A stretch of DNA of 64,000 nt from an uncultured Eubacteriales bacterium. GTDB lineage: Bacteria; Bacillota; Clostridia; Oscillospirales; Oscillospiraceae. Numbering within the stretch: position 1 is the first letter of the stretch; each line of letters opens with the position of its first letter. The position numbers and the translations under genes were made by a program. Positions 1-64,000 of the stretch are shown here, one piece after another. A model generated the notes under the pieces. It was not told the origin of the DNA, did no database searches, and was given only the letters and a program-made list of their open reading frames with translations. The DNA lies in assembly GCA_900543625.1 (NCBI GenBank), contig UQSF01000001.1, positions 79,916-143,915 of the forward strand. Direction: 5' to 3'.

Positions 1-409
1 GTGAAAGATACACGCCCAAAAAAAATTCCCGCGGCCAAAGCCCCGGAAACAGAATAGAAACATCGTGATAGATGCATCCTCGGCAGGATTTCCGCGGTCA
101 AGCCACCTGCTGTCTTTGGAGCGCTCCAATATAATACCAGACGTCTGCGCGCGTGTCAAGCATTTTTGCGGGCAAAAATGCATTTTCTCCTGCCGTGTGT
201 GCGCTTTTTAAAAAGCGAGATGCCCCCCGGAGGAGCACCGGAGACCATCTCAAAAATCCCACAAAAAACTTTTACCCTAAACTGCTATGGTCAGTCTAAC
301 AAATATTCTCACAAAAGTCAAGCCTCACTTGTGACAAAGCGAGGCGTCTGCGCATTTTGCACACAGGCGTGTAAGTCTGCTGCATATGCCGCAAAACCGC
401 ACGTTTTTT

Positions 410-1066
410 TCACCAGCGGATATCAGCAAGCCCCTCACCGAGGGTCATACCGCAGCGGCCGTGGCCGGGATAGAGCGTCAGCTCGGGCGGCAGCGTGCGC
501 AGAAACGGCACGGTCTGCTCGCCGAGCACGGCGGCGTCGCCGCCGCGCAGCCGCGTGATGACCGCGCAGCCCGGCACGATCGTGTCGCCGCTGAAAAATG
601 CCTGCGCGCCGATGCGGTAGCATGCGCTGCCGCGCGAGTGCCCGGGCGTGGCGTAGCCCTCGATGTGCAGCGCGCCCCAGTCGAGCGAGACGCGCTCGGC
701 AAAGGTCATGTCGGGCTCATAGGTTTCGGTCTTGAGGTGCAGCTCGCGCAGAAAATCGCGCGCCGGCGCGCCGCGCGACACGCTCAGCGCCGCGAGCAGT
801 ACGGGCGTCGTGTTGCCGGGATTGCGCAGCCAGGCGGTGCAGTGATCCTGCCAGAGGGTGCGCGCCGAGAGCGCGCGCTGCATCCGGCCGAGGCCGGAGG
901 TGTGGTCGACGTGCTCGTGTGTGAGCACCAGCAGCACCCGATAGCCCTGCAGCCGCACCATCGTCTCGGCGTCCGGCCACGGGTCGAGCACGATCGCGTC
1001 GCGCCCCTGCGTGACGATGTACATGTTCGAGCCGATCGGCGGGAAGGGGATACGTTGGATCTGCAT
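410..1066 (-). CDS. MBL-fold metallo-hydrolase (hydroxyacylglutathione hydrolase-like)
   Basis: 218-aa ORF with HxHxDH motif (THEHVDH); RBS GGAGGA upstream of ATG; lies 6 bp downstream of the murI stop. Confidence 0.75.
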   Translation of the reverse strand: MQIQRIPFPPIGSNMYIVTQGRDAIVLDPWPDAETMVRLQGYRVLLVLTHEHVDHTSGLGRMQRALSARTLWQDHCTAWLRNPGNTTPVLLAALSVSRGAPARDFLRELHLKTETYEPDMTFAERVSLDWGALHIEGYATPGHSRGSACYRIGAQAFFSGDTIVPGCAVITRLRGGDAAVLGEQTVPFLRTLPPELTLYPGHGRCGMTLGEGLADIRW

Positions 1067-1071
1067 ACGGC

Positions 1072-1836
1072 TCAGTCCTCCGCAGGCAGGTCGAGCAGCC
1101 TGCGGCTGAGCGGCAGCTCCGACGGGAGACTGTTTTCGAGCGTGACGGTGCCGTGCGTGCCGCCGCGGATCCAGCCGCGGCGCACGAGCTGGCGCTGCGT
1201 CTCACGCGCCGTGCCGTCGCTGCCGTCGTAGAGCGCGACGCCGCCGAGGGCGGCGCGGATCGCGCGGCGGGCAAACGGGAAGTGTGTGCAGCCGAGCACG
1301 ACCGCGTCCACATGCCCGGCGTAGGGGCCGAGCTGCCGCGCCAGATATGCCGTGAGCGCGGGGGAGTCGAGCTCGCCGCGCTCGACAAACTCGACCAGTT
1401 CCGGACACGGCAGCGGCAGGATCTCGGCGCTGGCGGCGCAGCGCTGCATGAGCGCCGCGAATTTCTCCTCCCGCAGCGTCAGCGGTGTCGCCAGCACGAG
1501 CACGTGCCGGTGCTGCGCCGCGGCGGGCTTGAGCGCCGGCTCGATGCCGATGACCGGGATGTCCGAAAAAGCGGCGCGCAGCGTGCCGATGGCAGCGCTT
1601 GTGGCTGTGTTGCAGGCGATGACGGCGGCCTTGATGCCGCGCGCATACAGCCGGGCGATGACGCTCTGCGTCAGCTCGCGCACCTCCGCGGCCGGGCGCA
1701 CGCCGTAGGGCGCGTTTGCCGAGTCGCCGAAGTACAAAAAGTCCTCTCCCGGCATCCGCTGCACGAGTGCGCGCAGAACGCTGATGCCGCCGAGGCCGGA
1801 GTCAAATACCGCCACGGGGAGCTCCGTTCGCTCCAT
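1072..1836 (-). CDS. murI: glutamate racemase
   Basis: VAVFDSGLGG and GCTHFP motifs; start taken at ATG 1836, preceded by AAAGGAGGTG, rather than GTG 1845. Confidence 0.85.
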   Translation of the reverse strand: MERTELPVAVFDSGLGGISVLRALVQRMPGEDFLYFGDSANAPYGVRPAAEVRELTQSVIARLYARGIKAAVIACNTATSAAIGTLRAAFSDIPVIGIEPALKPAAAQHRHVLVLATPLTLREEKFAALMQRCAASAEILPLPCPELVEFVERGELDSPALTAYLARQLGPYAGHVDAVVLGCTHFPFARRAIRAALGGVALYDGSDGTARETQRQLVRRGWIRGGTHGTVTLENSLPSELPLSRRLLDLPAED

Positions 1837-1905
1837 CACGCGCACCTCCTTTCAAAAATCAGCACAGAATGCCACCATTGTACCACAAACGGGATGATTA
1901 TCAAG

Positions 1906-2625
1906 TCAGACCAGCGACAGTACCTGCCGCGCGGCATAGCCCTCGCTGCGCAGCGCACCGTCGAGCAGCTCGTAGCGCGTGATGTCCAGACGCACCGCGT
2001 GCAGCATTGCGGGCATCTGCTGCAGCTGCTGCAGCTGTACGCCGCGCGCCTCGATCACGCTGCGGTACTCGTCGCTCAGCGGATCGATGTAGACGGCCTT
2101 GCCCGTCATCTGCAGCCCGGCGAGCGAGTCCATGCCGTCGTAGCTGTCGTACACGGCGGCGGAGATCGCGCCGTTCCACCAGATGCCCTTGAATTTCAGA
2201 CCACCCTCGGTGAGGATGTAGAGCGCGCCGTTCACGCGCAGATATTCCAGCGGGGTGCACCGCACCCAGTTGCCGCAGCCGGTCGCGAGCGCGAGCGTGT
2301 TGTGTGCGGCCAGAAAGTCGTCGATGCGCGCCCTGAGCGCGTCCGTCGGCATGGGCGCTTCCGGCGGGCAGAAGGCCTTGGCGATCAGCTCGGCGGCGGC
2401 GACGGTCTCGTCCTCGCCCTTCGGACGGAAGGTCACGCGCTTTTGCACGCCGGCGGTCACGACCGGGCCGCCGGCACCGGCGGCGACGGTGATGACATTT
2501 GCGTATCCGCTCCAGTCGCGCGGCGCGCGCTCGGCCGGGAAGAGCTTGCAGTTGCCGATGACCGTGCCGAGGATGTAGGCCGTTTTGCGCACGGCGGCGT
2601 CATAGATGATGGCGGTGATGTTCAT
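1906..2625 (-). CDS. hypothetical protein with pyridoxamine 5'-phosphate oxidase-like (FMN-binding split-barrel) C-terminal domain
   Basis: in-frame ATG at 2625 with GGAGG RBS inside the longer 1906..3717 ORF; C-terminal half resembles PNPOx-family proteins. Confidence 0.5.
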   Translation of the reverse strand: MNITAIIYDAAVRKTAYILGTVIGNCKLFPAERAPRDWSGYANVITVAAGAGGPVVTAGVQKRVTFRPKGEDETVAAAELIAKAFCPPEAPMPTDALRARIDDFLAAHNTLALATGCGNWVRCTPLEYLRVNGALYILTEGGLKFKGIWWNGAISAAVYDSYDGMDSLAGLQMTGKAVYIDPLSDEYRSVIEARGVQLQQLQQMPAMLHAVRLDITRYELLDGALRSEGYAARQVLSLV

Positions 2626-2748
2626 ATGCTTTGCCTCCAGAAAAAGAATCCTGCCAAGAGTATACCACGCAAAGAATGGATTGTAAAATTGAAAGGCGGA
2701 TGTTACAATGAGTATATCCAAATACAGATAGAGAAAAGAGGTCTTGCC

Positions 2749-3702
2749 ATGATCTGTCCAAAATGCGGCGCGCAGCTCTCTGACAGTGCCGTCATCTGCC
2801 GCGCCTGCGGTGCGATGCTTCCCGAGCATGCGCTCCCCTCGCAGCAGCCCTGCCGGCCGACGCAGCAGCCTGCGGGCAATGCCGCGCAGAATGTCTCCGA
2901 TACTCCGCGCACGTGCGCGCAATGCGGCGCTCCGCTTGAAGACGGTATGCGTTTTTGCACCAACTGCGGCGCGCCCGTTCCCGAGCGGCCCGACCCGGCG
3001 CAGTCCGCGCCGCCCCGGCAGGACACGGCCGCTTCCTTTATTCCGGGCGTCTGCCCGCATTGCGGCAGCCGCCTGAACCCCGGTGCGCGTTTTTGCACCG
3101 TCTGCGGCACGCGCGTACCCGAAGCGCCACAGGGCCAGACCGGCTGGTATGCGTCCGCGCCCGGCGGTGCGGTCTCCTCGCCGGAGATCGGCGCCAAGCA
3201 CAAGCCGAAAAAGCTGCTCATCGGTCTGCTGTGCGGCTTTGCCGCACTGGTCGTGATCGCGGCGGTCCTCATCGGCCTCTTTGCCGCGCACGGCGGCAGC
3301 CACGGTACGACCGGAAACACGGAGGTGGACCAGCTCATCGAGCGCTACTTCACGTATTTTGAAAACGACGATATCAGCGGCATGAACAAGATCTTCCTGC
3401 CGGAGGCGGTCGCCTTCATGCGGGATGATGACGACGGTCTGCTCACCGTTGAGGAGGCGATCGAAGAGCTCGACGACTGGTACAGCGACTATGGGCGAAC
3501 GATCGATGACTATGATATCTATGATTCCGACCGGCTCGATGAAGAGGATCTGACCCAGCTGGAGTGGGCGCTGGATGTGCGCATCGACGACAACCTTGTC
3601 GTCGCCTGTGACGTGACGTATGCAGGCGGCGCCGACGAGGATTTCTACTTTGAGTTCGTGCAGGTCAGCGGTCAGTGGTATCTGCTGTTTGCCATGGACT
3701 GA
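2749..3702 (+). CDS. membrane protein with three N-terminal zinc-ribbon (CxxC..CxxC) motifs, one TM helix and an acidic C-terminal domain
   Basis: ATG 2749 with AAAGAGG RBS; three CPxCG / CxxCG pairs, then hydrophobic LLIGLLCGFAALVVIAAVLIGLF, then a D/E-rich tail. Confidence 0.6.
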   Translation: MICPKCGAQLSDSAVICRACGAMLPEHALPSQQPCRPTQQPAGNAAQNVSDTPRTCAQCGAPLEDGMRFCTNCGAPVPERPDPAQSAPPRQDTAASFIPGVCPHCGSRLNPGARFCTVCGTRVPEAPQGQTGWYASAPGGAVSSPEIGAKHKPKKLLIGLLCGFAALVVIAAVLIGLFAAHGGSHGTTGNTEVDQLIERYFTYFENDDISGMNKIFLPEAVAFMRDDDDGLLTVEEAIEELDDWYSDYGRTIDDYDIYDSDRLDEEDLTQLEWALDVRIDDNLVVACDVTYAGGADEDFYFEFVQVSGQWYLLFAMD

Positions 3703-3712
3703 CCCCCAAAAT

Positions 3713-3752
3713 AACACCGCCCCCGGCAGCTTCGGCTGCCGGGGGCGGTGTT
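3713..3752. terminator. perfect GC hairpin (upstream copy of duplicated terminator core CCCCGGCAGCTTCGGCTGCCGGGG)
   Basis: AACACCGCCCCCGGCAGC-TTCG-GCTGCCGGGGGCGGTGTT; same core repeated at 3957-3980. Confidence 0.6.
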
Positions 3753-3950
3753 AGACTGTCAAAAAGTATTACTTTTTGACACGGGGATTTGCGGCCTGAC
3801 TGCAGCGCACGCGCCGCTCGCCAAAAGCGAACGGCGCGCACGTTTGCAGGCCGAGCAGTATTTTCTCAGCCGCACATGTCGCCTGAGAAAATGATCGGAC
3901 TTTCTTTCGCCGCTGCGGCGGCGAAACTCTACGAGGTTTTTGACAAGCTG
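3753..3950 (+). repeat. copy 1 of ~200-bp hairpin-rich intergenic repeat family (TGTCAAAAAG-palindrome element)
   Basis: starts AGACTGTCAAAAAGTATTACTTTTTGACA, ends TTTTTGACAAGCTG; conserved internal hairpins shared with copies at 37703, 43256, 51801, 63475. Confidence 0.85.
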
Positions 3951-3952
3951 AT

Positions 3953-3990
3953 ACGTCCCCGGCAGCTTCGGCTGCCGGGGACGTTTTTTT
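3953..3990. terminator. rho-independent terminator (downstream copy of duplicated hairpin) followed by T7 run
   Basis: ACGTCCCCGGCAGC-TTCG-GCTGCCGGGGACGT then TTTTTTT; sits between convergent genes. Confidence 0.7.
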
Positions 3991-3996
3991 GCGTCG

Positions 3997-6738
3997 TTAT
4001 GCCTGCACCTGCACACGGCTGCCGCCGCTGCGGTCTTTGGTAACGATGATCTGCCGGTCGATGCGCTCCTTGAGCTCCGCAACGTGGGAGATGATGCCCA
4101 CGATCCGGCAGCCGCCCGACACGCCCACGAGCGCGGTCAGCGCCTGCTGCAGCGCCTCGCTGTCGAGCGAGCCGAAGCCCTCGTCGACGAACATCGCCTC
4201 AAGCTGTACGCCGCCGGCGCTCGACTGCACCTCGTCTGACAGACCGAGCGCCAGCGACAGGGAGGCGGCAAACGTCTCGCCGCCGGAGAGCGTCTTGACG
4301 CTGCGCGCCGTGCCGTTGTAGTGGTCGACGACCTCGAGCTCCAGCCCGGTCTGACTGCGATTGTCGCCCGCACGCTCGCAGCGGCGCAGCTCGTACTGCC
4401 CGCCGGACATGATGAGCAGGCGCGTGTTCGCGCGCCCGAGAATGCGGTCGAAATACGCGGCCTGCAAAAACGCCTCGAGCGTAATCTTCTCCTGTCCGGG
4501 GATGGCGCCGTTCGCGGTCGCCGCCAGCGCGTGCACCCATTGCCAGCGCTCGTGCGCAGCGTCGTATTCCTGCCGCTGCGTGTCGAGCTTGGCGCGCGCC
4601 GTGCGGTTTTGCTGCAGCCGCGTGTCGAGGGCGTTCATCTGCGCCTGCAGCGCGTCGATGCGCGCGCTGAGTGCATCACACTGCGCTTGCAGCGCGGCGA
4701 TGTCCGCCGCCGGCGCGGCGTCTGTCTGCGTGTGCAGCGTGGCGATCTTTCCGCGCAGCTGCGCGCACTTGGCCTGCGCCGCAGCGTGCTGCTTTTGCGC
4801 CGTGTCAAGTGCCTGCCGCAGCGCCTCATGCTGCGTCTGTGCCTGTGTGAGCGCGGCCTTTGCCGCATTGCTGTCCGCGTGCGGCAGCTCGGCTGCACGG
4901 TTGGCTGCGGCGGCATCCAGTTCGTCGCAGCGCGCGGCACGCGCGGCGCAGTCGGTCTCACCGGCCTGGATCGCATCGCGCTGCTGCTGCAGCTTCGTCT
5001 CCTGTTCAGACAGCCCGTCTGCAAGCGTCTGCAGCTTATCGAGCTGCGCTCTCTGCTCCGCCAGCCGTCCGGCACAGCCGCGCGCGTCCTGCGCGGCTTT
5101 TTCCTGCAGCGCGGGGAGCGTTTGCGCCAGCGTCTTCGGGTCGAGCGGCGGCGTCAGCGCCGCGCACGCCGTTTCCAGAGCTTCACGCACGGCCGTGAGC
5201 TGCCCGCGCAGAGCAGCGGCCTTCGCGCTGCGTTCCTCGGCGTCTCGCTGTGCCCGCTCGCTGTCGGCTTTTGCGCGCTTGCGCGCGGCAGCGTCCGGCG
5301 TTTGCTCCGGCGCGGCGGCAGGGCAGGGGTGTTCCGTCGCACCGCAGACCGGGCAGGGCTGCCCGGGCGTGAGCGTGCGTGCAAGGATGCCCGCCTGTGC
5401 GTCGAGATAGGCGCGGTCGAGCGCGCTGTAGTATGCCGATGCCGCCTGTGCCGCCCCGGCCGCCTGCGTGTACTTCTCCTGCGCGGCTTCGAGCTTTTTC
5501 TGCAGCTCGGCGCACCGTTTGCGCTGCCGGTCGAGTTCGGTCAGCGCCTTGCATCGCTGCTCGGCCGCCTTCTGCTCCTGCGCGGTCTGCTCGGCGGCCA
5601 CGGCCAGCTTCGGCTGCTCGGCGAGCTGCTCACGTGCGCTTTTGCACGTCTGCTCCGTCGCCTGTGCCTGTGCGCGCGCCTGCTCCAGCGCTGCGGTTTT
5701 CTCCTCCAGCGCTTCGCGCGCGGCCTTGGCCTGTGCGCGCTGCTTGTCCAGCTGCTCGTATTGGCCGAGCGCGTCCTGAAGCCGCGCGATGTCCTGCAGC
5801 AGCTGCTCCATGTCCGGCTGCTTCGCTTCGGCGGTGTCGAGCGCCGTCCGCGCAGACGCCTGCTCGTGCTGCGCCTGTTGGAGGTCCGCCTCCGCCGTTT
5901 TCAGCTCTGCGCGCGCCTGTTCGACCGCCTGCGCCTTGCCGAGATCGGTGAGCAGGCGTGCGTGCTGCGCCTTTGCCTGCTCGTGCTTTGTGCCCGTCTG
6001 CGTCCGGACGTCTGCGTCTGCATCGATCAGTGCGTCGAGCGCCGTCAGCAGCGCGTCCGTGTCCTCTGCGTCCGGCAGCGCATCCGGGTCGTCGCAGCCG
6101 ATGGCCTCCGCCGTCGAACGCAGTGCCGCGACCAGCTCGCCGCACCTCTTTTCGAGCGCGGCGGCATCGTCCTTGAGCCGGTTTTGCAGCGCCAGATACT
6201 TTCCCGTGCGGAAGATCTGGCGGAAGATCGCCTTGCGCTCGTCCGTCTGGGCGAGCAGCAGACGGCGAAACTCTCCCTGCGCGATCATGGCAATGCGCGA
6301 AAACTGCGCCCGGTCCACGCCGATGACCTCCGTCACGGCGGCGGTCACCTCGCGCGTTTTCGTGATCACGCGCCCGTCCGGCATCGTCAGCTCGGCGTCC
6401 GCCTTCTGCACGGTCGTGCCGGTGCCGCGGGTTTTCGGGCGCGTATATTCGGGGTTGCGGCGCACGGTGTAGCGCTCGCCGCCGTTTGCAAATGTCAGCT
6501 CCACGAACGTCGGCGTCTCGGGCTCGGCATACTTGCTGCGCAGCATGGAGCTCTCGCGGGTCTCGCCGCTCGCCTCGCCGTAGAGCGCGTAGGCGATCGC
6601 ATCAAAGATCGTCGTCTTTCCGGCGCCGGTGTCGCCGGTGATGAGGTAGAGCCCGGTCGTGCCGAGCGCGTCAAAGTCCACGGTCGTCTGTCCGGCATAC
6701 GGTCCGAAGGCGGACATGGTCAGCTTCAGCGGTCTCAT
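3997..6738 (-). CDS. sbcC: exonuclease SbcCD ATPase subunit (Rad50-like, long coiled coil)
   Basis: N-terminal Walker A GDTGAGKTT, ~600-aa Ala/Gln/Glu-rich coiled coil, C-terminal ABC signature and D-loop; 913 aa. Confidence 0.85.
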   Translation of the reverse strand: MRPLKLTMSAFGPYAGQTTVDFDALGTTGLYLITGDTGAGKTTIFDAIAYALYGEASGETRESSMLRSKYAEPETPTFVELTFANGGERYTVRRNPEYTRPKTRGTGTTVQKADAELTMPDGRVITKTREVTAAVTEVIGVDRAQFSRIAMIAQGEFRRLLLAQTDERKAIFRQIFRTGKYLALQNRLKDDAAALEKRCGELVAALRSTAEAIGCDDPDALPDAEDTDALLTALDALIDADADVRTQTGTKHEQAKAQHARLLTDLGKAQAVEQARAELKTAEADLQQAQHEQASARTALDTAEAKQPDMEQLLQDIARLQDALGQYEQLDKQRAQAKAAREALEEKTAALEQARAQAQATEQTCKSAREQLAEQPKLAVAAEQTAQEQKAAEQRCKALTELDRQRKRCAELQKKLEAAQEKYTQAAGAAQAASAYYSALDRAYLDAQAGILARTLTPGQPCPVCGATEHPCPAAAPEQTPDAAARKRAKADSERAQRDAEERSAKAAALRGQLTAVREALETACAALTPPLDPKTLAQTLPALQEKAAQDARGCAGRLAEQRAQLDKLQTLADGLSEQETKLQQQRDAIQAGETDCAARAARCDELDAAAANRAAELPHADSNAAKAALTQAQTQHEALRQALDTAQKQHAAAQAKCAQLRGKIATLHTQTDAAPAADIAALQAQCDALSARIDALQAQMNALDTRLQQNRTARAKLDTQRQEYDAAHERWQWVHALAATANGAIPGQEKITLEAFLQAAYFDRILGRANTRLLIMSGGQYELRRCERAGDNRSQTGLELEVVDHYNGTARSVKTLSGGETFAASLSLALGLSDEVQSSAGGVQLEAMFVDEGFGSLDSEALQQALTALVGVSGGCRIVGIISHVAELKERIDRQIIVTKDRSGGSRVQVQA

Positions 6739-7874
6739 CCCTGCACCTCCATGATCTGCTCCATGAGCTGCGCGATGTATTCACGCTGCACCTCGCTCAT
6801 GGGCTGGTGGTTCTGGCGCTGATACAGCGCCTCAAACAGCTCCAGCGGCGTGCGCCGCTCCGTCTCCGCCGGTACGGACATACCGCCGGCTGCGCGTGTG
6901 CGCGCGTTGTCGTAGTCAAGCGTCATCAGGTACGGGTAGATCGTGCGCAGGCGGCTCATGGCGTCAAACACGTCCTGCTCGTCCGTGAGGATCAGGTGCA
7001 GGTAGTCGCTGCGGTAGGTCGTGTGCTCGTAAAAGCTCCGCGCGGTCAGCTCGTCATAGCTCCCGCGGATCTCGCGCAGCTCCCGCAGCGGCGTGAGCGC
7101 GACGGTGCGCACCTGCACGTCGCCCTTTTCGCCCAGCGTCACGACGGTGACGGATTTGTGCTGCCTTGCCTCGGAAAACGAGTATTTGAGCGGCGAGCCG
7201 GCATAGCGGATCGTCTCGCGCCCGATGTGCTGCGCGCCGTGCAGGTGGCCGAGCGCCACGTAGTCAAACGGCGCAAAGACGCCGCTGTCGACATTGTCCG
7301 TCCCGCCGACGGACAGCTCTTCCGAGCCGCTGCGCGTGCCGCCGGTGACGAACTGGTGCGTCACGAGCACGTTGCGCGCGGCGGTGTCGATGGCCATGTG
7401 CGCGACGGCCTCGGCCATGGCATCGGTGTAGCTCTCAATGTCCGCGTCCGGAAACCAGCGGCGCACGTGCGCGGGCTTCACAAACGGCAGCAGCCAGACG
7501 TGCACCGGCCCGAACGCATCCTGCAGCGTGACCGGCGCGAGCGCGCCGTCATACACGGGCGAGATGTGGATGCCGCAGCTGTCCATGACGCGCCCGCCGA
7601 AGGCGAGCCGCTCCGGCGAGTCGTGGTTGCCGCTGATGAGCAGCACGGGCACGCCGCGTGCGCGCAGCTCGGTGAGAAAGCCGTCGAGCAGCTCGACCGC
7701 CTCGACCGACGGCACGGACTTGTCGTACACGTCGCCCGCGATGAGCACGCCGTCCGGCTGCTCGTCGTCCAGAATGGCGAGGATCTGCCGCAGGATGTGC
7801 GCCTGATCCTCAAGCATGGAAAATCCGTTGACACGCTTGCCGAGATGCAGGTCGGCGAGGTGGAGAAATTTCAT
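6735..7874 (-). CDS. sbcD: exonuclease SbcCD nuclease subunit (Mre11-family phosphoesterase)
   Basis: MKFLHLADLHLG and GNHD motifs; stop overlaps sbcC start. Confidence 0.85.
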   Translation of the reverse strand: MKFLHLADLHLGKRVNGFSMLEDQAHILRQILAILDDEQPDGVLIAGDVYDKSVPSVEAVELLDGFLTELRARGVPVLLISGNHDSPERLAFGGRVMDSCGIHISPVYDGALAPVTLQDAFGPVHVWLLPFVKPAHVRRWFPDADIESYTDAMAEAVAHMAIDTAARNVLVTHQFVTGGTRSGSEELSVGGTDNVDSGVFAPFDYVALGHLHGAQHIGRETIRYAGSPLKYSFSEARQHKSVTVVTLGEKGDVQVRTVALTPLRELREIRGSYDELTARSFYEHTTYRSDYLHLILTDEQDVFDAMSRLRTIYPYLMTLDYDNARTRAAGGMSVPAETERRTPLELFEALYQRQNHQPMSEVQREYIAQLMEQIMEVQG

Positions 7875-8015
7875 CGTATCGTTCCGCTCCTTGCGCGGCC
7901 GGGCCGCGGTGTGATGCTTCCATTATAATCCGAACCGCACCGCGGCACAACGGCGATTTTCGCGCCGGCGCGGCAAAAACCGGAAACCGTTCTGCGCCGG
8001 TCTCCGGTTTTTTGC

Positions 8016-9902
8016 TCACCAGCCGATCAGCCGCGCCAGCGCCGTGAACGCCGCGCACAGCGCCATGCCCAGCGCCGTCGGCAGCAGCGCCGCCAGCAGC
8101 GTCCATTTTGCGCTGCCGGTCTCGCGCCGGATCGTCCAGAGCGTCGTCGAGCACGGCCAGTGCAGCAGGAAAAACAGCACGGCGCTCACGGCGGTCGTCC
8201 ACGTCCAGCCGTTTGCGGTCAGCAGCGCGTGCATCTGCGCCAGCCCCGGCACGTCGCCCAGACTGCCCTGCGCCAGATAGCCCATCACGGCGATCGGCAG
8301 CACGATCTCGTTGGCCGGAAAGCCGAGCACGAACGCCAGCAGCAGCACGCCGTCCATACCCATTGCCTGCCCGAGCGGGTCGAGCGCAGCCGCGCAGCGC
8401 GTCAGCAGGCTCACACCGCCAGGGTGCACGTTTGCCAGCGCCCACAGAACCATGCCCGCCGGCGCTGCCACGGCGGCGGCGCGCCCGAGCACGAACAGCG
8501 TCCGGTCGAAAACGGAGCGCACGAGCACCTGACCGACCTGCGGCGCGCGGTACGGCGGCAGCTCCAGCACGAAGGCCGACGGCTTGCCGCGCAGCACGGT
8601 CGCGCTCAGCAGCCACGTTGCGCTGAACGTCATCCCCACGCACAGCGTGAGCGCCGCCGTGAGCAGCAGCGCGGCGGTGAGCGTGCTGCCGCTGAGGGAA
8701 AAGAACATGGTCATGAGCGCGATGAGCGCCGGAAAGCGGCCGTTGCACGGCATGAGGCTGTTGGTGAGCACGGCGAGCAGCCGTTCGCGCTCGGAGTCGA
8801 TGATCCGGCAGCCGACCACACCCGCCGCGTTGCAGCCGAGCCCCATGCACATCGTCAGCGCCTGCTTGCCGCAGGCGCGGCACACCTGAAACGGCCGGTC
8901 GAGGTTGTACGCCACGCGCGGCAGATATCCCGCGTCCTCGAGCAGCGTGAACAGCGGGAAAAAGATCGCCATCGGCGGCAGCATCACGGCCACGACCCAA
9001 GCCAGCGTCCGGAACATGCCGTCCACCAGCAGCCCCTGCAGCCATGGCGGTGCGTGCAGGAATATCAGCAGCGCGGAAAACCGTCCCTGCACCCAGCCAA
9101 AAAAATGCGCCAGCCACTCCGACGGCGCGTTTGCGCCCGCGATCGTCAGCCACAGCACGGCCGCCAGCCCCAGCAGCATGATGGGGTAGCCGGTCGCGCG
9201 GCTCGTGAGCAGCCGGTCGAGCCGCCGGTCACGCGCGGCATATTCCGGCGTCTCCCGCCGGACGGCTGCACGGCAGATGGCCTCTGCGCGGCGAACATCG
9301 TCCGCTGGGTCTCCGGCCTCCGGCGCACCGTCCGGGCGCGGCTGCGGCGCGGCCATAACGGCGTCGAGCGCATCGAGCAGGGCGCGGAGCGTTTTCTTTT
9401 TCCGCGCCGTTACGCCCACGACCGGCATACCGAGCTGCGCCTGCAGCGCGGGCAGGTCGATGTGGATGCGTTTGTGCCGCGCCTCGTCGAGCAGATTCAC
9501 GCACACGATCGTGTTCGGCGTTACGCTGTGCATCTGCAGCGCGAGCACGAGCGTGCGCTCGAGACACGTCGCGTCGCACACGACGACCACGGCGTCCGCT
9601 TTACCGCCGCGCACAAAGTCGCACGCGACAGCCTCCTCCGCCGAGTGCGGCTGCAGCGAGTAGGTGCCCGGGAGGTCGACGAGCAGATACTGCTCCCGCG
9701 CCGAGCGGCAGCGTCCGCACGCGCAGCCGACGGTTTTCCCGGCCCAGTTTCCGGTGTGCTGGCGCATCCCGGTCAGGGCGTTGAAGACGGTGCTCTTGCC
9801 GACGTTCGGGTTGCCTGCCAGCGCCACGATGCGCTCGCCCGCGCGCCGTGTGCCGCCGAATGCGGCCGCGTGCGTGCCGACAGAGCGGTGTGTCAGTCCC
9901 AT
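8016..9902 (-). CDS. feoB: ferrous iron transporter FeoB (G-domain plus membrane domain)
   Basis: GNPNVGKST G1 motif, long polytopic C-terminus; ATG at 9902 with AGGAGG RBS (track ORF begins at GTG 9908). Confidence 0.9.
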   Translation of the reverse strand: MGLTHRSVGTHAAAFGGTRRAGERIVALAGNPNVGKSTVFNALTGMRQHTGNWAGKTVGCACGRCRSAREQYLLVDLPGTYSLQPHSAEEAVACDFVRGGKADAVVVVCDATCLERTLVLALQMHSVTPNTIVCVNLLDEARHKRIHIDLPALQAQLGMPVVGVTARKKKTLRALLDALDAVMAAPQPRPDGAPEAGDPADDVRRAEAICRAAVRRETPEYAARDRRLDRLLTSRATGYPIMLLGLAAVLWLTIAGANAPSEWLAHFFGWVQGRFSALLIFLHAPPWLQGLLVDGMFRTLAWVVAVMLPPMAIFFPLFTLLEDAGYLPRVAYNLDRPFQVCRACGKQALTMCMGLGCNAAGVVGCRIIDSERERLLAVLTNSLMPCNGRFPALIALMTMFFSLSGSTLTAALLLTAALTLCVGMTFSATWLLSATVLRGKPSAFVLELPPYRAPQVGQVLVRSVFDRTLFVLGRAAAVAAPAGMVLWALANVHPGGVSLLTRCAAALDPLGQAMGMDGVLLLAFVLGFPANEIVLPIAVMGYLAQGSLGDVPGLAQMHALLTANGWTWTTAVSAVLFFLLHWPCSTTLWTIRRETGSAKWTLLAALLPTALGMALCAAFTALARLIGW

Positions 9903-9915
9903 GTGCACACCTCCT

Positions 9916-10152
9916 CTACAGCACGGCCACGCGGATGGCGCGGCAGTCGCACCGGCGCAGCGCGATCACACTGCCGCGGATGAGATAGGCGCTCGGGTCG
10001 CCCATGGGGCTGCGGCCGAGACAGACCACGCGCGTCTGCTCGATCAGCCCGAGGTCGCGCAGCCGCCGCTGCATCCCGTCGGGCGCGCACACACTGCGCA
10101 CGGTCGCGCTTTGACCGGGCTGCAGGTCGCTGAGCGTTTGGATTCGTGTCAT
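9916..10152 (-). CDS. feoA: ferrous iron transport protein FeoA
   Basis: 78-aa SH3-like FeoA fold pattern; immediately upstream of feoB. Confidence 0.8.
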   Translation of the reverse strand: MTRIQTLSDLQPGQSATVRSVCAPDGMQRRLRDLGLIEQTRVVCLGRSPMGDPSAYLIRGSVIALRRCDCRAIRVAVL

Positions 10153-10291
10153 TGCAGCTTCCCCCTCCTGCGGAGGCGAGCGCCTCCCATACCCATGGTA
10201 TTCGACCGGGCGCTTTTGCGTGCCGGAGGATTGCGCGCGGGCGCCGGGTGTAGTATACTACAGGAAAATACCTGTATCAGGAGTGACCGAT

Positions 10292-10633
10292 ATGGCAGAG
10301 AAGCCGAAAACGAATGTGGACAAATTCTTTGAGATCTATGATGCCGACCCCGCGCTGCAGGCGCGCGTGCAGCAGGCGATGGACAGCTATCCCGGCAGTC
10401 TGGAGATCCGCGATGTCATGACCGAGCACGTGCTGCTGCCGGTGGCGGAGGAGCTCGGCCTGCCGTTCACGCTCAAGGAGCTGCGCAATTATGAGCTGCT
10501 CAAGTGGGGACGCCAGCATCAGGACCGGGAGCTGACGGACGAGGACATGGCGGTCGACTATGAGACGACCTATTGGCTGCTCGATCGCGGCTGGTCGAAC
10601 GATGAGGCTGCCTTCTGTGGCGGCGAGCATTGA
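10292..10633 (+). CDS. Nif11-like domain protein (113 aa)
   Basis: ATG 10292 with AGGAG RBS; N-terminus VDKFFEIYDADPALQARVQQA matches Nif11/N11P leader-type domain pattern. Confidence 0.5.
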   Translation: MAEKPKTNVDKFFEIYDADPALQARVQQAMDSYPGSLEIRDVMTEHVLLPVAEELGLPFTLKELRNYELLKWGRQHQDRELTDEDMAVDYETTYWLLDRGWSNDEAAFCGGEH

Positions 10634-10640
10634 GGTATGC

Positions 10641-10675
10641 AAAAAAGGCGCGCACCGGCTGGCGCGCGCCTTTGC
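10641..10675. terminator. bidirectional terminator between convergent genes
   Basis: AAAAAAGGCGCGCACCGGCTGGCGCGCGCCTTTGCC hairpin flanked by A-run and T-run. Confidence 0.6.
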
Positions 10676-10691
10676 CATATCCAAATCTTCT

Positions 10692-11465
10692 TTACAGCCG
10701 GCTGCGGATGTCCTCCACATCGCGCTTCACGCTCTGAATGAACAGCGCGGCGTCGAGGCTGTAGGCCATGGCGTCAAAGCCCTTGCGGAAGCCGTCGACC
10801 ACGCCATCAGCCGTGCCGGTGAAGAACATGCAGTACTTTCCGGCTGCGCGGCAGGCGGCGACGATGCGCGTGACGGCCGCCTGAAACTCGGGCGCGTCGA
10901 ACTGTCCCGGCATGCCCATCGAGATCGACAGGTCGAACGGTCCGACGAAGATGCCGTCCACGCCGTCCACGGCGCAGATGTCCTCGATGATGGCGAGCGC
11001 TTCGGCGGTCTCGCACTGCGGGAAGAGCAGGGTCTCGCCGTTGAAGTGGCGCATGGTCTCCGGCACGGAGCCGAGCCCGTCAAAGCCCCAGCCGTCCTTG
11101 CGCGACGGGCAGAAGCCCCGCTGACCGATGGGGTAATATTTCGCGTAGTTCACGAGCTCCTGCACCTGCGCAAGCGTCTTGACGTTCGGCACGATCAGGC
11201 CCTGAACACCGACGTCGAGCAGCTTGAGCACGGCGGGGCGGCTGATCTCGCGCACGCGCGCGAGCGGGCAGATGCCGCTCAGCTCGGAGGCACGCACGAG
11301 CGCGGCGGTGGTCTCTGCCTCGATGGGGGAGTGCTCGTTGTCGATGATGGCAAAGTCGAGCCCCGTGCGGCCGAGACACTCCATAAGGCTCACGCTGGCT
11401 GTGTCAAAAAAGGTGCCGATAGGCCGCGCGCCGGCGGCGAGCTTCTGTTTGAGTGTGTTTTCCAT
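10692..11465 (-). CDS. HpcH/HpaI-family aldolase (2-keto-3-deoxy acid aldolase)
   Basis: 257 aa starting MENTLKQ, with AAGGAGGA RBS; family-typical GxxDxxxS and PxVE segments. Confidence 0.75.
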   Translation of the reverse strand: MENTLKQKLAAGARPIGTFFDTASVSLMECLGRTGLDFAIIDNEHSPIEAETTAALVRASELSGICPLARVREISRPAVLKLLDVGVQGLIVPNVKTLAQVQELVNYAKYYPIGQRGFCPSRKDGWGFDGLGSVPETMRHFNGETLLFPQCETAEALAIIEDICAVDGVDGIFVGPFDLSISMGMPGQFDAPEFQAAVTRIVAACRAAGKYCMFFTGTADGVVDGFRKGFDAMAYSLDAALFIQSVKRDVEDIRSRL

Positions 11466-11588
11466 GCGGATTCCTCCTTGTCTTGTCTCAATGGCCCGAT
11501 TATACGTGCATTTTGGCGGGATGGCAAGTGCCGCGCCGCGCACATTTGCGCCCGCCGCATAGGGAATAGCGGGACAGGAGGTGAGGGC

Positions 11589-11828
11589 ATGGAACTCGGC
11601 ATTGCATCCGTGGCGGCGATCACGGCCATTGCGTACCTGGTTGGCATGGCGGTCAAGACGACCGGTGCACGATTGGCTCAACACTGCCGCTGTCGGCATC
11701 GCGTCCGGCTGGGCCGCGACTGGCGTGCACCAGAGCGTGAAGCAGCTGACAAAACAGGAGCAGCTGCGCCAACACGCCGGGGGGTGCGCGCGTCGGCGTG
11801 TTGCTGCATGTGCGGATGTGTGTTATGA
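11589..11828 (+). pseudogene. possible frameshifted small two-TM membrane protein
   Basis: GGAGGTGAGGGC RBS + ATG; MELGIASVAAITAIAYLVGMAVKTTG is protein-like, then the frame turns Arg-rich while the +1 frame continues protein-like (LNTAAVGIASGWAATGVHQSVKQLTKQEQL). Confidence 0.25.
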
Positions 11829-11861
11829 TAGGGCCATCGAATGGATTTGGAGAGGTGACAA

Positions 11862-12353
11862 ATGCGCGTGGAAGAATACGATCTCTGCTTTTCGCCGCCG
11901 CTGCCGCCTACGGTCTGGGGCGAGCTCAGTCTTTGCTTTGATGTGGATTTCCCGATCGACACGGTTTCTTCCATCCTTGGTGTGCAGCCGACAGAGGCCA
12001 AACGGCAGCGGGCGTGCCGGTGGAATGCATATGCGGGCACGCAGAACCCGGGATACTGGACGATCACGTTTGACAAGACCGACACGTTTGATGGTGACGT
12101 TGTCCAGCGGACGATACATACTTTTATCGCAGAACACGAACGGGCGCTGCATCAGGTCCTGGAGCGGTTTCAGCCGTGCACGATGTTCTTGACGATTTAT
12201 GCCGCAGTGCATCAGGACGGAGAATATCCGTCCATTCGGCTAAACCCGTATTTTCTGCAGGATGCCTGCCGGTTTAGCGCGAGCGTGGATATCATTGTAG
12301 ATAATGATTATGTGCGCGCAGAGCCGGATGGCGGCAATCATGCGGAGCGGTGA
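11862..12353 (+). CDS. hypothetical protein, DUF4279-like
   Basis: 163-aa ORF with GGAGAGGTG RBS; overall pattern resembles DUF4279 family proteins. Confidence 0.45.
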   Translation: MRVEEYDLCFSPPLPPTVWGELSLCFDVDFPIDTVSSILGVQPTEAKRQRACRWNAYAGTQNPGYWTITFDKTDTFDGDVVQRTIHTFIAEHERALHQVLERFQPCTMFLTIYAAVHQDGEYPSIRLNPYFLQDACRFSASVDIIVDNDYVRAEPDGGNHAER

Positions 12354-12460
12354 AATAAACGATGGCCATGCGCCAGCACATTTTACAGTGAAGTGAATAG
12401 TGAAGAGTGAAGAACGAAAAAGTAAAAATCTGCAAGCGCGCTGCGATGCTTGCAGATTTT

Positions 12461-12479
12461 TGGTGCTCCAGCGGGGATT
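12461..12479 (-). repeat. partial duplicate of tRNA-Lys 3' end (acceptor and T-stem), possible att-site scar
   Basis: TTTTTGGTGCTCCAGCGGGGATT occurs at 12456-12479 and again as the true 3' end of tRNA-Lys at 12555-12578; each preceded by a terminator hairpin. Confidence 0.55.
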
Positions 12480-12559
12480 TCCCCTGACGGGGATAAACTT
12501 CGACTCCCCGGGAGCGACCAGAAAAAATATCCCCCGCCGAAAGGCGAGGGATATTTTTT

Positions 12560-12635
12560 TGGTGCTCCAGCGGGGATTCGAACCCCGGACACCCTGCTTA
12601 AAAGGCAGGTGCTCTGCCTACTGAGCTACTGGGGC
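12560..12635 (-). tRNA. tRNA-Lys (anticodon TTT)
   Basis: 76-nt cloverleaf by eye; anticodon loop CTTTTAA; GGTTCGAATCC T-loop; CCA encoded. Confidence 0.9.
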
Positions 12636-12669
12636 ATATCGGTGTGAAAAGTTATCCGCTATCCAAAAT

Positions 12670-12760
12670 ATCAGACGCACCCAACAAATACTCAGACGCG
12701 AATCCAGCGAGAAATCCGCACCCAACAGATACTCAGACGCGAATCCAGCGAAGCGATTCG
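12670..12760. repeat. tandem direct repeat (2 copies of ~34 bp, period 41 bp) in the tRNA operon spacer
   Basis: GCACCCAACAAATACTCAGACGCGAATCCAGCGA at 12677 and GCACCCAACAGATACTCAGACGCGAATCCAGCGA at 12718. Confidence 0.6.
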
Positions 12761-12839
12761 CGGCTGAAGAAGGAGCTGGTGTTCGGAAACGGATGCTTTC
12801 TGCTTGCAGGAAGCAGGAGTTGGAAGAACATCAGCGACG

Positions 12840-12911
12840 TGGCTGGGATGGCGGGATTCGAACCCACGATATCAGAGTCAAAGTCTGGTGTGTTACCATT
12901 ACACTACATCC
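12840..12911 (-). tRNA. tRNA-Gln (anticodon TTG)
   Basis: 72 nt; acceptor TGGGATG/CATCCCA; anticodon loop CTTTGAC; CCA encoded. Confidence 0.85.
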
Positions 12912-12964
12912 CAATATCGGGGCAAAAATCATCGGGGATCGGGATCACTCCCAATCCCCGATTT

Positions 12965-13041
12965 CGTGGGGTGGGTAAAGGGGTTCGAACCCTCGACACC
13001 CGGAACCACAATCCGGTGCTCTCCCGACTGAGCTATACCCA
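12965..13041 (-). tRNA. tRNA-His (anticodon GTG) with encoded G-1
   Basis: extra 5' G pairing with discriminator C73; anticodon loop TTGTGGT; CCA encoded. Confidence 0.9.
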
Positions 13042-13053
13042 CCATAGGTCTGA

Positions 13054-13130
<77 letters not shown>

Positions 13131-13163
13131 GCGCATGCAATATTTGGCTGCCCGCCCAGAAGG

Positions 13164-13237
13164 TATGGAGCGGGTGATGGGAATCGAACCCACGTATCCA
13201 GCTTGGAAGGCTGGTGTTCTACCATTGAACTACACCC
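13164..13237 (-). tRNA. tRNA-Gly (anticodon TCC)
   Basis: 74 nt; acceptor GCGGGTG/CACCCGC; anticodon loop CTTCCAA; CCA encoded. Confidence 0.9.
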
Positions 13238-13264
13238 GCAGAGGTCGTCCCACAATCAGCTTTA

Positions 13265-13294
13265 CGAATATATCATCTCCGGATGGGGTTTGTC
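13265..13294 (-). promoter_or_regulatory. candidate sigma-A promoter of the tRNA operon
   Basis: minus strand TTGACA-18 bp-TATATT about 30 bp upstream of tRNA-Gly. Confidence 0.5.
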
Positions 13295-13329
13295 AAGCAT
13301 AACCTTTCCAAAATTCGAAAATTTCGAAA

Positions 13330-13364
13330 AAAAGCGGGGACAGCGCCGGCTGTCCCCGTTTTTT
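13330..13364 (-). terminator. rho-independent terminator of the DUF1846 gene
   Basis: CGGGGACA-GCGCCGGC-TGTCCCCG hairpin followed by T-run on minus strand, just after the stop. Confidence 0.6.
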
Positions 13365-14849
13365 TCAGTGATGAAAGAGCTTTTTGGTCTGGAAATGCGG
13401 CTCAAACGTGATGTTGACCTCGAGCTTCTTGAACACATTCTCGTCCACGTGCGAGAGAATGACGGACGAGTGCGCCTCACAGTGCGCGAGCTTTGCCAGC
13501 TGCTGCATGGCGATCTCGGCGGTCGGGTCGCTTGCGGCGCAGATGCTCAGCGCGACGAGCACCTCGTCGGTGTGCAGGCGCGGGTTGTGATTGCCGAGGT
13601 GTTCGACCTTCAGATGCTGGATCGGCTCGATGATGTCGGGCGAGATGAGCGTGACGTCCTTCGGGATGCCGCCAAGGTACTTGAGCGCATTGAGCAGGCA
13701 GGCGGAGCTCGCGCCGAGCAGGGAGGAGGTCTTGCCGGTGATGATCGTGCCGTCGGGCATCTCGATAGCGACGGCGGGGGCACCGGTCTCCTCGGCGCGT
13801 TTGAGCGCCGCGCCCACGACCGGGCGGTCATCCGCCGTCAGACCGAGCTGGTTGAGCAGCAGCTCCTGCCGCTGCGTCTCGACCGGGGCGCACAGACCGC
13901 GCAGCTGCGCGCAGGCGGTGGCGTAGTAGCGGCGCAGAATTTCCTGTTTGGCGGCGGCGCAGCAGACATCGTCGTCGCTGATGCAGTAGCCCGCCATGTT
14001 CACGCCCATGTCCGTGGGGCTCTTATAGGGCGAGCTGCCGTAGATGCGCTGGAACATGGCGTTGAGCACGGGGAAGATCTCCACGTCACGGTTGTAGTTG
14101 ACGGTCGTCACGCCGTAGGCCTCGAGATGGAAGGGGTCGATCATGTTCACGTCGTCCAGATCGACGGTCGCGGCCTCGTAGGCGAGGTTCACGGGGTGGC
14201 GCAGCGGCAGATTCCAGATCGGGAACGTCTCGAACTTGGCGTAGCCCGCGCGCACGCCGCGCTTGTGCTCGTGGTAGAGCTGGCTCAGGCAGGTGGCCAT
14301 CTTGCCGCTGCCGGGGCCGGGCGCAGTCACGACAATGAGGCTGCGTGTCGTCTCGATGTAGTCGTTGCGGCCGAAGCCGTCGTCGCTGACGATGCGCGCG
14401 ATGTCGGACGGGTAGTCCGGGATGATGTAGTGGCGGTATACGCGGATGCCGAGCATCTCGAGCCGGTGCTGGAATTTCTCCGCCGCCGTCTGCCCGCGGT
14501 AGTGCGTGATGACGATGCTGCCGACATAGAGCCCGCAGCCCTGAAAGGCGTCGATCAGGCGCAGCGTGTCGTCGTCATAGGTGATGCCGAGGTCGCCGCG
14601 GCGCTTGCTGCGCTCGATGTCGTCGGCCGAGATGGCGATGATGATCTCCGCCTCGTCGCGCATCTCCATGAGCATGCGCACCTTGCTGTCCGGTGCAAAG
14701 CCCGGCAGCACGCGCGACGCGTGGTAGTCGTCGAAGAGCTTGCCGCCGAACTCCAGATACAGCTTGCCGCCGAACTGACTGATGCGCTCGCGGATCTTTT
14801 CCGACTGCATCCGGAGGTATTTATTGTTGTCAAAGCCGATTGCCTGCAT
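13365..14849 (-). CDS. DUF1846 (UPF0371) family protein
   Basis: 494 aa starting MQAIGFDNNKYL, with GAGGAGAGG RBS; large conserved Firmicutes protein of unknown function. Confidence 0.7.
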   Translation of the reverse strand: MQAIGFDNNKYLRMQSEKIRERISQFGGKLYLEFGGKLFDDYHASRVLPGFAPDSKVRMLMEMRDEAEIIIAISADDIERSKRRGDLGITYDDDTLRLIDAFQGCGLYVGSIVITHYRGQTAAEKFQHRLEMLGIRVYRHYIIPDYPSDIARIVSDDGFGRNDYIETTRSLIVVTAPGPGSGKMATCLSQLYHEHKRGVRAGYAKFETFPIWNLPLRHPVNLAYEAATVDLDDVNMIDPFHLEAYGVTTVNYNRDVEIFPVLNAMFQRIYGSSPYKSPTDMGVNMAGYCISDDDVCCAAAKQEILRRYYATACAQLRGLCAPVETQRQELLLNQLGLTADDRPVVGAALKRAEETGAPAVAIEMPDGTIITGKTSSLLGASSACLLNALKYLGGIPKDVTLISPDIIEPIQHLKVEHLGNHNPRLHTDEVLVALSICAASDPTAEIAMQQLAKLAHCEAHSSVILSHVDENVFKKLEVNITFEPHFQTKKLFHH

Positions 14850-15031
14850 AGATGTTCCTCTCCTCTGCTTCATGCTATCAAACAAACAACTTATTCTACA
14901 ACATTCGGCGCATTCCGGCAACGGGAAAATACCGAATCCGGTAAAATTTTATTGCCGCGCCGATTCGCCCTTTCTTTATTCATAAATATATGATATAATC
15001 CGGAATTACACTGGACAAGGAGTGTCAACAA

Positions 15032-17800
15032 ATGGGTTTTCTCAAAAAAATATTTGGTTCTCACAGCGACCATGAGCTCAAGCGGCTCTATCCGCTTGCT
15101 GATAAGATCGATGCCCTGTCGGACGAATACGCCGCGCTCACGGATGAGCAGCTGCGCGCCAAGACCGACGAATTCAAGCAGCGCTACGCCGAAGGCGCGT
15201 CGCTCGACGACCTGCTGCCGGAGGCGTTTGCCACGGCACGCGAGGCCTCGTGGCGCGTGCTCGGCATGAAGCCGTTTCGCGTGCAGCTCATCGGCGGCAT
15301 CGTGCTGCATCAGGGCCGCATCGCGGAGATGAAGACCGGCGAGGGCAAGACCCTCGTCGCCGTTCTGCCGGCCTACCTCAACGCGCTCACCGGTGAGGGC
15401 GTGCACATCGTCACCGTCAACGACTACCTCGCCCGCCGCGACAGTGAGTGGATGGGCAAGGTCTACCGCTTCCTCGGGCTGAGCGTCGGCCTGATCGTGC
15501 ACGATATGTCGAGCGCCGAGCGCCAGCAGGCGTATGCCGCCGACATCACCTACGGCACGAACAACGAGATGGGCTTTGACTACCTGCGTGACAACATGGC
15601 CATCTACAAATCCCAGATGGTGCAGCGCGGCCACGCGTTCGCCATCGTTGACGAGGTGGACTCCATCCTCATCGACGAGGCGCGCACGCCGCTCATCATC
15701 TCCGGTCAGGGTGATGAGAGCACCGACCTCTACCGTCAGGCGGAGAACTTTGCCGCCCGCCTCAAATGCAAGGCCTACGCCTCCATCGACGACAAGGAAG
15801 AGGAGGACGAGGATCTTGACGCCGACTATGTCGTCGACGAGAAGGCGCGCACCGCGACGCTCACCGCCCGCGGCATCGCCAAGGCGGAGGCGGCCTTCGG
15901 ACTGGAAAACCTCGCCGACATCGAAAATGCCACCCTCGTGCACCACATCGATCAGGCCATCCGCGCCCACGGCATCATGAAGCGCGACATTGACTACGTC
16001 GTCAAGGACGGCGAGGTCATCATCGTCGATGAATTCACTGGCCGCCTCATGCTCGGCCGCCGCTACAGCGACGGTCTGCATCAGGCCATCGAGGCCAAGG
16101 AGCACGTGCGTGTGCAGAGCGAGAACAAGACGCTCGCGACCATCACGTTCCAGAACTACTTCCGCCTCTATGGCAAGCTCTCCGGCATGACCGGCACGGC
16201 CATGACCGAGGAGGAGGAGTTTGCCGCCATCTACAATCTCGACATCATCGAGATCCCGACGAACAAGCCCGTCATCCGCATCGACAACCCCGACGTCGTG
16301 TATAAAAACGAGGCCGGCAAGCTGCGCGCCATCATCGAGCAGATCCGCGTCTGCCACGAGAAGGGGCAGCCGGTGCTGGTCGGTACGGTGTCGATCGAAA
16401 AGAGCGAGCAGCTGTCAAAGCTGCTGCGTAAGGCGGGCATCCCGCACAACGTCCTCAACGCCAAGCACCACGAGAAGGAGGCCGAGATCGTCGCGCAGGC
16501 CGGTAAGTTCGGCGCCGTCACGATCGCGACGAACATGGCCGGCCGCGGCACGGATATCATGCTCGGCGGCAACGCGGAGTATCTGGCCAAGGCGGACCTG
16601 CGCAAGGCGGGCTTCACCGAGGAGGTCATTGCCGAGGCCACCGGCTATGCCGAGACTGAGGATGAGGAGATCCTCAAGGCCCGCGCCCTGTTCGCCGAGC
16701 GCATGGCCGAGCACAAAAAGAGCATCGACGCCGAGGCCGACCGCGTGCGCGAGGCCGGCGGCCTGTATATCATCGGCACCGAGCGGCACGAGTCCCGCCG
16801 CATCGACAACCAGCTGCGCGGCCGTTCCGGCCGCCAGGGCGACCCCGGCGAGAGCCGCTTTTACATCGCGCTCACGGACGACGTCATGCGTCTGTTCGGC
16901 TCCGAGCGGATGCAGAGCATGATGGAGACGCTGCGCGTCGACGAGGACACGCCGCTCGACCACAAGATGCTCTCCAACGCCATCGAGCAGGCACAGCGCA
17001 CGGTCGAGAGCCGCAACTTCCAGGCACGTAAGAACGTGCTCGAATACGACGATGTCATGAACGTGCAGCGCAACGTCATCTATGAAGAGCGCCGCAAGGT
17101 GCTCGACGGCGAGGATCTGCAGGAGCATGTCCAGCACATGATCCGCACCGTTGTCACCGGCGAGATCGCCGCCGGCATGGCTGAGCATCACCCCGAAAAC
17201 GACAAGGATCTGCAGGAGATCCTTGCGCCCATGGCAAAGCTCTTCCCGTGCGAGCTGCACTACACGGCGGATGAGCTGCGCAAGCTCACGCCCGACGCGC
17301 TCGCGGATGCGGTCTATGACTGCGCCATGAAAGCCTATGCCGCGCGCGAGGAGACCTTCGGCCTGCAGCCGGACGGAACGCCGCTCATGCGCGAGCTTGA
17401 GCGCGTGGTCATGCTGCGCGTGGTCGACGAATACTGGATGGATCACCTCGAGGCCATGGATGACCTGCGTCAGGGCATCGGCCTGCGCGCCTACGGCAAC
17501 GTCAAACCGGTCGATGAGTATAAGCGCGCCGGCTTTGATATGTTCGATGAGATGGTCAACGGCATCCAGACCGAGACGGTGCGCCGCCTGTTCACGGTGC
17601 GCGTGCGCCGCGAGCAGAAGCTCGAGCGCAAGACCGTTGCCCGCGGCGCCGTGGCCAATGCCGGCGGGGACGACAGCGAGAAGAAGCGCCCCGTCCGCCG
17701 TACCAAGAAGCCCGGCCGCAACGACCCGTGCCCGTGCGGCAAGCTGCGTCCGAACGGTCTGCCCATGAAGTATAAAGACTGCTGCGGCAAGGATCAGTGA
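15032..17800 (+). CDS. secA: preprotein translocase ATPase SecA
   Basis: 922 aa; DEAD-like motor, C-terminal Zn-binding CPCG...C tail. Confidence 0.95.
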
Positions 17801-18603
17801 TGCACGCAGAGATCACATTCCCGCTGCACGCACAGCGCGGCGCAGCGTATCTGACCGCGCCGAACATCCCGGCGCGCCATGCCTTTTCCACCCGCCTCGG
17901 CGGCGTGAGCACCGGCGTGCTCGAGAGCCTGAATCTCAGCGTCCGGCGCGGCGACACGCCGGAAAACGTGCGCGAAAACTGGCGGCGGCTCGGCGCTGCC
18001 GCCGGGCTTGAGCTCACGCGCGTAGTGTATGCGCAGCAGGTCCACAGCGCGGACGTGCGCATCGCGCACGCTGCCGACGCGCAGCCGCCGGAGCATGAGC
18101 CGCGCTTTACCTGCGACGGTTTTGTCACGAACGAGCCGGACGTCACGCTTGCGGTTTTTATGGCCGACTGCCTGCCCGCGCTGCTGCACGATCCCGCTGC
18201 CGGGGTCATCGGCGCGGTGCACTGCGGCTGGCGCGGCTCGGTGGCGGATATCCTCGGCGCTGCCGTCGCGCAGATGTGCGCCCTCGGCGCGCACCCGGAG
18301 GACATCCGCGCCGCCATCGGTCCGGGCATCGGCGCCTGCTGCTTCGAGGTCGGACCTGAGGTCGTCGCCGCGGCGGAAGCCCTGCTGCATGAGCCGCTCG
18401 GCGCGCTCGTGCGCCCGCGCGCGGACGGCAAGGCCCTGCTCGATCTCAAGGGCGTCAACGCCCGGAGACTTGCGCAGCTCGGCGTCCCGGCGGAGCAGAT
18501 CGCCGTGTCGGACGCCTGCACCATGTGCCGGCCGGATGTGTTCTGGTCGCACCGCGCGACCGACGGCCGCCGCGGCGTGCAGGCCGCCGTCATCACCCTG
18601 TGA
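17797..18603 (+). CDS. pgeF: YfiH/PgeF family (DUF152) purine nucleoside phosphorylase / peptidoglycan editing factor
   Basis: 268 aa; characteristic HxxxxC...CGWRG-like pattern (AVHCGWRG); ATGA overlap with secA. Confidence 0.8.
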
Positions 18604-18619
18604 CCCAAGGGGGTAACCC

Positions 18620-20194
18620 ATGAAACATCTTCATCTGACCCGACTGCTGGCGTTCGCACTGGCGCTCACGCTGCTGCTCGGCTGCGCCGCCTGCGGCAAG
18701 GACGACGCGGACGATACCGGCGAGACCGTCGGCAAAAAGGACACGCAGACCGCCGTCGAGCTTGACGGAAAGTTCACGCTCAACTACAGTGCGTCCGCCG
18801 GCATGAACCCGTACAAAACACAAAATACCGATAACCTCGCCATCTGCGGTCTCGTGTATGAGACGCTCACGCAGCTGTCCGACGCTTTTGAGGCCGAGCC
18901 CGGCCTGTTTACGGAGTGGAGCAGTGACGACGGCGAGACATGGACGTTCACCGTCGATACCGAGCGCGCCTTTCACGACGGGCACAAGCTCACCGCACAG
19001 GACGCGGCCTATTCCATTCGCACCGCCATGTCCTCGAGCCTCTATGCCGGCCGCCTGAGTGCGGTCAAGGAGGTCAAGGACAATGACGACGGTACGGTCA
19101 CTGTTACGCTCTCGCGCGCGAATACGCAGTTTCCGGCGCTGCTGAACATCCCTGTCATTGAAAACGACGCCGGCGACAGCGCCTATCCGTGCGGCACGGG
19201 GCTGTACACGTATGCCGCCGACCATCAGAGCCTCACCGTGGCGGCCGACCATCCGGATGCCGACAAGGCGCCGGTCGAGGCGTTTTACCTCGCCGAGTAC
19301 AAGTCGGTCGAGGAGATCACCTCTGCGTTTGACAACGGAGAGCTCGACCTTGCGCTCAGCGACCCGAGCTCCGGCACGGACCTGACCTTTTCGACCCAGA
19401 GCGACCAGCGCCAGTATGCCACGACGAACCTGCAGTACATTGGCTTCAACACCAACAGCAGCTTTTTCATGACCGCGCGCTACCGCCAGCCGTTCAACTA
19501 TGTGGTCGACCGTGCGTTTGCCGTCGCGCTGCTGCATGACTGCGCCGTTGCGAGCGCGCTGCCCATCCACCCGGCGAGCACGCTCTTTGACAGCTCCCTC
19601 AACGAATCGCTGGCCTACGATCTGGACAAGGCAAAAAAGATGCTCGACGACCTGAAGATCGTCGACTATGACGGCGACGGCGAGCGTGAGTATATGCCAG
19701 ACGGCTCGTCGCCGCTCGACATCAGCCTCTCGCTCATCGTCTATGCCGACAGCACGTTCAAGGTCAGCATGGCCAACAAGATCGCGGCTGACCTCACGAG
19801 CATCGGCATCCCCGTAAAGGTGCGCGAAATGAGCTGGGACAACTATCAGGCTGCGCTCAAGGGCGGCAAATATGATCTGTACTACGGTGAGGTCGCGCTC
19901 CCGGCGGACTTCGATCTCTCGGCGCTGCTCAAATCCGGCGGCGCGCTCAACTACGGCGGCATCTCGACCGGCACGTATGCCGATGTCATCAGCGCCTATC
20001 TCGCCGCCCCGGACACCGGCCGTGCCGCGGCCTGCCGCACCATGCTGCAGACGATCTCGGACACGGCACCCATCGTGCCCATCTGCTTTGAAAAGCACTG
20101 CCTGTATGTGCATCGCGGTGCCGTCGGCGGCTTTTCTCCCACAAAGTACAACATTTTCCGCAACATCACGGATTGGAAGATCAGTCAGGCATGA
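18620..20194 (+). CDS. ABC transporter substrate-binding lipoprotein, family 5 (peptide/nickel type), orphan
   Basis: lipobox LLLGCAAC; family-5 SBP pattern; no permease or ATPase genes adjacent. Confidence 0.7.
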   Translation: MKHLHLTRLLAFALALTLLLGCAACGKDDADDTGETVGKKDTQTAVELDGKFTLNYSASAGMNPYKTQNTDNLAICGLVYETLTQLSDAFEAEPGLFTEWSSDDGETWTFTVDTERAFHDGHKLTAQDAAYSIRTAMSSSLYAGRLSAVKEVKDNDDGTVTVTLSRANTQFPALLNIPVIENDAGDSAYPCGTGLYTYAADHQSLTVAADHPDADKAPVEAFYLAEYKSVEEITSAFDNGELDLALSDPSSGTDLTFSTQSDQRQYATTNLQYIGFNTNSSFFMTARYRQPFNYVVDRAFAVALLHDCAVASALPIHPASTLFDSSLNESLAYDLDKAKKMLDDLKIVDYDGDGEREYMPDGSSPLDISLSLIVYADSTFKVSMANKIAADLTSIGIPVKVREMSWDNYQAALKGGKYDLYYGEVALPADFDLSALLKSGGALNYGGISTGTYADVISAYLAAPDTGRAAACRTMLQTISDTAPIVPICFEKHCLYVHRGAVGGFSPTKYNIFRNITDWKISQA

Positions 20195-20631
20195 AACACG
20201 AGTGGATCGCACGCGCCAAGCGCTTTGCTACCTATGCGCTTGTCGGCTGCTTCGACACGGGCATGGACTGGGTGGCGTTTACGACCGCACATGAGCTGCT
20301 GCATTTCACGCCCATGCTCTGTCAGGCGATCGGCTATGCCGTCGGCACGGTCTGCAGCTATTTTCTCAACGGGCGCATCACCTTCCGCGACGGGCACATC
20401 GCCCGCTGGCGGCAGTGTGCGCGCTTTGTGGCGTGGAACGTGGTGTCCCTCGTGCTCAGCGAGGTGATGATCGGCCTGCTGACGCATTTCGGCATCAATC
20501 CGTACCTTGCCAAGGTCGGCGTCACGCTCGAGGTCGCGCTGCTGAATTACTTCGGCTATAAGTATATTGTGTTCGCAGTCCCAAAAGAAACGGAAGGAGA
20601 GCAGGATCATGACAGATCGTCAGTTGATTAA
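20191..20631 (+). CDS. GtrA-family membrane protein
   Basis: 4 TM small protein; ATGA coupling with upstream gene. Confidence 0.65.
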   Translation: MKHEWIARAKRFATYALVGCFDTGMDWVAFTTAHELLHFTPMLCQAIGYAVGTVCSYFLNGRITFRDGHIARWRQCARFVAWNVVSLVLSEVMIGLLTHFGINPYLAKVGVTLEVALLNYFGYKYIVFAVPKETEGEQDHDRSSVD

Positions 20632-20989
20632 TCTGGCCGTGCAGGCCTCCCGCAATGCCTATGTCCCGTATTCCCATTTTGCCGTCGGCGCCGCGCTCGA
20701 GTGCCGCGACGGTACGGTCTTTACCGGATGCAACGTGGAAAATGCCGCCCTCGGCAGCACCATCTGCGCCGAGCGCACTGCCGCGTGCAAGGCCGTCAGC
20801 GAGGGACACCGCGACTTCGTGCGCATCGCTGTCTACGGTGACGGGGAGCACTACTGCTACCCCTGCGGCGCGTGCCGGCAGTTTCTGGCGGAGTTCGCGC
20901 CCGATATGGAGGTGCTGTCCGTCATGGGCGGCGGACGCTATGTCAGCAACCGCCTGAGCGAGCTCATGCCCTATACCTTTAATTATTAA
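20609..20989 (+). CDS. cdd: cytidine deaminase
   Basis: CAERTA and PCGACRQ zinc-binding motifs; GGAAGGAGAG RBS. Confidence 0.85.
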   Translation: MTDRQLINLAVQASRNAYVPYSHFAVGAALECRDGTVFTGCNVENAALGSTICAERTAACKAVSEGHRDFVRIAVYGDGEHYCYPCGACRQFLAEFAPDMEVLSVMGGGRYVSNRLSELMPYTFNY

Positions 20990-20999
20990 AGGGTGCGCC

Positions 21000-21284
21000 A
21001 TGGAACTGGAACAACTGCGCATCTTTTGCGCCGTCGCTGCCTGCCGCAGCTTCACACGCGCGGCCAAGGAGCTCTTTGTCAGCCACTCGACGACCAGCCG
21101 CGCCGTGACTGCCCTCGAGCGGGAGCTCGGCGTGCCGCTGCTCACGCGCGACCGGCACACCGTTGCGCTCACGGGCGCAGGCGCGGTGCTTCTGACCGGT
21201 GCGGAGGCGCTTTTGCGCGACGCGGACGCGCTCGCGGACGCCGTGCGCGCAGCGGCGGAGCCGTCGGAAACGGCGGAAAAATGA
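21000..21284 (+). CDS. LysR-family N-terminal HTH domain only (truncated regulator remnant)
   Basis: 94 aa matching LysR HTH (LEQLRIFCAVA...FTRAAKELFVSHSTTSRAV) with no co-inducer domain. Confidence 0.5.
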   Translation: MELEQLRIFCAVAACRSFTRAAKELFVSHSTTSRAVTALERELGVPLLTRDRHTVALTGAGAVLLTGAEALLRDADALADAVRAAAEPSETAEK

Positions 21285-21343
21285 ATTGGTCGGACTGCAC
21301 AAACTTTTTTGTGAATTTTCTACATTTCGGTGAAAAACCCTCT

Positions 21344-21371
21344 TGACATACGAGAGGGTTTTTGCTATTCT
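21344..21371 (+). promoter_or_regulatory. candidate promoter embedded in hairpin upstream of the S10 operon leader
   Basis: TTGACA-16 bp-TATTCT; TTGACA lies inside the AAAAACCCTCT..AGAGGGTTTTT hairpin; about 290-nt leader to rpsJ. Confidence 0.3.
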
Positions 21372-21662
21372 TAGGGAGCGCCTGTGCGGAAACAGGTGCA
21401 TTCTGCGATGAAGCGGGAGATTGCGGAGCTGATCTCCGGTAACTTCCGTGGAGTATGTCCGCTGCCGCGCCTTTGCACGGCAGACAATCGGGCGGTTGAG
21501 TCAGCCAGCACCAGCGTATATCACCTGCACGGCTGCATACCGGCGAGAGCCGGTTTGTTTTTCGGGCAGGGTTTGATACGCACGGAACGGTGTATGGCGA
21601 TCTCATCCGTGCGAACCGGCGGAGCCAATGCCGCCCAAAAAATTCGTAACGGAGGAAACAAC

Positions 21663-21983
21663 ATGGCAACCACGAGCAACAAGAAAATGATCCGTATCCG
21701 CCTCAAGGCCTACGATCACCAGCTGATCGACAAGGCGGCGGAGAAGATCGTCGAAACCGCGAAGCGCACTGACGCGAAGGTCTCCGGCCCCATTCCGCTG
21801 CCGACCAAGACTGAGATCGTCACCATCCTGCGTGCTGTTCATAAGTATAAGGACAGCCGTGAGCAGTTTGAGCGCCGCACCCACAAGCGCCTGATCGACA
21901 TCATGAACCCGACCCAGAAGACGGTCGAGGCTCTGATGAATCTGGAGCTGCCGGCCGGTGTCGAGATCGACATCAAGCTGTAA
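21663..21983 (+). CDS. rpsJ: 30S ribosomal protein S10
   Basis: conserved sequence; GGAGG RBS. Confidence 0.95.
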
Positions 21984-22120
21984 GCACACCCCGTTAACCC
22001 TGCGCGAGAGCGCATATTTACAAACCCGAAGTCCGCAGCTTGCGTGTGCGGACGGGTCAAGTCAGCAGCCTCTGGCCATGAGCTAAGCGAGCTGACCAAT
22101 AACCTGAAGGAGGAACATGT

Positions 22121-22840
22121 ATGAAAACAGCCATCATCGGTAAAAAGGTCGGCATGACGCAGATCTTCGATGAAGCAGGCAAGGTCGTCCCCGTCACCGT
22201 GATCGAGGCAGGCCCCTGCACGGTCACCGGCAAGATGACCAAGGAAAAGGAAGGCTATGAAGCCGTCCAGCTCGGCTACGAGGACGTCGCCGAGAAGAAG
22301 CTGACCAAGCCCGAGAAGGGCCACCTGGACAAGGCGGGCGTCGGCTATAAGAAGCACCTCAAAGAGTTCCGTCTCGAGGACTGCGCCTCTGTCAATGTGG
22401 GCGATGTCATCAAGGCCGACACCTTCAAGGAAGGCGACAAGGTCGACATCACCGGCATCAGCAAGGGCCACGGCTACGCCGGCGTCATCAAGCGCTTCGG
22501 CCAGGGCCGTACCCCGACCTCCCACGGCGGCGGCCCTGTGCACCGTCACGCCGGCTCCATGGGCTCGAGCACCGATCCTTCCCGTATCTTCCCGGGCAAG
22601 AAGCAGGCCGGCCACATGGGCGTGGATCAGGTCACCGTCCAGAACCTCGACGTGGTCAAGGTCGATCCCGAGCTCAACATGATCGTTGTGCGCGGCGCGA
22701 TCCCCGGCCCGAAGGGCGGCATTGTCTATATCAAGAGCACCGTTAAGAAGCTGGTCGTCAAGAAGGGCGAAGCCGGCGTCAGCACCAACCCGCAGAAGGC
22801 CTCCGGTCGTAACCCGCAGAAGGCTTCTGCAAGAAAGTAA
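22121..22840 (+). CDS. rplC: 50S ribosomal protein L3
   Basis: conserved sequence. Confidence 0.95.
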
Positions 22841-22858
22841 GGAAGGGAGAGAGCGAAT

Positions 22859-23482
22859 ATGCCTACTGCTAAGTTGTTTAATATGGCCGGCGATCAGGTC
22901 GGCGAAGTGGCGCTCTCCGAAGCCGTTTTCGGTGTTGAGCCCAACGAGTCCGTTCTGCACGACTCCGTGAAGAACCACCTGGCCAACTGCCGTCAGGGCA
23001 CGCAGAGTGCGCTGACCAAGGGCGAGGTTTCCTACACCACCGCAAAGCCCTGGCGCCAGAAGGGCACCGGCCGTGCACGCGCCGGCTACAAGGGCAGCCC
23101 GGTGTGGACCCACGGCGGCGTCGCGTTTGCGCCGAAGCCGCGTGATTACAGCTACGTGCTCAACAAGAAGGTCAAGAGACTGGCCCTCAAGAGCGCGCTG
23201 AGCGCCAAGGCCGCCGCCGGCGAGATCCTCGTCGTGGACGGTCTGGCTGTTGAGGAGATCAAGACCGCCCCTGTCAAGGCGTTCCTGACCAAGATCGGCG
23301 CCGAAGGCAAGGCTCTGCTCGTGACCGAGCAGGTTGACGAGAAGGTCGTCAAGAGCTCTCGCAACATCCCCGGCGTGAGCAGCACCATCGCCACCATCCT
23401 CAGCCCCTACATGATCCTGACGCACCGCGTCCTGGTCGTTGACAAGGCTGCGCTCCAGAAAATCGAGGAGGTGTACGCATAA
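22859..23482 (+). CDS. rplD: 50S ribosomal protein L4
   Basis: conserved sequence. Confidence 0.95.
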
Positions 23483-23778
23483 TGAGAACCGCTTACGATG
23501 TCATTATCCGTCCCATCATCACCGAGCAGTCCATGGAAGACCTCGACATCAAAAAGTACGTGTTTGAAGTCGCCAAGGACGCCGGCAAGGTCGAGATCAA
23601 AAAGGCCATCGAGGAGATCTTCGACGTGAAGGTCATCAAGGTCACCACCACGACGATCCACGCCAAGGAGAAGCGCGTCGGCGCCAATCCGTCCGGCATG
23701 ACTGCCACCCGCAAGAAGGCCGTTGTGAAACTGTCCGCTGATTCGAAGAACATCGAGATCTTCGAGGGCATGGTGTAA
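23482..23778 (+). CDS. rplW: 50S ribosomal protein L23
   Basis: conserved sequence. Confidence 0.95.
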
Positions 23779-23793
23779 GGGAGGAATTGAACA

Positions 23794-24630
23794 ATGTCGA
23801 TTAAAACCTATAAACCCACCACGCCTTCCCGCAGACATATGTCCGTTTCCGGCTTCGACGGTGTCGACAAGCACGCCAAGCCGCAGAAGGAGCTCGTGGA
23901 GGTCCTCAAAAAGCACGCCGGCCGCAACAGCTACGGCCGCATCACCGTCCGCCATCAGGGCGGCGGCAACCGCAAAAAGTACCGCGTCATCGACTTCAAG
24001 CGCGACAAGATGGACGTCACCGCGACCGTCCTGCGCCTGGAGTACGATCCGAACCGCAGCGCGAACATCGCTCTGGTCGAGTACGCTGACGGCGAGCGCC
24101 GCTACATTCTGGCTCCTGTCGGCCTGAACGTGGGCGACGTGATCGTGTCCTCCGCCTCGGCGGATATCAAGCCGGGCAACGCCCTGCCGCTGGCCAACAT
24201 CCCGGTCGGCACCGTGATCCACAACATCGAGCTCTACCCGGGCAAGGGTGCGCAGCTGGTCCGCTCCGCGGGCGTCGCCGCGCAGCTCATGGCGAAGGAG
24301 AACGGTATGGCTACCGTCCGTCTTCCCTCCGGCGAGTACCGCAAGGTCCGCCTGACCTGCATCGCCTGCATCGGCCAGGTCGGCAACGTCGACCACGCCA
24401 ACATCTCCATCGGCAAGGCCGGCCGCAAACGCCACATGGGCGTTCGCCCGACCGTCCGCGGTTCCGTCATGAACCCGTGTGACCACCCGCACGGCGGCGG
24501 CGAAGGCAAATCGCCTGTCGGCCGTCCCGGCCCGGTCACCCCGTGGGGCAAGCCGGCGCTGGGTTACAAGACCCGTAAGAAGAAGAACGCGACCGACAAG
24601 TTCATTGTCAAGCGCCGCAACGCCAAGTAA
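23794..24630 (+). CDS. rplB: 50S ribosomal protein L2
   Basis: conserved sequence. Confidence 0.95.
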
Positions 24631-24644
24631 GGAGGGAATAGGTA

Positions 24645-24920
24645 ATGAGCAGAAGTGTTAAGAAAGGCCCGTTTGCCGCTCCCGAGCTGCTGAAGCGGGT
24701 CGATGAAATGAACAAGGCCGGCGAGAAGAAGGTTGTCAAGACCTGGAGCCGTTCCTCCACGATCTTCCCGTCCTTTGTCGGCCACACCATCGCTGTCCAT
24801 GACGGCCGCCGTCACGTCCCGGTCTATGTGACCGAGGATATGGTCGGACACAAGCTGGGCGAGTTTGCGCCCACGCGTACGTTCCGCGGCCACGCCGGCA
24901 GCAAGACTGTTGGAAAGTAA
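24645..24920 (+). CDS. rpsS: 30S ribosomal protein S19
   Basis: conserved sequence. Confidence 0.95.
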
Positions 24921-24932
24921 GGGGGAGAGAAC

Positions 24933-25280
24933 ATGGAAGAACTGAAAACTGCACGTGCCCAGCTGGTGCACGCCCGTATCGCTCCCCGTAAGGTCCAGAT
25001 CGTCTGCGACATGATCCGCGGCAAGGACACCAAGATCGCTGAGGCTTACATGGCCAACACGCCGAAGGCCGGCTGCGAGCTCATGCTCAAGCTGCTCAAG
25101 AGCGCTTGCGCCAACGCGGAGAACAACTTCGAGATGGATCCGGATAACCTCTATGTTGCCGAGGCCTATGCCACGGCCGGCCCGATCCTCAAGCGCGGCC
25201 GCCCGAGAGCTCAGGGCCGTATGTACCGCATCAACAAGCGCACCAGCCACATCACCATCGTCGTGGCTGAGAAGGCATAA
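24933..25280 (+). CDS. rplV: 50S ribosomal protein L22
   Basis: conserved sequence. Confidence 0.95.
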
Positions 25281-25297
25281 GGGAGGAGGCAGAAGAT

Positions 25298-26176
25298 ATG
25301 GGACAGAAAGTTAATCCGCACGGCCTGCGTGTCGGCGTCATCAAAGATTGGGATTCCCGCTGGTATGCCCGTGACGAGAAGGTCGGTGACCTGATCGTTG
25401 AGGACTACAAGATCCGTGAGTACCTGAAGAAGACTCTGTATTCTGCAGGCATCCCGAACATCGAGATCGAGCGCGACAGCGCGAAGGTTCGCATCTATAT
25501 CCACTGCTCTCGTCCGGGCGTTGTCATCGGCAAGGGCGGCGCGGAGATCGAGCGCATCCGCCTGAACGTTGAGAAGATGATCGGCAAGCCGGTCGCCCTC
25601 TCCATCGTTGAGGTCCGCACGCCGGATACGAACGCACAGCTCGTCGCCGAGAACATCGCCGCGCAGCTCGAGAAGCGCATCGGCTTCCGCCGCGCGATGA
25701 AAAACGCCATGGGCCGCGCCATGAGAATGGGCGCCCGCGGCATCAAGATCATGTGCTCCGGCCGTCTGGGCGGCGCCGAGATCGCCCGCACCGAGTGCTA
25801 TCACGAGGGTACCATTCCGCTGCAGACCATCCGCGCGGACATCGAGTACGGCTTTGCTGAGGCTGCCACGACCTACGGCCGTGTCGGCGTCAAGGTCTGG
25901 ATCTACAAAGGCGAGATCCTCTCCCAGAGCCTGCGCACCACCCCGCGCACCATGGATCTGAACAAGCGCGACGACCGTCGTCGTGACCGCCGTGACGGCG
26001 ATCGCAGAGGCCGCGGCGGCTACAACCGCGACCGTCGCGACGGCAACCGTCAGGGTGGCCGTCCGGGCTACCAGGGCGGCGGACGTCCGCAGGGCGGCAA
26101 CCGTCCGCAGGGCGGCTTCAACCGCGGCCCGCGTCCGGCAGCTCCCGCTGCTCCGAAGGAAGGAGGCAACAACTAA
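25298..26176 (+). CDS. rpsC: 30S ribosomal protein S3 with ~65-aa Arg/Gly/Asp-rich C-terminal extension
   Basis: KH and S3-C domains, then [44 protein letters not shown] tail. Confidence 0.95.
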
Positions 26177-26604
26177 TGCTGATGCCGAAAAGAGTGAAGT
26201 ACCGCAGAGTGCAGCGCGGTCGTATGACCGGCAAGGCCCTGCGCGGCAATAAGGTGACCTATGGCGATTTCGGCCTGCAGGCGCAGGAGCCGGCCTGGAT
26301 CACCTCCAACCAGATCGAGGCGGCCCGTGTCGCCATGACCCGTTACACCAAGCGCGGCGGTCAGGTCTGGATCAAGATCTTCCCCGACAAGCCGGTCACG
26401 CAGAAGCCGGCCGAGACCCGCATGGGTTCCGGTAAAGGTTCTCCTGAGTACTGGGTTGCCGTCGTGAAGCCCGGCAGAGTTCTGTTTGAGATTGCTGGCG
26501 TGTCGGAAGAGGCTGCCCGTGAGGCGCTGCGTCTGGCCAGCCACAAGCTTCCCTGCAAGACGAAGATCGTCAAGAAGGAAGAGACTGAGATTGGTGGTGA
26601 ATAA
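26176..26604 (+). CDS. rplP: 50S ribosomal protein L16
   Basis: conserved sequence. Confidence 0.95.
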
Positions 26605-26605
26605 G

Positions 26606-26800
26606 ATGAAAGCTAGTGAAATTCGCTCCATGTCCGCCGCTGAGCTGGAAAGCAAGCTGGTCGAACTGAAGAAGGACCTGTTCATGCTCCGTATGCAGCA
26701 CGCTACCAATCATCTTGACAACCCCGTTAAGATTTCTGCTGTGCGTCGCGACATTGCCCGAGTCAAAACCGTGCTCCGCGAAAAGCAGCTCGAGCAGTGA
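26606..26800 (+). CDS. rpmC: 50S ribosomal protein L29
   Basis: 64 aa starting [10 protein letters not shown], inside a longer track ORF. Confidence 0.9.
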
Positions 26801-26814
26801 GGAGGTAAGTGAGA

Positions 26815-27078
26815 ATGAACGAAATGAGAACGACTTCCCGCAAGACCCGCGTCGGCAAAGTGGTGTCCGACAAAATGGACAAGACCATCGTCGTCATCGT
26901 GGAGGACCACGTTGCGCACAAGGTTTATAAAAAGATCATCGGCCAGACCTATCGCCTGAAGGCACACGACGAGAACAACGAGTGCCATGTCGGTGATATC
27001 GTCCGCGTGATGGAGACCCGCCCCCTGTCCAAGGACAAGAGATGGCGCGTGGTCGAGATCGTTGAAAAGGCGAAGTAA
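26815..27078 (+). CDS. rpsQ: 30S ribosomal protein S17
   Basis: conserved sequence; ATG 26815 after GGAGG. Confidence 0.9.
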
Positions 27079-27090
27079 GGAGGCAACAAC

Positions 27091-27462
27091 ATGATTCAGC
27101 AGGAAAGTTATCTGAAGGTTGCCGACAATACCGGCGCCAAGGAAATCAAGTGCATCCGCGTTCTCGGCGGATCCAAGCGTAAATACGCCAGCATCGGCGA
27201 CGTGATCGTCGCTTCCGTGCGCAAGGCAGCTCCGGGCGGCTCCGTCAAGAAGGGCGACGTCGTCAAGGCTGTTGTTGTCCGCACCGCGAAGCCGGTCCGC
27301 CGCGCGGACGGCACCTATGTGCGTTTCGATGAGAACGCCGCCGTCCTGATCAACGGCGAGGATAAGAACCCCCGCGGCACCCGTATCTTTGGGCCCGTCG
27401 CCCGTGAGCTCCGCGACAGTGACTTCACGAAGATCCTGTCTCTGGCTCCCGAAGTTATTTGA
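27091..27462 (+). CDS. rplN: 50S ribosomal protein L14
   Basis: conserved sequence. Confidence 0.95.
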
Positions 27463-27476
27463 GGAGGGCGCAGAAC

Positions 27477-27782
27477 ATGAACATCAAAAAAGACGATAAA
27501 GTCGTTGTCCTGTCCGGTAAGAACAAGGGCAAGGAAGGCAAAGTCCTGTCTGCTGACCCGAAGGGCGGCAAGGTCATCGTGGAGGGCGTGAACGTCGCCA
27601 CGAAGCACCAGAAGCCGAAAAACCAGCAGGATCAGGGCGGCATCATCAAGACCGAAACCCCGATCTATGCCTGCAAGGTCATGGTCGTCTGCCCGAAGTG
27701 CGGCAAGCCGACCCGCGTTGCGCACAAGATCACGGACGGCAAGAAGGCCCGCATCTGCAAGAAGTGCGGCGCCGAACTGTAA
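27477..27782 (+). CDS. rplX: 50S ribosomal protein L24 (KOW) with C-terminal Cys4 zinc-ribbon
   Basis: [22 protein letters not shown] start; C-terminus CPKCG...CKKCG. Confidence 0.9.
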
Positions 27783-27800
27783 AGGAGGGAGCAACGAACT

Positions 27801-28355
27801 ATGGCAACAATGCCTTCTATGAAGAAGAAGTATGTGGAGGAAGTCGCTCCCGCTCTGATGACGAAGTTCCAGTACGAGAGCGTTATGCAGATCCCGAAGA
27901 TCGAGAAGATCGTCGTCAGCGTCGGCTGCGGCGACTGCAAGGATAACGCCAAGGCGCTCGACGCCGTCATCAAGGACATCACCGCGATCACCGGTCAGAA
28001 GGCCGTCGCGACCGTCGCCAAGAAGAGCGTCGCGAACTTCAAGCTGCGTGAGGGTATGCACGTCGGCGTGAAGGTCACGCTGCGTCAGGACCGTATGTGG
28101 GAGTTCCTGGACCGCCTGTTTAACATCGCGCTGCCCCGTGTCCGCGACTTCCGCGGCATTTCGGCCGACGCGTTTGACGGCCGCGGCAACTACAGCCTCG
28201 GCCTCAAGGAGCAGATCATCTTCCCCGAGATCGAGTACGATAAGATCGAGAAGCTCCGCGGCATGAATATCGCCATCATCACCACCGCCAAGACCGACGA
28301 GGAAGCACGCGAGCTGCTCAAGCTCATGGGCGCCCCGTTCGTCACCAAAGCATAA
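27801..28355 (+). CDS. rplE: 50S ribosomal protein L5
   Basis: conserved sequence. Confidence 0.95.
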
Positions 28356-28370
28356 GGGAGGAGCGACACA

Positions 28371-28556
28371 ATGGCTAAGAAATCTATGATCCTCAAGCAG
28401 CAGGCGCCTGCGAAGTTCTCCACCCGCCAGTACAACCGCTGCAAGATCTGCGGCCGTCCCCACGCTTACCTGCGCAACTACGGCATCTGCCGTATCTGCT
28501 TCCGTGAGCTGGCGTACAAGGGCCAGATCCCCGGCGTCCGCAAAGCCAGCTGGTAA
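28371..28556 (+). CDS. rpsN: 30S ribosomal protein S14, zinc-binding type Z (61 aa)
   Basis: CKICGR...CRICFR Cys4. Confidence 0.95.
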
Positions 28557-29075
28557 AATTCTGCCGTTTGGCATTGTGAGCTGTGCTTGCTGTATACCAG
28601 ATACAGCTGCGCACAGCGCCCTTCGCCAACCAAAAGAATTTCGCCCGGGGCGGGATAACGGCTGCGCGGTGCACACCGCCTGACGAAAAATGCTCGCCCA
28701 GCGCTGAACATTCCGTTCAGCCCTAACTTCCGTAAGTTCGCCCCTGCAGCCGCAGCTGGATCTGCGGCTGTCGGTGCGCACTGAAATACGGTGCCGGTGC
28801 TTATGATCTGAGTTCCGGTGCCGCACCCCACACTGCCTGTGCGTTTGACCCGGCGCGCAGGTATGCAGTCACCGCTTTTGTGCCGTCCGGCACCGCGGCC
28901 GTGCCGCTGCCATCCGGCGGCGACATGAAAATGGACCGCGCGTCACAAAAGCAAGCTTTTGCCCTTCGCTGAAAGGGCAGGGATGACGAAAGGCCGCAGG
29001 GAATCATGTATTCATGCGGAACCTCGCCGCCCAAACCGTATCATCGGTAACTTCTAACTAAGGAGGAAACAAACA
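28557..29075 (+). other. 519-bp non-coding, hairpin-rich insert inside the spc operon between rpsN and rpsH
   Basis: no credible ORF on either strand; multiple perfect hairpins (GCTGTGC..GCACAGC, GCTGAAC..GTTCAGC, CAGCCGCAG..CTGCGGCTG, AAAAGCAAGCTTTT, GCCCTTCGCTGAAAGGGC). Confidence 0.5.
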
Positions 29076-29474
29076 ATGCAGATCACCGATCCCATCGCCG
29101 ATATGCTGACCCGCATCCGCAACGCTGGCAGCGCTCGGCACGAAACCGTGGACATCCCGAATTCCAAGATGAAGAAGGCCATCGCCGAAATTCTTCTCGA
29201 GGAAGGCTACATCAAGAGCTTCCAGCTCATTGATGACGGCACGCAGGGCGTCATCCGCGTCACCCTGAAGTATCTCCCCGGCAAAGAGAAGGCCATCCAG
29301 GGCCTCCGCAGAGTCTCCAAGCCCGGCCTGCGTGTGTACGCCGGCGCTGACGAGCTGCCGCAGGTCCTGCGCGGCCTCGGCATCGCGATCATCTCCACCT
29401 CGAAGGGCATCATGACCGACAAGAAGGCGCGTGCGCAGCACGTCGGCGGCGAAGTCCTCGCGTTTGTGTGGTAA
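29076..29474 (+). CDS. rpsH: 30S ribosomal protein S8
   Basis: conserved sequence; AAGGAGG RBS. Confidence 0.95.
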
Positions 29475-29489
29475 GGGAGGTACAGAACG

Positions 29490-30029
29490 ATGTCTAGAAT
29501 TGGTAGAGCTCCCATCGAGATCCCCGCAGGTGTTGAAGTCGCCTGCAACGGCACGCTCGTCACCGTCAAGGGCCCGAAGGGCACCCTGACGCACAACGTG
29601 CACCCGGACATGACCGTCACGGTCGAAGGCAACACCATCCATGTCACCCGTCCGAGCGATGACAAACTGCACCGCTCTCTGCACGGCCTGACCCGCACGC
29701 TGATCCACAACATGGTCATCGGCGTGACCGAGGGCTTCAGCAAGACGCTGGAGATCAACGGTGTCGGCTACAGAGCCACAAAGGAAGGACAGAACCTTGT
29801 CATGCACCTGGGCTTCTCGCACACGATCACCATGTCCGAGAATGCGGACATCCAGATCGATGTTCCGAACCCGAACCAGGTCATCATCAAGGGTATCGAC
29901 AAGGAAAAGGTCGGCCAGTTTGCAGCAGAAGTGCGCGCCAAGCGTCCGCCCGAGCCGTACAAGGGCAAGGGCATCAAGTACGACTATGAGCACGTCCGCC
30001 GCAAAGAAGGCAAGACCGGCGCGAAGTAA
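29490..30029 (+). CDS. rplF: 50S ribosomal protein L6
   Basis: conserved sequence. Confidence 0.95.
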
Positions 30030-30045
30030 TTGGAGGTGTGCCTGA

Positions 30046-30405
30046 ATGATTAAGAGACCGAATACGAAAGCGCAGCGCGTTCGCCGTCACCAGAGAGTGC
30101 GCGGCAAGGTTTCCGGCACGGCCGAGAGACCGCGTTTGAGCGTGTTCCGCAGCGAAAACAACATTTATGCCCAGATCATCGACGATGTCGCCGGTAAGAC
30201 GCTCTGCAGCGCCTCCACCGTGGAAAAGGGCTTTGAAGGCAATGGCGGCAACTGCGAAGCGGCAGCCAAGATCGGCAAGCTCGTCGGCGAGCGCGCCGTG
30301 GCTGCCGGCATCACCGAGGTCGTGTTCGACCGCGGCGGCAACGTGTACCATGGCCGTGTCAAGGCTCTGGCAGAAGGCGCCCGTGAGGGCGGCCTGAAGT
30401 TCTAA
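30046..30405 (+). CDS. rplR: 50S ribosomal protein L18
   Basis: conserved sequence. Confidence 0.95.
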
Positions 30406-30422
30406 CGGGAGGAGGAAACGAA

Positions 30423-30953
30423 ATGGCATATAACAATGACAGACGGGACAATCGCCGCAACCGCAGCGATGAGCCCCAGGAATTCACCGAAAAAGTCGTT
30501 GCCCTCAACCGCGTTTCCAAGACCGTTAAGGGCGGCCGCGTCGCAAAGTTCTCCGCACTCGTCGTCGTGGGTGACGGCAAGGGCCGCGTGGGCTTCGGCC
30601 TCGGCAAAGCAGCCGAAGTCTCCGAAGCGATCCGCAAGGGCCTGGAGGACGCTAAGAAGAACCTGACCACCGTGACCCTGCAGGGCACGACGATCCCGCA
30701 CGAGGTCATCGGCGCGTTCGGTGCCGGCCGCGTGCTGCTCAAGCCCGCTGCTCCCGGTACCGGCGTGATCGCCGGCGGCGCTGTGCGTGCTGTGGTCGAG
30801 GCTGCCGGCATCAAGGACATCCGTACCAAGTGCCTGCGTTCGAACAACCCGGCAAACGTCGTCGCTGCGACGATGGAAGGTCTGAAATCTCTGCGCAACG
30901 CCCAGCAGGTCGCTGCTTACAGAGGCAAGACCGCCGAAGAGATTCTGGGTTAA
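30423..30953 (+). CDS. rpsE: 30S ribosomal protein S5
   Basis: conserved sequence. Confidence 0.95.
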
Positions 30954-30967
30954 GGAGGGGCTGAGAC

Positions 30968-31150
30968 ATGGCAAATCTGAAGATCAAGCTCGTCAAGAGC
31001 CTCAGCGGCCGCAATGTCAAGCACATTGCCACCGCCAACTCCCTCGGCCTGCACAAGATCGGCAACGAGACCGTGCAGCCCGATAACCCGCAGACCCGCG
31101 GCAAGATCGCCAAGATCGGCTATCTCGTCGCCGTCACCGAAGAAGAATAA
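30968..31150 (+). CDS. rpmD: 50S ribosomal protein L30
   Basis: conserved sequence. Confidence 0.9.
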
Positions 31151-31164
31151 GGAGGGCCCCAGAA

Positions 31165-31605
31165 ATGAATATCCACGAACTTTCTCCCGTTGTGGGCTCC
31201 ACCCATGTCGGCAAGCGCAAGGGCCGCGGCCACGCGACCGGCAACGGCAAGACCGCAGGCCGCGGTCATAAGGGTCAGAAGGCCCGCAGCGGCGGCGGCG
31301 TCCGCATCGGCTTCGAAGGCGGCCAGATGCCTCTGGCGCGCCGCATCCCGAAGCGCGGTTTCCACAACATCTTCGCCAAACCGCTCGAGAGCGTGAACGT
31401 CTCCGCTCTGGAGAAGTTTGAAGACGGCGCAGTCGTCGACGCGAAGGTTCTGCTTGACGCCGGTGTGCTGAGCAAGTGCACCTACGGCGTGAAGATTCTC
31501 GGCAACGGCGAAATCACCAAGAAGCTGACTGTGAAGGCTTCTGCGTTCTCCGAATCCGCGAAAGCGAAGATCGAGGCAGCAGGAGGAAAGGCAGAGGTGG
31601 TGTAA
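31165..31605 (+). CDS. rplO: 50S ribosomal protein L15
   Basis: conserved sequence. Confidence 0.95.
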
Positions 31606-31606
31606 G

Positions 31607-32905
31607 GTGCTCCAGACATTTCGTAACGCATGGCGGATCGAAGAGCTGCGCAAGAAAATTCTTTTCACGCTGCTGATTGTCCTGCTTTACCGTCTCGGCA
31701 ATGCCGTACCCGTACCTTTCGTCGATACCAAAGCGCTTGCGGAGTATTTCCAGTCAAGCGGCCTGCAGAACACGATCCTCGGACTGTTCAACGTTATGTC
31801 CGGCGGCGCGTTCTCTCAGGCAACGATCTTCGCGCTGTCCATCCAGCCGTACATCAACGCTTCCATCATCATTCAGCTCCTGTGCATCGCGATCCCCGCG
31901 CTGGAGCGTCTGCAGAAGGAAGGCGGCGAGGAAGGCAAGAAGAAGATCGCCAGCATCACCCGCTACAGCACGGTCGCCATCGGTCTGCTGCAGGGCTTTG
32001 CTTACTATATGATGATGCGCAACTACGGCCTCATGAACGCCGACTTTGCCGGCAACATCTGGGCTGCCATCGTCATCATCCTGACCTTTACGTCCGGTTC
32101 CGCCCTCATCATGTGGCTTGGTGAGCAGATCACCGAGTTCGGCATCGGCAACGGTATCTCGATCATCCTGTTCGTGAGCATCGTCGCCCGTTTCCCGAAC
32201 TCCATCATCCGCCAGATCAACAACGTCGCCAACGGCGACCTCGCCTGGTGGGTGCTGGTGCTGATGTACGTCGGCGCTCTGCTGCTGATCGTCATGATCG
32301 TGCTCGTCAACGATGCCGAGCGCCGTCTGCCGGTGCAGTACTCCAAGCGCGTCGTCGGCCGCAAGATGTACGGCGGCCAGAGCACGCACCTGCCGATGAA
32401 GGTGAACATGAGCGGCGTCCTGCCGATCATCTTTGCCCAGTCGATCGCGTCTCTGCCGGCCACCATCTGCGCCTTCGTTCCGAAGTGGCAGAGCAGCTGG
32501 ATCATGAAGCATGTCTTTGATACGACCACCTGGCCGTATATCGTCCTCTACTTCCTGCTCATCATCTTCTTCAGCTATTTCTACTCCACGATCCAGTTCA
32601 ACCCGATCGAGGTCGCGAACAACCTGAAGAAGAACGGCGGATTCATCCCGGGCTTCCGTGCAGGCAAGCCGACGAGCGAATTCATCCAGAAGGTGCTCAA
32701 CAAGATCACGCTCTTCGGCGCGATCTATCTGAGCGTCATCGCGATCACGCCGCTGATCATCAGTGCGTGCTCGCAGGCGGAGCAGCTCACCGGCATCTCC
32801 CTGGGCGGCACGTCCATCATCATCGTTGTCGGTGTTGCACTTGAGACCGTCCGCGCACTCGAGGCGCAGATGCTCATGCGCAACTATAAGGGTTTCCTGA
32901 GCTGA
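31607..32905 (+). CDS. secY: preprotein translocase subunit SecY
   Basis: 432 aa, 10 TM, conserved. Confidence 0.95.
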   Translation: MLQTFRNAWRIEELRKKILFTLLIVLLYRLGNAVPVPFVDTKALAEYFQSSGLQNTILGLFNVMSGGAFSQATIFALSIQPYINASIIIQLLCIAIPALERLQKEGGEEGKKKIASITRYSTVAIGLLQGFAYYMMMRNYGLMNADFAGNIWAAIVIILTFTSGSALIMWLGEQITEFGIGNGISIILFVSIVARFPNSIIRQINNVANGDLAWWVLVLMYVGALLLIVMIVLVNDAERRLPVQYSKRVVGRKMYGGQSTHLPMKVNMSGVLPIIFAQSIASLPATICAFVPKWQSSWIMKHVFDTTTWPYIVLYFLLIIFFSYFYSTIQFNPIEVANNLKKNGGFIPGFRAGKPTSEFIQKVLNKITLFGAIYLSVIAITPLIISACSQAEQLTGISLGGTSIIIVVGVALETVRALEAQMLMRNYKGFLS

Positions 32906-32921
32906 TAGGAGGATTCATAGT

Positions 32922-33557
32922 ATGAAACTCGTTTTGTTAGGTGCCCCCGGTGCAGGCAAGGGAACGCAGGCTGAGATCCTCAGCCGCAAGCTGAACATTC
33001 CCACCATTTCCACCGGCAACATCCTGCGTGCAGCCATGAAAAACGGCACGCCCGTGGGTCTGAAAGCAAAATCCTATGTGGAAAGCGGCAAGCTCGTTCC
33101 GGACGACGTCATCATCGGCATCGTCTGCGAGCGTCTGGCCGAGCCCGACTGTGCCAATGGTTATATCCTCGACGGCATGCCGCGCACCATCCCCCAGGCG
33201 GAAGCGCTGGAGCAGCACGGCATCGACGTCGACACCGCCCTCTCGATCGAGATCGCGGATGAGACCATCATCGAGCGCATGTCCGGCCGCCGGACCTGCA
33301 AGGACTGCAGCGCCACGTTCCACATCGTCTCCAACCCTCCCAAGGTGGAAGGCAAGTGCGACTTGTGCGGCGGCGAGCTGACCATCCGCAAGGATGACGC
33401 TCCCGAAACCGTCAAGGCGCGTCTGGATGTCTACCATGCCGAGACCGAGCCGCTCAAGGACTTCTACGCCCAGCGCGACAAGCTCGTCTCTGTGGACAAC
33501 CAGCCGACCATCGAGGCCACGACCGCTGCGATCGAGAAAGCTCTGGGTCTGGAATGA
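32922..33557 (+). CDS. adk: adenylate kinase (zinc-lid type)
   Basis: GAPGAGKGTQ P-loop; lid CxxC...CxxC. Confidence 0.95.
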   Translation: MKLVLLGAPGAGKGTQAEILSRKLNIPTISTGNILRAAMKNGTPVGLKAKSYVESGKLVPDDVIIGIVCERLAEPDCANGYILDGMPRTIPQAEALEQHGIDVDTALSIEIADETIIERMSGRRTCKDCSATFHIVSNPPKVEGKCDLCGGELTIRKDDAPETVKARLDVYHAETEPLKDFYAQRDKLVSVDNQPTIEATTAAIEKALGLE

Positions 33558-34309
33558 TCATCATCAAATCCGATCCTGAGATCGATATCATGCGGCAGGC
33601 CGGCCGGATCACCGCTGGCGCGCGTACCATCGCGCGTCAGATGGTGGCCCCGGGCGTGACTACCCGCCAGATCAACCGCGAAGTGCACAAGTTCATCACG
33701 AAGTCCGGCGCGACGCCGTGCTTCATGACCGACGGCGGCTTTCCGACGGCGGCGTGCATCTCCGTCAATGACGAGATCATCCATGGCATTCCAGGCGACC
33801 GCGTCCTGCATGAGGGCGATATCGTCAGTGTCGACGTCGGCGCCCGCTACCGCGGCTTCAACGGCGACTGTGCGGGCACGTTCCCGTGCGGCCAGTGCTC
33901 GGATGAGGCGCTGCGCCTGATCCGCATCACACGGCAGAGCTTTTTTGAGGGCATCCGGTTTGCCCGTGTCGGCTACCGCATCTCCGATATCGGCCACGCC
34001 ATTCAGGATTATGCCGAGAGCTATGGCTATTCACTCGTGCGCGAGTATGTCGGCCACGGCGTCGGCGCCGGCCTGCATGAAGCGCCGGAGATCCCGAACT
34101 ACGGCAAGCCCGGCCACGGCCCGCGTCTGCAGAAGAACATGACGATCGCCGTGGAGCCGATGGTCAACGCCGGAGACTACGAAGTCCGCGTTCTTGACAA
34201 CGGCTGGACCGTGGTCACGGCGGACGGCAGTCTGTCGGCGCACTACGAAAACTCTCTGCTCGTCACGGATGGCGAGCCGGAGATCCTGACGTTTGCAGAC
34301 GACATGTGA
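33554..34309 (+). CDS. map: type I methionine aminopeptidase
   Basis: conserved metal ligand pattern; ATGA overlap with adk. Confidence 0.9.
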
Positions 34310-34347
34310 CGGGCGCGTCCCGAAAAACCTTAGGAGGTTCAAACACC

Positions 34348-34693
<346 letters not shown>

Positions 34694-34809
34694 TCTGACC
34701 CTGTAAGTCCTAACACATCCGCGCCAGAAGGTCGGCTCCCTCCGGCGGGAGTAAGTCGCCTCCCTTTTTGCGCGCGGAACCAAAATTTCGAAAGGAATGA
34801 TCGAATAAG

Positions 34810-35178
34810 ATGGCACGTATCGCCGGCGTTGACCTGCCCAAGGACAAGCGAATTGAAATTGGCCTGACCTATGTTTATGGTATCGGCAGAACCAGCGCAA
34901 AAAAGATTCTTGAGATGACCGGCATCAATCCGGACACCCGTGTGAAAGACCTCACCGACGAGGACGAAGCGAAGATCCGTGAGTGCATCGACCACCACTT
35001 CATCGTGGAGGGCGACCTGCGCCGCAGCGTGGCGCTCGATATCAAGCGCCTGACCGAGATCGGCTGCTACCGCGGCCAGCGTCACAGACGCGGCCTGCCC
35101 GTGCGCGGCCAGCGCAGCAAGACCAATGCGCGTACCCGCAAGGGCCCGAAACGCACGATCGCCAATAAGAAGAAGTAA
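34810..35178 (+). CDS. rpsM: 30S ribosomal protein S13
   Basis: conserved sequence. Confidence 0.95.
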
Positions 35179-35192
35179 GGGAGGGATATGTA

Positions 35193-35594
35193 ATGGCAAA
35201 CGCAGCAAAAGGCAAGAAGGTTCGCACGCGCCGCAAGGAGCGTAAGAACATTGAAAAGGGAGCCGTGCATATCAGCTCTTCCTTCAACAACACCATGGTC
35301 ACCATCACGGACACCCAGGGCAATGCGCTCTCTTGGGCTTCTGCCGGTGGCATGGGCTTCCGCGGAAGCAAGAAATCCACCCCCTTCGCCGCGCAGACCG
35401 CCGCTGAGACGGCTGCCAAGGCGGCTATGGAGCACGGCCTGAAGACGGTCGAAGTCTTCGTCAAGGGCCCCGGCTCCGGACGTGAGGCTGCGATCCGCGC
35501 CCTGCAGACTGCAGGACTCGAGGTCACCATGATCAAGGACGTCACCCCCATTCCGCACAATGGCTGCCGTCCTCCGAAACGCCGCCGCGTCTGA
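35193..35594 (+). CDS. rpsK: 30S ribosomal protein S11
   Basis: conserved sequence. Confidence 0.95.
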
Positions 35595-35614
35595 TTGAAG
35601 GAGGGAAATGAATT

Positions 35615-36241
35615 ATGGCTAGATATACCGAAGCTGTCTGCCGTCAGTGCCGCAGAGAGGGCCAGAAGCTCTTCCTCAAGGGCGACAGATGCTACACCCA
35701 GAAGTGCGCGCTCGAGTGCAGAGGCTACGCCCCCGGTCAGCACGGCCAGGGCCGCAGCAAGACCTCTGAGTACGGCTCCCAGCTGCGCGAGAAGCAGAAG
35801 GTTCGCCGCTACTACGGCGTGCTCGAGAAGCAGTTCCGCAGCTACTTCGCCATGGCGGAGAAGCGTCAGGGCATCACGGGCGAGAACCTGCTCGCGATCC
35901 TCGAGACCCGCCTGGACAACGTCGTCTACCGTCTCGGCTTTGCGATGAGCCGCGCCGAGGCGCGCCAGCTCGTGACGCACGGCCACTTCACCGTGGATGG
36001 CCGCAAAGTCAACATCCCCAGCTTCCTGGTCAAGCCGGGCATGGTTATTACACTCAAGGACTCCAGCAAGAGTCTCGACAAGATCAAGGCCAACGTCGAA
36101 GCCAACGCTTCCCGTCCGGCGCCGAAGTGGCTGGATTACGACGCCAACAGCATGGTTGGCAAGGTCGTGGCCATCCCCGCGCGCGATGACATTGATCTGC
36201 CTGTCGAGGAACACCTCATCGTCGAGCTGTATTCCAAGTAA
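35615..36241 (+). CDS. rpsD: 30S ribosomal protein S4
   Basis: N-terminal CRxCRREG zinc motif; conserved. Confidence 0.95.
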
Positions 36242-36321
36242 TAAAGAGACCCTCAAATTGGTAAGCTGACATCCGCAGCGCCGCAGTGGCGCAACAATAC
36301 AGTAAGGAGGGTTAAGTCTAA

Positions 36322-37272
36322 ATGATTGAAATTGAAAAGCCGCGCATCGAATGCCTGGAATCCCCGGACGACATTTCCTACGGAAAGTTCGTCGTCGAGC
36401 CTTTGGAGCGTGGCTACGGCACGACCCTGGGTAACTCTCTGCGCAGAGTGCTGCTCTCTTCACTGCCCGGTTATGCCCCGACGTCCATCCGGATCGCCGG
36501 TGTGCAGCACGAGTTTTCGACGATCCCCGGTGTCAAGGAAGACGTCACCGAGATCGTGCTGAATGTGAAGGGTATCATTGCACGCCTGCATTGCGACGGC
36601 CCGAAGACCGTCTATATCGAAGCGGCAGGCGAGTGTGAAGTCACCGCCGGTGACATCAAGGCAGATGCCGAGGTTGAGATCCTCAACCCCGAACTGCACA
36701 TCGCCAGCCTCGGTCCGGACGGCGCGCTCTCCATGGAGATCACGCTTGACCACGGCAGAGGCTATATCCCGGCGGACAAGAACAAGAGCGCGCAGCAGGT
36801 CATCGGGACCATCCCGGTGGACAGCATCTATGCGCCGGTCCTGAAGGTCAACTACGCTGTTGAGAACACCCGTGTGGGCAACCAGACGGACTTCGACAAG
36901 CTGACCGTTGAGGTCTGGACCGATAAGACCATCTCGGCGCGCGACGCGCTGAGCCTCGGCGCCAAGATCCTGTGCGATCACTTTACGCTCTTCACCGATC
37001 TGTCTGACACGATCGGCAACAGCTGCACGGTGGTGGAAAAAGAGCCGGAGCGCCCCGATACCGTCATGAAGATGACCATCGAGGAGCTGGATCTCTCCGT
37101 GCGCAGCTTCAACTGCCTCAAGCGCGCGAACATCAACACCGTCGAAGACCTCACCAACAAGACCGAGGAAGAGATGATCAAGGTGCGCAACCTTGGCCGC
37201 AAGTCCCTCGAAGAGGTCGAGCACAAGCTCGCTATGATGGGCCTGAGCCTGGCGAGCGACGACAATCAGTAA
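36322..37272 (+). CDS. rpoA: DNA-directed RNA polymerase alpha subunit
   Basis: conserved NTD and alpha-CTD. Confidence 0.95.
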
Positions 37273-37305
37273 TAACCAGCTACTCTTATCAAGGAGGAAA
37301 CCGAT

Positions 37306-37647
37306 ATGCCCGGAACAAGGAAACTCGGTAAGACCACCGATCAGCGCAAGGCGATGCTCCGTCAGCAGGTCACGGATCTGCTCGACATGGGCCGCATGGA
37401 GACGACCGTCTTCCGCGCAAAAGAGATCGCGCCTCTGGCCGAGAAAATGATTACCCTTGGCAAGAAGAAGGACATGGCTGCCTATCGTCAGGCGCTGGCC
37501 TTCATCACCCGCGAGGATGTTGCCAAGAAGGTGTTCGAGGAAGTCGCCCCGAAGTATGCCGACCGCAACGGCGGCTACACCCGCATCACCCGCATCGGCA
37601 CCCGCCGCGGCGATGCGGCCGAGATGGCTGTCATCGAGCTCGTGTAA
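37306..37647 (+). CDS. rplQ: 50S ribosomal protein L17
   Basis: conserved sequence. Confidence 0.95.
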
Positions 37648-37669
37648 GGTTTGCCCGAACACAAATCCA

Positions 37670-37702
37670 AATGCACCGACCGCTCTGCGGCCGGTGCATT
37701 TT
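37670..37702. terminator. terminator hairpin after rplQ (upstream copy; near-identical copy at 37905-37937)
   Basis: AATGCACCGACCGC-TCT-GCGGCCGGTGCATTTT; second copy differs only in loop (TTT). Confidence 0.65.
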
Positions 37703-37904
37703 CAGCTTGTCCAAAAACCTCGTAGAGTTTCGCTGCCGCCGCGGCGAAAGAAAGCCCAACCATTTTCTCCGGCGACATGTGCGGCGGAGAAAATACTTCT
37801 CGGCCTGCAAACGTGCGCGTTGTCCGCCTCCGGCGGACAGCGCGTGCGCTGCAGTCAGGCCGCAAATCCATTTGTCAAAAAAGTAGTACTTTTTTGACAG
37901 CCCC
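37703..37904 (-). repeat. copy 2 of the ~200-bp repeat family (reverse orientation)
   Basis: CAGCTTGTCCAAAAACC... ...TTTGTCAAAAAAGTAGTACTTTTTTGACAG; flanked by the duplicated rplQ terminator hairpin. Confidence 0.85.
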
Positions 37905-38009
37905 GAATGCACCGACCGCTTTGCGGCCGGTGCATTTTCTTGTTTTACACACAGGCATGCCCTGTGGTATAATAATCAATCGACAGACAGACAACAAGGA
38001 GGGACGTGT

Positions 38010-38684
38010 ATGCGTATTCTGGTCGTGGAGGACGAACAGGACCTCAACCGCATCCTCGCCAAAACACTCAAAGCCGAGGGCTACAGCGTCGACAGCTGCT
38101 TTGACGGTGTGGAGGCGCTCGACTACCTCAAGGGCGCGGAGTATGACGCCGTTGTGCTCGACGTGATGATGCCGCGCATGGACGGGTTTTCGGTGCTGGC
38201 GCAGATGCGCGCCGACGGCAACGAGACGCCGGTGCTGTTTCTCACGGCGAAGGACAGCGTGCCCGACCGCGTGCACGGGCTGGATACCGGCGCGGACGAC
38301 TATCTCGTCAAGCCGTTTTCGTTTGATGAGCTTCTTGCGCGGCTGCGTGTCATCACTCGCAAGCACGGCGGCAGCGCGACCAATGTCTTCACCGTGGCAG
38401 ATCTCACGGTCGACACCGCTTCGCACCATGTCGCGCGCGGCGGGCGCACGATCTCGCTCTCGGCCAAGGAATTTGCGCTGCTGGAATATATGATCCGCAA
38501 CCGCGGCGTCGTGCTCTCGCGCGAGCGCATTGAAAACCATCTCTGGAACTATGACTACAGCGGCGGCTCGAACGTCGTGGATGTGTACGTGAGCTACTTG
38601 CGCCGCAAGATCGACGCGGACTATCCCACCAAGCTCATCCATACCGTCTGGGGCGTCGGCTGGGTGCTGCGGGAGGAAGTATGA
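38010..38684 (+). CDS. OmpR-family response regulator
   Basis: receiver domain (D..D..K) plus winged-helix output domain. Confidence 0.9.
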   Translation: MRILVVEDEQDLNRILAKTLKAEGYSVDSCFDGVEALDYLKGAEYDAVVLDVMMPRMDGFSVLAQMRADGNETPVLFLTAKDSVPDRVHGLDTGADDYLVKPFSFDELLARLRVITRKHGGSATNVFTVADLTVDTASHHVARGGRTISLSAKEFALLEYMIRNRGVVLSRERIENHLWNYDYSGGSNVVDVYVSYLRRKIDADYPTKLIHTVWGVGWVLREEV

Positions 38685-40054
38685 GAAGACCGTCACTCAA
38701 GATCCGCATCACGGCGTGGTTTGCGCTCATGATGTTCGTCATCGAGGCGCTGGTGCTCTCGTTCCTGCTTGCCGTCAACGGCACGATCGTCACAAACGAC
38801 CCCGAGTCGCGTCTCGTGCGCGTGCTCGAGCATAACGCCGACCGCGTCAAGTATAAAAACCGGCAGTTTCGCTATGACCACATCCACTATTACCGCAGCG
38901 GCGTGTACACGGTGCTCTACGACGCGGACGGCAATCCCCTGCAGGGCACGTTCCCGGCGGAGTTTTCGCCCGCGCAGCCGCTGCCGCTCAGCGGGGACGC
39001 GGTGCGTACCGTCACCTGCGGCGAGCAGACGTTTTATGTCTATGATGTGCACGTCGACATGATGGTCGGCAGCGTCTGGCTGCGCGGCGTCATCGACGCG
39101 AACGCAAAAGGCGGCGTCATGCGCGTGATCCTGCCGCTGGCGTGGTCACTGCTGCCGGTGCTGCTGGTGCTGTCGGTCATCGGCGGGTATTTCATCGCCA
39201 GCCGCGCCCTGCGCCCCGTGCGCCAGCTCACGGCCGCGGCCAATGCCATCTCCGACGGGCAGGATCTCAAGGCGCGCATCGGTCTGCCGCACACAAAGGG
39301 CAGCGACGAGATCTATCAGCTCTCGGCGTCGTTTGACAATATGTTCGACCGGCTCGAGCGCTCGTTCGAGGCTGAGCAGCGCTTCACGTCCGACGCTTCG
39401 CACGAGCTGCGCACGCCGACGACCGTCATCCTCGCTGCCTGCGAGGACGCGCGCAAAAACGCCCGCACCCCGGCGGACTATCAGGCCGCGCTCGACGTCG
39501 TCGACCGGCAGGCGCACAAGATGTCGCAGCTCATCGCCAGCATGCTCGAGATCACGCGCCTCGATCAGGGCACGCAGAAGGTCAACTGGGAGTATGCAGA
39601 CCTGTCCGATCTTGTCACCGTCATCTGCGACGAGCAGACCATGGTCGCGCGCCGCGGTATCCGCATCGGCTGCGCGGCAGAACCGGACATTTTCATCGAC
39701 ATGGATGTGTTTCTCATGTCGCGCGTCGTGCAGAACCTGCTCGACAATGCCTTCAAGTTCGGCATCGACGGCGGCTGGATCCATGTAGCGCTCCGGCGCA
39801 CGGATACCGGCGCGCAGCTGACCGTGCAGGACAACGGCGTCGGTATCTCGCAGGAAGATCTGGACAGAATATGGCAGAGGTTTTATCAGGCCGACCCCAG
39901 CCGGCAGGAAAGCGCGGGACTGGGTCTGGGCCTGTCGATGGTGCAGCAGATCGTGGCGCTGCACGGCGGCACGGTTGCCGTCGCAAGCGTGAAGGGCCGC
40001 GGCACGACGTTCACGGTCACGCTGCCGGAACACCACGGAAAAGAGGAGAAGTAA
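38681..40054 (+). CDS. sensor histidine kinase (2 TM, HAMP, HisKA, HATPase_c)
   Basis: H-box SHELRTP; G-boxes; overlaps response-regulator stop. Confidence 0.9.
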   Translation: MRRPSLKIRITAWFALMMFVIEALVLSFLLAVNGTIVTNDPESRLVRVLEHNADRVKYKNRQFRYDHIHYYRSGVYTVLYDADGNPLQGTFPAEFSPAQPLPLSGDAVRTVTCGEQTFYVYDVHVDMMVGSVWLRGVIDANAKGGVMRVILPLAWSLLPVLLVLSVIGGYFIASRALRPVRQLTAAANAISDGQDLKARIGLPHTKGSDEIYQLSASFDNMFDRLERSFEAEQRFTSDASHELRTPTTVILAACEDARKNARTPADYQAALDVVDRQAHKMSQLIASMLEITRLDQGTQKVNWEYADLSDLVTVICDEQTMVARRGIRIGCAAEPDIFIDMDVFLMSRVVQNLLDNAFKFGIDGGWIHVALRRTDTGAQLTVQDNGVGISQEDLDRIWQRFYQADPSRQESAGLGLGLSMVQQIVALHGGTVAVASVKGRGTTFTVTLPEHHGKEEK

Positions 40055-40055
40055 T

Positions 40056-41279
40056 ATGAAGAAAACCGTTTTGCGTGCCTATGCCCGCCTCATTGCCGAG
40101 GTCGGCGCGCGTGTTCAAAAGGGGCAGGATGTCGTCATCGAGGCCGAGCTCGACCAGCCGGAGTTCGTGACCATGGTCGCCGATGCGTGCTACCATGCCG
40201 GTGCGCGCAAGGTCACCGTCACGTGGAAGCATCAGGCGCTCGAGAAGCTCGCCATCCGGCGTGAGAGCGTCAAGACGCTCCAGACTGTCGCCGACTGGGA
40301 GCGCGCGAAGCTTCAGCACTATGTCGACACGCTCCCGTGCCGCATCTACCTGCTCAGCGAAGATCCGGACGGGCTGCGCGGCGTCAGCCCCGCAAAGATG
40401 GCCAGCGCCCGCCAGGGGCGCTACAGCGTCATCAAGCCCTACCGTGACCGGATGGAGGGGCGCTACCAGTGGTGCATTGCGGCCGTGCCCGGTGTGGCAT
40501 GGGCGAAGAAGGTGTTCCCGCACGAGACGAAATCGCGCGCCGTCGAAAAGCTCTGGGAGGCGATTTTGCACACCTGCCGTGTGCACGATGATCCCGTCGC
40601 CGCGTGGGACGCGCACAACGCAGACCTGCAGGCGCGCTGCGATTATCTCAACAGCCTCGGCATCGAGACGCTCGAGTACCGCGCGTCCAACGGCACGCAC
40701 CTGACCGTCGGCATGATCCCCGAGGCACAGTTTTGCGGCGGTGGGGAGTACACGATCGGCGGCAGCTACTTCAACCCCAACCTCCCGACGGAGGAGTGCT
40801 TCATCTCGCCGAAGCGCGGCGAGGCCGAGGGCATCGTCTACTCGTCGAAGCCGCTGTCGTATCAGGGGCAGCTCATTGAGGACTTTTCCATCCGCTTTGA
40901 GCACGGCCGCGCCGTGGAGGTGCATGCCCGCACGAACGAGGCGCTGCTGCAAAAGCTCATCGCCATGGATGACGGCGCCGCCTACCTCGGCGAGTGCGCG
41001 CTCGTGCCGTATGACAGCCCCATCAACCAGACGGGTATCCTGTTTTATAACACCCTCTTTGATGAAAATGCCTGCTGCCATCTCGCGCTCGGCATGGGCT
41101 TTATCGACACCATCCGTGACTACCCGAACCGCTCGCTCGAGGAGATGCGCGCGCTCGGTGTGAACGACTCCATGATCCACGAGGATTTCATGATCGGCAC
41201 GCCGGACCTTGCGATCACGGCGCACTGCCGCGACGGCCGCTCGGTTCCGGTGTTCCGGGACGGGACATGGGCATTTTGA
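40056..41279 (+). CDS. M29-family aminopeptidase (AmpS/PepS-like)
   Basis: 407 aa with M29 family pattern; directly follows the two-component pair. Confidence 0.75.
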   Translation: MKKTVLRAYARLIAEVGARVQKGQDVVIEAELDQPEFVTMVADACYHAGARKVTVTWKHQALEKLAIRRESVKTLQTVADWERAKLQHYVDTLPCRIYLLSEDPDGLRGVSPAKMASARQGRYSVIKPYRDRMEGRYQWCIAAVPGVAWAKKVFPHETKSRAVEKLWEAILHTCRVHDDPVAAWDAHNADLQARCDYLNSLGIETLEYRASNGTHLTVGMIPEAQFCGGGEYTIGGSYFNPNLPTEECFISPKRGEAEGIVYSSKPLSYQGQLIEDFSIRFEHGRAVEVHARTNEALLQKLIAMDDGAAYLGECALVPYDSPINQTGILFYNTLFDENACCHLALGMGFIDTIRDYPNRSLEEMRALGVNDSMIHEDFMIGTPDLAITAHCRDGRSVPVFRDGTWAF

Positions 41280-41463
41280 CCGAAATCCCACTATTACGTC
41301 GAAAAACCGCGAATTGTGGTGCGTTCTGATTTCAGAACGCACCATTTTTCATGAAAAGTGGGGAATTAGTGAAGCAACCCGTTGCATTTTTCCGGCGCGT
41401 ATGGTAAGATACGCCTACGCGGAACGAACACCGCAGATCGAAACAAAACGGGAGGTGACCGGC

Positions 41464-43212
41464 ATGAAGCGTGCGCTTTTGTGTGTCCTGCTCGCGGCGC
41501 TGCTGCTCTGCGGCTGCACGCGCGCTCCGGCGAGTACCGTGCGCGCCCCGGATGCCGGGGAGCCGCTGACGCTCTGCCTCGGCGCAGAGCCTGCGACGCT
41601 CGACCCCGCGCGCACGGAAAACGGTGTCGGCGCAACATATGTGGTCAACCTCTTTTCCGGCCTGACCGGCTATCGCGCCGGCGGTGACGGCAGCCGGGAG
41701 CTGACGCCCGAGCTGTGCGCGGAGCTGCCCGTGCCGGAGTCTTTGCCCGACGGGCGCGTACAGTATGTGTTTACGCTGCGCGGCGGGCTCAAGTGGTCAG
41801 ACGGCACGCCGCTCACGGCGGCGGACTTTGTCTATGCGTGGAACCGGGCGTGCACACTTGAGGATGCGGCGGCGCCGTATCTCTTTGCCTGTATCGACGG
41901 GTATGGTACCGGCCGCCTGAACGTCACGGCGTCGCCCGACGGACGCACGCTCACCGTTGTGCTCGCGGAGGCCATGCCGACCTTCCTGCAGCTTTGCGCC
42001 CAGCCGGCGTATGCGCCCGTGCCCTCCGGCGCAGCAGATACGATGCGCCGGACGGCGGACGGCGCTGGCTTTGCCGTCAGCGGACCGTATACGGTCTCGG
42101 CGTGGACGGACGAGGGCCTGACCTATGTGAAAAACCCCGCCTACTGGGACGCGGACAACGTCACGGCCGAGACGGTGCGCTTTGCGTTCGACCCTGACCC
42201 CGACGCTGCAAGCGCCGCCTTTCTTGCGCGCGACTATGCGCTCGTCTGGCCGGTCTCGGATGCCGCTCTGGACGATCTGCGCACGAACCACGCGCCTGAG
42301 CTGCGCACCGTGAGCCGGCTTGCGACCTACAGCCTCTGCTTTCCCATGAACGATCCGGCGCTGAGCGCCTTTACGCAGCCGGAGCGCGCGCAGATCCGCA
42401 CGGCGCTCGCCCTGCTCATCGACCGCAGCGACCTCTGCGCGCAGATCACACCCGGCGCGCAGCAGAGCGCGAACGCCCCCATCCCGCCCGGCATCTCGGA
42501 TGCCGACGGCAGCGACTTTGCCGCGCACAACGGCGCCGACGGCAAGGGGGAGGGGTACTACAGCGCCGACTATGCCGCCAACTGCCAGCAGGCCGTCGCG
42601 CTGCTGCGGCAGGCGGCGGAGTCGTCCGGCCGCTTCACGGTCAACGCGCAGGGCGTCTGCGCCGGCTTCCCGGAGCTTACATACCTGACGTCCGACGCAG
42701 CCGGTCATGTCGCCATCGCGGAGTATCTCCGGGCGCTCTACGCGCGCTACGGCATCACGCTCACCGTCACGGCGCAGGATATGCAGACCTTTCTCACCAG
42801 CCGCGCCGCCGGGGGCTACTCCGTCACGCGCTGCAGCTTCAGCGCCGATCTGGACGACCCCATGCCGTTTCTCTCCCTCTGGGCGAGCGGCGCGGGCAGC
42901 AACTTTGTCGCGCTCGGCCGCGGCGCGCACATGGACTACGCGGGCTATACCGTCACGATCGACGGACGCACGAAAGCTGACTGCACATGGGCGGAGTCGT
43001 ATGATGCGCTGCTGTACCGCATTGCGAGCAGCAGCGATACCGCCGAGCGCTACGCGCTCATGCATCAGGCCGAGACCCTGCTCATGCAGACGGGCGCCGT
43101 GTGCCCGCTCTACTGGTATACGGACCAGTACCTGTGCAATGCGCACGTGCAGGGGCTGCTGTCCGGTCCGCTCGGCGCGCAGTATCTGATGGGCGCGCAG
43201 GTGCAAAAGTGA
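41464..43212 (+). CDS. ABC transporter substrate-binding lipoprotein, family 5 (peptide/nickel type), orphan
   Basis: ATG 41464 after GGGAGGTG; lipobox LLLCGCT; no transporter partners adjacent. Confidence 0.7.
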   Translation: MKRALLCVLLAALLLCGCTRAPASTVRAPDAGEPLTLCLGAEPATLDPARTENGVGATYVVNLFSGLTGYRAGGDGSRELTPELCAELPVPESLPDGRVQYVFTLRGGLKWSDGTPLTAADFVYAWNRACTLEDAAAPYLFACIDGYGTGRLNVTASPDGRTLTVVLAEAMPTFLQLCAQPAYAPVPSGAADTMRRTADGAGFAVSGPYTVSAWTDEGLTYVKNPAYWDADNVTAETVRFAFDPDPDAASAAFLARDYALVWPVSDAALDDLRTNHAPELRTVSRLATYSLCFPMNDPALSAFTQPERAQIRTALALLIDRSDLCAQITPGAQQSANAPIPPGISDADGSDFAAHNGADGKGEGYYSADYAANCQQAVALLRQAAESSGRFTVNAQGVCAGFPELTYLTSDAAGHVAIAEYLRALYARYGITLTVTAQDMQTFLTSRAAGGYSVTRCSFSADLDDPMPFLSLWASGAGSNFVALGRGAHMDYAGYTVTIDGRTKADCTWAESYDALLYRIASSSDTAERYALMHQAETLLMQTGAVCPLYWYTDQYLCNAHVQGLLSGPLGAQYLMGAQVQK

Positions 43213-43220
43213 ATATAAAG

Positions 43221-43254
43221 CAGCCCCGCTGCCGGGAAACCGGCAGCGGGGCTG
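43221..43254 (+). terminator. terminator hairpin after the binding-protein gene
   Basis: CAGCCCCGCTGCCGG-GAAA-CCGGCAGCGGGGCTG. Confidence 0.6.
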
Positions 43255-43255
43255 A

Positions 43256-43452
43256 CAGCTTGTCAAAAGCCTCGCAGAGTTTCGCCGCCGGAGCGGCGAA
43301 AGAAAGACCAATCATTTTCTTCGGCGACATGCGCGTCGAAGAAAATACTTCTCGGCCTGCAAACGTGCGCGCCGTCCGCCTTGAGCGGACGGCGCGTGCG
43401 ATGCAGTCAGGCCGCAAACCCCTTTGTCAAAAAGTAATACTTTTTGACAGTC
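43256..43452 (-). repeat. copy 3 of the ~200-bp repeat family (reverse orientation)
   Basis: shared internal hairpins; its TGTCAAAAAG end overlaps the TGA stop of the small membrane protein gene; no second flanking hairpin copy at this locus. Confidence 0.85.
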
Positions 43453-43705
43453 ACAGAAAAACGAAAAACAGCATCACGATCAGGTACGCGAACGCGAGCG
43501 TCATCGGCGCGAGTGCGAGTGCGGCGGTCAGCCGCCAGTCGTCCTCGCGCTCGACCGTGCCTTCATAGACCGGCTCCGCCATGGCGGCGAGTGAGCCGTG
43601 CAGATAGCTGCGGTAGAGCTTCAAAAACCGCTTTCCGTCGCGGCGGCCGGTGCTGTAGGCCGACTGCTCCGGTGTGCGGGGCTGCAGGGCGTGGTGTGTG
43701 CGCAT
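43451..43705 (-). CDS. small C-terminally membrane-anchored protein (84 aa)
   Basis: strong GAGGAGGAA RBS + ATG 43705; C-terminal TM LALAPMTLAFAYLIVMLFFVFL; immediately downstream of the PP2C gene. Confidence 0.55.
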   Translation of the reverse strand: MRTHHALQPRTPEQSAYSTGRRDGKRFLKLYRSYLHGSLAAMAEPVYEGTVEREDDWRLTAALALAPMTLAFAYLIVMLFFVFL

Positions 43706-43777
43706 CCGGTGTTCCTCCTCATGCTCGAAAGGTGTCGAATCGTTCAAAAGCTATTATACGCATTATGCCGCCGCGCG

Positions 43778-44971
43778 TCAACCGGGGAAGCGCTCGGGTG
43801 CAGACGTTGCCTCCGGCGACGGTGTTGGCGTCGGCTCCGCGCTCGGCTCGGGCGTGGGCTCCGGCTCCGGTTCGGGCGTCGGCATCGGGGGCAGGATCAC
43901 CTGCGGCGGGGCGTTCGGCGTGGGTCTCGGCGTGGGCGTGACCGTCTGCACCGGTGTGGGCGCAGGAGCGGGGGGCTTGCGCGGGATGCTGCCGACTGCG
44001 ATCCACAGCGCGGCGACTACGGCACAGAGCACCGCCAGGATCACGGAGACGGTGAGTACCCACTCGCGGCGGCGCGCACGCGCCTGCTTTTTGCGCTGCG
44101 TCTCCTGCTCGGCGATGCGCTCGGCCGAGACTTCGAACCGCCGCGTCTGCGACAGTTCCTCGACCGGCGGCTGCGGCAGGGGAACGGCGGTCTCGGGGTC
44201 GAGCGCCGTGACCTCGATGAGCACGAGTGTGATGTTGTCGCCCGGCCCGGCGTCGAGCGCCTGCGCCATGAGTGCCTGCCCCAGCTCCGGCAGCGGCATA
44301 TCCGCGCCGAGCACCGCCTGCAGGCGGCTGTCGCTGAGCTTTCCGGTCAGCCCGTCGGTGCACAGCAGCAGCCGGTCGCCGACGGCGAGCGGCACACCGG
44401 CCGCAAAGTATGGCATGAGCCGCTGGCGCGCGCCGAGCATGCCCAGATACTGCGTGAGCACGTGCCGGTCCGGACTGTCGTCCGCGTCATCCGCGTCGCC
44501 GGCGGCACCGGCATCGAGCCGCTCCTGATACTTGGTGTGGTCGCGCGAGATGCGCTGCAGCGCGCCGCCGCGCTGCAGATAGATGCGGCTGTCGCCGACG
44601 TTGCAGCAATAGGCGTGGTTTCCGGTCAGGTGCACGGTCGCAGCGGTCGAGCCGCTGACCTGACCGCTGGCCGCGATCATGTCGCACACGGCGACGTTTG
44701 CGCGCCGGAAGAAATCGAGCGCGTCAAACGGCTCATCGCTGCTGCATCGGTGCAGTGTCTGCGCGCACAAAAGCGCTGCCTGCTCACCGTTTGCCTCGCC
44801 GCCCATGCCGTCGAACACGCCGTAGATCAGCCGCTTGCCCTCCTGCTCGGCGGCCGCCTCGGCCACGGGGACGGCGGCATCGCGCTTGAACGTGCCGTTG
44901 CAGTAGTAGTTGTCCTCATTATTATCCCGGCCGGAGCCGATGTTTGTCTGCGCGTAACACAGCACACGCAT
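43778..44971 (-). CDS. PP2C-family Ser/Thr phosphatase with C-terminal TM helix and Pro-rich extracellular tail
   Basis: GVFDGMGG and DGLT PP2C motifs; TM VLTVSVILAVLCAVVAALWIAV; PTPxP repeats; GGGAGGAA RBS. Confidence 0.8.
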   Translation of the reverse strand: MRVLCYAQTNIGSGRDNNEDNYYCNGTFKRDAAVPVAEAAAEQEGKRLIYGVFDGMGGEANGEQAALLCAQTLHRCSSDEPFDALDFFRRANVAVCDMIAASGQVSGSTAATVHLTGNHAYCCNVGDSRIYLQRGGALQRISRDHTKYQERLDAGAAGDADDADDSPDRHVLTQYLGMLGARQRLMPYFAAGVPLAVGDRLLLCTDGLTGKLSDSRLQAVLGADMPLPELGQALMAQALDAGPGDNITLVLIEVTALDPETAVPLPQPPVEELSQTRRFEVSAERIAEQETQRKKQARARRREWVLTVSVILAVLCAVVAALWIAVGSIPRKPPAPAPTPVQTVTPTPRPTPNAPPQVILPPMPTPEPEPEPTPEPSAEPTPTPSPEATSAPERFPG

Positions 44972-45174
44972 CGCGCATTCCTCCCATGATGGTCTTCTTC
45001 CGCTATCGTATCGTTCGGCGGCCGGTTTGTCAACGTGTTGTCGGGGCGAAGAACGGAAAAAATGCAGCGGTGCGCCCATTTTTGCCCGACTGGGGATTCC
45101 ATCGGCGGCGGATTTGTGCTATGCTGAAAGCAAAAGGGCGCTGCCACGCGTGCGGCGGCGATGGGGGAACGGAT

Positions 45175-45846
45175 ATGAACGAACGATTGGATGCGGCGCT
45201 CGAGCAGCTGCCATTCTGGCCGAACCTGACCGAGCCGCAGCGCGAGCTTGCGCGCCGCGGCGCACGGCTGACACAGTATGAGCGCGGTGCACTCGTGCAC
45301 GGGTGCGACGGGCAGTGCCTCGGCATGATCCGGGTGCAGAGCGGACGTCTGCGTGCGTGCATGCTCTCGGATGACGGGCGCGAGATCACGCTCTACCGCC
45401 TCACGGACGGGGATGCCTGCGTGCTCGCGGCGGCGTGCGTCATCCGGCAGATCACGTTCGAGGTGCAGCTCGTGGCCGATGCGCCGACGGAGCTGCTGAT
45501 CCTCGGCGCGCACGTGTTCCAGCAGCTCACGGCGGAGAATATCTATGTCGAGTGCTGCATGTACCGGCTTGCCACCGAGCGCTTTTCCGACGTCATGTGG
45601 GCGATGCAGCAGCTGCTGTTCACAAGCTTTGATAAGCGCCTTGCGCAGTACCTCTGGGACGAATCCGGCCATGCCCGTGCCCCCGTGCGCGCCACGCATG
45701 AACAGATCGCGCGCGACACCGGCGCCGTGCGTGAGACGGTCACGCGCATGCTGCGCCACTTTGCCGACGACGGCGTCGTGTCGCTCGGCCGCGGCACGGT
45801 CACGGTCACGGACGCGCAGAAGCTGCGCAGCCTCGCCGGAATGTGA
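45175..45846 (+). CDS. Crp/Fnr-family transcriptional regulator
   Basis: cNMP-binding-like domain plus C-terminal HTH (HEQIARDTGAVRETVTRML). Confidence 0.8.
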   Translation: MNERLDAALEQLPFWPNLTEPQRELARRGARLTQYERGALVHGCDGQCLGMIRVQSGRLRACMLSDDGREITLYRLTDGDACVLAAACVIRQITFEVQLVADAPTELLILGAHVFQQLTAENIYVECCMYRLATERFSDVMWAMQQLLFTSFDKRLAQYLWDESGHARAPVRATHEQIARDTGAVRETVTRMLRHFADDGVVSLGRGTVTVTDAQKLRSLAGM

Positions 45847-45927
45847 CTTTGCCACAGAACGCAGGTGTAAAATCTGTTAAAATCCAATCAATAGATCCAA
45901 GATACCGATTCGGAAAGGAAGATCCCT

Positions 45928-46230
45928 ATGTTGACACTCACGAAAGAAAACTTTGCGCAGGAGGTCCTGCAGTCTGACAGACCCGTGCTCGTGGATTTCT
46001 GGGCAACGTGGTGCGGCCCCTGCCGCATGATGGCGCCCGTGGTCGAGGAGCTCGCCGCCGAGCATCCGGAATACAAATTCGGCAAGATCAATGTCGATGA
46101 GCAGCCGGAGCTCGCAGGTGAGTACCGCATCATGAGCATCCCGACGCTCATGGTTTTCCGCGGCGGTCAGGCCACGGCCGTAAAGGTCGGCGTGACGCCG
46201 AAGGAAGAACTGCTCAACCTCCTCGGCTGA
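45928..46230 (+). CDS. trxA: thioredoxin
   Basis: WCGPC active site, 100 aa. Confidence 0.9.
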   Translation: MLTLTKENFAQEVLQSDRPVLVDFWATWCGPCRMMAPVVEELAAEHPEYKFGKINVDEQPELAGEYRIMSIPTLMVFRGGQATAVKVGVTPKEELLNLLG

Positions 46231-46271
46231 GACCGGGGAAAACCAGAGACATTTGAAGGAGGAGACAACGT

Positions 46272-48251
46272 ATGCACTGCACTGTGAAAATGACCGAGGA
46301 CCTGTACTGGGTCGGTGCGTCCGACCGCCGTCTGGCGCTGTTTGAGAGCGTGTATCCCATCCCGCGCGGCGTGTCGTACAACGCCTATGTCCTGCTCGAC
46401 GAGAAGACCGTCCTGCTCGACACGGTGGATCAGTCCGTCGCCGGTCAGTTCTTTGAAAATCTCACCCATGTGCTCGGCGGCCGTCCGCTGGACTACATCG
46501 TCGTGCACCACATGGAGCCGGACCACGCCAAGACGCTCGAGGAGACCGTGCGCCGTTATCCCGAGGCGAAGATCATCTGCAACGCGAAGATCCGCGACAT
46601 GATCCGCAACTACTTCACCTTTGACATCGACAGCCGCGCCATCCTCATGGCCGAGGGCGGCACCTACTGCTTCGGCAAGCACACGTTTGCCTACGTCATG
46701 GCGCCGATGGTGCACTGGCCGGAGGTCATGGTCAGCTTTGACACCACGACCGGCACGCTCTTTTCCGCCGACGCCTTCGGCACGTTCGGCGCGCTCAATG
46801 GCAACCTCTATGCCGATGAGTATGACTTTGAGCACGACTGGCTGCCCGATGCCCGCCGCTACTACACGAACATCGTCGGCAAGTACGGCACGCAGGTGCA
46901 GGCGCTGCTCAAGAAGGCAGCCACGCTGGATATCCGCATGATCTGCCCGCTGCACGGTCCGGTCTGGCGCAAGAACATCGGCTGGTTCGTCGATAAGTAC
47001 AGCAAGTGGAGCTCCTACACGCCCGAGCAGGACGGCAGCGTGCTCATCGCTTACTCCTCCGTCTACGGTCACACCGAAAACGCGGCGCAGGTGCTCGCGA
47101 CCATGCTGGCCGAGCGCGGCGTGCGCAACATCGCCATGTACGACGTCTCCGTCACGCACCCGAGCTATGTCGTGGCCGAGGCCTTCCGCTGCAGCCACCT
47201 CGTGTTCGCGTCCACGACGTATAACGCCGGCATCTTCTGCAACATGGAGACGGCGCTGCTCGACATCGCGGCGCACAACCTCCAGAACCGCACCATCGCC
47301 CTGATCGAAAACGGCTCCTGGGCGCCGACCGCCGGCAAGCTCATGCGCGGCATCCTCTCCAAGCTCAAGGACGTGACCATCCTCAATGAGACGCTCACCA
47401 TCAAGTCCTCGCTCAAGGACGATCAGCTCGCAGCGCTCGCCGAGATCGCGGACGCGCTCGTGGCCTCCATGCCGAAGCCGCGCCCGATCGTCAACGAAGG
47501 CAAGCAGAATCCCGCCGCGCTCTTCAAGTTCCAGTACGGCCTGTTTGCACTCTCCGCCCGCGAGGGTGACAAGGACAACGCCTGCATCATCAACACCGCC
47601 ATCCAGATGGCCAACAAGCCCGAGCGCATCTCCATCTCGGTCATCAAGGCCAACCACACCTGCGGCATGATCGAGCGCACCGGCGTCTTTAACCTCTCGC
47701 TGCTGACGAAGGAAGTGCCGTTTGCCTTCTTCCAGCACTTCGGCTTCCAGTCCGGCGCGGAGGTGGACAAGTTCGCAGACTGGAGCGACTGCGCCCGCAG
47801 CGACAACGGTCTGTATTACATCAACCGCTACACGAACGCCATGTTCTCCTGCCGCGTCGTCGAGAGCTATGATCAGGGCAGCCACCGGCTGTTCATCGCC
47901 GAGATCACGGAGTCCAAGCTCTTCAGCAACGACGAGACCGTGACCTACGACTACTACCGCAGCCACATCAAGCCCGCTCCGCCGAAGCTCGCCCCCGCCG
48001 AGAAGGCGACCTGGGTCTGCTCCGTGTGCGGCTATGTGTACGAGGGCGAGACGCTCCCGGCCGATTTCATCTGCCCGCTGTGCAAGCACCCGGCGTCCGA
48101 CTTCGTCAAGCACGAGGCCAAGCCCGCGGAAAAGCGCGTCGGCTTTGTGTGCACCGTCTGCGGCTACGTGTACGAGGGCGCGGACATGCCGGATGACTTC
48201 ATCTGCCCGCTGTGCCACCACCCGAAGTCCGATTTCAAACCGCTTACGTAA
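46272..48251 (+). CDS. multidomain flavodiiron protein: FprA core (MBL diiron + flavodoxin) + flavin-reductase-like domain + two rubredoxin domains
   Basis: diiron HHMEPDH motif; two C-terminal CxxCG...CPxC rubredoxin repeats (WVCSVCGYVYEG / FVCTVCGYVYEG). Confidence 0.85.
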   Translation: MHCTVKMTEDLYWVGASDRRLALFESVYPIPRGVSYNAYVLLDEKTVLLDTVDQSVAGQFFENLTHVLGGRPLDYIVVHHMEPDHAKTLEETVRRYPEAKIICNAKIRDMIRNYFTFDIDSRAILMAEGGTYCFGKHTFAYVMAPMVHWPEVMVSFDTTTGTLFSADAFGTFGALNGNLYADEYDFEHDWLPDARRYYTNIVGKYGTQVQALLKKAATLDIRMICPLHGPVWRKNIGWFVDKYSKWSSYTPEQDGSVLIAYSSVYGHTENAAQVLATMLAERGVRNIAMYDVSVTHPSYVVAEAFRCSHLVFASTTYNAGIFCNMETALLDIAAHNLQNRTIALIENGSWAPTAGKLMRGILSKLKDVTILNETLTIKSSLKDDQLAALAEIADALVASMPKPRPIVNEGKQNPAALFKFQYGLFALSAREGDKDNACIINTAIQMANKPERISISVIKANHTCGMIERTGVFNLSLLTKEVPFAFFQHFGFQSGAEVDKFADWSDCARSDNGLYYINRYTNAMFSCRVVESYDQGSHRLFIAEITESKLFSNDETVTYDYYRSHIKPAPPKLAPAEKATWVCSVCGYVYEGETLPADFICPLCKHPASDFVKHEAKPAEKRVGFVCTVCGYVYEGADMPDDFICPLCHHPKSDFKPLT

Positions 48252-48559
48252 GTTCCCCGATATTGCAAAAACGACGTGACCGTCTTGGCCACGTCGTTTT
48301 TTGCTGTCCTTCGGCGCTCAGCGCTTGTCGATCACGTCGATGATCTCGCCCACGAACGCGAGATGTGGCTGCCAGCCGCCGTGAAAGTCGGGGTAGACCT
48401 GCGGCATCGAGGCGTAGTATGCCTGCACCTCCGGCGCGAGATCCTCTGTGGTGAACTGGTGCTGGTAGAGCTTTTTGCACAGGAAGGTCAGGTTCGCCTC
48501 CGCGTAGGTCACGCCCTGCCCGAAGGCCACCGGCGTCAGTCCGGCTGCGGCGGTGTGTG

Positions 48560-49483
48560 TTATTCCTTCGGCAGCACGCGCAGCCAGTTGTCGGCAAAGA
48601 GCGCGCTGAGCAGCGGCTCGTCATAGCCGCGCGCCGCGAGCGCCGCGTAGAGCTTCGGGTAATCCTGAATACCGGTGACGCCGCCGCCGAGCGTGTCGCA
48701 CCCATCGAGATCACCGCCGAGCGCGAGCGTTTTGTCTCCGCCGAGGTCGAGCAGGTGCTCGATGTGGCGCACGACGGCGTCCATATCCGCGCCGCCGAGA
48801 AACGCCGTGTAGAGGTTGAGCCCGACCACGCCGCCGCTGTCGCGGATGGCGCAGAAGAGGTCGTCCGAGAGGTTGCGCGTGTGCGCACAGACGGCGCGGC
48901 TGTTCGCGTGTGAGGCGATCACCGGGCCGAGCCCGAGACGCACCGTGTCCCATGCCGCAGCCTCCGATAGGTGCGACACGTCCGGCAGCATCCGGTGGGC
49001 ATACAGCGCGCGCACAAAGTCGCGTCCCTGTGCCGTGAGTCCCTGCATTGGTGCGTCGCAGTGCGAGCCTGCGAGGGCGTTTGCATGGTTCCATGTCAGC
49101 GTCACATACACGCACTCCCACGCCGCCGCCTCATCCAGCCCTTTGGGGTCGCAGTCGAGCAGCTCCGCCCCCTCGATGCCGAGCAGCGCAGCCGTTTTCC
49201 CGGCTGCCCATGCTGCGCGCACGTCCCGCGCCGTGCGGCAGCGGCGCACGAGGTCGGCGTTGCGCGCACATTCGCGCTCGAGCAGGGCGTGCTGCCGCCG
49301 CGCGACGGTATGGAGCGGCTCGCTTGCCGCGGCACTGTCGGCAAAGATCGCGAAGATCTGCGCGTGCTGCCCAAGCGCCGCGCAGCGCGTGAGGTCGACG
49401 TGGCCGGTGTTTTGCCGCAGCGCACTGCCGCGCTCGAGGCAGCGCGCGAGCGTGTCGCAGTGCCCGTCAAAGCTGCGCATCAT
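48560..49483 (-). CDS. membrane dipeptidase (peptidase M19 family)
   Basis: MRSFDGHCDTL family N-terminus; GGAGGGAGGA RBS; ATGA overlap with upstream gene. Confidence 0.75.
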   Translation of the reverse strand: MMRSFDGHCDTLARCLERGSALRQNTGHVDLTRCAALGQHAQIFAIFADSAAASEPLHTVARRQHALLERECARNADLVRRCRTARDVRAAWAAGKTAALLGIEGAELLDCDPKGLDEAAAWECVYVTLTWNHANALAGSHCDAPMQGLTAQGRDFVRALYAHRMLPDVSHLSEAAAWDTVRLGLGPVIASHANSRAVCAHTRNLSDDLFCAIRDSGGVVGLNLYTAFLGGADMDAVVRHIEHLLDLGGDKTLALGGDLDGCDTLGGGVTGIQDYPKLYAALAARGYDEPLLSALFADNWLRVLPKE

Positions 49484-50148
49484 GCGTCCTCCCTCCGGGT
49501 CACGGCCTCGAGATAGTCGTAGTACGGCAGCAGGAAGCCGAACCCGCGCACGAGCTCGTCTGTCAGCGCGGGGGAGAAGAGCAGGTCGTCGTGCGCGCGC
49601 ACGCACGAGAGATCGAGCACGCGCTTGTTGTACCACGGAGAGAGCAGCGCGCCGGGGTTGCCCTTCGGCCGGACATAGTCCTGCCCCGCGAGCACGAAGG
49701 TGCTCTGCGCGTTCAGGCGCTCCGCCAGCGCCGTCAGCGGCAGGGGGTCTGCGTCGATCGCACGGCGGAAGCACGCCATCGTGTTTGCCTTTGCCCAGTA
49801 GCAGCCCATGCCGTAGCTGTAGTTGTGCGGGGTGATCTCAAAGTAAAACGCAGGGATCTCCGGCCCGCGGCTGCTGTCGCAGCGCAGCGTGAACCAGAGG
49901 CTTTCCTTATACGGTCCATTGCCGTGCAGCCGCCGCGCATCGCGGTAGATGCGCGCCACGTGCAGATACCACTTCCGCTGTGGGTATGCCTGCTCGAGCG
50001 CGGTGGTCACGTCGGCGGCCAGCGCCTTCATCGGGCGGTCGAGCGTGTCGACAAAGACCTGCTTATGCTCCAGAAACCATGGGCGCTCGTTGTGAAAGCG
50101 CAGCTCCCAGAGAAAGTCGATCGTTGCGTCGGAAAAGCCAGTGAACAT
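49480..50148 (-). CDS. DUF2461 (TIGR02453) family protein
   Basis: MFTGFSDATIDFLWELRFHNERPWF matches the family N-terminal pattern. Confidence 0.7.
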   Translation of the reverse strand: MFTGFSDATIDFLWELRFHNERPWFLEHKQVFVDTLDRPMKALAADVTTALEQAYPQRKWYLHVARIYRDARRLHGNGPYKESLWFTLRCDSSRGPEIPAFYFEITPHNYSYGMGCYWAKANTMACFRRAIDADPLPLTALAERLNAQSTFVLAGQDYVRPKGNPGALLSPWYNKRVLDLSCVRAHDDLLFSPALTDELVRGFGFLLPYYDYLEAVTRREDA

Positions 50149-50331
50149 ATGCGTTGCTCCTTGTCATGCCTTGAAAGTACCCTCATCTTACTCCGAAAGG
50201 TGCGCGCTTGCAAGAGCACGCACACAGTGCAAATTGCCGAATCATGGTTGCTTTTTTATCAAATCTTTTGTATACTGTTTTTTGCGTGCCTTAGCACGCA
50301 GAGAAAAAGAAAACTGTAGAGGAGACAAAAC

Positions 50332-51744
50332 ATGATTGAATCAATTGACAGAGTTGTCAATGCGATCGGCGGTTTTTTGTACCGGCCGTACATCGTGCCT
50401 CTGTTTCTGCTCGCCGCGGGTCTGTATTTCACGATCCGTACCGGGCTGATCCAGTTCCGGCTGTTCGGTGAGTCGATCCGCGTTGTCAAGGAAAAGCCGA
50501 AAGAGAAGGGCAGCATTTCGTCCTTCGGTGCGCTCATGGTGTCCACGGCGTCGCGCGTCGGCACGGGCAACATCGTCGGCGTGTCTACGGCCATCTGCCT
50601 CGGCGGCTTCGGCGCCGTGTTCTGGATGTGGGTCGTGGCGCTGGTCGGCGGTGCGAGCGCATTTATCGAGTCTGCGCTCGCGCAGGTCTATAAAAAGCGC
50701 GATGCGGACGGCAGCAGCTACGGCGGCCCGTCGTACTACATGGAGCAGGCGCTGCACCAGCGCTGGCTCGGCATCGTGTTCGCGGTCGTGCTGATCCTGA
50801 CCTATGTCGTGGGCTTTAATATGCTCGCGGCCTACAACCTGCAGGATGCGTTCGGCGGCTTCAGCTTCTATGTCAAGGGCCGCACGCCGTACATCATCGG
50901 CGCGATCCTTGCGGTGCTGTTCGCCCTGTGCGTGCTCGGCGGCGGCAAGCGCCTGACCAACGTCACGGGCGTGCTCGTGCCGGTCATGGGCCTGCTGTAC
51001 ATCGTGATGTCGCTCGTCGTCGTGTTTATGAACATCAGGATCTTCCCGAGCGTCATCGCCAACATCTTCCGCGATGCGTTCAACTTCAAGGCGGCGTTCA
51101 GCGGCTTCACCGGCTCTTGCATCATGTGGGGCATCAAGCGCGGCCTGTACTCCAACGAGGCCGGTATGGGCTCGGCACCGAACGCGGCCGCCACGGCCGA
51201 TGTCTCGCACCCGGCCAAGCAGGGCCTTGTGCAGATGCTGTCCGTGTTCATCGACACGCTGCTCATCTGCTCCGCCACGGCGTTCATGTGCCTGTGCTCG
51301 GGCGTTGTCCCGACGCCCGAGGCCGCCGGCGCTGCTTACGTGCAGGCGTCCGTGCAGCAGTCGCTCGGCAGCTTCGGCCCGATCTTCATCGCTATCTCCA
51401 TGTGCCTGTTCGCGTTCACGACGCTCATCGGCAACTACTATTACTGCGAGGGCTGCCTGAAGTACATCCTCAAGCGCGACCCGAGCAAGGCGGGCATGAC
51501 GGTGTTCCGCGTGCTTGCGTCCCTGATCGTGTTCGTCGGCGCGACGGTCAGCGCCGGCCTCGCGTGGGATACGGCCGACATGCTCCAGGCCACGATGGTC
51601 ATCATCAATGTCCCCGTCATCCTGATCCTCGGCAACAAGGGCGTTGCCGTGCTCAAGGACTATATGCGTCAGCGCAGCGAGGGCAAGGATCCGCAGTTCC
51701 ACGCCGCCGACATCGGCATCACCGGAACGGATTTCTGGAACTAA
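50332..51744 (+). CDS. alanine/glycine:cation (sodium) symporter, AGCS family
   Basis: 470 aa polytopic; AGCS family pattern. Confidence 0.85.
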   Translation: MIESIDRVVNAIGGFLYRPYIVPLFLLAAGLYFTIRTGLIQFRLFGESIRVVKEKPKEKGSISSFGALMVSTASRVGTGNIVGVSTAICLGGFGAVFWMWVVALVGGASAFIESALAQVYKKRDADGSSYGGPSYYMEQALHQRWLGIVFAVVLILTYVVGFNMLAAYNLQDAFGGFSFYVKGRTPYIIGAILAVLFALCVLGGGKRLTNVTGVLVPVMGLLYIVMSLVVVFMNIRIFPSVIANIFRDAFNFKAAFSGFTGSCIMWGIKRGLYSNEAGMGSAPNAAATADVSHPAKQGLVQMLSVFIDTLLICSATAFMCLCSGVVPTPEAAGAAYVQASVQQSLGSFGPIFIAISMCLFAFTTLIGNYYYCEGCLKYILKRDPSKAGMTVFRVLASLIVFVGATVSAGLAWDTADMLQATMVIINVPVILILGNKGVAVLKDYMRQRSEGKDPQFHAADIGITGTDFWN

Positions 51745-51800
51745 ACCGCATTTTATAACGAAAAAGAGAGCTTGTCACGAATCGTGACAAGCTCTCTTTT

Positions 51801-51974
51801 CAGTTTACCAAAGAACCTCGTAGCCTTTCGCCGCCGCAGCGGCGAAAGAAAGTCCGATCATTTTCTTCGGCGACATGTGCGGCGAAGAAAATACCGCTCA
51901 GGCTGCAAGTGTGGAATTTGTGCGCGCAGCAGACTGCAATCCCTTTGTCAAAAAGTATTACTTTTTGACAGTCT
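51801..51974 (-). repeat. copy 4 of the repeat family (reverse orientation, shorter: lacks the central variable hairpin)
   Basis: flanked by hairpins AGAGAGCTTGTCACGAATCGTGACAAGCTCTCT (51765-51797) and AGAGAGCTTGTGACAAGCTCTCT (51977-51999). Confidence 0.8.
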
Positions 51975-52015
51975 CAAGAGAGCTTGTGACAAGCTCTCTT
52001 TTTTGCGCCCTGCGC

Positions 52016-53008
52016 TCAGGCCGGGCACGATTTCCGGTAGATGATCGTCGGGTGCAGCGAGATCTCCTGCGGATAGCTCGCCCGCCCGGTCGCAATGTCC
52101 ATGCCGAGGCGCATGGCCATGTAGCACAGGTCGCGGAACTTCAGGTCCACCACGGTGATCGGCGGGTTGCTGTAGGCGAGCAGATCATCGTCGCTCGAGC
52201 TGGTGGTGAGGATCTCCACGTCCTTGCCGACGACGATGTTCTCCTCCGACAGGGCGGTGGTGAGGCCGAGCGCCGTCATGTCATACGTGCAGCAGATGAC
52301 CTTCTTGAGCCGGTTGCTGTGCACGAGCGCCTTGCCAAGCTCATAGCCGGCGCGGATGCTCGTGTCGGCGCTGATGGTGCTGTGCTCAAGATTTACGCCG
52401 TGCTGCAGGCAGTAGTCGGAAAAGGCGCTGCTGCGCCACGACGTGCCGAACAGGGTCGGCGATGAGACGAGCAGGATGCTGTCTCCGCCGCGCTTGAGGG
52501 CGTGCTCGGCGGCGAGACGGCCGGACTCAAGCTGGTCGAAGCCGACGTAGGAGTAGTTCGGCAGCGTGCGGTTGAGCAGGATGACCGGCACGAGCGTCTG
52601 CTTCTCGGCGAGGTTTGCCAGATCCGTTCCGCCGGGGGAGATGACGATGGCGGAAGAGCCCTTGCGCTCGGCCCAAAGCTCCCGCTGGAGGTGGAGCTGG
52701 TTTTGCGTGTACGGCCGCAGGAGAATGTCGATGTTCGAGGTCTCGGCGTCGACGATGCGGTTGAAGGCGTCAAGAAACGTCGGCAGCAGCATCTTGAGCC
52801 CCGAGAGCGGGAAGTAGACCGTGACGCGGTACTTGAGCACTGCCTTGTTGCGGCCTTTATATTCATAGTCGAGGCTCTCTGCCGCTTTTCGGATCTCCTG
52901 CTGCGTCTGCTCGGTGATGCGCTTTTCCGTGCCGCGGCCGGACAGGACATAGGAGACGGTCGCTGTGGAGACGCCGCAGATGTCCGCGATGTCTTTGAGT
53001 GTAGCCAT
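52016..53008 (-). CDS. LacI-family transcriptional regulator
   Basis: HTH LKDIADICGVSTATVSYVLSG; start at ATG 53008 with AAGGAAG RBS. Confidence 0.85.
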   Translation of the reverse strand: MATLKDIADICGVSTATVSYVLSGRGTEKRITEQTQQEIRKAAESLDYEYKGRNKAVLKYRVTVYFPLSGLKMLLPTFLDAFNRIVDAETSNIDILLRPYTQNQLHLQRELWAERKGSSAIVISPGGTDLANLAEKQTLVPVILLNRTLPNYSYVGFDQLESGRLAAEHALKRGGDSILLVSSPTLFGTSWRSSAFSDYCLQHGVNLEHSTISADTSIRAGYELGKALVHSNRLKKVICCTYDMTALGLTTALSEENIVVGKDVEILTTSSSDDDLLAYSNPPITVVDLKFRDLCYMAMRLGMDIATGRASYPQEISLHPTIIYRKSCPA

Positions 53009-53375
53009 AACGGAAAACTTCCTTTGTGTCATAATGGTTGCGCGGGTGAACCGCTGCTGCTTAACATTATACTAAACAGTCGTTAAAAAAGCAATACATG
53101 CTTAACTTATTTTAAATTAATTTTGCTTATCTTTAAATAATTTAAGCAGAGATGCGCCGAAATGCTATAGAATTCCGGCCGTTAAATGGGCGAAATGATG
53201 ATAATTTCGCGTTTTCGCAATTTCAGATTGACAAATTTCAAGGAAAGTGCAAAATATAAGTAACGATTGACAAGGTTTTTGTCTCAGGTTATTAAGCTTA
53301 CTTGTTAAGCAAAATGATGTCACGGTAACACAAGGTAGTCACGAAATAAAAACGGAATGTCAGGAGGAATCTATC

Positions 53376-54278
53376 ATGGCAAACAAGATCAATGTTCTGG
53401 AATGCGGCCCGCGCGACGGTTGGCAGAATCTTAAGCAGATGCTGACCTTTGAGCAGAAGCTCGACCTAATCGACAGACTGTTCGACGCCGGTGTGACGCA
53501 GATGGAGGTCACGTCCTTCGTCAGCCCCAAGGCGATCCCGCAGATGGCGGACGCGGCGGATCTGGCCAAGGCCTGCATCGAGAAGTATCCGAACGCGGTG
53601 CTGTATGCGCTCGCGCCGAACTTCCGCGGCGTGGAAAACGCCTTCAACGCCGGCATCCGCAACATCTCTTACGTGATCTCGGTCAGCGAGAGCCACAACA
53701 AGGCCAACATCCGCAGAACGCATGAGGAGTCTCTGGAAGAGCTGCAGAAGATCATGGACACCTACCCGCAGATGAACATCTGCGTGGCGCTGGCAACGTC
53801 GTTCGGCTGCCCGTTTGAGGGCATCCCGCCGATCCAGAAGGTGGTCGACTTCACCAAGCGCGTCTACGACATGGGCATCCGTTCCATCTGCCTGGCCGAC
53901 ACGATCGGCATCGCCGACCCGCGTCAGGTGCGTGATACGATCCACGCCGTGACCGAGGTCATGCCCGACTGCGAGTTCCAGATCCACATCCACGACACCC
54001 GCGGCATGGGTCAGGCCAATACGCTCGCCGCCATCGAGTGCGGCATCAAGACGGTGCAGTCCACGCTCGGCGGCCTCGGCGGCTGCCCGTTCGCACCGGG
54101 CGCCTCCGGCAACACCGCCACGGAGGATCTCGTGTACATGCTCCAGCGCATGGGCTACGACACCGGCATCGACTTCGAAAAGCTGCTGGCTGCCGCGAAG
54201 TATCAGAAGAGCTTCATCGACGGCATCTACAGCGGCCATCAGCAGAACATCAACACTAAGACCCCGCCCTGCTGCTGA
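53376..54278 (+). CDS. HMGL-like (DRE-TIM) metallolyase, hydroxymethylglutaryl-CoA lyase family
   Basis: ECGPRDGWQN signature; HIHDTRG metal ligands. Confidence 0.8.
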   Translation: MANKINVLECGPRDGWQNLKQMLTFEQKLDLIDRLFDAGVTQMEVTSFVSPKAIPQMADAADLAKACIEKYPNAVLYALAPNFRGVENAFNAGIRNISYVISVSESHNKANIRRTHEESLEELQKIMDTYPQMNICVALATSFGCPFEGIPPIQKVVDFTKRVYDMGIRSICLADTIGIADPRQVRDTIHAVTEVMPDCEFQIHIHDTRGMGQANTLAAIECGIKTVQSTLGGLGGCPFAPGASGNTATEDLVYMLQRMGYDTGIDFEKLLAAAKYQKSFIDGIYSGHQQNINTKTPPCC

Positions 54279-54327
54279 GAGCGGCACGCATCCACAAATC
54301 TGAACCATATTAGAGAGGGAATCATTT

Positions 54328-55608
54328 ATGGAAACTGCATTTGACATTATCTCGTTGGTGCTGTTCATCGTCGTGATCCTGCTGGCTTTCTTCCGCAAGG
54401 TCAACGTCGGTGTTGTGGCAGTCACATTCGGCGTTATCATGGTGCGTATCTTCGGCCTGACCGATAAAGATCTGATCGGCGGCTTCAGCACCTCAATGTT
54501 TACCACGCTCGTCGGCATCACGCTGCTGTTCGCGGCCATCACGCAGACCGGCGCGCTGGATCTGCTGGCCAGAAAGATCATCGCGCTGGCCGGAAACAAG
54601 ATGTGGGTCCTGCCCATCATGGTCTACATTGCCGGCTTCGTCATTGCCGGCGTCGGTCCCGGCGCTGTGCCTGCGCTGGCGATCATCCCCGCACTCGCGG
54701 CGATCATCGCCGTGGAGGTCGGCTTCAACCCGCTGATGCTCGTCCTGATCGGCGAGCAGGGCCTGATGGCCGGACGTATGACGCCCATCACGCCTGAGGC
54801 TGCCATCATCACCGGCGCCGCAGCCGAGGCCAACATTGCAAACGTTATGCCCACCATTCTGGTCTGCCAGACGCTCGTGACGATCGTGTCCTCGCTCGTG
54901 TTCTGGTTCATCTTCAAGGGCCACAAGGTCAAGCAGCCGCTCAACCCGATCGAGCGCGGCACGCTTGAGAAGTTCAACGCAAAGCAGATCATCTCTCTGC
55001 TGAGCATCGTGCTCATGCTCGTGCTGCTGATCTTCGTCAAGGTCAACATCGGCGTCGCCGCCTTCGCGGTTGCCGGCCTGCTGTTCCTGTTCGGCGTTGC
55101 CGACGACGGCAAGGCGCTCAAGTCCCTGCCCTGGGGCACCATCGTGATGGTTCTCGCGGTCGGCTCCCTGCTCAACATCGTCAACAAGATGGGCGGCATC
55201 GATCTGATGAGCAACGCGCTCGCCAAGATCATGACCAAGGGCACTGCAACCCCGTTCATGGGCATCTCCGCTGCACTGCTGAGCCTTGTCAGCTCCGCGC
55301 TCGGCGTGGTGTACCCGACGATGATGCCGATGTGCGCAGACATCGCTGCCCAGGTCGGCGGCGTGAACCCGGTCGCACTGATGGCGGCTGTCGGCGCCGG
55401 CGGCTCTCTGTCCGGCATCTCCCCGCTGTCCACCGGCGGCGCGCTGGCTATGGCGGCGCTCGCAACTGCGCTCCCCAACCGCACCAAGGAGGACGAGAAC
55501 AAGACGTTCGTGCAGCTGTTCATCTACGCCGGCCTTGCGATCCTGATCCTGATCGTGCTTTGCTCGACCATCTACGTCCCGCTGGCAAACCTGCTGCATG
55601 GCGCCTGA
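54328..55608 (+). CDS. polytopic anion permease (GntP/CitMHS-like ion transporter superfamily), family uncertain
   Basis: 426 aa, ~12 TM, Gly/Ala-rich helices; between the lyase and CoA-transferase genes. Confidence 0.5.
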   Translation: METAFDIISLVLFIVVILLAFFRKVNVGVVAVTFGVIMVRIFGLTDKDLIGGFSTSMFTTLVGITLLFAAITQTGALDLLARKIIALAGNKMWVLPIMVYIAGFVIAGVGPGAVPALAIIPALAAIIAVEVGFNPLMLVLIGEQGLMAGRMTPITPEAAIITGAAAEANIANVMPTILVCQTLVTIVSSLVFWFIFKGHKVKQPLNPIERGTLEKFNAKQIISLLSIVLMLVLLIFVKVNIGVAAFAVAGLLFLFGVADDGKALKSLPWGTIVMVLAVGSLLNIVNKMGGIDLMSNALAKIMTKGTATPFMGISAALLSLVSSALGVVYPTMMPMCADIAAQVGGVNPVALMAAVGAGGSLSGISPLSTGGALAMAALATALPNRTKEDENKTFVQLFIYAGLAILILIVLCSTIYVPLANLLHGA

Positions 55609-55660
55609 TCCCCGGAAACGTTTGACTGCAATCTGATTATCTGATAAAGGAGATATTTCC

Positions 55661-56854
55661 ATGGAAAAAGCATTGAGCAATATTACCGTTCTGGACCTGA
55701 CCCGCGTTCTGGCCGGTCCGTACTGCACGATGATGCTGGCCGACTACGGCGCCAACGTCATCAAGATCGAGATGCCGGGCAAGGGCGACGATACCCGCGC
55801 CATGGGCCCGAAGAAGAACGACTACAGCATGTACTATGCCTACGTCAACCGCGGCAAGAAGGGCATCACCCTGAACCTGAAGTCTGAGGAGGGCAAAAAG
55901 CTCTTCCTCGAGATGGTCAAGAAGGCCGACGTCGTCGTCGAGAACTACCGCCCCGGCGTTATGGACAAGCTGGGTGTCGGCTATGACGTGCTCAAGGAGG
56001 TCAACGACCAGATCATCTACGCCGCCGTCTCCGGCTTCGGCTGCTACGGCCCGAAGCACCAGCGCCCCGGCTATGACATCATCGCACAGGCCACCTCCGG
56101 CCTCATGAGCATCACCGGCGAGGCCGGCGGTCAGCCGCTGCGTGTCGGCAATGCCATGGGCGACGTGCTCGGCGGCATGAACCTCACCATCGGCATCCTC
56201 ATGGCGCTCAACGCCCGCACCGTCACCGGCCGCGGCCAGCGCGTGGACGTCGCGCTCGTTGACTCCGTCGTCTCCAGCCTTGAGGTCGGCTGGCAGCGCT
56301 TCTTCGCCTCCGGCAAGCAGCCCGAGCTGATCGGCAACCGCTACGCCTCCGCCTTCCCGTATGACTCCTTCCAGGCCAGCGACGGACGCTTCGTCATCGG
56401 CTGCGGCAACGACAAGCTCTTCACGCTCCTGTGCACCAAGGCGCTCGACCGCGCCGACCTGCTCGAGGATCCGCGCTTTGACACCAACATCCACCGCTGC
56501 GAGAACTACGCCGCGCTCAAGCCCGAGATCGAGAAGTGGAGCTCCCAGCACACCATCGCCGATTGCGTGGCCATCATCGATGCGGCCGGTGTCCCGGTTG
56601 CGCCGATCAATATGCTCGCCGACGTCGTCAACGACGACCACATCGCCAACGCCCGCGAGATGTTTGTGCACCTGCAGCACCCGGTCATCGGCGATATGAT
56701 CGTCCCCGGCAACCCGGTCAAGCTCATGGATACCAAGCCGGAGATCACCAAGTGCGCGCCCGACCTCGGTCAGGACAACAAGGAGATCTACGAGGGTGTG
56801 CTCGGCCTGTCCGACGCAGACCTTGCCAGACTGAAAGAAGAAAAAGTGATCTGA
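55661..56854 (+). CDS. family III CoA-transferase (CaiB/BaiF family)
   Basis: N-terminal VLDLTRVLAGPYCTMMLADYGA... family pattern. Confidence 0.85.
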   Translation: MEKALSNITVLDLTRVLAGPYCTMMLADYGANVIKIEMPGKGDDTRAMGPKKNDYSMYYAYVNRGKKGITLNLKSEEGKKLFLEMVKKADVVVENYRPGVMDKLGVGYDVLKEVNDQIIYAAVSGFGCYGPKHQRPGYDIIAQATSGLMSITGEAGGQPLRVGNAMGDVLGGMNLTIGILMALNARTVTGRGQRVDVALVDSVVSSLEVGWQRFFASGKQPELIGNRYASAFPYDSFQASDGRFVIGCGNDKLFTLLCTKALDRADLLEDPRFDTNIHRCENYAALKPEIEKWSSQHTIADCVAIIDAAGVPVAPINMLADVVNDDHIANAREMFVHLQHPVIGDMIVPGNPVKLMDTKPEITKCAPDLGQDNKEIYEGVLGLSDADLARLKEEKVI

Positions 56855-56928
56855 GTTTTTCGCTTTCGTTTCTCTCCCCCCATAACTCCCTTCAAACATC
56901 CTCTCAAATCCTTTTTCTTTTCTCTCAT

Positions 56929-56964
56929 AAAAAACGCTCATGGCTTTTGCCATGAGCGTTTTTT
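56929..56964. terminator. bidirectional rho-independent terminator
   Basis: AAAAAACGCTCATGGC-TTTT-GCCATGAGCGTTTTTT between convergent CoA-transferase and bioY. Confidence 0.75.
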
Positions 56965-57014
56965 CAGCCTGCCGGAAAATCTTTTGGGTGTTCCGGCAAA
57001 AGGCTTTCCGCCGC

Positions 57015-57548
57015 TTATGCGGGGATGCGTCGGTACAACCGCGCGCGCAGCAGCGTCGCCAGGGCGAGCTTGATCGCGTCCGGCAGCAGAAACGGCAGCA
57101 CGCACTTTGCCAGCACCACGCCGAGCGTGATCGCGCCCGTGCGGGTGTAGACGATGAGAAACCACGCCGTGCCGAATGCGTAGCACACGAGCAGTCCCAC
57201 GGCAGCCGACAGCACGAACACCCACTGCCCGAGCCCCCAGCGCGCCTGCGCGAGGGTGATGATGAGCGCCAGCAGGATGAAGCCGACGAGGTATCCGCCG
57301 GTCGTGCCGATCAGGGACGCGAACCCGCCGCGAAAGCCCGCGAACACCGGCGCACCCACCGCGCCCAGCAGCAGATACACCAGCACGCTCACCGTGCCGC
57401 GTTTGCCGCCGAGCAGCCCGCACACGGCGAAGATCGCAAAGGTCTGCAGCGTGAACGGCACGTCCGCCGGGATGCTGATCCATGCGCACACGGCGATGAG
57501 CGCCGCGCCGATCGCGCAAAAGCAAAGGTCTCTTGTGGAAAATTTCAT
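57015..57548 (-). CDS. bioY: biotin transporter BioY (ECF S component)
   Basis: 177 aa from MKFSTRDL with GGAGG RBS; BioY-like TM pattern. Confidence 0.8.
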   Translation of the reverse strand: MKFSTRDLCFCAIGAALIAVCAWISIPADVPFTLQTFAIFAVCGLLGGKRGTVSVLVYLLLGAVGAPVFAGFRGGFASLIGTTGGYLVGFILLALIITLAQARWGLGQWVFVLSAAVGLLVCYAFGTAWFLIVYTRTGAITLGVVLAKCVLPFLLPDAIKLALATLLRARLYRRIPA

Positions 57549-57559
57549 AGCATTGCCTC

Positions 57560-57654
57560 CGATTGTAAAGTAAAGCGTGAACGAACTTAACAATCGGACG
57601 ATAGCACACACGCGCTCGATTGTCAACCAAAAGTGAAAATATCTTTACAATCTG
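57560..57654. promoter_or_regulatory. two candidate BirA operator sites in the bioY-birA divergent region
   Basis: ATTGTAAAG-N15-CTTAACAAT (57562-57594) and ATTGTCAACC-N14-CTTTACAAT (57619-57651). Confidence 0.5.
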
Positions 57655-57709
57655 CGCGCCGTGGTTTACACTATAGGAAAAGAAACCGCACGACAAGGGG
57701 TGTGATCGG

Positions 57710-58696
57710 ATGCTGCGGGATGATGTTTTGCTCCTGCTCACGGAGGCAGAGGGCTATGTATCCGGCGAGGAGATGCGCGAGAAGCTGGGCGTGACGCGCG
57801 CGGCGGTCAGTCAGGCGGTGCGTGCACTGCGCGCCGCGGGCTATGACATTGACGCCGTCACGAACCGGGGCTATTGTCTGCGCGCGCGGCCGGATACGCT
57901 CACGGCCGGGGACGTGCTGCCCTATCTGCCGCAGGCGCGGCGGGCTCTGGTGCAGTGCTTTGCGCAGATCGACTCCACCAACAGCTACCTGAAGGCGGAG
58001 GCCATGGACGGCGCGCCGGACGGCCTGTGCGCCATTGCCGACCGGCAGACGGCGGGGCGCGGCCGCGCTGGGCGGTCGTTTCGCTCGGACGCGGGGCAGG
58101 GGGTCTACCTGTCGATGCTCCTGCGCCCGGCGTGCGCGCCGACGGCGGCCATGACTGTGACGGCGCACGTCGCGGTGGCTGTTTGCCGCGCGCTTGAGCG
58201 CTGCGGCGTGCAGCCGGGCATCAAGTGGACCAACGACCTTGTCCTCGGCACGAAAAAGATCTGCGGCATCCTCACGGAGCTCACCGTCGAGGCCGAGTCC
58301 GGCACGGTCGACTCCATTGTGGCCGGCATCGGCGTGAACGTGCGCCAGCGGCCGGAGGATTTCCCGGAAGAGCTGCGCGCCATCGCGGGCTCGGTGTATT
58401 CCGAGACCGGGCTCGAGCTCTCCCGCGCGCGCCTGGCCGCGGAGATGGTGCGTGCGCTCGATGAGATGTATCTCGACTGGCAGCGCGATCCGCGCGCATA
58501 TCTCAGCGACTACCGTGCGCGCTGCGTCACGGTCGGTCGGCCTGTGCGCGTCGTTCGCGGTGAAAATGTCCGCACCGGCTTTGCCGAGGCGGTGGACGAT
58601 GATTTCGCGCTCGTCGTCCGCTGGGAGGACGGCACGCGCGAGACCGTCACCGGCGGGGATGTGTCCGTGCGCGGGCTGTTCGGCTATCTGAACTGA
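57710..58696 (+). CDS. birA: bifunctional biotin-protein ligase / biotin operon repressor
   Basis: N-terminal HTH, central BPL domain GRGRxGRxF (AGRGRAGRSF), C-terminal domain. Confidence 0.9.
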   Translation: MLRDDVLLLLTEAEGYVSGEEMREKLGVTRAAVSQAVRALRAAGYDIDAVTNRGYCLRARPDTLTAGDVLPYLPQARRALVQCFAQIDSTNSYLKAEAMDGAPDGLCAIADRQTAGRGRAGRSFRSDAGQGVYLSMLLRPACAPTAAMTVTAHVAVAVCRALERCGVQPGIKWTNDLVLGTKKICGILTELTVEAESGTVDSIVAGIGVNVRQRPEDFPEELRAIAGSVYSETGLELSRARLAAEMVRALDEMYLDWQRDPRAYLSDYRARCVTVGRPVRVVRGENVRTGFAEAVDDDFALVVRWEDGTRETVTGGDVSVRGLFGYLN

Positions 58697-59084
58697 TCGC
58701 CCGACCGGAGAGAACTTCCGCACGGAGCCGGACGGCAGAGATGGGCATGTACATCCTAATGCGACAGGCGATTTTCGCTATTTCGATACGCTTTTTAAGG
58801 TTGGAAACGAATACTATACCGGCGTTATTAACATAATGCCGGTGAACAAGGGGCTGCTCCTGAAAGACATCACCAAAATATGAAACGTCACAAAGGACAT
58901 AACCGGCTCATACGGGGAAAACCCGCAGTCCAGATTCCTTCGTGACGCTTCTATGAACAGTATACGCTCCTCTGGCGGAAATAGTCAAGAGAAAAGTGGC
59001 GAGAGCGCGCTGTACCAGCGGCGTGACGACACGCGGACAGACCGCGACGTGCTTTCCGATGCTGCGGACGGCGACGCGGCCAAT

Positions 59085-59131
59085 GTGCGCGAGACCGTCA
59101 CCGGCGCGGGCTGTTCGGCTATCTGGACTGA
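59085..59131 (+). repeat. degenerate duplicate of the last ~60 bp of birA, ~390 bp downstream of the gene
   Basis: GTGCGCGAGACCGTCACCGGCG-CGGGCTGTTCGGCTATCTGGACTGA vs birA 58635-58696 with a 15-bp internal deletion. Confidence 0.6.
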
Positions 59132-59135
59132 ATAC

Positions 59136-59176
59136 AAAAGCAGCGGCTGCATCGCTTGGATGCAGCCGCTGCTTTT
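59136..59176 (-). terminator. terminator of greA
   Basis: AAAAGCAGCGGCTGCATC-GCTT-GGATGCAGCCGCTGCTTTT. Confidence 0.7.
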
Positions 59177-59187
59177 CTGCGCGGGTT

Positions 59188-59691
59188 TCAGTAGGCGCTG
59201 ATGGGCAGAGAATCGTCGTCCTGCCCCTTTTCGACCGAGCGGATGACGATGTCATAGCCGACATTCTCATTGACCTGCACGTGCACGGTCTCGCCCGCGC
59301 GATGCCCCATCACGGCCTTGCCCACGGGGGATTCCTTGCTGATGAGCCCCTCGAGCGCATTTTGCCGCAGCGTCGTCACGAGGCGGATGGTCTGCTCCTC
59401 GTCGTCGTCCGGAATATAAATGACCACCGAGTCGAACAGACCCACCGTGTCGCCGGTCGAGTGGTCGGTGATGACCTTTGCCGTGTCGACCATGCGCTGC
59501 AGGTAGCGGATGCGGCTGTCGTTGCGGTTTTTCTCGCGCTTGGCGGCCTTGTATTCAAAGTTTTCGCTCAGGTCGCCGAAGGCGCGCGCCGTCTTGACCT
59601 CCTCGATCAGCTTCGGCCGCAGCTCGCGCGTGCGGTAGTCGATTTCGTCGCGCATCTTCTGGATGTCGACCTGCGTCAGTTCGTCGTACAT
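59188..59691 (-). CDS. greA: transcription elongation factor GreA
   Basis: 167 aa, conserved coiled-coil N-domain and FKBP-like C-domain. Confidence 0.9.
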   Translation of the reverse strand: MYDELTQVDIQKMRDEIDYRTRELRPKLIEEVKTARAFGDLSENFEYKAAKREKNRNDSRIRYLQRMVDTAKVITDHSTGDTVGLFDSVVIYIPDDDEEQTIRLVTTLRQNALEGLISKESPVGKAVMGHRAGETVHVQVNENVGYDIVIRSVEKGQDDDSLPISAY

Positions 59692-59775
59692 GATAACACC
59701 TCGATTTCTCAGACGCCCATCTTATCACATCCCGCGCCGGAAGAAAAGGGGATGCTGCCGTTTTGCGCGCCGGGC

Positions 59776-59804
59776 TTGACAGAAAACGGCCGCCACGCTA
59801 TAAT
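59776..59804 (+). promoter_or_regulatory. consensus sigma-A promoter for the GtrA/ATP-grasp/PHP-deacetylase operon
   Basis: TTGACA-17 bp-TATAAT, about 40 bp upstream of ATG 59847. Confidence 0.6.
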
Positions 59805-59846
59805 TGCTTCAAATAATTTAACTAATTACAATGGGAGGCGATCCGC

Positions 59847-60266
59847 ATGGACCATATGGAGCTGCGGCGCACGGGGAAGTTTCTGCTCTTCTCGTGCTCG
59901 GCCGGGCTGATCGAGCTCGGCAGCTTTGCGCTCTTCAACGAGGTGTTTCACTGGCCGCACTGGGCGGCGTATCTGACGGCGCTGGTGCTGTCGGTGCTGT
60001 GGAACTTCACCTGCAACCGGCGCTATACCTTCCGCTCGTCGGAAAAGGTGGCGCGGGCCATGGCGCTCGTGTTTTTGTACTACTGCGCGTTCACGCCGCT
60101 GTCCACGCTGCTCGAGCACCGGCTCGCGGACGTGCAGGGCTGGAACGGCTATCTGGTTACGTTTTTGAACATGGTGCTGAATTTTGTGACGGAGTTTCTC
60201 TTCCAGCGCTTCGTGGTCTACCGCAACTCGCTGGACACGAACAAACTTGCGCACACCTCTCCCTGA
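59847..60266 (+). CDS. GtrA-family membrane protein
   Basis: 139 aa, 4 TM, GtrA-like pattern. Confidence 0.7.
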   Translation: MDHMELRRTGKFLLFSCSAGLIELGSFALFNEVFHWPHWAAYLTALVLSVLWNFTCNRRYTFRSSEKVARAMALVFLYYCAFTPLSTLLEHRLADVQGWNGYLVTFLNMVLNFVTEFLFQRFVVYRNSLDTNKLAHTSP

Positions 60267-60407
60267 TCATATCCGTTTCCCGGGCGCAGCGGGCGCTCTG
60301 CTTTTCGGCAGAGCGCCCGCTGCGCCGTCTTGTATTTTCTGCACAGGTTTGGTATTATAAGAGGCACAAGATCGACAGCTCCGCGCCGGGAGCGGGAGGG
60401 AACGGAC

Positions 60408-61520
60408 ATGAAAACAGCCATCGTGACAGACGGGAAATACCGGTCGTCCATCGCGGCGGTGCGTGCACTGCACCGTGCGGGCTATCAGGTGATCGTGACG
60501 CAGACGCGTGCCGACGTGCACGCTGTGCCGGCGGTCGCGGCCTCACGCTGCTGTGCTGCCTTTCGGTGGATCGACGGGGCTGCGGCCGACGACAGCTATG
60601 CAGATCGGCTTGCGGCGCTGCTGGAGACGTATGACCGTCCGGTGCTGTTTTGCGTCGGTGCGGTCACGCTCAACACGGTCGCCGCGCAGCGGGAGCGGTT
60701 TGCCCGGGTCGCAGACTTTCTCATCGCGCCCCGGCCCGTGCTCGATGCACTCAACGACAAGGAGACGGTGCATGCGCGCGCGCAGAGCCTCGGCATCCCG
60801 GTGCCGCGGCAATATGACGGCGTCCCGCCGGAGCGCTATCCCGTTGTCATCAAGCCGCACTGCGGTGAGAAATTCGGCCTCAAGGCCGCCGACCGGTACG
60901 CCGTTGCCGACACGCCGGAGGCATATGCACAGATCCTTGCGCGCATGCAGCGCTACGACCCGGCGCCAATCGTGCAGGACAGGATCACCGGCCCCGGTAT
61001 TGGCGTGAGCTTGCTGCTTGGCCGGGATGGCTGCCTGATCTGCGCGCTGTGCCACCGCCGCATCCGCGAATATCCGGTCACCGGCGGCCCTTCGACCTGC
61101 TGCGAAAGCTTTTACGACGCCGCGTTCATTGACCGCGCGTACCGGCTGCTGCACTCGTTCGGCTTCACGGGCATGGCCATGGTGGAGTTCAAGGGTGACT
61201 GTCTGCTGGAGGTCAATCCCCGCGTCTGGGGCAGCTTCCCGATGACGGAGGCGGCCCAAAGTCCGTTCACGGCGTACTATGCCCGCGCTGCGGCGGGGGA
61301 ACGGGTGCGCTATACTGCGCAGGATTATCGCTCCGGCGTGCGTATGCGCTTTCTGCTCAATGATACGCTCGCTGCGCTGCATTATCTGCGCGCCGGGCGC
61401 GTCGGCATATTTCTGCGCAGCATTGCCGACCTGTTCACGGCGAAGGAGGCCCTGCGCTGCCGCGGTGATAACCGCGTGTTCTGGGTCTATCTGAAAAACA
61501 GCCTGTTTGCGCGCGGGTGA
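60408..61520 (+). CDS. ATP-grasp domain protein
   Basis: 370 aa; ATP-grasp fold pattern (YPVVIKP...G.GI...E..P); GGGAGGGAACGG RBS. Confidence 0.65.
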   Translation: MKTAIVTDGKYRSSIAAVRALHRAGYQVIVTQTRADVHAVPAVAASRCCAAFRWIDGAAADDSYADRLAALLETYDRPVLFCVGAVTLNTVAAQRERFARVADFLIAPRPVLDALNDKETVHARAQSLGIPVPRQYDGVPPERYPVVIKPHCGEKFGLKAADRYAVADTPEAYAQILARMQRYDPAPIVQDRITGPGIGVSLLLGRDGCLICALCHRRIREYPVTGGPSTCCESFYDAAFIDRAYRLLHSFGFTGMAMVEFKGDCLLEVNPRVWGSFPMTEAAQSPFTAYYARAAAGERVRYTAQDYRSGVRMRFLLNDTLAALHYLRAGRVGIFLRSIADLFTAKEALRCRGDNRVFWVYLKNSLFARG

Positions 61521-61546
61521 TTTCCGCGCAGAGAGGAGCTTTGCCC

Positions 61547-63424
61547 ATGGAGGTCAGATTTGACCTGCACATTCATTCCGAGCACTCGCCGGACGGGCGT
61601 ATGTCCCTTGACGAGATCGTCTCGTGCGCGCGTGCACGGGGCTTGCAGGGCGTCGCCGTGTGCGATCATGACCGCGCCCTGACCGAGACGTGGGACACGC
61701 CGGATTTTCTGCTCATCCCCGGCGTTGAGCTCTCGACGGATCAGGGGCATCTGCTGGGCCTGTTCGTCACCGAGCAGATCGAGGCGCGGGAGCTGGGCGC
61801 CGCGATCGACGCTGTGCACGCCTGCGGCGGTCTTGCCGTGATGGCGCACCCGTTCGAGCGCAGCAGCGATGCACAGCGGCTCGACGCCTACCTCGACCGG
61901 CTCGATGGCATCGAGGTCTGGAACGGCCGGGCCGATCGCAAGAACCCGCAGGCCAACGCCATGGCGTGCGCGCTTGCGCAGCGTGCGCAAAAGCCGGTCA
62001 CGGCCGGCAGCGATGCGCACCTGCCTGAGGAGATCGGCAACGGCGTCGTGACGCTGGAGGTCGATGCACTGACGCTGCCGTCCGTCCGTGCGGCGCTGCT
62101 GCGCGGGGCGACGGCTGTGGACGGGCGGCGCGGAAAGGCGCGCTATGTTGCCGAGAGCCAGCTGACCAAGCGCAGACGCACCCATGCCGGTGCGGCCGCA
62201 GAAAAGCACTATGTCGGCTATACCCGGCGCATCGAGCGCGTGCAGACGACCCGGCGCATCTGCGCCATGACGTTTGACGACGGGCCGATGGGGCTGCCCG
62301 CGTCGCCGGATCGGTTTGACGGCCGGACGCTCACGGACGTGCTGCTCGACACGCTGGCGCAGTACGGCGCGCGCGGCAGCTTTGACGTCATCGGCGATAC
62401 GAGCGCCAACTACCCCGACGAGGCCGGCAAGCTCGGCAGCGCCGCGTGGGGCGGCGTGCGCTTTGACCATTACCCGGACATTCACTGCGACGAGCAGGGC
62501 GGCGCGGAGCACAATGACCGCCTCATCCGCCGTATGCTCGCCGAGGGCCACCAGATCACGAATCACGGCTACCGGCACATCCTTTTCGGCAAGAAACCGT
62601 TTGTATACGGCGCGCGCGAATACCTTCCCGGCTTTGATGCCGCGGTGGAGGATCTCGGCCGCCTGCACGCGCTCATGCAGACGCGCTATGGCTATACGAT
62701 GACGCTTGCACGCCCGCCGCACTATGTGGACAAGATGACCGGCGGCTTTACCAGCTACGATGTCTATGACCGTATGGGCTATCAGTACATGGCGGCGTCG
62801 TTTGACGGCGCGGGCTGGCTCCCGTCTACGGATCCGGATCCGGAGGCGGCGCTGCAGGCGGAGATCCGTGCCATGGTCGAGCCGATGCGCAAGGCGCTGG
62901 AAAAAGACCCGGACTTTTTCTGCGGGCAGATCATTTTCCAGAAGGACGGCTACAACATGGCCAAGCGCACACCGGTGGCCTTTGCACTCGGCCAGCAGCT
63001 GGCGCTGCTGCAGGAATACGGCTATCAGGTCGTGCCCGTGGGCGAGCTGTTGGCGGAGAGCCCCTTTGCGGATGTCGGCCGCGAGGAACCGCTGTTTGAC
63101 CGCCTGACGGCGCTTGCGGAGCAGCGGGCGATCGTCTTTTCCGATAACCGCCTGCGGCTCGACGATCCCATGACGGTGGGCGAGCTGGCGATGCTGCTGA
63201 CGCCGAAGGCGGACGCAATCGCGCGCCGCGTCGCGCAGCTGCACCGGACCGGCCGCGCCGGCGCCTATGACGGCGCCATGGCCTGGTGCCGGGAAAACGG
63301 CCTTGTCTCTGCGGCGGCGCACCCGGCGGATCACGTGACCGCGCTGCCGGAGGCATGGTTTGTCCCCACGGACGGCTTCACCCGCCGGGACGTCTATGCA
63401 GCCTTCCGCATGGAACGGCTCTGA
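61547..63424 (+). CDS. fusion protein: N-terminal PHP-domain phosphoesterase + C-terminal polysaccharide deacetylase (NodB/CE4)
   Basis: HIHSEHSPDG...CDHD PHP motifs; CAMTFDDGP NodB motif; ATG 61547 with GAGAGGAG RBS (alternative GTG 61517 overlapping upstream stop). Confidence 0.7.
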   Translation: MEVRFDLHIHSEHSPDGRMSLDEIVSCARARGLQGVAVCDHDRALTETWDTPDFLLIPGVELSTDQGHLLGLFVTEQIEARELGAAIDAVHACGGLAVMAHPFERSSDAQRLDAYLDRLDGIEVWNGRADRKNPQANAMACALAQRAQKPVTAGSDAHLPEEIGNGVVTLEVDALTLPSVRAALLRGATAVDGRRGKARYVAESQLTKRRRTHAGAAAEKHYVGYTRRIERVQTTRRICAMTFDDGPMGLPASPDRFDGRTLTDVLLDTLAQYGARGSFDVIGDTSANYPDEAGKLGSAAWGGVRFDHYPDIHCDEQGGAEHNDRLIRRMLAEGHQITNHGYRHILFGKKPFVYGAREYLPGFDAAVEDLGRLHALMQTRYGYTMTLARPPHYVDKMTGGFTSYDVYDRMGYQYMAASFDGAGWLPSTDPDPEAALQAEIRAMVEPMRKALEKDPDFFCGQIIFQKDGYNMAKRTPVAFALGQQLALLQEYGYQVVPVGELLAESPFADVGREEPLFDRLTALAEQRAIVFSDNRLRLDDPMTVGELAMLLTPKADAIARRVAQLHRTGRAGAYDGAMAWCRENGLVSAAAHPADHVTALPEAWFVPTDGFTRRDVYAAFRMERL

Positions 63425-63438
63425 GTGATGCGAAAACA

Positions 63439-63472
63439 TACGGCGCCGGACGGAGATCCCGTCCGGCGCCGT
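63439..63472. terminator. terminator hairpin (upstream copy; identical 35-bp copy at 63673-63707)
   Basis: TACGGCGCCGGACGG-AGATC-CCGTCCGGCGCCGTG present identically on both sides of repeat copy 5. Confidence 0.7.
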
Positions 63473-63474
63473 GG

Positions 63475-63672
63475 AGACTGTCAAAAAGTAATACTTTTTG
63501 ACAAAGGAGTTTGCGGCCTGACTGCAGCGCACGCGCCGTCCGCCCAAGGCAGACGGCGCGCACGTTTGCAGGCCGAGAAGTATTTTCTTCGCCGCACATG
63601 TCGCCGAAGAAAATGATCGGACTTTCTTTCGCCGCTCCGGCGGCGAAACTCTACGAGGTTTTTGGACAAGCT
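63475..63672 (+). repeat. copy 5 of the ~200-bp repeat family, flanked by a perfect 35-bp duplication
   Basis: GAGACTGTCAAAAAGTAATACTTTTTGACA... ...GGTTTTTGGACAAGCTG. Confidence 0.85.
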
Positions 63673-63711
63673 GTACGGCGCCGGACGGAGATCCCGTCCG
63701 GCGCCGTGCGT

Positions 63712-64000
63712 TTATGGAATTTGAAAGCCCGGGAAATACTTCTCCGCGAAGGCCACCTGCTGCACCTGAAACGTTTTTCCGCGCAGGTATTCCAGGATGC
63801 CCGCGTCCGTTGGCAGGGTGAAGGTGAGCTTGTAGGAGTAGAGCATCTGCCCCGTCTCGCCGTAGGTGCGGTTGATGCGCTCGCGGCCGTACTTCCCGTC
63901 GCCGAGCAGGGGACAGCCGGCGGCGGCCATCTGTGCGCGGATCTGGTGCGTGCGCCCGGTCAGCAGCCGGCACTCGACGAGCGAGAGCCCCTTGCGGCTT
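63712..64000 (-). CDS. RluA-family pseudouridine synthase (C-terminal part; 5' end beyond window)
   Basis: HQIRAQMAAAGCPLLGDGKYG motif; reading frame stays open to the window edge. Confidence 0.7.
   Translation of the reverse strand, partial: SRKGLSLVECRLLTGRTHQIRAQMAAAGCPLLGDGKYGRERINRTYGETGQMLYSYKLTFTLPTDAGILEYLRGKTFQVQQVAFAEKYFPGFQIP

What the first reader, a model, noticed from the sequence alone, without database searches (positions are those of the whole stretch)
3713..3990. Family of five ~200-bp hairpin-rich repeats with TGTCAAAAAG terminal inverted motifs, all sitting in intergenic terminators
Five copies of one conserved non-coding element lie in this 64 kb: 3753-3950 (+), 37703-37904 (-), 43256-43452 (-), 51801-51974 (-, shorter), 63475-63672 (+). 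Consensus as read: 5'-(AGA)CTGTCAAAAAGTAWTACTTTTTGACA - long imperfect hairpin GGCCTGACTGCAGCGCACGCGCC[GTCCGCC-N3-5-GGCGGAC]GGCGCGCACGTTTGCAGGCC - hairpin TTTTCTYSG-CCGCACATGTCGCC-SRAGAAAA - hairpin TTTCGCCGC-NNNN-GCGGCGAAA - CTCTACGAGGTTTTTGRACAAGCTG-3'. The 5' end is a perfect 25-bp palindrome. The 3' end carries an inverted partial copy (CTTGTCAAAA), so the element has ~10-bp imperfect terminal inverted repeats plus an internal third copy of the motif. No ORF. Four of five copies sit between convergent genes. Five copies in 64 kb is a high density. The architecture resembles a MITE or PATE-like small mobile element, or a REP/BIME-like structured repeat. I do not recognise it as a named family.
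Basis: seen in the sequence. Interest (0 to 1): 0.85.

Follow-up and report, generated by a model that had tools for sequence, protein, structure and literature searches.

The report
Mobile repeat that duplicates gene terminators
The five repeats are copies of a 200-bp non-coding mobile element, abundant in common human-gut Oscillospiraceae, that inserts at the hairpin ending a gene and leaves a full copy of that hairpin on each side; only a few full-size insertion sequences are known to do this, and the enzyme that moves it was not found.

Summary
In detail: five copies at the stated coordinates, and at least 246 related hits in 1.86 Mb of fetched DNA. Each copy lies between two direct copies of the local terminator stem-loop, whose sequence differs from site to site. 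Three clean filled/empty site pairs show one hairpin before insertion and two after, giving target-site duplications of 25, 33 and 36 bp. Across 89 copies the duplication is 14-45 bp (median 29), and its ends coincide with the feet of the stem. So this is a non-autonomous, MITE-like transposable element that picks its target by DNA structure. The closest precedents are IS1630/ISMhom-1 (IS30 family), which duplicate inverted repeats, and IS1272 (IS1182 family), which targets stem-loops. The interior is four hairpins with compensatory changes and an almost invariant 11-nt loop. In orthologous copies the stems change 3-10 times more slowly than the linkers. No strand-specific G·U signal, promoter, ORF or Rfam match was found. 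No autonomous partner turned up in 1.86 Mb of loci. About 605 kb of Vescimonas fastidiosa carries no annotated transposase, with 24 copies counted in its first 500 kb. Verdict: a new variant of a known kind, with the mobilising enzyme unidentified.

The parts
3713..3752 (.). c1 left copy of the terminator hairpin (AACACCGCCCCCGGCAGC-TTCG-GCTGCCGGGGGCGGTGTT). The 24-bp duplicated core is 3721-3744. Read on the - strand it is followed by a T-rich tail.
3753..3950 (+). c1 element, subfamily A: palindrome hp0, long hairpin hp1, hairpin hp2 with loop CCGCACATGTCGC, hairpin hp3, and the 3' end ...GGTTTTTGACAAGCTG.
3953..3991 (.). c1 right copy of the hairpin (duplicated core 3957-3980) plus a T-run. 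It is predicted as an intrinsic terminator for the + strand gene.
37670..37702 (.). c2 right-hand (in element orientation) copy of the 33-bp duplicated hairpin aaaatgcaccggccgcaGagcggtcggtgcatt.
37703..37905 (-). c2 element, subfamily A, with a 27-bp palindrome variant. Other strains of the same species carry an element in the opposite orientation at this site, or none.
37906..37938 (.). c2 left-hand copy of the 33-bp duplicated hairpin.
43221..43254 (.). c3 single flanking hairpin CAGCCCCGCTGCCGG-TTTC-CCGGCAGCGGGGCTG, on the element's right side. No left copy is present.
43256..43454 (-). c3 element, subfamily A. Its first bases (CTG TGA) close the 98-aa ORF at 43451-43747.
51762..51800 (.). 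c4 right-hand hairpin AAAAGAGAGCTTGTCACGA/TCGTGACAAGCTCTCTTTT.
51801..51975 (-). c4 element with a B-type hp1 carrying an internal deletion. The ortholog in MAG CAJMPW (L017) is reduced to the palindrome plus the 3' end.
51976..52000 (.). c4 left-hand hairpin, a shortened copy (aagagagcttgt-ca-caagctctctt) of the right-hand one.
63439..63473 (.). c5 left copy of the 35-bp perfect target-site duplication TACGGCGCCGGACGGAGATCCCGTCCGGCGCCGTG.
63474..63673 (+). c5 element, subfamily A, used as the reference copy.
63674..63708 (.). c5 right copy of the 35-bp duplication.

Best explanation
A family of about 200-bp non-autonomous (MITE-like) DNA transposable elements that choose their target by structure, not sequence. 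SHOWN: the element inserts at a pre-existing GC-rich stem-loop, usually the intrinsic terminator at a gene's 3' end. The whole stem-loop ends up duplicated in direct orientation on both sides. The upstream A-run stays with the left copy and the T-run with the right copy. [quoted passage not shown] These two positions are about 30 bp apart in B-DNA but adjacent across the four-way junction when the palindrome is extruded as a cruciform. Gap repair then copies the hairpin, which is pathway b of the model in PMC5678879. INFERRED: the reaction is done in trans by a DDE-type transposase that recognises the (G/C)AG-C(T)TGTCAAAAA termini. The best candidates are an IS1630-like IS30-family enzyme or an IS1182-family enzyme. 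IS1202-type is less likely because its duplications have fixed length. INFERRED consequence: each convergent gene keeps a hairpin with a U-tract, but only after transcribing through the element, so the element becomes part of both 3' UTRs. The four internal hairpins are conserved by structure and change slowly in orthologous copies. They are therefore needed for mobility, for a function in place, or both.
For: Target-site duplication: 89 of 147 distinct full-length copies have a flanking direct repeat of 14-45 bp (median 29). It ends 4 nt before CTGTC and restarts right after ..GCTG. Structure-defined: duplicated segments fold at a median of -22.1 kcal/mol against -5.3 for length-matched random windows. 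The stem starts at the first nucleotide of the duplication in 50 of 84 and ends within 0-2 nt of its 3' end in 66 of 84; the sequences are unrelated between sites. Empty sites: L018 against L003 (25 bp), L132 against L013 (33 bp, flanks 99% identical) and L163 against L122 (36 bp) each show one hairpin before and two after, with more candidates. Mobility within one species: at the c2 site 7 strains have the element in one orientation, 2 in the other with different internal SNPs, and 1 lacks it. Orientation shows no strong bias relative to the T-run (28 to 17), as expected for a symmetric target. Tandem array of three copies with period 238 in L029. Terminal inverted repeats match about 12 of 15; no ORF, no promoter, no Rfam family. 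Copy number: 246 nhmmer hits in 1.86 Mb; 5 in this 64 kb; 24 in 500 kb of V. fastidiosa. Precedents: IS1630 gives duplications of 16-26 bp at inverted repeats of variable sequence (PMC2853133, PMC3317919; Calcutt 1999, cited there); ISMhom-1 (PMC7648426); IS1272 targets stem-loops, and the published model predicts whole stem-loop duplication (PMC5678879).
Against: No autonomous element with these termini was found. It is absent from the 64-kb window, from the 60 genome loci, from the 120 metagenome loci, and from two dedicated searches for inverted ends 0.6-4 kb apart. About 605 kb of V. fastidiosa has no CDS annotated as transposase. The enzyme family is therefore pure inference. Within a genome, copies are only 85% identical at the median, and the best non-tandem pair is 96%. 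Most insertions are shared by two sister MAGs, so much of the family is old, and some presence/absence differences could be deletion between the direct repeats rather than new insertion. A strongly conserved, covarying interior is unusual for a DDE-mobilised MITE. 58 of 147 copies lack a clear duplication; they show different hairpins on the two sides, a flipped loop, or one hairpin lost.
Confidence: 0.7

Rival explanations
1. The elements are now mainly domesticated 3'-end modules, in the manner of REP/BIME. Multi-hairpin DNA or RNA placed between genes would stabilise 3' ends, insulate convergent transcription, or bind a host protein at the TGTC...GACA palindrome. Selection in place, not ongoing transposition, would then explain their conservation. 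This is compatible with an origin by transposition.
For: In 13 orthologous pairs between two sister MAGs, substitutions per site are 0.012 (palindrome), 0.008-0.031 (hp2) and 0.047 (hp1), against 0.11-0.20 in the linkers. Compensatory changes occur in all hairpins. The hp2 loop GCACATGTCGC is conserved across genera. The family is old. The element is predicted to lie in the 3' UTR of both flanking genes. No transposase was found.
Against: Gene conversion between copies demonstrably occurs: the hp1 module is swapped between orthologs L035 and L049. Conversion would give the same slow/fast pattern without selection. There is no orientation preference relative to transcription and no strand-specific G·U signal. 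Strains lacking a copy exist. No expression or binding data are available.
Confidence: 0.3
2. The element is mobilised as single-stranded DNA by an HUH/Y1 enzyme (an IS200/IS605 TnpA or a REP-associated RAYT). That would make it a PATE- or REPIN-like element whose subterminal hairpins are the recognition sites.
For: The architecture is hairpin-rich, with stems that covary and loops that are conserved, as for ssDNA-recognised ends. On the minus strand, GTAGAG directly precedes hairpin hp3, resembling the GTAG-plus-palindrome layout of REP (REP layout from my own knowledge). Both strands fold equally well.
Against: These systems make no target-site duplication and insert next to a fixed tetra- or pentanucleotide. 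Here a 14-45-bp site-specific hairpin is duplicated, and no conserved target sequence is visible in the three aligned empty sites. Terminal inverted repeats are present. No tnpA or RAYT was seen next to any copy.
Confidence: 0.07
3. Integration is done by a non-DDE enzyme that naturally attacks both borders of a roughly 30-bp palindrome: a Cas1/casposase-like integrase, a Holliday-junction-type nuclease, or a single-copy host recombinase. The element would be a parasite of that enzyme.
For: Duplication of a 24-45-bp palindromic unit by staggered attack at its two borders is formally what CRISPR spacer acquisition does to a repeat (my own knowledge). L029 holds a hairpin-element-hairpin-element array with period 238. 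No IS-type partner was found (and the Vescimonas annotation calls).
Against: No cas1 or casposon gene was seen in any locus examined, though this was not searched systematically. Casposon duplications are 14-15 bp and of fixed length (my own knowledge). The precise element ends with inverted repeats are typical of transposase recognition. DDE precedents (IS1630, IS1272) already explain the behaviour.
Confidence: 0.07
4. It is a family of structured non-coding RNA genes (an sRNA or a cis-acting 3' UTR RNA), or an RNA-mediated, SINE-like retroelement, rather than a DNA transposon.
For: The fold is strong (z = -5.6 and -5.9). There are 44 consensus pairs, 6 of them with compensatory double changes. 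The loop is conserved. Variable-length target duplications are also typical of target-primed reverse transcription (my own knowledge).
Against: No promoter lies inside the element. No Rfam match. Stems show 3 G·U against 8 A·C in hp2, and there is no asymmetry between strands. The element occurs in both orientations at the same site. There is no poly-A or 3' tail, both ends are precise, and no adjacent reverse transcriptase was seen.
Confidence: 0.05

Closest known systems
IS1630 (Mycoplasma fermentans) and ISMhom-1 (M. hominis), IS30 family
   Same: They insert at inverted repeats or stem-loops of variable length and sequence and duplicate them, with reported duplications of 16-26 bp. The sites are often just downstream of genes, so ORFs stay intact (PMC2853133, PMC3317919, PMC7648426; Calcutt et al. 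1999, cited there).
   Different: They are autonomous 1.2-1.4-kb insertion sequences with a transposase gene and 27-bp terminal repeats in AT-rich Mollicutes. The present element is 200 bp and non-coding, with weak repeats of about 15 bp plus a 25-bp palindrome at one end. Its interior is four conserved hairpins, its duplications run 14-45 bp, and its hosts are GC-rich Oscillospiraceae. No IS30-type partner was found.
IS1272 / IS1182 family (Staphylococcus)
   Same: The target is a stem-loop recognised by structure, with unrelated target sequences. The authors' cruciform model includes a pathway that duplicates the whole stem-loop. Some forms carry an extra copy of the left end, as does this element's third terminal motif (PMC5678879).
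   Different: IS1272 replaces the stem-loop and leaves no duplication. It is a 1.9-kb element encoding a 548-aa transposase. Its terminal repeat sequences could not be compared here.
IS1202 subgroup of the IS1202 family
   Same: Long duplications of 27-28 bp, found in Firmicutes, with ends beginning TGT (10.1101/2022.12.17.520857). The element's terminal motif is TGTCAAAAA, and its median duplication is 29 bp.
   Different: IS1202 duplications have fixed length, and the paper does not mention palindromes or terminators ('palindrom' and 'terminator' each occur 0 times). Here the length follows the size of each hairpin: 25, 33 and 36 bp in the three clean cases.
Classical bacterial MITEs (Correia/NEMIS, RUP, MITEAba12 and others)
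   Same: Small, non-coding, multicopy and intergenic, with terminal inverted repeats and a target-site duplication. They can alter the 3' ends of transcripts.
   Different: They give short duplications of fixed length (2-10 bp), usually with a sequence preference, and their interior is not conserved as structure.
REP/BIME and REPIN-RAYT systems
   Same: Hairpin-rich extragenic repeats concentrated at gene 3' ends and between convergent genes, conserved as structure, at tens to hundreds of copies per genome.
   Different: REPs are themselves the 20-40-nt hairpins, all of one family sequence, and make no target-site duplication. Here the flanking hairpins are unique to each locus, and the repeat is the 200-bp unit between them.
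Bacterial class C group II introns
   Same: They use intrinsic terminator stem-loops as insertion sites, which avoids damaging genes (my own knowledge).
   Different: They are ribozyme plus reverse transcriptase elements of about 2 kb that insert downstream of the hairpin without duplicating it.

Membership tests
MITE (non-autonomous DNA transposon) | Small size (under about 500 bp) and no coding capacity | tested here: met
   197-208 bp. No conserved ORF, and the candidate ATG-ORF is interrupted in Vescimonas copies.
MITE (non-autonomous DNA transposon) | Terminal inverted repeats | tested here: met
   GAGACTGTCAAAAAG against CAGCTTGTCAAAAAC, about 12 of 15 with one indel. This is weak but conserved across subfamilies.
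MITE (non-autonomous DNA transposon) | Target-site duplication created on insertion, shown by filled versus empty sites | tested here: met
   Three clean pairs with duplications of 25, 33 and 36 bp; 89 of 147 copies have a flanking direct repeat.
MITE (non-autonomous DNA transposon) | Multiple dispersed copies with insertion polymorphism | tested here: met
   246 hits in 1.86 Mb; presence and orientation vary within one species.
MITE (non-autonomous DNA transposon) | A related autonomous element with the same ends that encodes the transposase | tested here: inconclusive
   None in the window, in 180 fetched loci, or in about 605 kb of V. fastidiosa. Whole genomes could not be scanned, and MAGs usually lack insertion sequences.
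IS30 family, IS1630-like derivative | Insertion duplicates an inverted repeat or stem-loop of variable length and sequence | tested here: met
IS30 family, IS1630-like derivative | Ends matching the terminal repeats of an IS30-family element, and an IS30-type DDE transposase in the host | not testable with these tools
   No ISfinder-type library of insertion-sequence ends was available, and Calcutt 1999 is not held. No IS30 gene was seen in the DNA examined.
IS1182 family (IS1272-like) derivative | Stem-loop target chosen by structure | tested here: met
   compare PMC5678879.
IS1182 family (IS1272-like) derivative | Replacement of the stem-loop without a duplication (IS1272 behaviour) | tested here: not met
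   The stem-loop is duplicated, not removed.
IS1202 subgroup derivative | Fixed 27-28-bp duplication | tested here: not met
   The duplication varies from 14 to 45 bp and tracks hairpin size.
PATE / IS200-IS605 derivative | No target-site duplication, no terminal inverted repeats, and insertion 3' of a fixed tetra- or pentanucleotide | tested here: not met
   A long duplication and terminal repeats are present, and the three aligned empty sites share no visible target motif.
REP/BIME | The unit is a 20-40-nt imperfect palindrome of one family sequence, often headed by GTAG, with no duplication of flanking DNA | tested here: not met
   The unit is 200 bp with four hairpins, and the flanking hairpins are locus-specific duplicates.
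Described structured RNA family (Rfam 15) | Match to a covariance model at its gathering score | tested here: not met
   No hit on the window or on 8 diverse loci. The best sub-threshold hits are irrelevant miRNA models.

The most novel reading that the evidence does not exclude
The element is not a decayed insertion-sequence derivative. It would be a self-contained structured DNA whose conserved hairpins, especially the invariant GCACATGTCGC loop and the TGTC...GACA palindrome, recruit a non-classical enzyme. That enzyme, possibly single-copy and host-encoded, would act on cruciform or hairpin feet; candidates are a domesticated transposase, a Cas1-like integrase or a junction-specific nuclease-ligase. 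The inserted copies would then be kept by selection as terminator-doubling 3'-end modules in very common human-gut Oscillospiraceae.
Probability: 0.2. Interest if true: 0.85.

Novelty: new variant of a known kind. Interest (0 to 1): 0.6.

Why it matters
Structure-dependent target choice, in which a transposon recognises a stem-loop rather than a sequence, is documented for only a few insertion sequences, and its mechanism has not been worked out. This family supplies hundreds of natural insertion events, with matched empty sites, in a very prevalent gut lineage. One flanking protein is indexed in more than 10,000 blocks of the assembly collection. The rules are therefore directly measurable: where the joints fall relative to the stem feet, which stem sizes are accepted, and the lack of orientation bias. 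A 200-bp substrate is also ideal for reconstitution once the enzyme is found.

For genome biology, every insertion doubles a terminator and lengthens the 3' UTRs of both neighbours by about 230 nt of stable structure. For convergent genes this creates long complementary 3' ends. That may affect mRNA stability and antisense interactions in dozens of operons per genome, including core ones such as the ribosomal-protein/rpoA/rplQ operon at copy c2.

In practice, these repeats break metagenomic assemblies, since many contigs end inside them, and could cause chimeric joins. The slow evolution of the hairpins in orthologous copies raises the testable question of domestication.

Tried and rejected
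1. Rfam at gathering score on the whole window and on 8 diverse loci, and at E-value up to 10 on one copy: nothing relevant.

2. Search for the autonomous partner.
- The genome-collection scan with the palindrome returned only 200-bp copies or deletion derivatives.
- The metagenome scan with the conserved hp2 core did the same.
- A search for inverted terminal motifs 0.6-4 kb apart and a generic inverted-repeat-plus-ORF search over 1.86 Mb gave only chance repeats inside genes.
- Genes between paired copies in L003 and L026 have translations that look like housekeeping genes, read by eye; none resembled a transposase.
- Reading about 605 kb of annotated V. fastidiosa found ICE and prophage integrases and a serine recombinase, but no transposase.
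- Plasmid and phage collections hold no relative except Vescimonas and three unannotated gut contigs.

3. A strand-of-function test by G·U against A·C counts and by comparing the folds of the two strands showed no asymmetry.

4. Internal promoter: none. The TTGACA motifs have no matching -10 box.

5. A small ORF starting at the ATG in the hp2 loop was rejected, because the stems covary and the frame is stopped in Vescimonas.

6. Tyrosine-recombinase core-site reading of the palindrome (9-bp arms with a 7-bp spacer): dropped. The palindrome covaries as a hairpin between subfamilies, and site-specific recombination does not explain duplication of locus-specific hairpins.

7. Reading the IS1630 paper (PMC94219): not held. 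The IS1272 terminal-repeat sequences are given only in figures.

8. Strain look-ups for the c3 and c4 neighbours gave only filled alleles.

Full report
**Observation**

The 10-mer TGTCAAAAAG occurs 8 times in the window against 0.07 expected. Each copy is about 200 bp and has the following layout.
- A terminal GAGA, followed by a 25-bp perfect palindrome (hp0, CTGTCAAAAAGTAWTACTTTTTGACA).
- A long imperfect hairpin (hp1).
- A 10-bp-stem hairpin with the loop CCGCACATGTCGC (hp2).
- A GC hairpin (hp3).
- The 3' end CTCTACGAGGTTTTTGRACAAGCTG.

The two termini form an imperfect inverted repeat: GAGACTGTCAAAAAG against CAGCTTGTCAAAAAC. Either strand folds far better than shuffles (-89 and -91 kcal/mol, z about -5.6 and -5.9).

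The window is chromosomal DNA of a Clostridia/Oscillospiraceae organism. It carries the S10 and L10 leaders, a tRNA cluster and the ribosomal-protein operon. It is about 95% identical to two uncultured Oscillospiraceae MAGs and 76% identical to Vescimonas fastidiosa in the ribosomal operon.

Four of the five copies are bracketed by a direct duplication of a hairpin that is different at every site.
- c5: 35 bp, perfect.
- c2: 33 bp, one mismatch in the loop.
- c1: a 24-bp core whose stem extensions differ compensatorily between the two copies.
- c4: the left copy has a shortened stem.
- c3: only the right-hand hairpin is present, and the left end runs into a stop codon.

**Is this general?**

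A genome-collection scan with the palindrome returned 60 loci. Almost all come from two MAGs; single contigs come from two other gut MAGs and from one 'Treponema' bin. A distant BLAST found a related family with 21 places in V. fastidiosa MM35 'plasmid' pMM35_01, which is really a chromosome piece.

A profile search gave 246 hits, 130 of them full length, in 1.86 Mb. Of 147 distinct full-length copies with both flanks, 89 have a flanking direct repeat of 14-45 bp (median 29). It ends 4 nt before CTGTC and restarts immediately after ...GCTG.

The duplicated segments are hairpins. Their median MFE is -22.1 kcal/mol, against -5.3 for length-matched random windows. The stem begins at the first duplicated base in 50 of 84 cases and ends within 0-2 nt of the last in 66 of 84. 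Their sequences are unrelated to one another. The upstream A-run stays with the left copy and the T-run with the right copy.

**Proof of insertion**

Three filled/empty comparisons are clean.

| Empty site | Filled site | Duplication |
|---|---|---|
| L018 | L003 | 25 bp |
| L132 | L013 (flanks 99% identical) | 33 bp, GACCGGCGCTCCCGAACGGGGGCGCCGGTCTTG |
| L163 | L122 | 36 bp |

In each, the empty allele has one terminator-like hairpin and the filled allele has hairpin-element-hairpin. One search lists several further candidates.

At the c2 site (rplQ downstream), ten contigs encode the identical L17 protein and are about 98% identical to the window. Seven carry the element in one orientation. 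Two carry a copy with different internal SNPs in the opposite orientation. One lacks it, having a hairpin, 38 nt of filler and half a hairpin instead.

Orientation relative to the T-run is not strongly biased (28 to 17). L029 holds three tandem copies with period 238, that is element plus hairpin.

**Interior**

There are at least three subfamilies. They differ by wholesale replacement of hp1 with another hairpin, or by an extra hairpin at the left end. All hairpins show compensatory change.
- hp0: TGTCAAAAAG.../TGTCGGAAAACC.../TGTCAGAAAG..., each with a matching 3' arm.
- hp2 stem: TTCG/CGAA, TCCG/CGGA, TCAG/CTGA and TCTC/GAGA, around an almost invariant GCACATGTCGC loop. Pair counts are WC 249, G·U 3 and A·C 8 of 270.
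- hp3: CGCCGC/GCGGCG, GCGCC/GGCGC and GCCGCC/GGCGGC.

RNAalifold on 50 mostly A-type copies (one is B-type) gives 44 pairs, 6 with double compensatory changes. There is no strand-specific wobble signal, and both strands fold equally well. No promoter, no conserved ORF and no Rfam family were found. I therefore read the hairpins as DNA-level features, or as features indifferent to strand.

**Age and constraint**

Within a genome, copies are 85-86% identical at the median; the best non-tandem pair is 96%. Most sites are shared by the two sister MAGs. In 13 orthologous pairs the substitutions per site are as follows.

| Region | Substitutions per site |
|---|---|
| hp0 | 0.012 |
| hp2 arms | 0.008 and 0.031 |
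| hp2 loop | 0.030 |
| hp1 | 0.047 |
| Linkers and the outermost 6 nt | 0.11-0.20 |

So the copies are not decaying uniformly. Either selection acts in place, or gene conversion from other copies maintains them. Conversion does occur: orthologs L035 and L049 are identical except that hp1 is A-type in one and B-type in the other.

**Mechanism**

Inferred:
- These positions are about 30 bp apart in B-DNA but neighbours across the junction of an extruded cruciform.
- An enzyme with an ordinary short stagger would therefore produce a duplication equal to the hairpin plus 0-4 nt after gap repair.

This is exactly 'pathway b' of the model drawn for IS1272 (PMC5678879). [quoted passage not shown] ISMhom-1 behaves the same way (PMC7648426). 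The IS1202 subgroup also makes long duplications, but of fixed 27-28 bp (10.1101/2022.12.17.520857), which does not fit the size-tracking seen here.

**The gap**

I could not find the enzyme.
- No longer element with these ends occurs in the window, in the 180 genome and metagenome loci, or in targeted searches.
- Genes lying between paired copies look like housekeeping genes from their translations, and none resembled a transposase.
- About 605 kb of annotated V. fastidiosa has no transposase CDS, and 24 profile hits were counted in its first 500 kb.

MAGs and short contigs under-represent insertion sequences, the PLSDB table omits pseudogenes, and the other V. fastidiosa replicon was not available. 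Absence is therefore not established.

**Consequence for the host (inference)**

At c1 the right hairpin plus T-run is the predicted terminator for the + strand gene. The left hairpin, read on the - strand, is the predicted terminator for the convergent gene. Both transcripts should therefore traverse the element, one in sense and one in antisense, giving about 230 nt of extra structured and mutually complementary 3' UTR.

**Verdict**

The finding is a real, abundant, MITE-like element with stem-loop-duplicating, terminator-targeted insertion. I found no description of it. The behaviour has precedents in a few autonomous insertion sequences, so I rate it a new variant of a known kind. Two questions remain open: the mobilising enzyme, and the reason for the conserved four-hairpin interior.

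Noticed in passing
L029:7033-7750: Three tandem copies of the element separated by the same 36-45-bp hairpin (period 238), forming a hairpin-element array. It could come from repeated insertion into the freshly duplicated hairpin, or from unequal recombination between the direct repeats.
   Followed up: partly
L035:2281-2479 vs L049:4576-4771: These orthologous insertions in two sister MAGs are identical in flanks, palindrome and 3' two-thirds. However, one carries an A-type hp1 and the other a B-type hp1, so the module was exchanged in situ, presumably by gene conversion between copies.
   Followed up: partly
window 37670-37938; L196, L198, L201: The same terminator downstream of rplQ holds the element in either orientation in different strains. 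One strain (L201:2870-2945) instead has a hairpin, 38 nt of unrelated filler and half a hairpin. This could be a footprint or a decayed remnant.
   Followed up: partly
L008:2100-2400 vs L043:3780-4060: In L008 the right-hand flanking hairpin has its loop inverted relative to the left-hand copy (CCATCCGG against CCGGATGG), while the ortholog L043 has direct copies. This is a flip of the palindrome loop.
   Followed up: no
L016:1342-1371 and L017:2329-2380: These are deletion derivatives. L016 keeps only the 25-bp palindrome where the ortholog L050 has a full copy. L017 keeps the palindrome plus the last 20 nt where the window (c4) has a longer copy.
   Followed up: partly
window 43451-43456: At c3 the last sense codon and the stop codon (CTG TGA) of a 98-aa membrane-like ORF (43451-43747, - strand) are supplied by the element's first bases. 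The insertion or a later deletion therefore reshaped the gene's 3' end, and the left hairpin copy is missing.
   Followed up: partly
element 3' region, e.g. window 63650-63661: In CTCT[A/G]CGAGG[T/C], the A/G and T/C positions are almost always A with T or G with C across subfamilies. This is either a single covarying pair closing a 5-nt loop or linkage between lineages.
   Followed up: no
L061:3140-3930; also L064, L070, L071: V. fastidiosa intergenic regions contain clusters of a different GC-rich repeat built on GTAGGGGC/GCCCCTAC motifs with hairpins. It looks REP-like and is unrelated to the element studied.
   Followed up: no
NZ_AP023416.1 (L062-L071, L212-L216): The 861-kb 'plasmid pMM35_01' of V. 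fastidiosa carries dnaA-dnaN-recF-gyrBA, rpoBC, the ribosomal-protein operons and many tRNA synthetases. It is therefore a chromosome segment or a second chromosome, not a plasmid.
   Followed up: no
L019 (SFOB01000196.1, 3.3 kb): A contig binned as Treponema sp. carries a 92%-identical A-type copy. Its flanks closely resemble those recorded for the gut-metagenome copy L139:2423 (listing), so it is probably mis-binned.
   Followed up: no
L077, L081, L086, L087, L094, L131, L134 and others: Many metagenome contigs begin or end inside the element. The repeat breaks short-read assemblies, and this may explain copies flanked by two different hairpins as chimeric joins.
   Followed up: no
window 11-137, 12563-13239, 21400-21487: Rfam hits unrelated to the finding: the L10 leader, five tRNAs in a cluster, and the S10-Clostridia ribosomal-protein leader.
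   Followed up: no

What the first reader, a model, noticed from the sequence alone, without database searches (positions are those of the whole stretch)
12433..12635. Partial duplication of the tRNA-Lys 3' end with its upstream terminator: possible integrase attachment-site scar
The 23-bp TTTTTGGTGCTCCAGCGGGGATT (tRNA-Lys acceptor and T-stem 3' strand plus trailer) occurs at 12556-12578 as part of the gene. It occurs again 100 bp away at 12456-12479. Each is preceded by a different terminator hairpin (ATCTGCAAGCGCGCTGCGATGCTTGCAGAT and ATATCCCCCGCCGAAAGGCGAGGGATAT). A duplicated tRNA 3' end is the classic signature of site-specific integration of a phage or integrative element into a tRNA gene. 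Here only ~86 bp separates the repeats, consistent with a remnant after excision or deletion. The adjacent DUF4279 gene and a frameshifted small membrane ORF (11589-12353) could be leftover cargo.
Basis: partly seen in the sequence, partly recalled or inferred. Interest (0 to 1): 0.55.

Follow-up and report, generated by a model that had tools for sequence, protein, structure and literature searches.

The report
Repeated tRNA-Lys tail at phage site
The duplicated end of the tRNA-Lys gene is real and is one 99-bp unit of a variable tandem repeat lying beside a heavily used phage integration site. The unit co-evolves with the tRNA and resembles the E. coli tyrT/rtT repeats, so it is more than a simple excision scar.

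Summary
The 23-nt exact repeat is confirmed at 12457-12479 and 12556-12578. tRNA-Lys(UUU) lies on the minus strand and is the last gene of a Gly-Arg-His-Gln-Lys operon.

The attachment-site idea is half right. In close relatives, three unrelated recombinases (two tyrosine integrases and one large serine recombinase) insert prophages or elements exactly in this tRNA 3' end. The neighbouring frameshifted ORF is a holin pseudogene, which points to a dead prophage end.

The 99 bp at 12461-12559 is not leftover cargo. It is one unit of a tandem array seen with 0, 1, 2 or 3 copies in syntenic contigs. Each unit holds:
- the last 19 nt of the tRNA (positions 58-76, including CCA);
- a small hairpin;
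- a diverged inverted copy of the tRNA 3' end;
- an intrinsic terminator with compensatory changes, better formed in the tRNA sense.

A homologous array exists in a second tRNA-Lys lineage. There both the direct and inverted copies match that lineage's own acceptor sequence.

The E. coli tyrT/tyrV 178-bp repeats (rtT RNA) share the same 19-nt boundary and also carry an inverted copy.

Best reading: an rtT-like tRNA-trailer repeat maintained by recombination at the att core. Its origin and any RNA function remain untested.

The parts
11589..11790 (+). Frameshifted holin pseudogene, probably the last gene of a decayed prophage
   Evidence: The frame-corrected 64-aa product hits PHROG holin families phrog_1129 (E=1e-7) and phrog_1299. 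The frame shift is visible. Intact phage 1 ends endolysin-holin-arm-attR. L154 keeps a 25-aa remnant of this ORF directly before a phage-1 arm.
11862..12353 (+). DUF4279 gene, convergent with the tRNA operon; possible prophage moron
   Evidence: Pfam DUF4279 E=1.5e-6. GC3 is 0.64 against about 0.85-0.9 in neighbouring genes. In near-species relatives it is absent or replaced (L154, L157). No PHROG hit, so phage origin is only inferred.
12424..12461 (.). Distal terminator hairpin with A-run and T-run ('term1'), abutting the distal copy of the tRNA 3' end
   Evidence: 14-nt arms, 100% complementary (I2). Folded.
12461..12559 (-). One 99-bp repeat unit, the only one in this window
   Evidence: Syntenic contigs carry 0, 1, 2 or 3 units of 96-101 bp.
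12461..12479 (-). c19: exact copy of tRNA-Lys positions 58-76 (AATCCCCGCTGGAGCACCA in tRNA sense)
   Evidence: Identity with the tRNA stops inside the T-loop (GGGGATT|T in the unit, GGGGATT|CGAA in the gene).
12480..12498 (-). Spacer with small hairpin CCCC-NNNN-GGGG and ATAAAC
   Evidence: Two loop positions are the most variable columns of the unit, while the stems are invariant. Between lineages a C-G pair becomes G.U in tRNA sense.
12499..12521 (-). Diverged inverted copy of the tRNA-Lys 3' end, T-loop to CCA
   Evidence: Local alignment score 27 against a shuffle mean of 12.5; 0 of 2000 shuffles reach it. Inverted repeat I1. In lineage 2 it carries that lineage's acceptor bases.
12522..12559 (-). 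A-run, GC-rich hairpin and T-run: the intrinsic terminator directly after tRNA-Lys
   Evidence: Fold. Six of 11 stem pairs show changes on both sides across 41 distinct units. A U.G pair in tRNA sense (a C.A mismatch on the + strand) is kept in 40 of 41 units.
12560..12635 (-). tRNA-Lys(UUU); 12560-12586 is the 27-nt att core used by phage 1
   Evidence: ARAGORN and Rfam. Prophage junctions.
12636..13296 (-). Rest of the tRNA operon (Gln, His, Arg, Gly) and its promoter-like site at 13267-13296

Best explanation
The repeat marks one unit of an rtT-like tandem repeat in the trailer of the tRNA-Lys operon. The array lies on the distal flank of a hot phage attachment site.

In tRNA sense, each unit reads: intrinsic terminator, then a roughly 60-nt hairpin. 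The 5' strand of that hairpin is an inverted copy of the tRNA 3' end. Its 3' strand is an exact copy of tRNA positions 58-76, ending in CCA.

Shown:
- The array varies from 0 to 3 copies among near-identical genomes.
- Units within an array are more alike than units between arrays.
- The terminator stem is kept by compensatory changes and is better formed in the tRNA sense.
- A homologous array in a second tRNA-Lys lineage carries that lineage's own acceptor sequence in both the direct and the inverted copy.
- Phages integrate between the array and the tRNA body.

Inferred:
- Copy number changes, and the direct copy stays identical to the tRNA, through recombination or gene conversion among the 19-31-nt cores.
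- The unit next to the tRNA terminates the tRNA operon. In lysogens, the unit next to the prophage junction would terminate the prophage int transcript.
- Read-through RNA folds into an acceptor/T-arm-like minihelix that could be processed like a tRNA, as E. coli rtT RNA is.
- Unit cores whose T-loop is destroyed behave as dead or weak att sites. This would explain why only decayed phage arms abut them.
For: Copy number and local duplication:
- Syntenic contigs carry 0, 1, 2 or 3 units.
- Units within an array differ by 6.4 positions on average, against 8.7 between arrays (permutation p=0.001).

Terminator:
- Six of 11 stem pairs are compensatory, and a U.G pair in tRNA sense is kept in 40 of 41 units.

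Inverted copy and not foreign DNA:
- The inverted copy is significant.
- The unit interior is unrelated to the phage arms.
- A native trailer with ATAAAC, inverted copy and terminator sits next to cca and murC-like genes, with no phage.

Second lineage:
- Its array has a lineage-matched direct copy, and identity again stops at GGGGATT|.
- Three pairs change on both sides between lineages, and the tRNA-sense fold is the better one.

E. coli parallel:
- The K-12 tyrV-distal 178-bp repeats start with the same 19 tRNA positions.
- They contain an inverted copy, and the annotated RttR 3' end is that CCA.

Distribution and att use:
- The unit is found in 4 species genomes, all uncultured Oscillospiraceae/Clostridiales, with one locus listed per genome.
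- The att site is used by three recombinases.
Against: - No expression data exist. Each unit begins with a strong terminator, so little RNA may be made.
- Within lineage 1, changes in the long helix mostly break pairs rather than compensate.
- The between-lineage covariation rests on only two lineage-2 units. Templated correction between inverted repeats could produce it without selection.
- Divergence between units (6-9%) is close to the divergence of the flanking genome sequence (93-97% identity), so there is no excess conservation.
- Other relatives with the same tRNA 3' end lack the unit (L170).
- There is no sequence similarity to E. coli rtT and no Rfam hit.
- The origin of the first direct copy is unexplained.
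- The left neighbour of the array is a phage arm in several genomes (L154, L015, L038). That fits an integration history equally well.
Confidence: 0.5

Rival explanations
1. Integration scar. An integrative element once entered the tRNA-Lys T-loop, duplicated the 3' end and brought its own terminator. It then decayed to about 76 bp. The remnant was later amplified and shuffled by unequal crossing-over between the att cores.
For: - The site is a proven attB for three recombinases.
- The identity block starts inside the T-loop, as is typical of tRNA att sites (bioRxiv 10.1101/2020.11.02.365908; PMC3146451).
- Every phage arm next to the tRNA has the same grammar as the unit's right end: terminator, T-run, core.
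- A decay series is visible at this locus: a roughly 35-kb prophage (L145+L096), a 1.4-kb remnant between core fragments (L015), and a 170-bp arm (L154).
- A zero-unit allele exists.
- The unit's left part can be read as a 30-nt core with a mutated T-loop. That is the same extent as the phage-3 core.
Against: - The unit interior shows no similarity to the arms of the phages seen here.
- No element bounded by the unit's two halves was found in 8 viral scans, 1 genome scan and 1 metagenome scan.
- The same 'remnant', with the same end points, occurs in two tRNA-Lys lineages with lineage-specific direct and inverted copies.
- Its right half occurs as native trailer with no left core and no phage.
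- Precise excision leaves no scar.
Confidence: 0.3
2. Neutral by-product of DNA structure. The terminator next to a quasi-palindromic T-arm grew into a long imperfect palindrome by template switching. Slippage between short repeats then made the tandem copies. Only the terminator has a function.
For: - There is a 40-nt-arm imperfect palindrome centred on the terminator loop (I1).
- The hypervariable centre of the 61-nt hairpin is the kind of pattern expected at a palindrome centre.
- There is no compensatory change within lineage 1.
- Another relative (L170) also has an inverted tRNA-like fragment after its terminator.
Against: - The exact 19-nt boundary is shared with E. coli tyrT.
- The G.U versus A.C asymmetries favour one transcribed strand.
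- Clean junctions with phage arms at the unit cores point to recombination at the core rather than slippage.
Confidence: 0.12
3. Functional pseudo-att array. The unit cores act as secondary or dead attachment sites that capture prophages in a form that cannot excise, or that buffer the tRNA against faulty excision.
For: - Arms of phage 1 and phage 3 and a third arm type abut a unit core exactly where they normally abut the tRNA, but only as decayed remnants (L154, L015, L038 and context B).
- All 15 phage-1 arms in the listed viral loci abut the intact tRNA.
- No phage-1 arm joined to a unit core (with an intact phage or otherwise) was found in viral contigs.
Against: - The same pattern arises from unequal exchange followed by decay.
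- There is no test of integrase activity on the unit core.
- The sample of viral contigs is biased toward intact phages.
Confidence: 0.08

Closest known systems
E. coli tyrT/tyrV operon distal 178-bp repeats encoding rtT RNA (RttR)
   Same: - Tandem units lie directly distal to the last tRNA of an operon.
- Each unit starts with an exact copy of the same 19 tRNA positions (58-76, with CCA). Identity breaks at the same T-loop position: GGATT|CGAA in the gene, GGATT|other in the unit.
- Each unit also holds an inverted copy able to pair with that 3' end.
- The annotated RttR 3' end is that CCA.
[quoted passage not shown]
   Different: - The unit here is 99 bp, not 178 bp.
- There is no sequence similarity and no Rfam hit.
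- Every unit here carries its own intrinsic terminator.
- No Tpr-like ORF is evident.
- The host is a Firmicute.
- The array flanks a demonstrated phage attB and varies in copy number in the population.
- Transcription and processing are unknown here.
Tandem genomic islands and remnants bounded by direct repeats of a tRNA/tmRNA 3' end (e.g. Dehalococcoides ssrA islands; cis-mobilizable elements and accretion)
   Same: - There are repeated copies of the 3' end starting in the T-loop downstream of the gene.
- Several elements and remnants lie in series.
- A serine recombinase gene runs into the repeat. This is seen in L156 here and for dsiB in PMC3146451.
   Different: - Here most intervals between repeats are only 76-80 bp, non-coding and homologous to each other.
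- They contain an inverted copy of the core and co-vary with the tRNA between lineages.
- They are not independent islands.
Bidirectional intrinsic terminators at the end of tRNA operons
   Same: An A-run, GC-rich hairpin and T-run lie directly after the CCA. The stem is kept by compensatory changes.
   Different: A terminator alone does not explain the direct and inverted copies of the tRNA 3' end, or the tandem repetition.

Membership tests
att-site direct repeat of an integrative element in a tRNA gene | Direct repeat identical to the 3' part of the tRNA gene, starting in or near the T-loop | tested here: met
   A 19-nt copy of positions 58-76 plus T-run, in two exact copies.
att-site direct repeat of an integrative element in a tRNA gene | Occupied and empty sites in related genomes, with junctions exactly at the repeat and a recombinase gene beside one junction | tested here: met
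   - Prophage with a 366-aa tyrosine integrase in L004, L005, L023 and L024.
- Both junctions lie on single IMG/VR contigs.
- Empty sites occur in the window and in L001.
-.
att-site direct repeat of an integrative element in a tRNA gene | DNA between the two repeats in this window is (a remnant of) the mobile element | tested here: not met
   - It is 76 bp and non-coding, with no similarity to the phage arms.
- Its right half is native trailer elsewhere.
- It is a homologous repeat family in two lineages.
- An unknown element cannot be excluded.
att-site direct repeat of an integrative element in a tRNA gene | Recombinase gene near the repeats in this window | tested here: inconclusive
   Flanking genes 6735-20194 are HpcH aldolase, FeoAB, SbcCD, DUF1846, SecA and others, with no recombinase. 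Ten further ORFs gave no Pfam hit and look like wrong-strand calls. The rest of the 64-kb window was not scanned.
E. coli tyrT-distal repeats / rtT RNA | Tandem units distal to the last tRNA, each carrying the tRNA's last 19 nt with CCA | tested here: met
   for this family. for E. coli.
E. coli tyrT-distal repeats / rtT RNA | Sequence and structure homology to the Rfam RtT family | tested here: not met
   No RtT match at E<=10 in 11000-14500.
E. coli tyrT-distal repeats / rtT RNA | Unit is transcribed with the operon and processed to a stable RNA ending at the CCA | not testable with these tools
   Only indirect support: the tRNA-sense fold has z=-4.1, and there are three between-lineage compensatory pairs.
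tRNA gene or pseudogene | Recognised by tRNA detectors | tested here: not met
   ARAGORN finds only the five operon tRNAs. There is no Rfam tRNA hit at 12461-12521 on either strand at E<=10.
Dispersed repeat (REP/MITE-like) | Many copies scattered over the genome | tested here: not met
   There is one locus in the window. The unit-internal pattern is found in only 4 species genomes, with one locus listed per genome.
Intrinsic terminator | GC-rich hairpin followed by a U-run, with the stem kept by compensatory change | tested here: met
   The simple scan misses it, probably because the A-run pairs with the T-run.

The most novel reading that the evidence does not exclude
Gut Oscillospiraceae may encode a conserved family of tRNA-3'-end 'minihelix' units in tandem in the tRNA-Lys operon trailer. 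These units co-evolve with the tRNA and may be processed like tRNAs, as E. coli rtT RNA is. At the DNA level they would also serve as dead att cores that immobilise prophages. If so, the long-unexplained E. coli tyrT/rtT repeats would belong to a widespread class tied to phage attachment sites.
Probability: 0.2. Interest if true: 0.6.

Novelty: new variant of a known kind. Interest (0 to 1): 0.4.

Why it matters
The E. coli tyrT/rtT repeats have remained an isolated curiosity of unclear origin and function. Here is a second, unrelated example in uncultured gut Firmicutes with the same anatomy: the same 19 tRNA positions, an inverted partner and tandem copies. This one sits against a live phage attachment site and has natural copy-number and lineage variation.

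That makes two questions testable:
- Are such repeats made by recombination at att cores?
- Do they yield tRNA-like RNAs or trap prophages?

For genome annotation, it warns that a duplicated tRNA 3' end need not bound an island.

Tried and rejected
- **The phage carries the unit in its attP arm, so each faulty excision leaves one unit.** Rejected. The tRNA-side arms of phage 1 and phage 3 have their own terminators and no unit, and show no similarity to it.
- **Dispersed repeat or MITE.** Rejected.
- **tRNA pseudogene.** No detector support.
- **Long helix under selection within lineage 1.** No covariation.
- **Integrase elsewhere in the window.** None found among the proteins scanned. The low-GC3 'ORFs' at 20-37 kb gave no Pfam hits and are wrong-strand calls over ribosomal-protein genes (gene calls of L011).
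- **Free-phage attP contig (arm-core-int side).** Not found.
- **Phage-1 arm joined to a unit core.** Not found in viral contigs.
- **Partial cores with the same boundary in another tRNA-Lys lineage, by pattern.** Only jumbo-phage tRNA genes came back.
- **Look-up with the 518-aa DUF1846 ORF.** Failed because the called gene is 494 aa.
- **Bösl & Kersten 1991 (PMC329039).** Not held, so the E. coli locus was checked directly instead.
- **Reverse-orientation integration through the palindromic TTCGAA of the T-loop.** Considered on paper. Dropped because it would destroy the tRNA and does not give the observed order of parts.

Full report
**Observation.** TTTTTGGTGCTCCAGCGGGGATT occurs exactly twice, at 12457-12479 and 12556-12578. 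Shuffles give none even with 3 mismatches allowed.
- tRNA-Lys(UUU) is at 12560-12635 on the minus strand. It is the last gene of a Gly-Arg-His-Gln-Lys operon with a promoter-like site at 13267-13296.
- In tRNA sense the repeat is AATCCCCGCTGGAGCACCA, which is positions 58-76 with the encoded CCA, followed by A's.
Because the gene is on the minus strand, they are downstream terminators.

**The site is a real, busy attachment site.**
- Contigs encoding an identical DUF4279 protein fall into empty sites and occupied sites.
- In L004/L023 and L005/L024 a prophage follows the junction TGGTGCTCCAGCGGGGATTCGAACCCC|AATAGAATC. A 366-aa tyrosine integrase gene ends about 20 nt away. Cargo includes Abi_2 or Fic, Mrr-type nucleases, cI-like HTH, a replication protein and RecU.
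- The junction sequence finds 11 IMG/VR contigs.
- The tRNA-side junction shows the phage arm ...GAAACCATTGAAA...TTTCAATGGTTTCCTTT|core|tRNA body, preceded by endolysin and holin.
- Three contigs hold both junctions: L034+L069, L032+L112 and L145+L096. The last one also includes DUF4279 and three units.
- A second phage has a 338-aa tyrosine integrase with only a 43-aa local match to the first. It has a 30-nt core (L150+L098).
- A large serine recombinase element joins at TTTTTTGGTGC| (L156).

**The neighbours.**
- The frameshifted ORF at about 11589-11790 is a holin pseudogene (PHROG E=1e-7).
- L154, a near-species genome, keeps a 25-aa remnant of it directly before 170 bp of the phage-1 arm.
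- DUF4279 has atypical GC3 and is replaced by other remnants in genomes 93-97% identical in the flanks.
- The interval between the HpcH aldolase gene and the repeat is therefore a graveyard of prophage ends.

**The 99 bp is a repeat unit, not cargo.**
- The core pattern occurs 2, 3 or 4 times per syntenic contig, spaced 96-99 bp. That corresponds to 1, 2 or 3 units.
- One metagenome contig has none: the distal hairpin (12424-12461) directly abuts the tRNA.
- Fifty loci gave 28 distinct arrays and 41 distinct units of 96-101 bp.
- On the + strand a unit reads: the 19-nt direct copy; TCCCC-NNNN-GGGG-ATAAAC; an inverted diverged copy of the tRNA 3' end (score 27 against a null of 12.5); then A-run, hairpin and T-run.
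- Units in one array are more alike than units in different arrays (6.4 against 8.7 differences, p=0.001). Local duplication or homogenisation therefore occurs.
- Arrays whose units differ from one another (L004, L005, L145) argue against assembly artefacts.
- The unit-internal pattern is found in 4 species genomes, all uncultured Oscillospiraceae/Clostridiales, with one locus listed per genome.

**What is constrained.**
- Across the 41 units, 6 of 11 terminator pairs change on both sides. A U.G pair in tRNA sense, which is C.A on the + strand, is kept in 40 of 41 units. The terminator therefore serves the tRNA-sense transcript.
- The long helix between the direct and inverted copies shows no compensation within this lineage.

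**Not phage-derived.**
- The unit interior is unrelated to the phage arms.
- A virome scaffold that is really bacterial chromosome (MurC-like ligase and CCA-adding enzyme genes) carries another tRNA-Lys lineage.
- Its native trailer is ATAAAC, inverted copy and terminator. Nineteen nt are identical to the window's unit. It has no direct copy and no phage.

**A second lineage has the whole array.**
- L175 lies on the same contig as the tRNA-side junction L077.
- It has two units with an exact copy of that lineage's 3' end, TGGTGCCTCGTCGGGGATT. Identity again stops at GGGGATT|.
- It has a homologous spacer, an inverted copy carrying that lineage's acceptor bases and its own terminators. A prophage follows.
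- In tRNA sense the same fold is predicted. Three pairs change on both sides between lineages: UA to CG, CG to UA, and CG to GU.
- The tRNA-sense strand folds better than the + strand.
- In lineage 2 the helix is 6 bp, a 2-nt bulge and 6 bp with a free ACCA end. This resembles an acceptor/T-arm minihelix.

**Closest known.**
- In E. coli K-12, the three 178-bp repeats distal to tyrV each start with TGGTGGTGGGGGAAGGATT. These are the same 19 positions, and identity breaks at the same T-loop base.
- Each repeat contains an inverted partner: 10 nt perfect, 22 nt at 86%.
- The annotated RttR RNA ends at that CCA. PMC3318445 links rttR to one repeat unit.
- There is no sequence homology and no Rfam hit.
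- Tandem islands bounded by 3'-end repeats starting in the T-loop are known (PMC3146451). T-loop sublocation preference is described in bioRxiv 10.1101/2020.11.02.365908.

**Interpretation.**
- I favour an rtT-like trailer repeat kept in step with the tRNA by recombination at the shared core (confidence 0.5).
- The terminator function is shown. The RNA and dead-att roles are inferred.
- The scar model (0.3) remains viable for the origin of the first direct copy. Phage arms abut unit cores in L154, L015 and L038, and a decay series from 35 kb to 170 bp exists at this locus. However, no parent element was found in any scan.
- Relatives with the same tRNA end can lack the unit (L170) or hold two full tRNA-Lys copies (L171).

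**Limits.**
- All comparative data come from metagenome assemblies.
- Lineage 2 rests on three loci.
- There are no expression data.

Noticed in passing
window 12676-12751: A 41-bp tandem repeat (CGCACCCAACARATACTCAGACGCGAATCCAGCGA...) lies in the tRNA-Gln to tRNA-Lys spacer, with an inverted partner at 12755-12767. There are two copies here, four in L155 and about one in L154, so this is a second copy-number-variable repeat inside the operon.
   Followed up: partly
window 12560-12635: tRNA-Lys(UUU) has a C3.A70 mismatch in the acceptor stem. The mismatch is kept in a relative with a compensated 7:66 pair (L120). The second lineage has U3.G70 at the same position.
   Followed up: partly
window 12931-12962: A 14-bp terminator-like hairpin with a T-run lies inside the operon, between tRNA-His and tRNA-Gln, on the minus strand.
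   Followed up: no
L010/L029 3500-12700: In one otherwise syntenic contig the operon's first tRNA is replaced by a different tRNA. An integrative mobilizable element follows it: a 397-aa integrase, HTH_17, ParB, relaxase, NikA-like and TnpV.
   Followed up: no
L002, L004, L005, L007, L008 (about 3478-4769 in L002): A DUF4236 gene plus an RHH_1 gene are present between the 113-aa ORF and the HpcH aldolase gene in some strains. They are absent from the window and L001. This is a small presence/absence cassette.
   Followed up: no
L156 2048-3862: The large serine recombinase ORF reads across the att junction into the repeat units. A similar overlap is described for dsiB and the ssrA repeat in Dehalococcoides (PMC3146451).
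   Followed up: partly
L171 6627-7844: A relative with 82% DUF1846 identity has two complete tRNA-Lys(UUU) genes about 1.1 kb apart, with a DUF1846 C-terminal fragment between them. The operon is inverted relative to the full DUF1846 gene.
   Followed up: no
L170 5700-5760: Another relative has, after its own terminator, an inverted tRNA-Lys-like T-arm and variable-loop fragment (GATGGATTTGAACCCACGGACACC). It has no unit.
   Followed up: no
L163 6832-7030: A tRNA gene on a 166-kb IMG/VR viral contig is interrupted by an insertion of about 130 bp near the anticodon region. Four otherwise near-identical contigs lack the insertion.
   Followed up: no
L159 (E. coli NC_000913 1287361-1287395): The spacer between tyrV and tyrT also contains a copy of the 19-nt tRNA-Tyr 3' end followed by unit-like sequence (89% over 35 nt).
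   Followed up: no
L008/L027 6068-12089: One contig shows a truncated DUF1846 gene, then Tex and a beta-lactamase-fold gene, then a second full DUF1846 gene. This may be a rearrangement or a chimeric assembly.
   Followed up: no

Follow-up and report, generated by a model that had tools for sequence, protein, structure and literature searches.

A composite rpsN-rpsH spacer in the spc operon of an uncultured Oscillospiraceae bacterium contains a conserved rpsH leader that is a candidate S8 operator

The rpsN-rpsH Spacer and Its Neighboring Genes

[quoted passage not shown] The rpsN gene ended at position 28556 and rpsH started at position 29076, leaving a spacer of 519 nt (28557–29075). The Pfam domain Ribosomal_S14 was found on the identical rpsN gene of L001–L010 and Ribosomal_S8 was recorded on a gene identical to rpsH of the window; more than 16,000 assembly blocks encoded exactly this S8 protein. 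The other spacers read in the L14 to L30 part of the cluster were all 13–18 nt long, and the genes 3' of rpsH, which are rplF, rplR, rpsE, and rpmD, had spacers of 14–17 nt.

An earlier reading of this DNA from its letters alone had described the spacer as a 519-bp non-coding insert, and its boundaries were as described. That reading had also considered the S14 and S8 genes to be normally adjacent. This holds for E. coli K-12, in which the rpsN-rpsH gap is 33 nt, but not for the related lineage: the spacer ranged from 104 to 1057 nt in all 74 related-species genomes in which it was measurable, a range that leaves out one dubious value of 2373 nt (L088). None of the sampled relatives had lost the spacer, and the shortest one, of 104 nt, still had the core inside. 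The only matches to pieces of the spacer elsewhere in the 64-kb window were chance matches of 12–20 nt. A scan of positions 27500–30000 found no promoter-like or terminator-like sites in the spacer, and nothing supported the earlier idea of a stable intervening ncRNA. Moreover, no U run was found 3' of any spacer hairpin, so none of them qualified as an intrinsic terminator or attenuator. The spacer is a composite of a 5' hairpin module with a relic copy, species-specific hairpins and a conserved leader of rpsH. The features are listed below.

28371–28556, + strand: rpsN, Z-type ribosomal protein S14 of 61 aa (ORF and translation), the 5' border of the spacer
28559–28641, + strand: 5' hairpin module, a rod of ~83 nt (covariance model R2, covariation)
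Within the module, + strand: outer helix, A/U-rich (AAUUCU/AGAAUU)
28580–28586 (GCUGUGC) with 28611–28617 (GCACAGC), + strand: variable covarying stem of the module
28590–28595 (CUGUAU) with 28601–28606 (AUACAG), + strand: conserved apical stem of the module
28658–28693, + strand: relic 3' half of a second module copy, AACGGCTGCGCGGTGCACACCGCCTGACGAAAAATGC
28694–28976, + strand: species-specific run of stable hairpins (minimum free energy structure)
28703–28721, 28735–28782, 28789–28823, 28832–28869, 28870–28955, and 28961–28979, + strand: middle stems
28977–29066, + strand: conserved rpsH leader, candidate S8 operator (covariance model, covariation, position)
28984–28989 with 29024–29029, + strand: leader P1
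A28990, A28991, G28992, G28993 (5') and A29020, A29021, C29022, C29023 (3'), + strand: invariant internal loop of the leader
28994–28998 with 29015–29019, plus 29001–29004 with 29010–29013, + strand: leader P2
29035–29038 with 29045–29048, + strand: leader P3
29047–29051, + strand: conserved linker GUAAC of the leader
29051–29055, + strand: anti-SD-like CUUCU of the leader
29060–29066, + strand: Shine-Dalgarno (SD) sequence AAGGAGG before rpsH
29076–29474, + strand: rpsH, ribosomal protein S8 of 132 aa (ORF), the 3' border of the spacer

Coding Potential and Folding of the Spacer

ORFs of up to 117 aa were present in all frames of the spacer, whose sequence is 60% GC. Such stop-free stretches of up to 117 codons on both strands speak for a protein-coding gene concealed in the spacer (a small ORF, or an ORF that requires an alternative genetic code), but we consider this explanation very improbable. 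Stop-free runs in six frames are expected at the GC content of the spacer, and the longer spacers of relatives contained just the runs that high GC predicts. No Pfam match was found for six spacer ORFs, and the reading frame was not kept across strain indels of 55, 76, and 84 nt. Gene callers placed no gene in the spacer of 9 of 10 loci; the exception, at L006, was a call of 41 aa without a Pfam match. A conserved ORF, which the sequence-only reading had named as counter-evidence to its account, was looked for and none was found between species. Its statement that the spacer has no credible ORF thus stands.

The minimum free energy of the spacer was -218.6 kcal/mol, compared with -190.3 ± 6.0 kcal/mol for dinucleotide shuffles (z = -4.76), and none of the 100 shuffles was as stable. 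The minus strand of the spacer had a z of -2.93, and flanking coding 519-mers had z values of -0.65 and -0.68. At least seven hairpins with stems of at least 7 bp were present; the earlier reading had listed at least five. The stretch 28643–28976 had z values of -4.09 (+ strand) and -1.91 (minus strand). When the middle region was compared by blastn and nhmmer with the spacers of other species, only the end of the relic module was found. In addition, 18% of its columns were variable within the species, and the changes were not consistently compensatory.

The 5' Hairpin Module

Covariance model R2 matched the module with 77.7 bits on the + strand; its score on the - strand was 17.8 bits with default filters and 25.6 bits when these were off. 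No second R2 copy was found in the 64 kb even with filters off. The folding z of the module was -4.07. In its seed alignment, 24 of 30 pairs were changed on both sides, with 113 double-change cells vs. 42 in shuffles. Positions 28578–28617, previously taken for a nested Y-shaped hairpin, form instead a coaxial stem/internal-loop/stem within a longer rod (28557–28642).

Immediately 3' of the rpsN stop codon, R2 had 27 + strand matches, spread over the window and 20 other sources that included several strains of the window's own species. The module was found in 16 of the 70-odd related species with a measured spacer (L011–L090). Depending on the strain, one to three tandem copies were present, with compensatory differences among them. 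The relic matched the 3' half of a module copy in strains L001, L003, and L004 (...ACAGCTGCGCGCGGCGCACATCGCCTGACGAAAAATTGC), and its segment GCCTGACGAAAAAT was the sole part of the middle region that matched other species. The relic segment was deleted in strains L003 and L009. The suggestion that the spacer is a decayed insertion suits its first ~140 nt, where intact and decayed copies of a module with MITE-borne relatives lie side by side, in one respect but not in the other: the intact copy retains its structure and, because this structure is kept by compensatory changes, is not simply decaying.

In the window, the module follows the rpsN stop codon directly as a bare hairpin, with no terminal inverted repeats or target-site duplication. 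Because it has one copy in 64 kb and no terminal repeats, we infer its possible mobile origin from its relatives. Several known elements were considered for the module. An integron attC site should have its conserved boxes at the base rather than at the apex, and a REP/RAYT element should have the stem as its conserved part, while no GTAG motif was seen by eye. Group II intron domain V, a LexA box, and an intrinsic terminator also failed to fit the module.

A Hairpin Family Shared with MITEs

The module is one member of a family of covarying hairpins, and in unrelated environmental bacteria such hairpins also form the core of MITEs that are present in multiple copies. More than 90 relatives were found in other genomic contexts. 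They were retrieved by an apex pattern, whereas R2 was built from rpsN-rpsH copies alone and gave full-length matches (positions 1–82) of 35–66 bits on the MITE copies. The motifs GC-UUCGU-U and GCCUY-GC, which lie outside the scanned apex, were also shared, so that homology extended beyond the retrieval pattern. Covariation was kept across the wider family. Its members shared the apex GGCUCG-CAGUAY...RUACAG-CUUCGCC, pyrimidine-rich internal loops, a conserved U-G pair (54/67), and an A-A mismatch (64/67). The strand signal of the stems was weak, with 95 G-U vs. 72 A-C.

Six hairpin copies were present in 8 kb of L104, and copies were also found on many contigs of one metagenome. The MITEs in metagenome groups 1–3 were 215–255 bp long and possessed terminal inverted repeats (CCTGGAYTATTCA and CCCGAATTTTGCA) and 4-bp target duplications, which were CTAG/CTAR or TTAA-like. 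No full-length IS with these terminal repeats was found in the loci examined. The solo copies of Firmicutes-like sequences, which comprised the rpsN-rpsH copies, one copy upstream of rplC and others after three other genes, were all just downstream of a gene and on its sense strand. Rfam gave no match for 15 loci of the family at the gathering threshold or for one MITE copy at E ≤ 10, and the family had no plasmid match and no viral-contig match. A literature search with the apex sequence returned unrelated primers only, and no named family was matched.

The Conserved Leader of rpsH

Covariance model R1 scored 80.2 bits at 28977–29065, its sole match in the 64-kb window. Comparison of the spacer among related genomes, which had been proposed as a check, showed that the long spacer was kept and that R1 had a single match, directly 5' of rpsH and never elsewhere, in 81 of 85 related sources. 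No R1 match was found at four non-spc loci. In addition, R1 matched directly 5' of rpsH in all 23 independent metagenome rpsN-rpsH loci. In the leader alignment, 91% of cells were paired and 14 of 21 pairs had double changes. The double-change cells numbered 142 vs. 44 in shuffles, none of 500 shuffles reached 142, and slid controls gave 18–39. RNAalifold found compensatory changes in 11 of 15 pairs. P1, P2, and P3 were all backed by covariation; the helices varied and the internal loop was invariant.

The leader was the least variable segment within the species, with 2% of columns variable vs. 4–7% in the flanking genes, and it was conserved among genomes whose S8 proteins were just 78–92% identical. 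The apex of P2 had the conserved pattern CAAUC-NNG-YAUUG. Folded alone, the leader was not unusually stable (z = -1.35). The strong AAGGAGG noticed earlier before rpsH was confirmed, and this SD sequence and the ATG of rpsH were at most 45 nt from P1. The minimum free energy fold of the leader contained a possible mini-hairpin sequestering the SD sequence. At 35–70 nt upstream of the SD sequence, the internal loop is not in an evident position for direct steric occlusion, and no switch by alternative pairing that was convincing could be found in the leader. A pseudoknot between the apical loop of P2 and the rpsH start (AUGCA) was rejected, because the loop varies (CAUGU, CAAGC, CGCGU, and others) while the start region is constant, without covariation.

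An Rfam comparison had also been proposed as a check. With Rfam 15, the spacer (28557–29075) had no match even at E ≤ 10 when positions 24000–34000 were searched, and nothing relevant was found at the gathering threshold in the whole window or in 20 related loci. No description of the rpsH leader was found in the literature searched. The proposal that the spacer is a regulatory leader thus applies to its last ~90 nt, which are conserved, covarying, found only before rpsH, and provided with an S8-like loop, and not to the rest.

Likeness of the Leader to S8-binding Sites

The S8-binding site of 16S rRNA is characterized by an invariant bulged A642, a variable position 641, and base triples, in which the identity of 595-(596-644) is species-dependent (PMC4176348). 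The reference core of helix 21 was 5' A595-A596-G597-U598-C599 / 3' G639-A640-N641-A642-C643-U644, with A642 and N641 bulged. As the 16S rRNA of the organism itself lies outside the window, the standards for mimicry were limited to two from E. coli, helix 21 and the spc operator. The leader has an invariant asymmetric internal loop, 5' GAAAGGCC / 3' GGAACCUC, whose nucleotides resemble the S8 sites (AAGUC / GA[U/A]ACU) of 16S helix 21 and of the spc operator in E. coli. Among the shorter spacers, L076 (125 nt) and L085 (104 nt) had exactly AAGUC...GAUAC, the core that they have in common with helix 21 of E. coli 16S rRNA (UUAAGUC...GAUACUGG). The E. coli spc operator (GAAACUG/CAAGUC) is close to this version. 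The remaining loop classes, AAGG[U/C]C with G[A/G][U/A]ACCU, had the letters of helix 21 plus one G-C pair; in an alternative register, the major classes differed from helix 21 by one more bulged A and an added A-U pair.

The pair equivalent to 598/640 covaried, being C-G in 33 sequences and U-A in 14, and the neighboring bulged base tracked it, being A with C-G and U with U-A. A29021 is the candidate equivalent of A642 in the leader loop. The spacing from the 5' A bulge to the 3' bulge varied between loop classes, differences that strict geometric mimicry would not predict.

Proposed Mechanism and Alternative Explanations

The best explanation, which we hold with moderate confidence, is a spacer of three layers that ends with an S8-bound leader of rpsH. 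The spacer would be a transcribed, non-coding intercistronic region. Surplus free S8 would bind the internal loop of the leader, which would imitate its rRNA site in helix 21, and the binding would lower initiation at rpsH, either sterically or by stabilizing a fold in which the standby site or the SD sequence is inaccessible. Expression of the closely spaced rplF, rplR, rpsE, rpmD, and the genes after them would follow that of rpsH by translational coupling. The long structured spacer would uncouple rpsH from the translation of rpsN; control would therefore start at rpsH and not at rplE as in E. coli. The 5' module is a copy fixed at this locus and inherited with compensatory changes, with tandem gain and loss between strains. 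Its role is most likely that of an accessory stability, processing, or insulating hairpin at the RNA level, unless it is merely tolerated. The middle ~280 nt are lineage-specific GC-rich hairpins with no detectable relatives. The analysis shows the anatomy of the spacer, its conservation and covariation, the exclusive position of the leader, and the relations of the hairpin family. The leader is probably involved in autoregulation by S8. Its assignment to S8 draws on position and resemblance, and we likewise infer repression, coupling, and the function of the 5' module.

Position and covariation show that the leader is a functional RNA and do not name its ligand. It could thus be a cis-acting element of rpsH that is not an S8 operator, such as a binding site of L6, L18, S5, or another protein, an RNase processing site, or a translation-enhancing standby structure after a long spacer. 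The extra pair or bulge relative to the canonical helix 21 core, the distance of the loop from the SD sequence (35–70 nt), and the GUAAC linker and P2 apex, which have no counterpart in the S8 site, are all consistent with this possibility. We nevertheless regard it as a less probable, if serious, alternative. The invariant nucleotides coincide exactly with the S8 core, AAG(G)[U/C]C with G[A/G][U/A]AC(C)U; two of the shorter versions match AAGUC/GAUAC letter for letter, and in every case the first cistron 3' of the leader encodes S8. In addition, S8 is the sole spc-encoded protein known as an mRNA repressor (PMC10931766; PMC3616713).

A different possibility is that the whole spacer is neutral debris of old insertions, that is, GC-rich palindromic junk. 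The middle 280 nt would suit this description, as they lack relatives in other species and vary without consistent compensation, and so would the strain-variable copy number of the module and its MITE-borne family elsewhere. For the leader, however, debris is already refuted by compensatory changes and by the lowest variability within the species. Across species, 24 of the 30 pairs of the module are retained by double changes, and no sampled relative lacks the spacer, whose 104-nt minimum retains the core; as an account of the whole spacer, debris is quite improbable. Hardly more probable, and still unlikely, is that the 5' module itself is the key novelty, namely a portable RNA or ssDNA element (e.g., a processing site of the RNase III type or a hairpin bound by a transposase) with a conserved cellular or transposon-encoded recognition factor; its position after rpsN would then make the two halves of the operon differ in expression. 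The conservation of its apex and internal loops (U-G, 54/67; A-A, 64/67) across unrelated contexts, the sense-strand position of the Firmicutes-like solo copies just downstream of genes, and the compensatory changes argue for it. On the other hand, the module was present in just 16 of the 70-odd related species (L011–L090) and had no Rfam or literature match. Moreover, its copy number was polymorphic within the species and one copy was visibly decaying, as expected of a dispensable element. A joint reading, to which we give only tentative weight, would make the rod hairpin an undescribed widespread module that is cargo of MITEs and was domesticated in Firmicutes as a sense-strand intercistronic element of ribosomal-protein and other operons, and would make the leader the first S8 operator outside Gammaproteobacteria. 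If true, a conserved partner of the module would be implied, such as a nuclease, a transposase, or a ribosome-associated factor. The three-layer spacer with an S8-bound leader remains the explanation that we prefer.

Implications for spc Operon Regulation

The spc operon is the longest ribosomal-protein operon. Its repressor in E. coli is S8, and its regulation elsewhere was given as unknown (PMC10931766; PMC3616713); outside Gammaproteobacteria, it was still described so in a 2024 review (PMC10931766). According to Fu et al. (PMC3616713), the E. coli S8 structure is confined to Gammaproteobacteria. Firmicutes lack the E. coli operator. The leader is a concrete candidate regulator, an RNA of ~90 nt that is conserved in the Oscillospiraceae-like bacteria sampled, and the species of the window occurs widely in gut metagenomes. 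If S8 binds the leader, the logic of rRNA mimicry for the same protein would have arisen anew at another cistron and with another RNA. The natural loop variants, with 1, 2, or 3 bp between the bulges, would be a ready series for studies of S8 recognition. Furthermore, the 5' hairpin ties an RNA structure inside the operon to a widespread MITE-borne family, which offers a lead on how mobile hairpins turn into fixtures of essential operons.

Comparison with Known Systems

REP/BIME, ERIC, and Correia/NEMIS-type elements are intercistronic repeat hairpins or MITEs. Similar to them, the module is an imperfect palindrome of ~83 nt between cistrons with a variable tandem copy number, and its relatives are multi-copy. 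Different from these dispersed repeats, the module of the window is confined to a single locus in the 64 kb and has no terminal repeats. In contrast to REP-type elements, it is conserved most strongly in its apex and internal loops rather than in its stem, and very different bacteria share it.

Like the E. coli spc operator, which lies at the rplE start, the leader is a structured part of spc mRNA, and its presumed ligand is the S8 encoded in the operon. Both have a conserved asymmetric internal loop and a variable distal stem, and the loop of the E. coli operator, with two bulged A residues opposite an AAG-UC strand, is helix 21-like; the loop of the leader resembles it. However, the E. coli operator overlaps the rplE start, whereas the leader is a dedicated stretch of ~90 nt directly 5' of rpsH. 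The leader also has the strand polarity of rRNA, with the AAG strand 5', and the E. coli operator is reversed, with the bulged-AA strand 5'. Moreover, most leaders have an extra G-C pair or A bulge, and the leader has in addition a conserved P2 apex, P3, and the GUAAC linker. There is no sequence homology between the two, and R1 had no match near rplE in the window; the leader does not belong to the E. coli-type spc operator family.

The catalog of Firmicutes and Clostridia leaders of Eckert & Weinberg 2020 (PMC7247131) never mentions rpsH, uS8, or bS8. Similar to the leaders of that class, such as S10-Clostridia (RF03136), the L10 leader (RF00557), and S4-Clostridia, the rpsH leader is a covarying structure before a ribosomal-protein gene, and two leaders of the class are present in the 64-kb window according to Rfam. 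Different from the cataloged ribosomal-protein leaders, the rpsH leader is located inside its operon and not at the 5' end of the transcript.

A Long Structured Spacer Between rpsN and rpsH

The S10-spc ribosomal protein cluster of the window contains a 519-nt spacer between rpsN and rpsH, whereas all other junctions read, from L14 to L30, are 13–18 nt long; in E. coli K-12 the rpsN-rpsH gap is 33 nt. The features are as follows.

In the window, + strand: S10-spc ribosomal protein cluster
End at 28556, + strand: rpsN, encoding a Z-type S14 of 61 amino acid residues
28557–29075: spacer
28559–28641: 5' hairpin module
28658–28693: decayed 3' half of another module copy
28694–28976: spacer middle
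28977–29066: conserved 3' core
29060–29066: SD, AAGGAGG
Start at 29076, + strand: rpsH, encoding S8

A hairpin-rich, non-coding insert of this length had been described in a sequence-only reading and was confirmed. The minimum free energy of the spacer was −218.6 kcal/mol, as compared with −190.3 ± 6.0 kcal/mol for dinucleotide shuffles (z = −4.76); z was −2.93 for the minus strand and only −0.65 and −0.68 for the flanking coding stretches of equal length. The spacer had only short ORFs spread over all frames, without a Pfam match, and neither promoter-like nor terminator-like sites were found in it. The same reading had proposed an Rfam check of the spacer, and a search against Rfam 15 gave no match even at E ≤ 10. 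The sole correction to that reading concerns 28578–28617, which had been called Y-shaped and is a coaxial stem/loop/stem within a longer rod. The spacer is a real, composite feature.

The exact S8 protein was found in >16,000 assembly blocks, mostly of human-gut metagenomes; the only name given in its source records is '30S ribosomal protein S8 [Clostridiales bacterium]'. The spacers of 10 same-species contigs were 464, 465, 519, 595 or 603 nt long. The comparison with related genomes, also proposed earlier, used one genome per species and yielded 80 loci with S8 identities of 80–92%, nearly all labelled Oscillospiraceae or 'Clostridiales'. The spacer was long in all 74 measurable loci (104–1057 nt, excluding a dubious 2373-nt one in L088) and thus characterises the lineage as a whole; it is no accident of the window genome.

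The Conserved 3' Core

Alignment of spacer ends revealed a common block in almost all species. The alignment of this core (47 distinct sequences) supports a closing helix P1, an internal loop, a hairpin P2, a second small hairpin P3 and a conserved linker, GUAAC-UCU-AAAU, leading into the SD. Across 21 pairs, 91% of cells were paired. Double-side changes occurred in 142 cells, as compared with 44 ± 5.5 in shuffles (0 of 500 equalled it) and 18–39 when partners were slid, and in an independent RNAalifold analysis 11 of 15 pairs showed compensatory changes. Within the species of the window, 2% of core columns were variable, as compared with 4.0–7.4% in rplE, rpsN, rpsH and rplF, 18% in the spacer middle and 42% in the 5' module.

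The covariance model of the core, R1, gave a single sense-strand match per locus, always directly 5' of rpsH, in 81 of 85 sources; the negative ones (Butyricicoccus and Intestinibacillus, L088–L090, plus L082) were among the most distant. No second match was found in the 64-kb window. R1 also matched all 23 rpsN-rpsH loci that turned up incidentally when metagenomes were later scanned for an unrelated purpose; four non-spc loci gave no match. In two related species (L063:2342–2490; L061, core 2187–2275 and S8 at 2501), an insert of ~60–220 nt holding a palindrome of the TGTCAAAAAGG...CTTTTTGG type lies between core and SD, so the leader tolerates insertion between P1/P2 and P3, which bears on any action at the SD.

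The core helices are variable and the internal loop is constant, falling into four classes.

Internal loop classes of the core (approximate number; 5' strand; 3' strand)
Class A: ~52; G-AA-AGG-CC; GG-AA-CCU-C
Class B: ~10; GAAAGGUC; GAUACCUC
Class C: ~16; AACAGGUC; GAUACCUU
Class D: ~2; GGAAGUC; GAUACCC

The pair beside the bulge covaries from C-G to U-A (33:14). The bulged base of these classes tracks the pair, being A where it is C-G and U where it is U-A; L084 (U-A with A) is an exception.

The 5' Hairpin Module and the Spacer Middle

Spacer length differs between strains because a unit of ~84 nt was gained or lost right after the rpsN stop codon, where one, two or three tandem copies occur per strain. 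Copies differ in a compensatory manner (GCUGUGC/GCACAGC vs. GCCGCGC/GCGCGGC), and in many other species, too, the spacer starts with this unit. Its fold is a rod whose apical stem is conserved and whose outer stems covary. Double changes were found in 24 of 30 pairs of the seed alignment, amounting to 113 cells, as compared with 42 in shuffles and 21–41 in slid controls. The covariance model of the module, R2, whose seed held spc copies only, identified 27 + strand copies, every one right after rpsN. It scored the window copy at 77.7 bits on the + strand, as compared with 17.8 bits on the − strand (25.6 with filters off), and found no further copy in the window even with filters off. The relic at 28658–28693 is absent from strains L003 and L009. 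In L001 (2490–2581), the apex of a second module copy is duplicated internally (CTGTATAGAGCTGTATAGAAATACAG), which suggests slippage within the hairpin.

The middle is a chain of stable hairpins (28643–28976, z = −4.09 on the + strand and −1.91 on the − strand). It had no detectable relative in other species, nor did it recur in the window; its within-species substitutions were not consistently compensatory. It is regarded as lineage-specific filler. In other lineages, their own conserved pieces occupy this position: a GGCGGGAG...CUCCCGCC hairpin precedes the core in several species, including L027, L030 and L040 of class A. The class C lineage has a conserved 5' element of its own, UUUCAUGGUAACUCGUCCAAAGGCGGGAG...CUCCCGCCUAUGGGCCUGUUAUA, in the first ~110–130 nt of the stretch that precedes the core; this stretch begins directly after rpsN in L062, L067, L075, L078, L081 and L087, and in L080 and L083 its start is displaced inward by ~105–130 nt.

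Elsewhere in the window, a perfect palindrome, TGTCAAAAAGTA(A/T)TACTTTTTGACA, occurs in four copies.

3757–3796: palindrome
43425–43464: palindrome
51946–51985: palindrome
63479–63518: palindrome

It sits in a longer repeat: GGGGATTTGCGGCCTGACTGCAGCGCACG, direct or reverse-complemented, flanks three copies, and a diverged form flanks the fourth (51946). This palindrome is the 'TGTCAAAAAG repeat' that the spacer had been said not to resemble, and the two are indeed unrelated.

A Wider Hairpin Family Carried by MITEs

Scanning metagenomes for the apex pattern GGCTCGCAGTAY-N3-6-RTACAGCNTCGCC retrieved at least 120 loci. Only 27 among the 120 matches listed were rpsN-rpsH spacers; the remaining listed ones were long hairpins from sediment, wetland and digester metagenomes that share the apex and have different, covarying stems. 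R2 matched these metagenome hairpins over full length at 35–66 bits, often several per contig. Among 67 distinct family copies, 82.8% of cells were paired and double changes occurred in 264 cells, as compared with 92 in shuffles; a U-G pair was kept in 54/67 and an A-A mismatch in 64/67.

Flank alignments resolved three sequence groups as MITEs of ~215–255 bp that are bounded by terminal inverted repeats and by 4-bp duplications of the target, either CTAG/CTAR or TTAA-like. Their core, adjoining the right end, is the hairpin; the flanking genes, judged by sequence, are unrelated housekeeping genes.

Terminal inverted repeats of the MITE groups
One group: CCTGAATAATTCA / TGAATTATCCAGG
Another group: CCTGGACTATTCA / TGAATAATCCAGG
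Further group: CCCGAATTTTGCA / TGCAAAATCCGGG

Group 3 MITEs (e.g., L130:6890–7110) have an additional terminator-like first hairpin, AAAACGCCG...CGGCGUUUUU, and are often inserted at a CTAG where two genes converge, in some cases across the stop codon of the gene upstream. The density of hairpin-bearing MITEs, some nested or adjacent, is extreme in a digester-type organism (L104, 7953 nt), with six hairpin copies in 8 kb.

In Firmicutes-like contigs, solo hairpins closely follow genes, on their sense strand, as after aldolase-like, transaldolase-like and prfC-like ORFs; L103 (421–702) has three in direct tandem after a prfC-like ORF. One solo hairpin, a full-length module copy scoring 66 bits (L128:206–289, a Firmicutes-like metagenome contig), precedes rplC (L3-L4-L23) by ~250 nt and is a second case of the module hairpin in a ribosomal-protein operon. 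The family had no match in Rfam, plasmids, viral contigs or the papers searched.

The 5' module can thus be placed in a mobile hairpin family, as a member fixed at this locus, and it connects a hairpin inside an operon with an uncharacterised MITE-borne family that is widely dispersed. Maintenance of its structure across species argues against mere debris; its patchy occurrence, its polymorphic copy number and the decaying copy speak for dispensability. It may serve as a processing or stability hairpin or as an insulator, or may have no role.

A Candidate S8 Operator

In 16S helix 21, the S8 site consists of 5' A595-A596-G597-U598-C599 facing 3' G639-A640-U641-A642-C643-U644. It is defined by the invariant bulged A642, with 641 variable, by the (G597-C643)-U641 triple and by a 595-(596-644) triple that differs by species, being A-(A-U) in E. 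coli and G-(C-G) in Thermus (PMC4176348). The presence of UUAAGUC...GAUACUGG in E. coli 16S genes was confirmed. In the E. coli spc operator, GAAACUG (+6 to +12) is opposite CAAGUC (+79 to +84) (Fu et al., PMC3616713). Class D matches every letter of AAGUC/GAUAC. Classes A–C have the same letters plus one extra G-C pair or, in an alternative register, an A-(G-C) triple, an additional bulged A and a closing A-U. Judged by sequence, the resemblance of the core loop to the S8 site is specific, not identity.

Regulation of spc in B. subtilis and other species was stated to be unknown in a 2024 review (PMC10931766), and a 2020 catalogue of new r-leaders has no mention of rpsH or uS8. The core is therefore proposed as an S8 operator, sited before rpsH itself. 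The long structured spacer would uncouple rpsH translation from rpsN, and rpsH would then start independently from its own strong SD. We infer both that S8 would bind the core loop and that binding would lower rpsH initiation; the cistrons after rpsH, spaced 14–17 nt, would be co-regulated through coupling. The proposed S8-bound loop is 35–70 nt upstream of the SD, which P3 places no more than ~15 nt from the base of P1. The SD could be sequestered by a weak CUUCU/AGGAG hairpin predicted at 29051–29065; no convincing switch was found. Pairing of the P2 loop with the start codon as a pseudoknot was suspected and is not supported.

Rfam matches above the gathering threshold were found elsewhere in the window.

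11–137, − strand: L10 leader
12563–13239, − strand: five-tRNA cluster
21400–21487, + strand: S10-Clostridia leader, preceding the S10 operon

Known r-leaders, of the L10 and S10-Clostridia types, thus occur in the same gene cluster as the new candidate. The core, as a new candidate S8 ribosomal leader, is the most valuable part of the spacer, and this candidate occurs widely among the Oscillospiraceae-like bacteria sampled, most of which come from animal guts. Similar to known autoregulatory leaders, it would be an rRNA mimic; what is new is its place and the RNA.

Follow-up and report, generated by a model that had tools for sequence, protein, structure and literature searches.

A ~195-bp MITE-like repeat with covarying hairpins, probably inserted at terminator-like stem-loops, in Vescimonas-like gut Clostridia

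Copies of the repeat in the window, its anatomy and its hosts

The window, by which we mean the whole 64-kb stretch of DNA that was analysed, comes from an uncultured bacterium of the Oscillospiraceae. Rfam matches place an L10 leader at 11-137 (-), an S10-Clostridia leader at 21400-21487 (+) and five clustered tRNA genes at 12563-13239 (-), which is consistent with the ribosomal-protein region of a Clostridia chromosome. Two internal tandem duplications were seen within coding sequence, at 48015-48236 and 2896-3122; one is a pair of Cys-x-x-Cys-Gly motifs with a rubredoxin-like look (80% identity), and the other is a zinc-ribbon-like pair (71%). Distributed over the window are five copies of a repeat of ~195 bp. 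The copy described in most detail here, copy 2, adjoins rplQ and lies between two copies of the terminator hairpin of that gene. The copies, their flanking hairpins and the parts of copy 2 are as follows.

3753-3950 (-): copy 1, with flanking hairpin copies at 3953-3984 and 3715-3750
37667-37703 (+): left copy of the rplQ terminator hairpin, CCAAATGCACCGACCGCTCTGCGGCCGGTGCATTTTC, a target duplication with 37903-37939
37703-37904 (+): copy 2 of the ~195-bp element (nhmmer E=7e-68)
37703-37717 (+): left terminal inverted repeat of copy 2, CAGCTTGTCCAAAAA
37728-37749 (+): H1 of copy 2, TTTCGCTGC-CGCC-GCGGCGAAA; the loop motif of the family is CGCA
37762-37794 (+): H2 of copy 2, ATTTTCTCCG-GCGACATGTGCGG-CGGAGAAAAT, with a covarying stem and a conserved apex, CGACATGTGCG
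37801-37862 (+): H3 of copy 2, a long hairpin with outer stem CGGCCTGCA/TGCAG..GGCCG and inner hairpin GTGCGCGTTGTCCGCC-TCC-GGCGGACAGCGCGTGC
37872-37900 (+): H4 of copy 2, TTGTCAAAAAAG-TAGTA-CTTTTTTGACAG; the right terminal inverted repeat (37890-37904) is formed by the 3' arm
37903-37939 (+): right copy of the rplQ hairpin, with loop TTT, not TCT, and followed by a T-run
43256-43453 (+): copy 3, with a hairpin on the left side only (43221-43254)
51801-51976 (+): copy 4 (subfamily 2), from which 22 nt of the inner H3 hairpin are deleted
63475-63673 (-): copy 5, with identical 35-nt hairpin copies at 63674-63708 and 63439-63473

The hairpins that flank copy 1 share a core and have different outer stems, yet each outer stem is self-complementary. 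Copy 4 is flanked by hairpins at 51765-51797 and 51977-51999, of which the right one lacks its loop.

Read in the orientation of the element, the family begins with the left inverted repeat CAGCTTGTCAAAAA, followed by H1 (TTTCGCCGC-CGCA-GCGGCGAAA), a conserved linker AGAAAG..ATCA, and H2, which consists of TTTT, six variable nucleotides, CGACATGTGCG, six further variable nucleotides and AAAA. H3 is a long hairpin of two tiers, of which two subfamilies exist, and H4 (TTGTCAAAAAG-loop-CTTTTTGACAG) forms the right inverted repeat with its 3' arm. The terminal inverted repeats are imperfect and ~14 nt long, with the consensus CAG[C/A][T/C]TGTCAAAAA; about 12 of 14 positions match between CAGCTTGTCAAAAA and the complement of TTTTTGACAGTCT(CA), as in the terminal inverted repeats of a MITE. 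At one locus (L062), the two variants of the repeat are swapped between the element ends. Single-base gaps between copies rule out a conserved open reading frame. In distant members of the family, H4 resembles a terminator in that it is composed of an A-tract, a GC stem and a T-tract. No Rfam 15 family matched the element at gathering score, the best sub-threshold match being nadA with 21 bits against a cut-off of 37.5 bits, and the element contains no promoter-like site. One such site, belonging to the downstream response-regulator gene, is located past the right flank.

An exact-pattern scan, with one genome taken per species, placed the repeat at 34 loci in three uncultured Oscillospiraceae/Clostridiales genomes, two of which are ~94% identical to the window across shared regions. 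Vescimonas fastidiosa MM35, the sole named carrier found, has the element at 21 places on its 861-kb second replicon (chromid), 9 of which were read. More distant members are present in human-gut contigs, and a metagenome scan, in which the pattern fixed only the H2 apex and the T/A runs and left six variable stem positions free, returned at least 120 loci. The rplQ protein that adjoins copy 2 is on record in 10,832 assembly blocks, indicating that the host lineage is very common. The element is widespread in Vescimonas-like gut Clostridia.

Covariation of the stems and strand tests

The preliminary description of this DNA had noted that copies 1, 2 and 5 differ in H2 in a paired way, and this is precisely so: the stem reads TTTTCTCAG/CTGAGAAAA in copy 1, TTTTCTCCG/CGGAGAAAA in copy 2 and TTTTCTTCG/CGAAGAAAA in copies 3-5. 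It had also described a central hairpin, the inner part of H3, that varies in stem and loop. Such variants are present in copies 1, 2, 3 and 5, but two of the loops had been quoted as their reverse complements; on the plus strand the loop is TCC, not GGA, in copy 2 and CTTGA, not TCAAG, in copy 3. Copy 4 has not lost this hairpin entirely, as had been thought. It belongs to subfamily 2, in which the inner hairpin is a different one (GGAATTTGTGCGCC..GGCGCACAAATT), and carries the 22-nt deletion of it; the corresponding alleles of other strains (L046 and L049) retain an intact inner hairpin.

When the four-hairpin structure was imposed on 39 subfamily-1 copies, 96.4% of the cells paired. Two-sided changes occurred in 8 pairs, as compared with 3.5 +/- 1.1 in shuffled alignments (0/500), and the covariation score was 0.067 against 0.042 in shuffled alignments and 0.012-0.032 in slid registers. 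The 19 copies of subfamily 2 and V. fastidiosa gave two-sided changes in 49 cells, against 14.6 +/- 2.8, with a covariation score of 0.225 versus 0.080 shuffled. On both sets, none of 500 shuffles reached the observed covariation. The metagenome copies provide the cleanest test because the search pattern had left the variable stem positions free. Among the matches listed, H2 was represented by 27 distinct stems, 21 of them fully paired at the five outer positions, and a mean of 4.78 of these five positions paired, as compared with 3.10 +/- 0.16 when partners were shuffled (0/5000). The paired changes are therefore confirmed to exceed chance, and the compensatory nature that had been proposed for them from the window copies is borne out by the larger copy sets.

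The hairpins also persist in other genomes. In distant members, all four stems are rewritten and the loops CGCA and CGACATGTGCG are unchanged. Examples from V. fastidiosa and other hosts are the H1 stems TTTGCCGCC/GGCGGCAAA, TTCGCGTC/GACGCGAA and ATTCCGGCGC/GCGCCGGAAT, the H3 inner stems AATTTTGAGCC/GGCTCAAAATT and AATCGCCCGCC/GGCGGGCGATT, and the H4 stem GGCAGAAAATTCC/GGAATTTTCTGCC. When a 5' half was joined to the 3' half of a different copy, the resulting chimeric hairpins lost on average 2.3-5 kcal/mol of stability relative to native hairpins. The compensated H2 variants TTCG/CGAA, TCCG/CGGA and TCAG/CTGA were found repeatedly at several unrelated loci, whereas each of the uncompensated variants (L007, L014 and L004) was private to a single locus, a distribution that fits selection among transposing lineages.

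Several observations bear on whether the folded molecule is RNA or DNA. The orientation of the element with respect to A- and T-runs was unbiased (10 loci with A only, 7 with T only, 3 with both and 9 with neither). In V. fastidiosa, the neighbouring genes are convergent around five copies, divergent around two and tandem around another two, and the latter are both antisense to transcription. The idea that the element is co-oriented with the gene upstream of it fits all five copies in the window, but was rejected on the larger set and on the inverted alleles found at rplQ. At the variable positions, G.T mismatches were about as frequent as A.C mismatches (29 versus 26 cells in one alignment, and 8 versus 4 in the other). 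A residual asymmetry points the other way: two G.T pairs of H3 are conserved in subfamily 1 and subfamily 2 alike, and folding is slightly more favourable for the top strand than for the bottom one in 56 of 58 copies with DNA parameters and in 42 of 58 with RNA parameters. The tests of orientation and of mismatch type did not favour a small-RNA gene, and such a gene is not supported. The structured small RNA that the preliminary description had offered as one explanation does not agree with the lack of a promoter-like site and of orientation bias, the two orientations at rplQ, the equal frequency of A.C and G.T, or the decay by deletion described below; an independent small-RNA gene, expected to have its own promoter, a fixed orientation and pairing that tolerates G.U but not A.C, is not supported on the first two of these grounds together with the count of 29 G.T against 26 A.C.

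Loops were found to be flipped between copies. The H3 apex loop alternates between TCC and GGA and between TTG and CAA, and the loops of the two flanking hairpins, or of filled and empty orthologs, are reverse-complemented at L005, L019, L058:45362, L001/L014 and L004/L032. Reverse-complemented loops reveal copying or inversion at the DNA level between the arms of a palindrome. Copying of this kind can yield paired changes without selection, so that covariation argues less strongly for selection here than in an ordinary RNA gene. The fixed loops, however, lie beyond what such copying can explain. The earlier conclusion that conserved structure implies selection is accordingly correct in that the structure is kept amid sequence drift, both in this genome and in distant relatives, but it has to be tempered, given that arm-to-arm copying mimics paired changes.

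Flanking hairpins, empty sites, arrays and decay

At 29 of 48 independent loci (~60%), a locus-specific hairpin is directly repeated on both flanks of the element. These flanking repeats, which far exceed null comparisons (99th-percentile score of 25), are 25-46 nt long (median 32), different at every locus, and fold as stable stem-loops of -15 to -37 kcal/mol. They begin 0-5 nt from the element and reach 0-4 nt past the stem on each side. The hairpin is likewise duplicated in 30 of 83 metagenome copies among the matches listed. The remaining 19 of the 48 loci have no hairpin duplication, which counts against a transposon origin. Many of the flanking hairpins carry A- and/or T-runs and are positioned at gene ends, and thus look like intrinsic terminators. 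After insertion, the T-run was often kept by the distal hairpin copy and often lost from the proximal one; transcripts are therefore predicted to read into the element from either side.

Two empty sites were found in genomes that are ~94% identical to the filled ones. At L014:3870-3894 there is a single hairpin, aaaaCAGCCGCTCCC-ggtc-GGGAGCGGCTGtttt, which in the orthologous L001 flanks the element left and right. The second empty site is at ~5250 of L032; the corresponding site of L004 is filled (4975-5171), with GCGCAG (6 nt, on the right side) as the sole repeat, a further point against a transposon origin. Between them, the two pairs of sister genomes, each with a filled and an empty site, decide in which direction the inference runs. 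At rplQ the element is present in nearly all strains; in L035 and L037 it is inverted between hairpins that are not flipped, and belongs to a different sequence lineage. In one rplQ allele (L040:3342-3521, GCA_027494335.1) the element is absent, and an unrelated 46-nt filler is located between a complete and a half copy of the hairpin.

In L020:7036-7711 (CAKTPP010000003.1), three hairpin-plus-element units are arranged head to tail with a period of 238 bp. Units 1 and 2 are identical and unit 3 differs in the H3 apex. By analogy, the arrangement looks like a CRISPR-style repeat-insert array. Remnants of neighbouring elements that have a hairpin in common were seen at L009/L016 and L011/L030, and solo end fragments lie next to a hairpin at L034 and L029. 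Inserted copies decay by deletion, which occurs between short repeats in H3, from H1 to H2, and in the right hairpin or its loop; either H3 or H1-H2 has been deleted without replacement in many strains of the species. Copies have also exchanged parts. The orthologous elements L004:1380-1576 and L032:1653-1850 have the same unusual ends (H4 loop GGA and a TTTC tail), and the central H3 module is of subfamily 2 in the former and of subfamily 1 in the latter, indicating module exchange or gene conversion between copies.

Classification, possible mobilisation and rival explanations

The repeat is a non-coding sequence of ~195 bp with five copies in 64 kb and 34 loci in three genomes. It has terminal inverted repeats, a target duplication at 29 of 48 loci, and empty sites in L014 (3870-3894) and L032 (~5250). 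Apart from a demonstrated partner, the family meets the description of a MITE. The comparisons themselves establish that a non-coding element with inverted repeats goes into stem-loops and that a complete stem-loop is then present on each flank, along with both orientations at one locus, covariation and decay. We consider it probable that the repeat is a non-autonomous, MITE-like DNA transposon that is inserted at terminator-like hairpins by an enzyme acting in trans, with duplication of the hairpin. The proposal that follows concerns where the stem base is cut, what type of enzyme acts and why the hairpins are maintained, all of which we infer from the arrangement of the copies. A putative enzyme provided in trans would insert the element at GC-rich, terminator-like stem-loops. 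It would bind the inverted repeats and probably also the conserved loops on folded DNA, and its two strand transfers would flank the stem base of an extruded hairpin or cruciform, at points that are near in space and 25-46 nt apart in sequence. If strand transfer takes place on either side of the stem base, then gap repair would duplicate the whole hairpin, and each new hairpin copy would again be a target, which could generate the hairpin-element-hairpin arrays. The internal hairpins and the fixed loops CGCA and CGACATGTGCG may be kept because transposing lineages need them as folded DNA or as protein-binding sites, and arm-to-arm copying within the palindromes might help the arms stay complementary. 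Individual inserted copies would be unprotected and hence would decay.

This proposal leaves some observations aside. A plain staggered cut followed by fill-in does not predict the flipped loops or the differing, self-complementary outer stems at copy 1, and the loci that have a hairpin on one side only are also unaccounted for by the proposed mechanism. The loops conserved in distant hosts and the members without inverted repeats (L064 and L065) could point to a host or RNA function.

No candidate enzyme emerged from the sequences searched. We found no transposase with matching ends in ~1.6 Mb of loci, and no autonomous partner was revealed by separated or solo ends, by repeated segments longer than 350 bp among the loci, by plasmid and phage collections, or by one scan of IMG/VR. 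In 240 kb of annotated V. fastidiosa chromid, no transposase is listed. Hairpins directly repeated 0.4-5 kb apart were limited to REP palindromes, a tandem nhaC duplication and one 500-bp segment with an HTH gene. The nhaC duplication (L058:24004-28730, V. fastidiosa chromid) is a tandem repeat of ~2.99 kb that comprises two nhaC-family antiporter genes and in which the terminator hairpin is repeated too.

One alternative interpretation treats the core of the element, H1-H3 and the terminator-like H4, as a structured RNA. Such an RNA would be a small RNA or a 3'-UTR module acting in cis and carried on a mobile backbone, and covariation would reflect selection for RNA folding. In its favour, stems covary around invariant loop motifs in distant hosts, H4 is organised like an intrinsic terminator in many members, H3 contains two conserved G.T pairs, and the top strand folds better. 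Moreover, L064, a divergent member without inverted repeats, is positioned immediately 3' of a stop codon and has a proper terminator, and the MITE-like bcr1 repeat of B. cereus is both transcribed and marked by compensatory changes (PMC3184786). These points have to be weighed against the absence of a promoter-like site from the element and of an Rfam match, an orientation that is unbiased with respect to terminator polarity and to the annotated genes of V. fastidiosa, the occurrence of both orientations at rplQ, the equal frequency of G.T and A.C mismatches, and the loss of H3 or H1-H2 without replacement in many strains. Overall, a structured RNA is unlikely. Another interpretation requires no selection at all: palindrome arms, and likewise separate copies, would exchange sequence by template switching or gene conversion, this purely mutational process would create the paired changes, and hairpins would simply persist. 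The reverse-complemented loops in H3 and the flanking hairpins, the central module swapped between orthologs with identical ends (subfamily 2 in L004 and subfamily 1 in L032), the symmetric G.T and A.C counts, and the different self-complementary outer stems of the copy-1 flanking hairpins all speak for such events. Yet the four hairpins, their positions and their loop motifs survive at ~70-78% identity in many hosts, with nearly every stem rewritten; 21 of 27 independent H2 stems among the matches listed are fully paired; and the fixed loops CGCA and CGACATGTGCG are left unexplained. We regard mutation as the sole cause as quite improbable.

The preliminary description had also raised the possibility of DNA hairpins recognised by a recombinase, as at IS200/IS605 ends or attC sites. 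That the repeat is mobile DNA agrees with our results, but the specific systems named do not fit. On this view, a Y1/HUH transposase or an integron integrase would act on single-stranded hairpins of the repeat, which would then count as a palindrome-associated element of the IS200/IS605 type, as a site like integron attC or as a REP/REPIN unit. Its subterminal hairpins and palindrome association are compatible with this, as are the GTAG-type REP palindromes in the same genomes. However, terminal inverted repeats and a long target duplication are both present, and no conserved 4-5-nt target lies at the left end of the element, where the adjacent bases vary (GTA, TTT, CTC, GCT ...); an IS200/IS605-type (PATE) element was rejected on these grounds. 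An integron attC site was rejected since the flanking hairpins are unrelated between loci, lack R/L boxes and the GTTRRRY core, and are located at ordinary gene ends. REP/REPIN was rejected since the unit is a 195-bp sequence with four hairpins, as opposed to the 20-40 nt of a REP, and the flanking hairpins are unique to each locus and are not a repeated REP. This whole class of explanation is very improbable. The REP-like palindromes themselves are short, GC-rich and headed by GTAG/CTAC, e.g. CGTAGGGGCGGGCGGACAGAGGCGTCCGCCCC; they were seen at L058:23709-29290, L059:44310 and 48252, and L141:53 and 3232, and at L141 the element adjoins one of them.

Returning to a MITE-like transposon inserted at terminator hairpins, the closest known behaviour is that of IS1272/TnSha1 (IS1182 family, staphylococci), which targets terminator hairpins by structure, without a primary-sequence consensus, inserts in both orientations and uses the same hairpin repeatedly (PMC4923244, Furi et al. 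2016). Insertion of IS1272/TnSha1 deletes part of the stem-loop and generates no target duplication (PMC4923244), whereas the ~195-bp element duplicates the whole hairpin. Furthermore, IS1272 encodes its own transposase, whereas the element is non-coding and no partner was found in ~1.6 Mb. The match to the IS1182 family, which gives 0-60-bp repeats, lies in hairpin target behaviour only.

In its general character, the repeat is like bcr1 and the group-A repeats of the Bacillus cereus group, non-coding intergenic repeats of Firmicutes with compensated hairpins and decay. bcr1 is a mobile repeat of ~155 bp (Okstad 2004; Klevan 2007; PMC3184786) that is transcribed, has a multi-hairpin fold held by compensatory changes and includes structurally decayed copies (PMC3184786). 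It duplicates 5 bp at a sequence target (PMC3184786), as compared with the 25-46-nt hairpin duplicated by the ~195-bp element, and we detected no sequence similarity between the two. Long direct target repeats (27-28 bp) are known from the IS1202 subgroup of the IS1202 family, the ends of which begin with TGT (bioRxiv 10.1101/2022.12.17.520857). The inner inverted repeat of the ~195-bp element is TGTCAAAAA, conserved for 5 nt past the TGT. The length of the IS1202 duplication is fixed per subgroup, with no report of a length set by a hairpin (bioRxiv 10.1101/2022.12.17.520857); a fixed long duplication of the IS1202 type was rejected for the ~195-bp element, around which the length tracks each stem-loop.

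The Correia, ERIC, RUP and BOX-type MITEs are, like the ~195-bp element, small, structured, non-coding intergenic repeats. They can be co-transcribed with neighbouring genes and make short, sequence-defined duplications (e.g. TA), and we know of none that duplicates an entire terminator. In Cas1-Cas2 and casposon integration, insertion on both sides of a ~30-nt palindromic unit duplicates the unit and builds repeat-insert-repeat arrays. The likeness to CRISPR and casposons is an analogy only, given that the hairpins around the ~195-bp element are locus-specific and that there is one conserved insert with inverted repeats. Our literature search found nothing specific on a terminator-duplicating MITE or on repeats of Vescimonas.

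We tentatively raise a more specific possibility, which we would not call likely, namely that a putative integrase or transposase of gut Clostridia reads extruded terminator hairpins by their shape and joins the element across the stem base. If so, the length of the duplication (25-46 nt) would be set by structure and not by the enzyme, a terminator copy would be kept on each side for the neighbouring genes, repeated insertions would build CRISPR-like hairpin-insert arrays, and the enzyme would recognise folded DNA by a code formed of the invariant loops CGCA and CGACATGTGCG on their covarying stems. A target duplication sized by the structure of the target is uncommon among bacterial transposons and would point to recognition of a cruciform or hairpin by the mobilising enzyme. 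Such insertion would be self-insulating in that a terminator hairpin is left on each side, often with the T-run at one copy only, which could explain both the high copy number and the fixation of the element in a very prevalent gut lineage.

The family also calls for caution in RNA discovery, since strong covariation and conserved loops can arise in mobile DNA palindromes; tests of orientation, strand asymmetry and loop flipping are advisable before a structured RNA is called. By virtue of its orientations, deletions and arrays, the element is a convenient strain-level marker in Vescimonas-like bacteria.

Two further loci have repeated hairpins around other sequences. At L030:5480-5960 (-), the flanking hairpin is present in triplicate, and its third copy delimits another insert, ~135 nt long and with ..GGAACAG as its end, which may be a second element type with the same mode of insertion. 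At L155:4628-5186, identical 30-nt hairpins (AAGGAGGACAGGCGTTTGCCTGTCCTCCTT), the starts of which are 529 nt apart, enclose ~500 bp with a small HTH-like open reading frame, and this pair resembles the hairpin duplication around the ~195-bp element.
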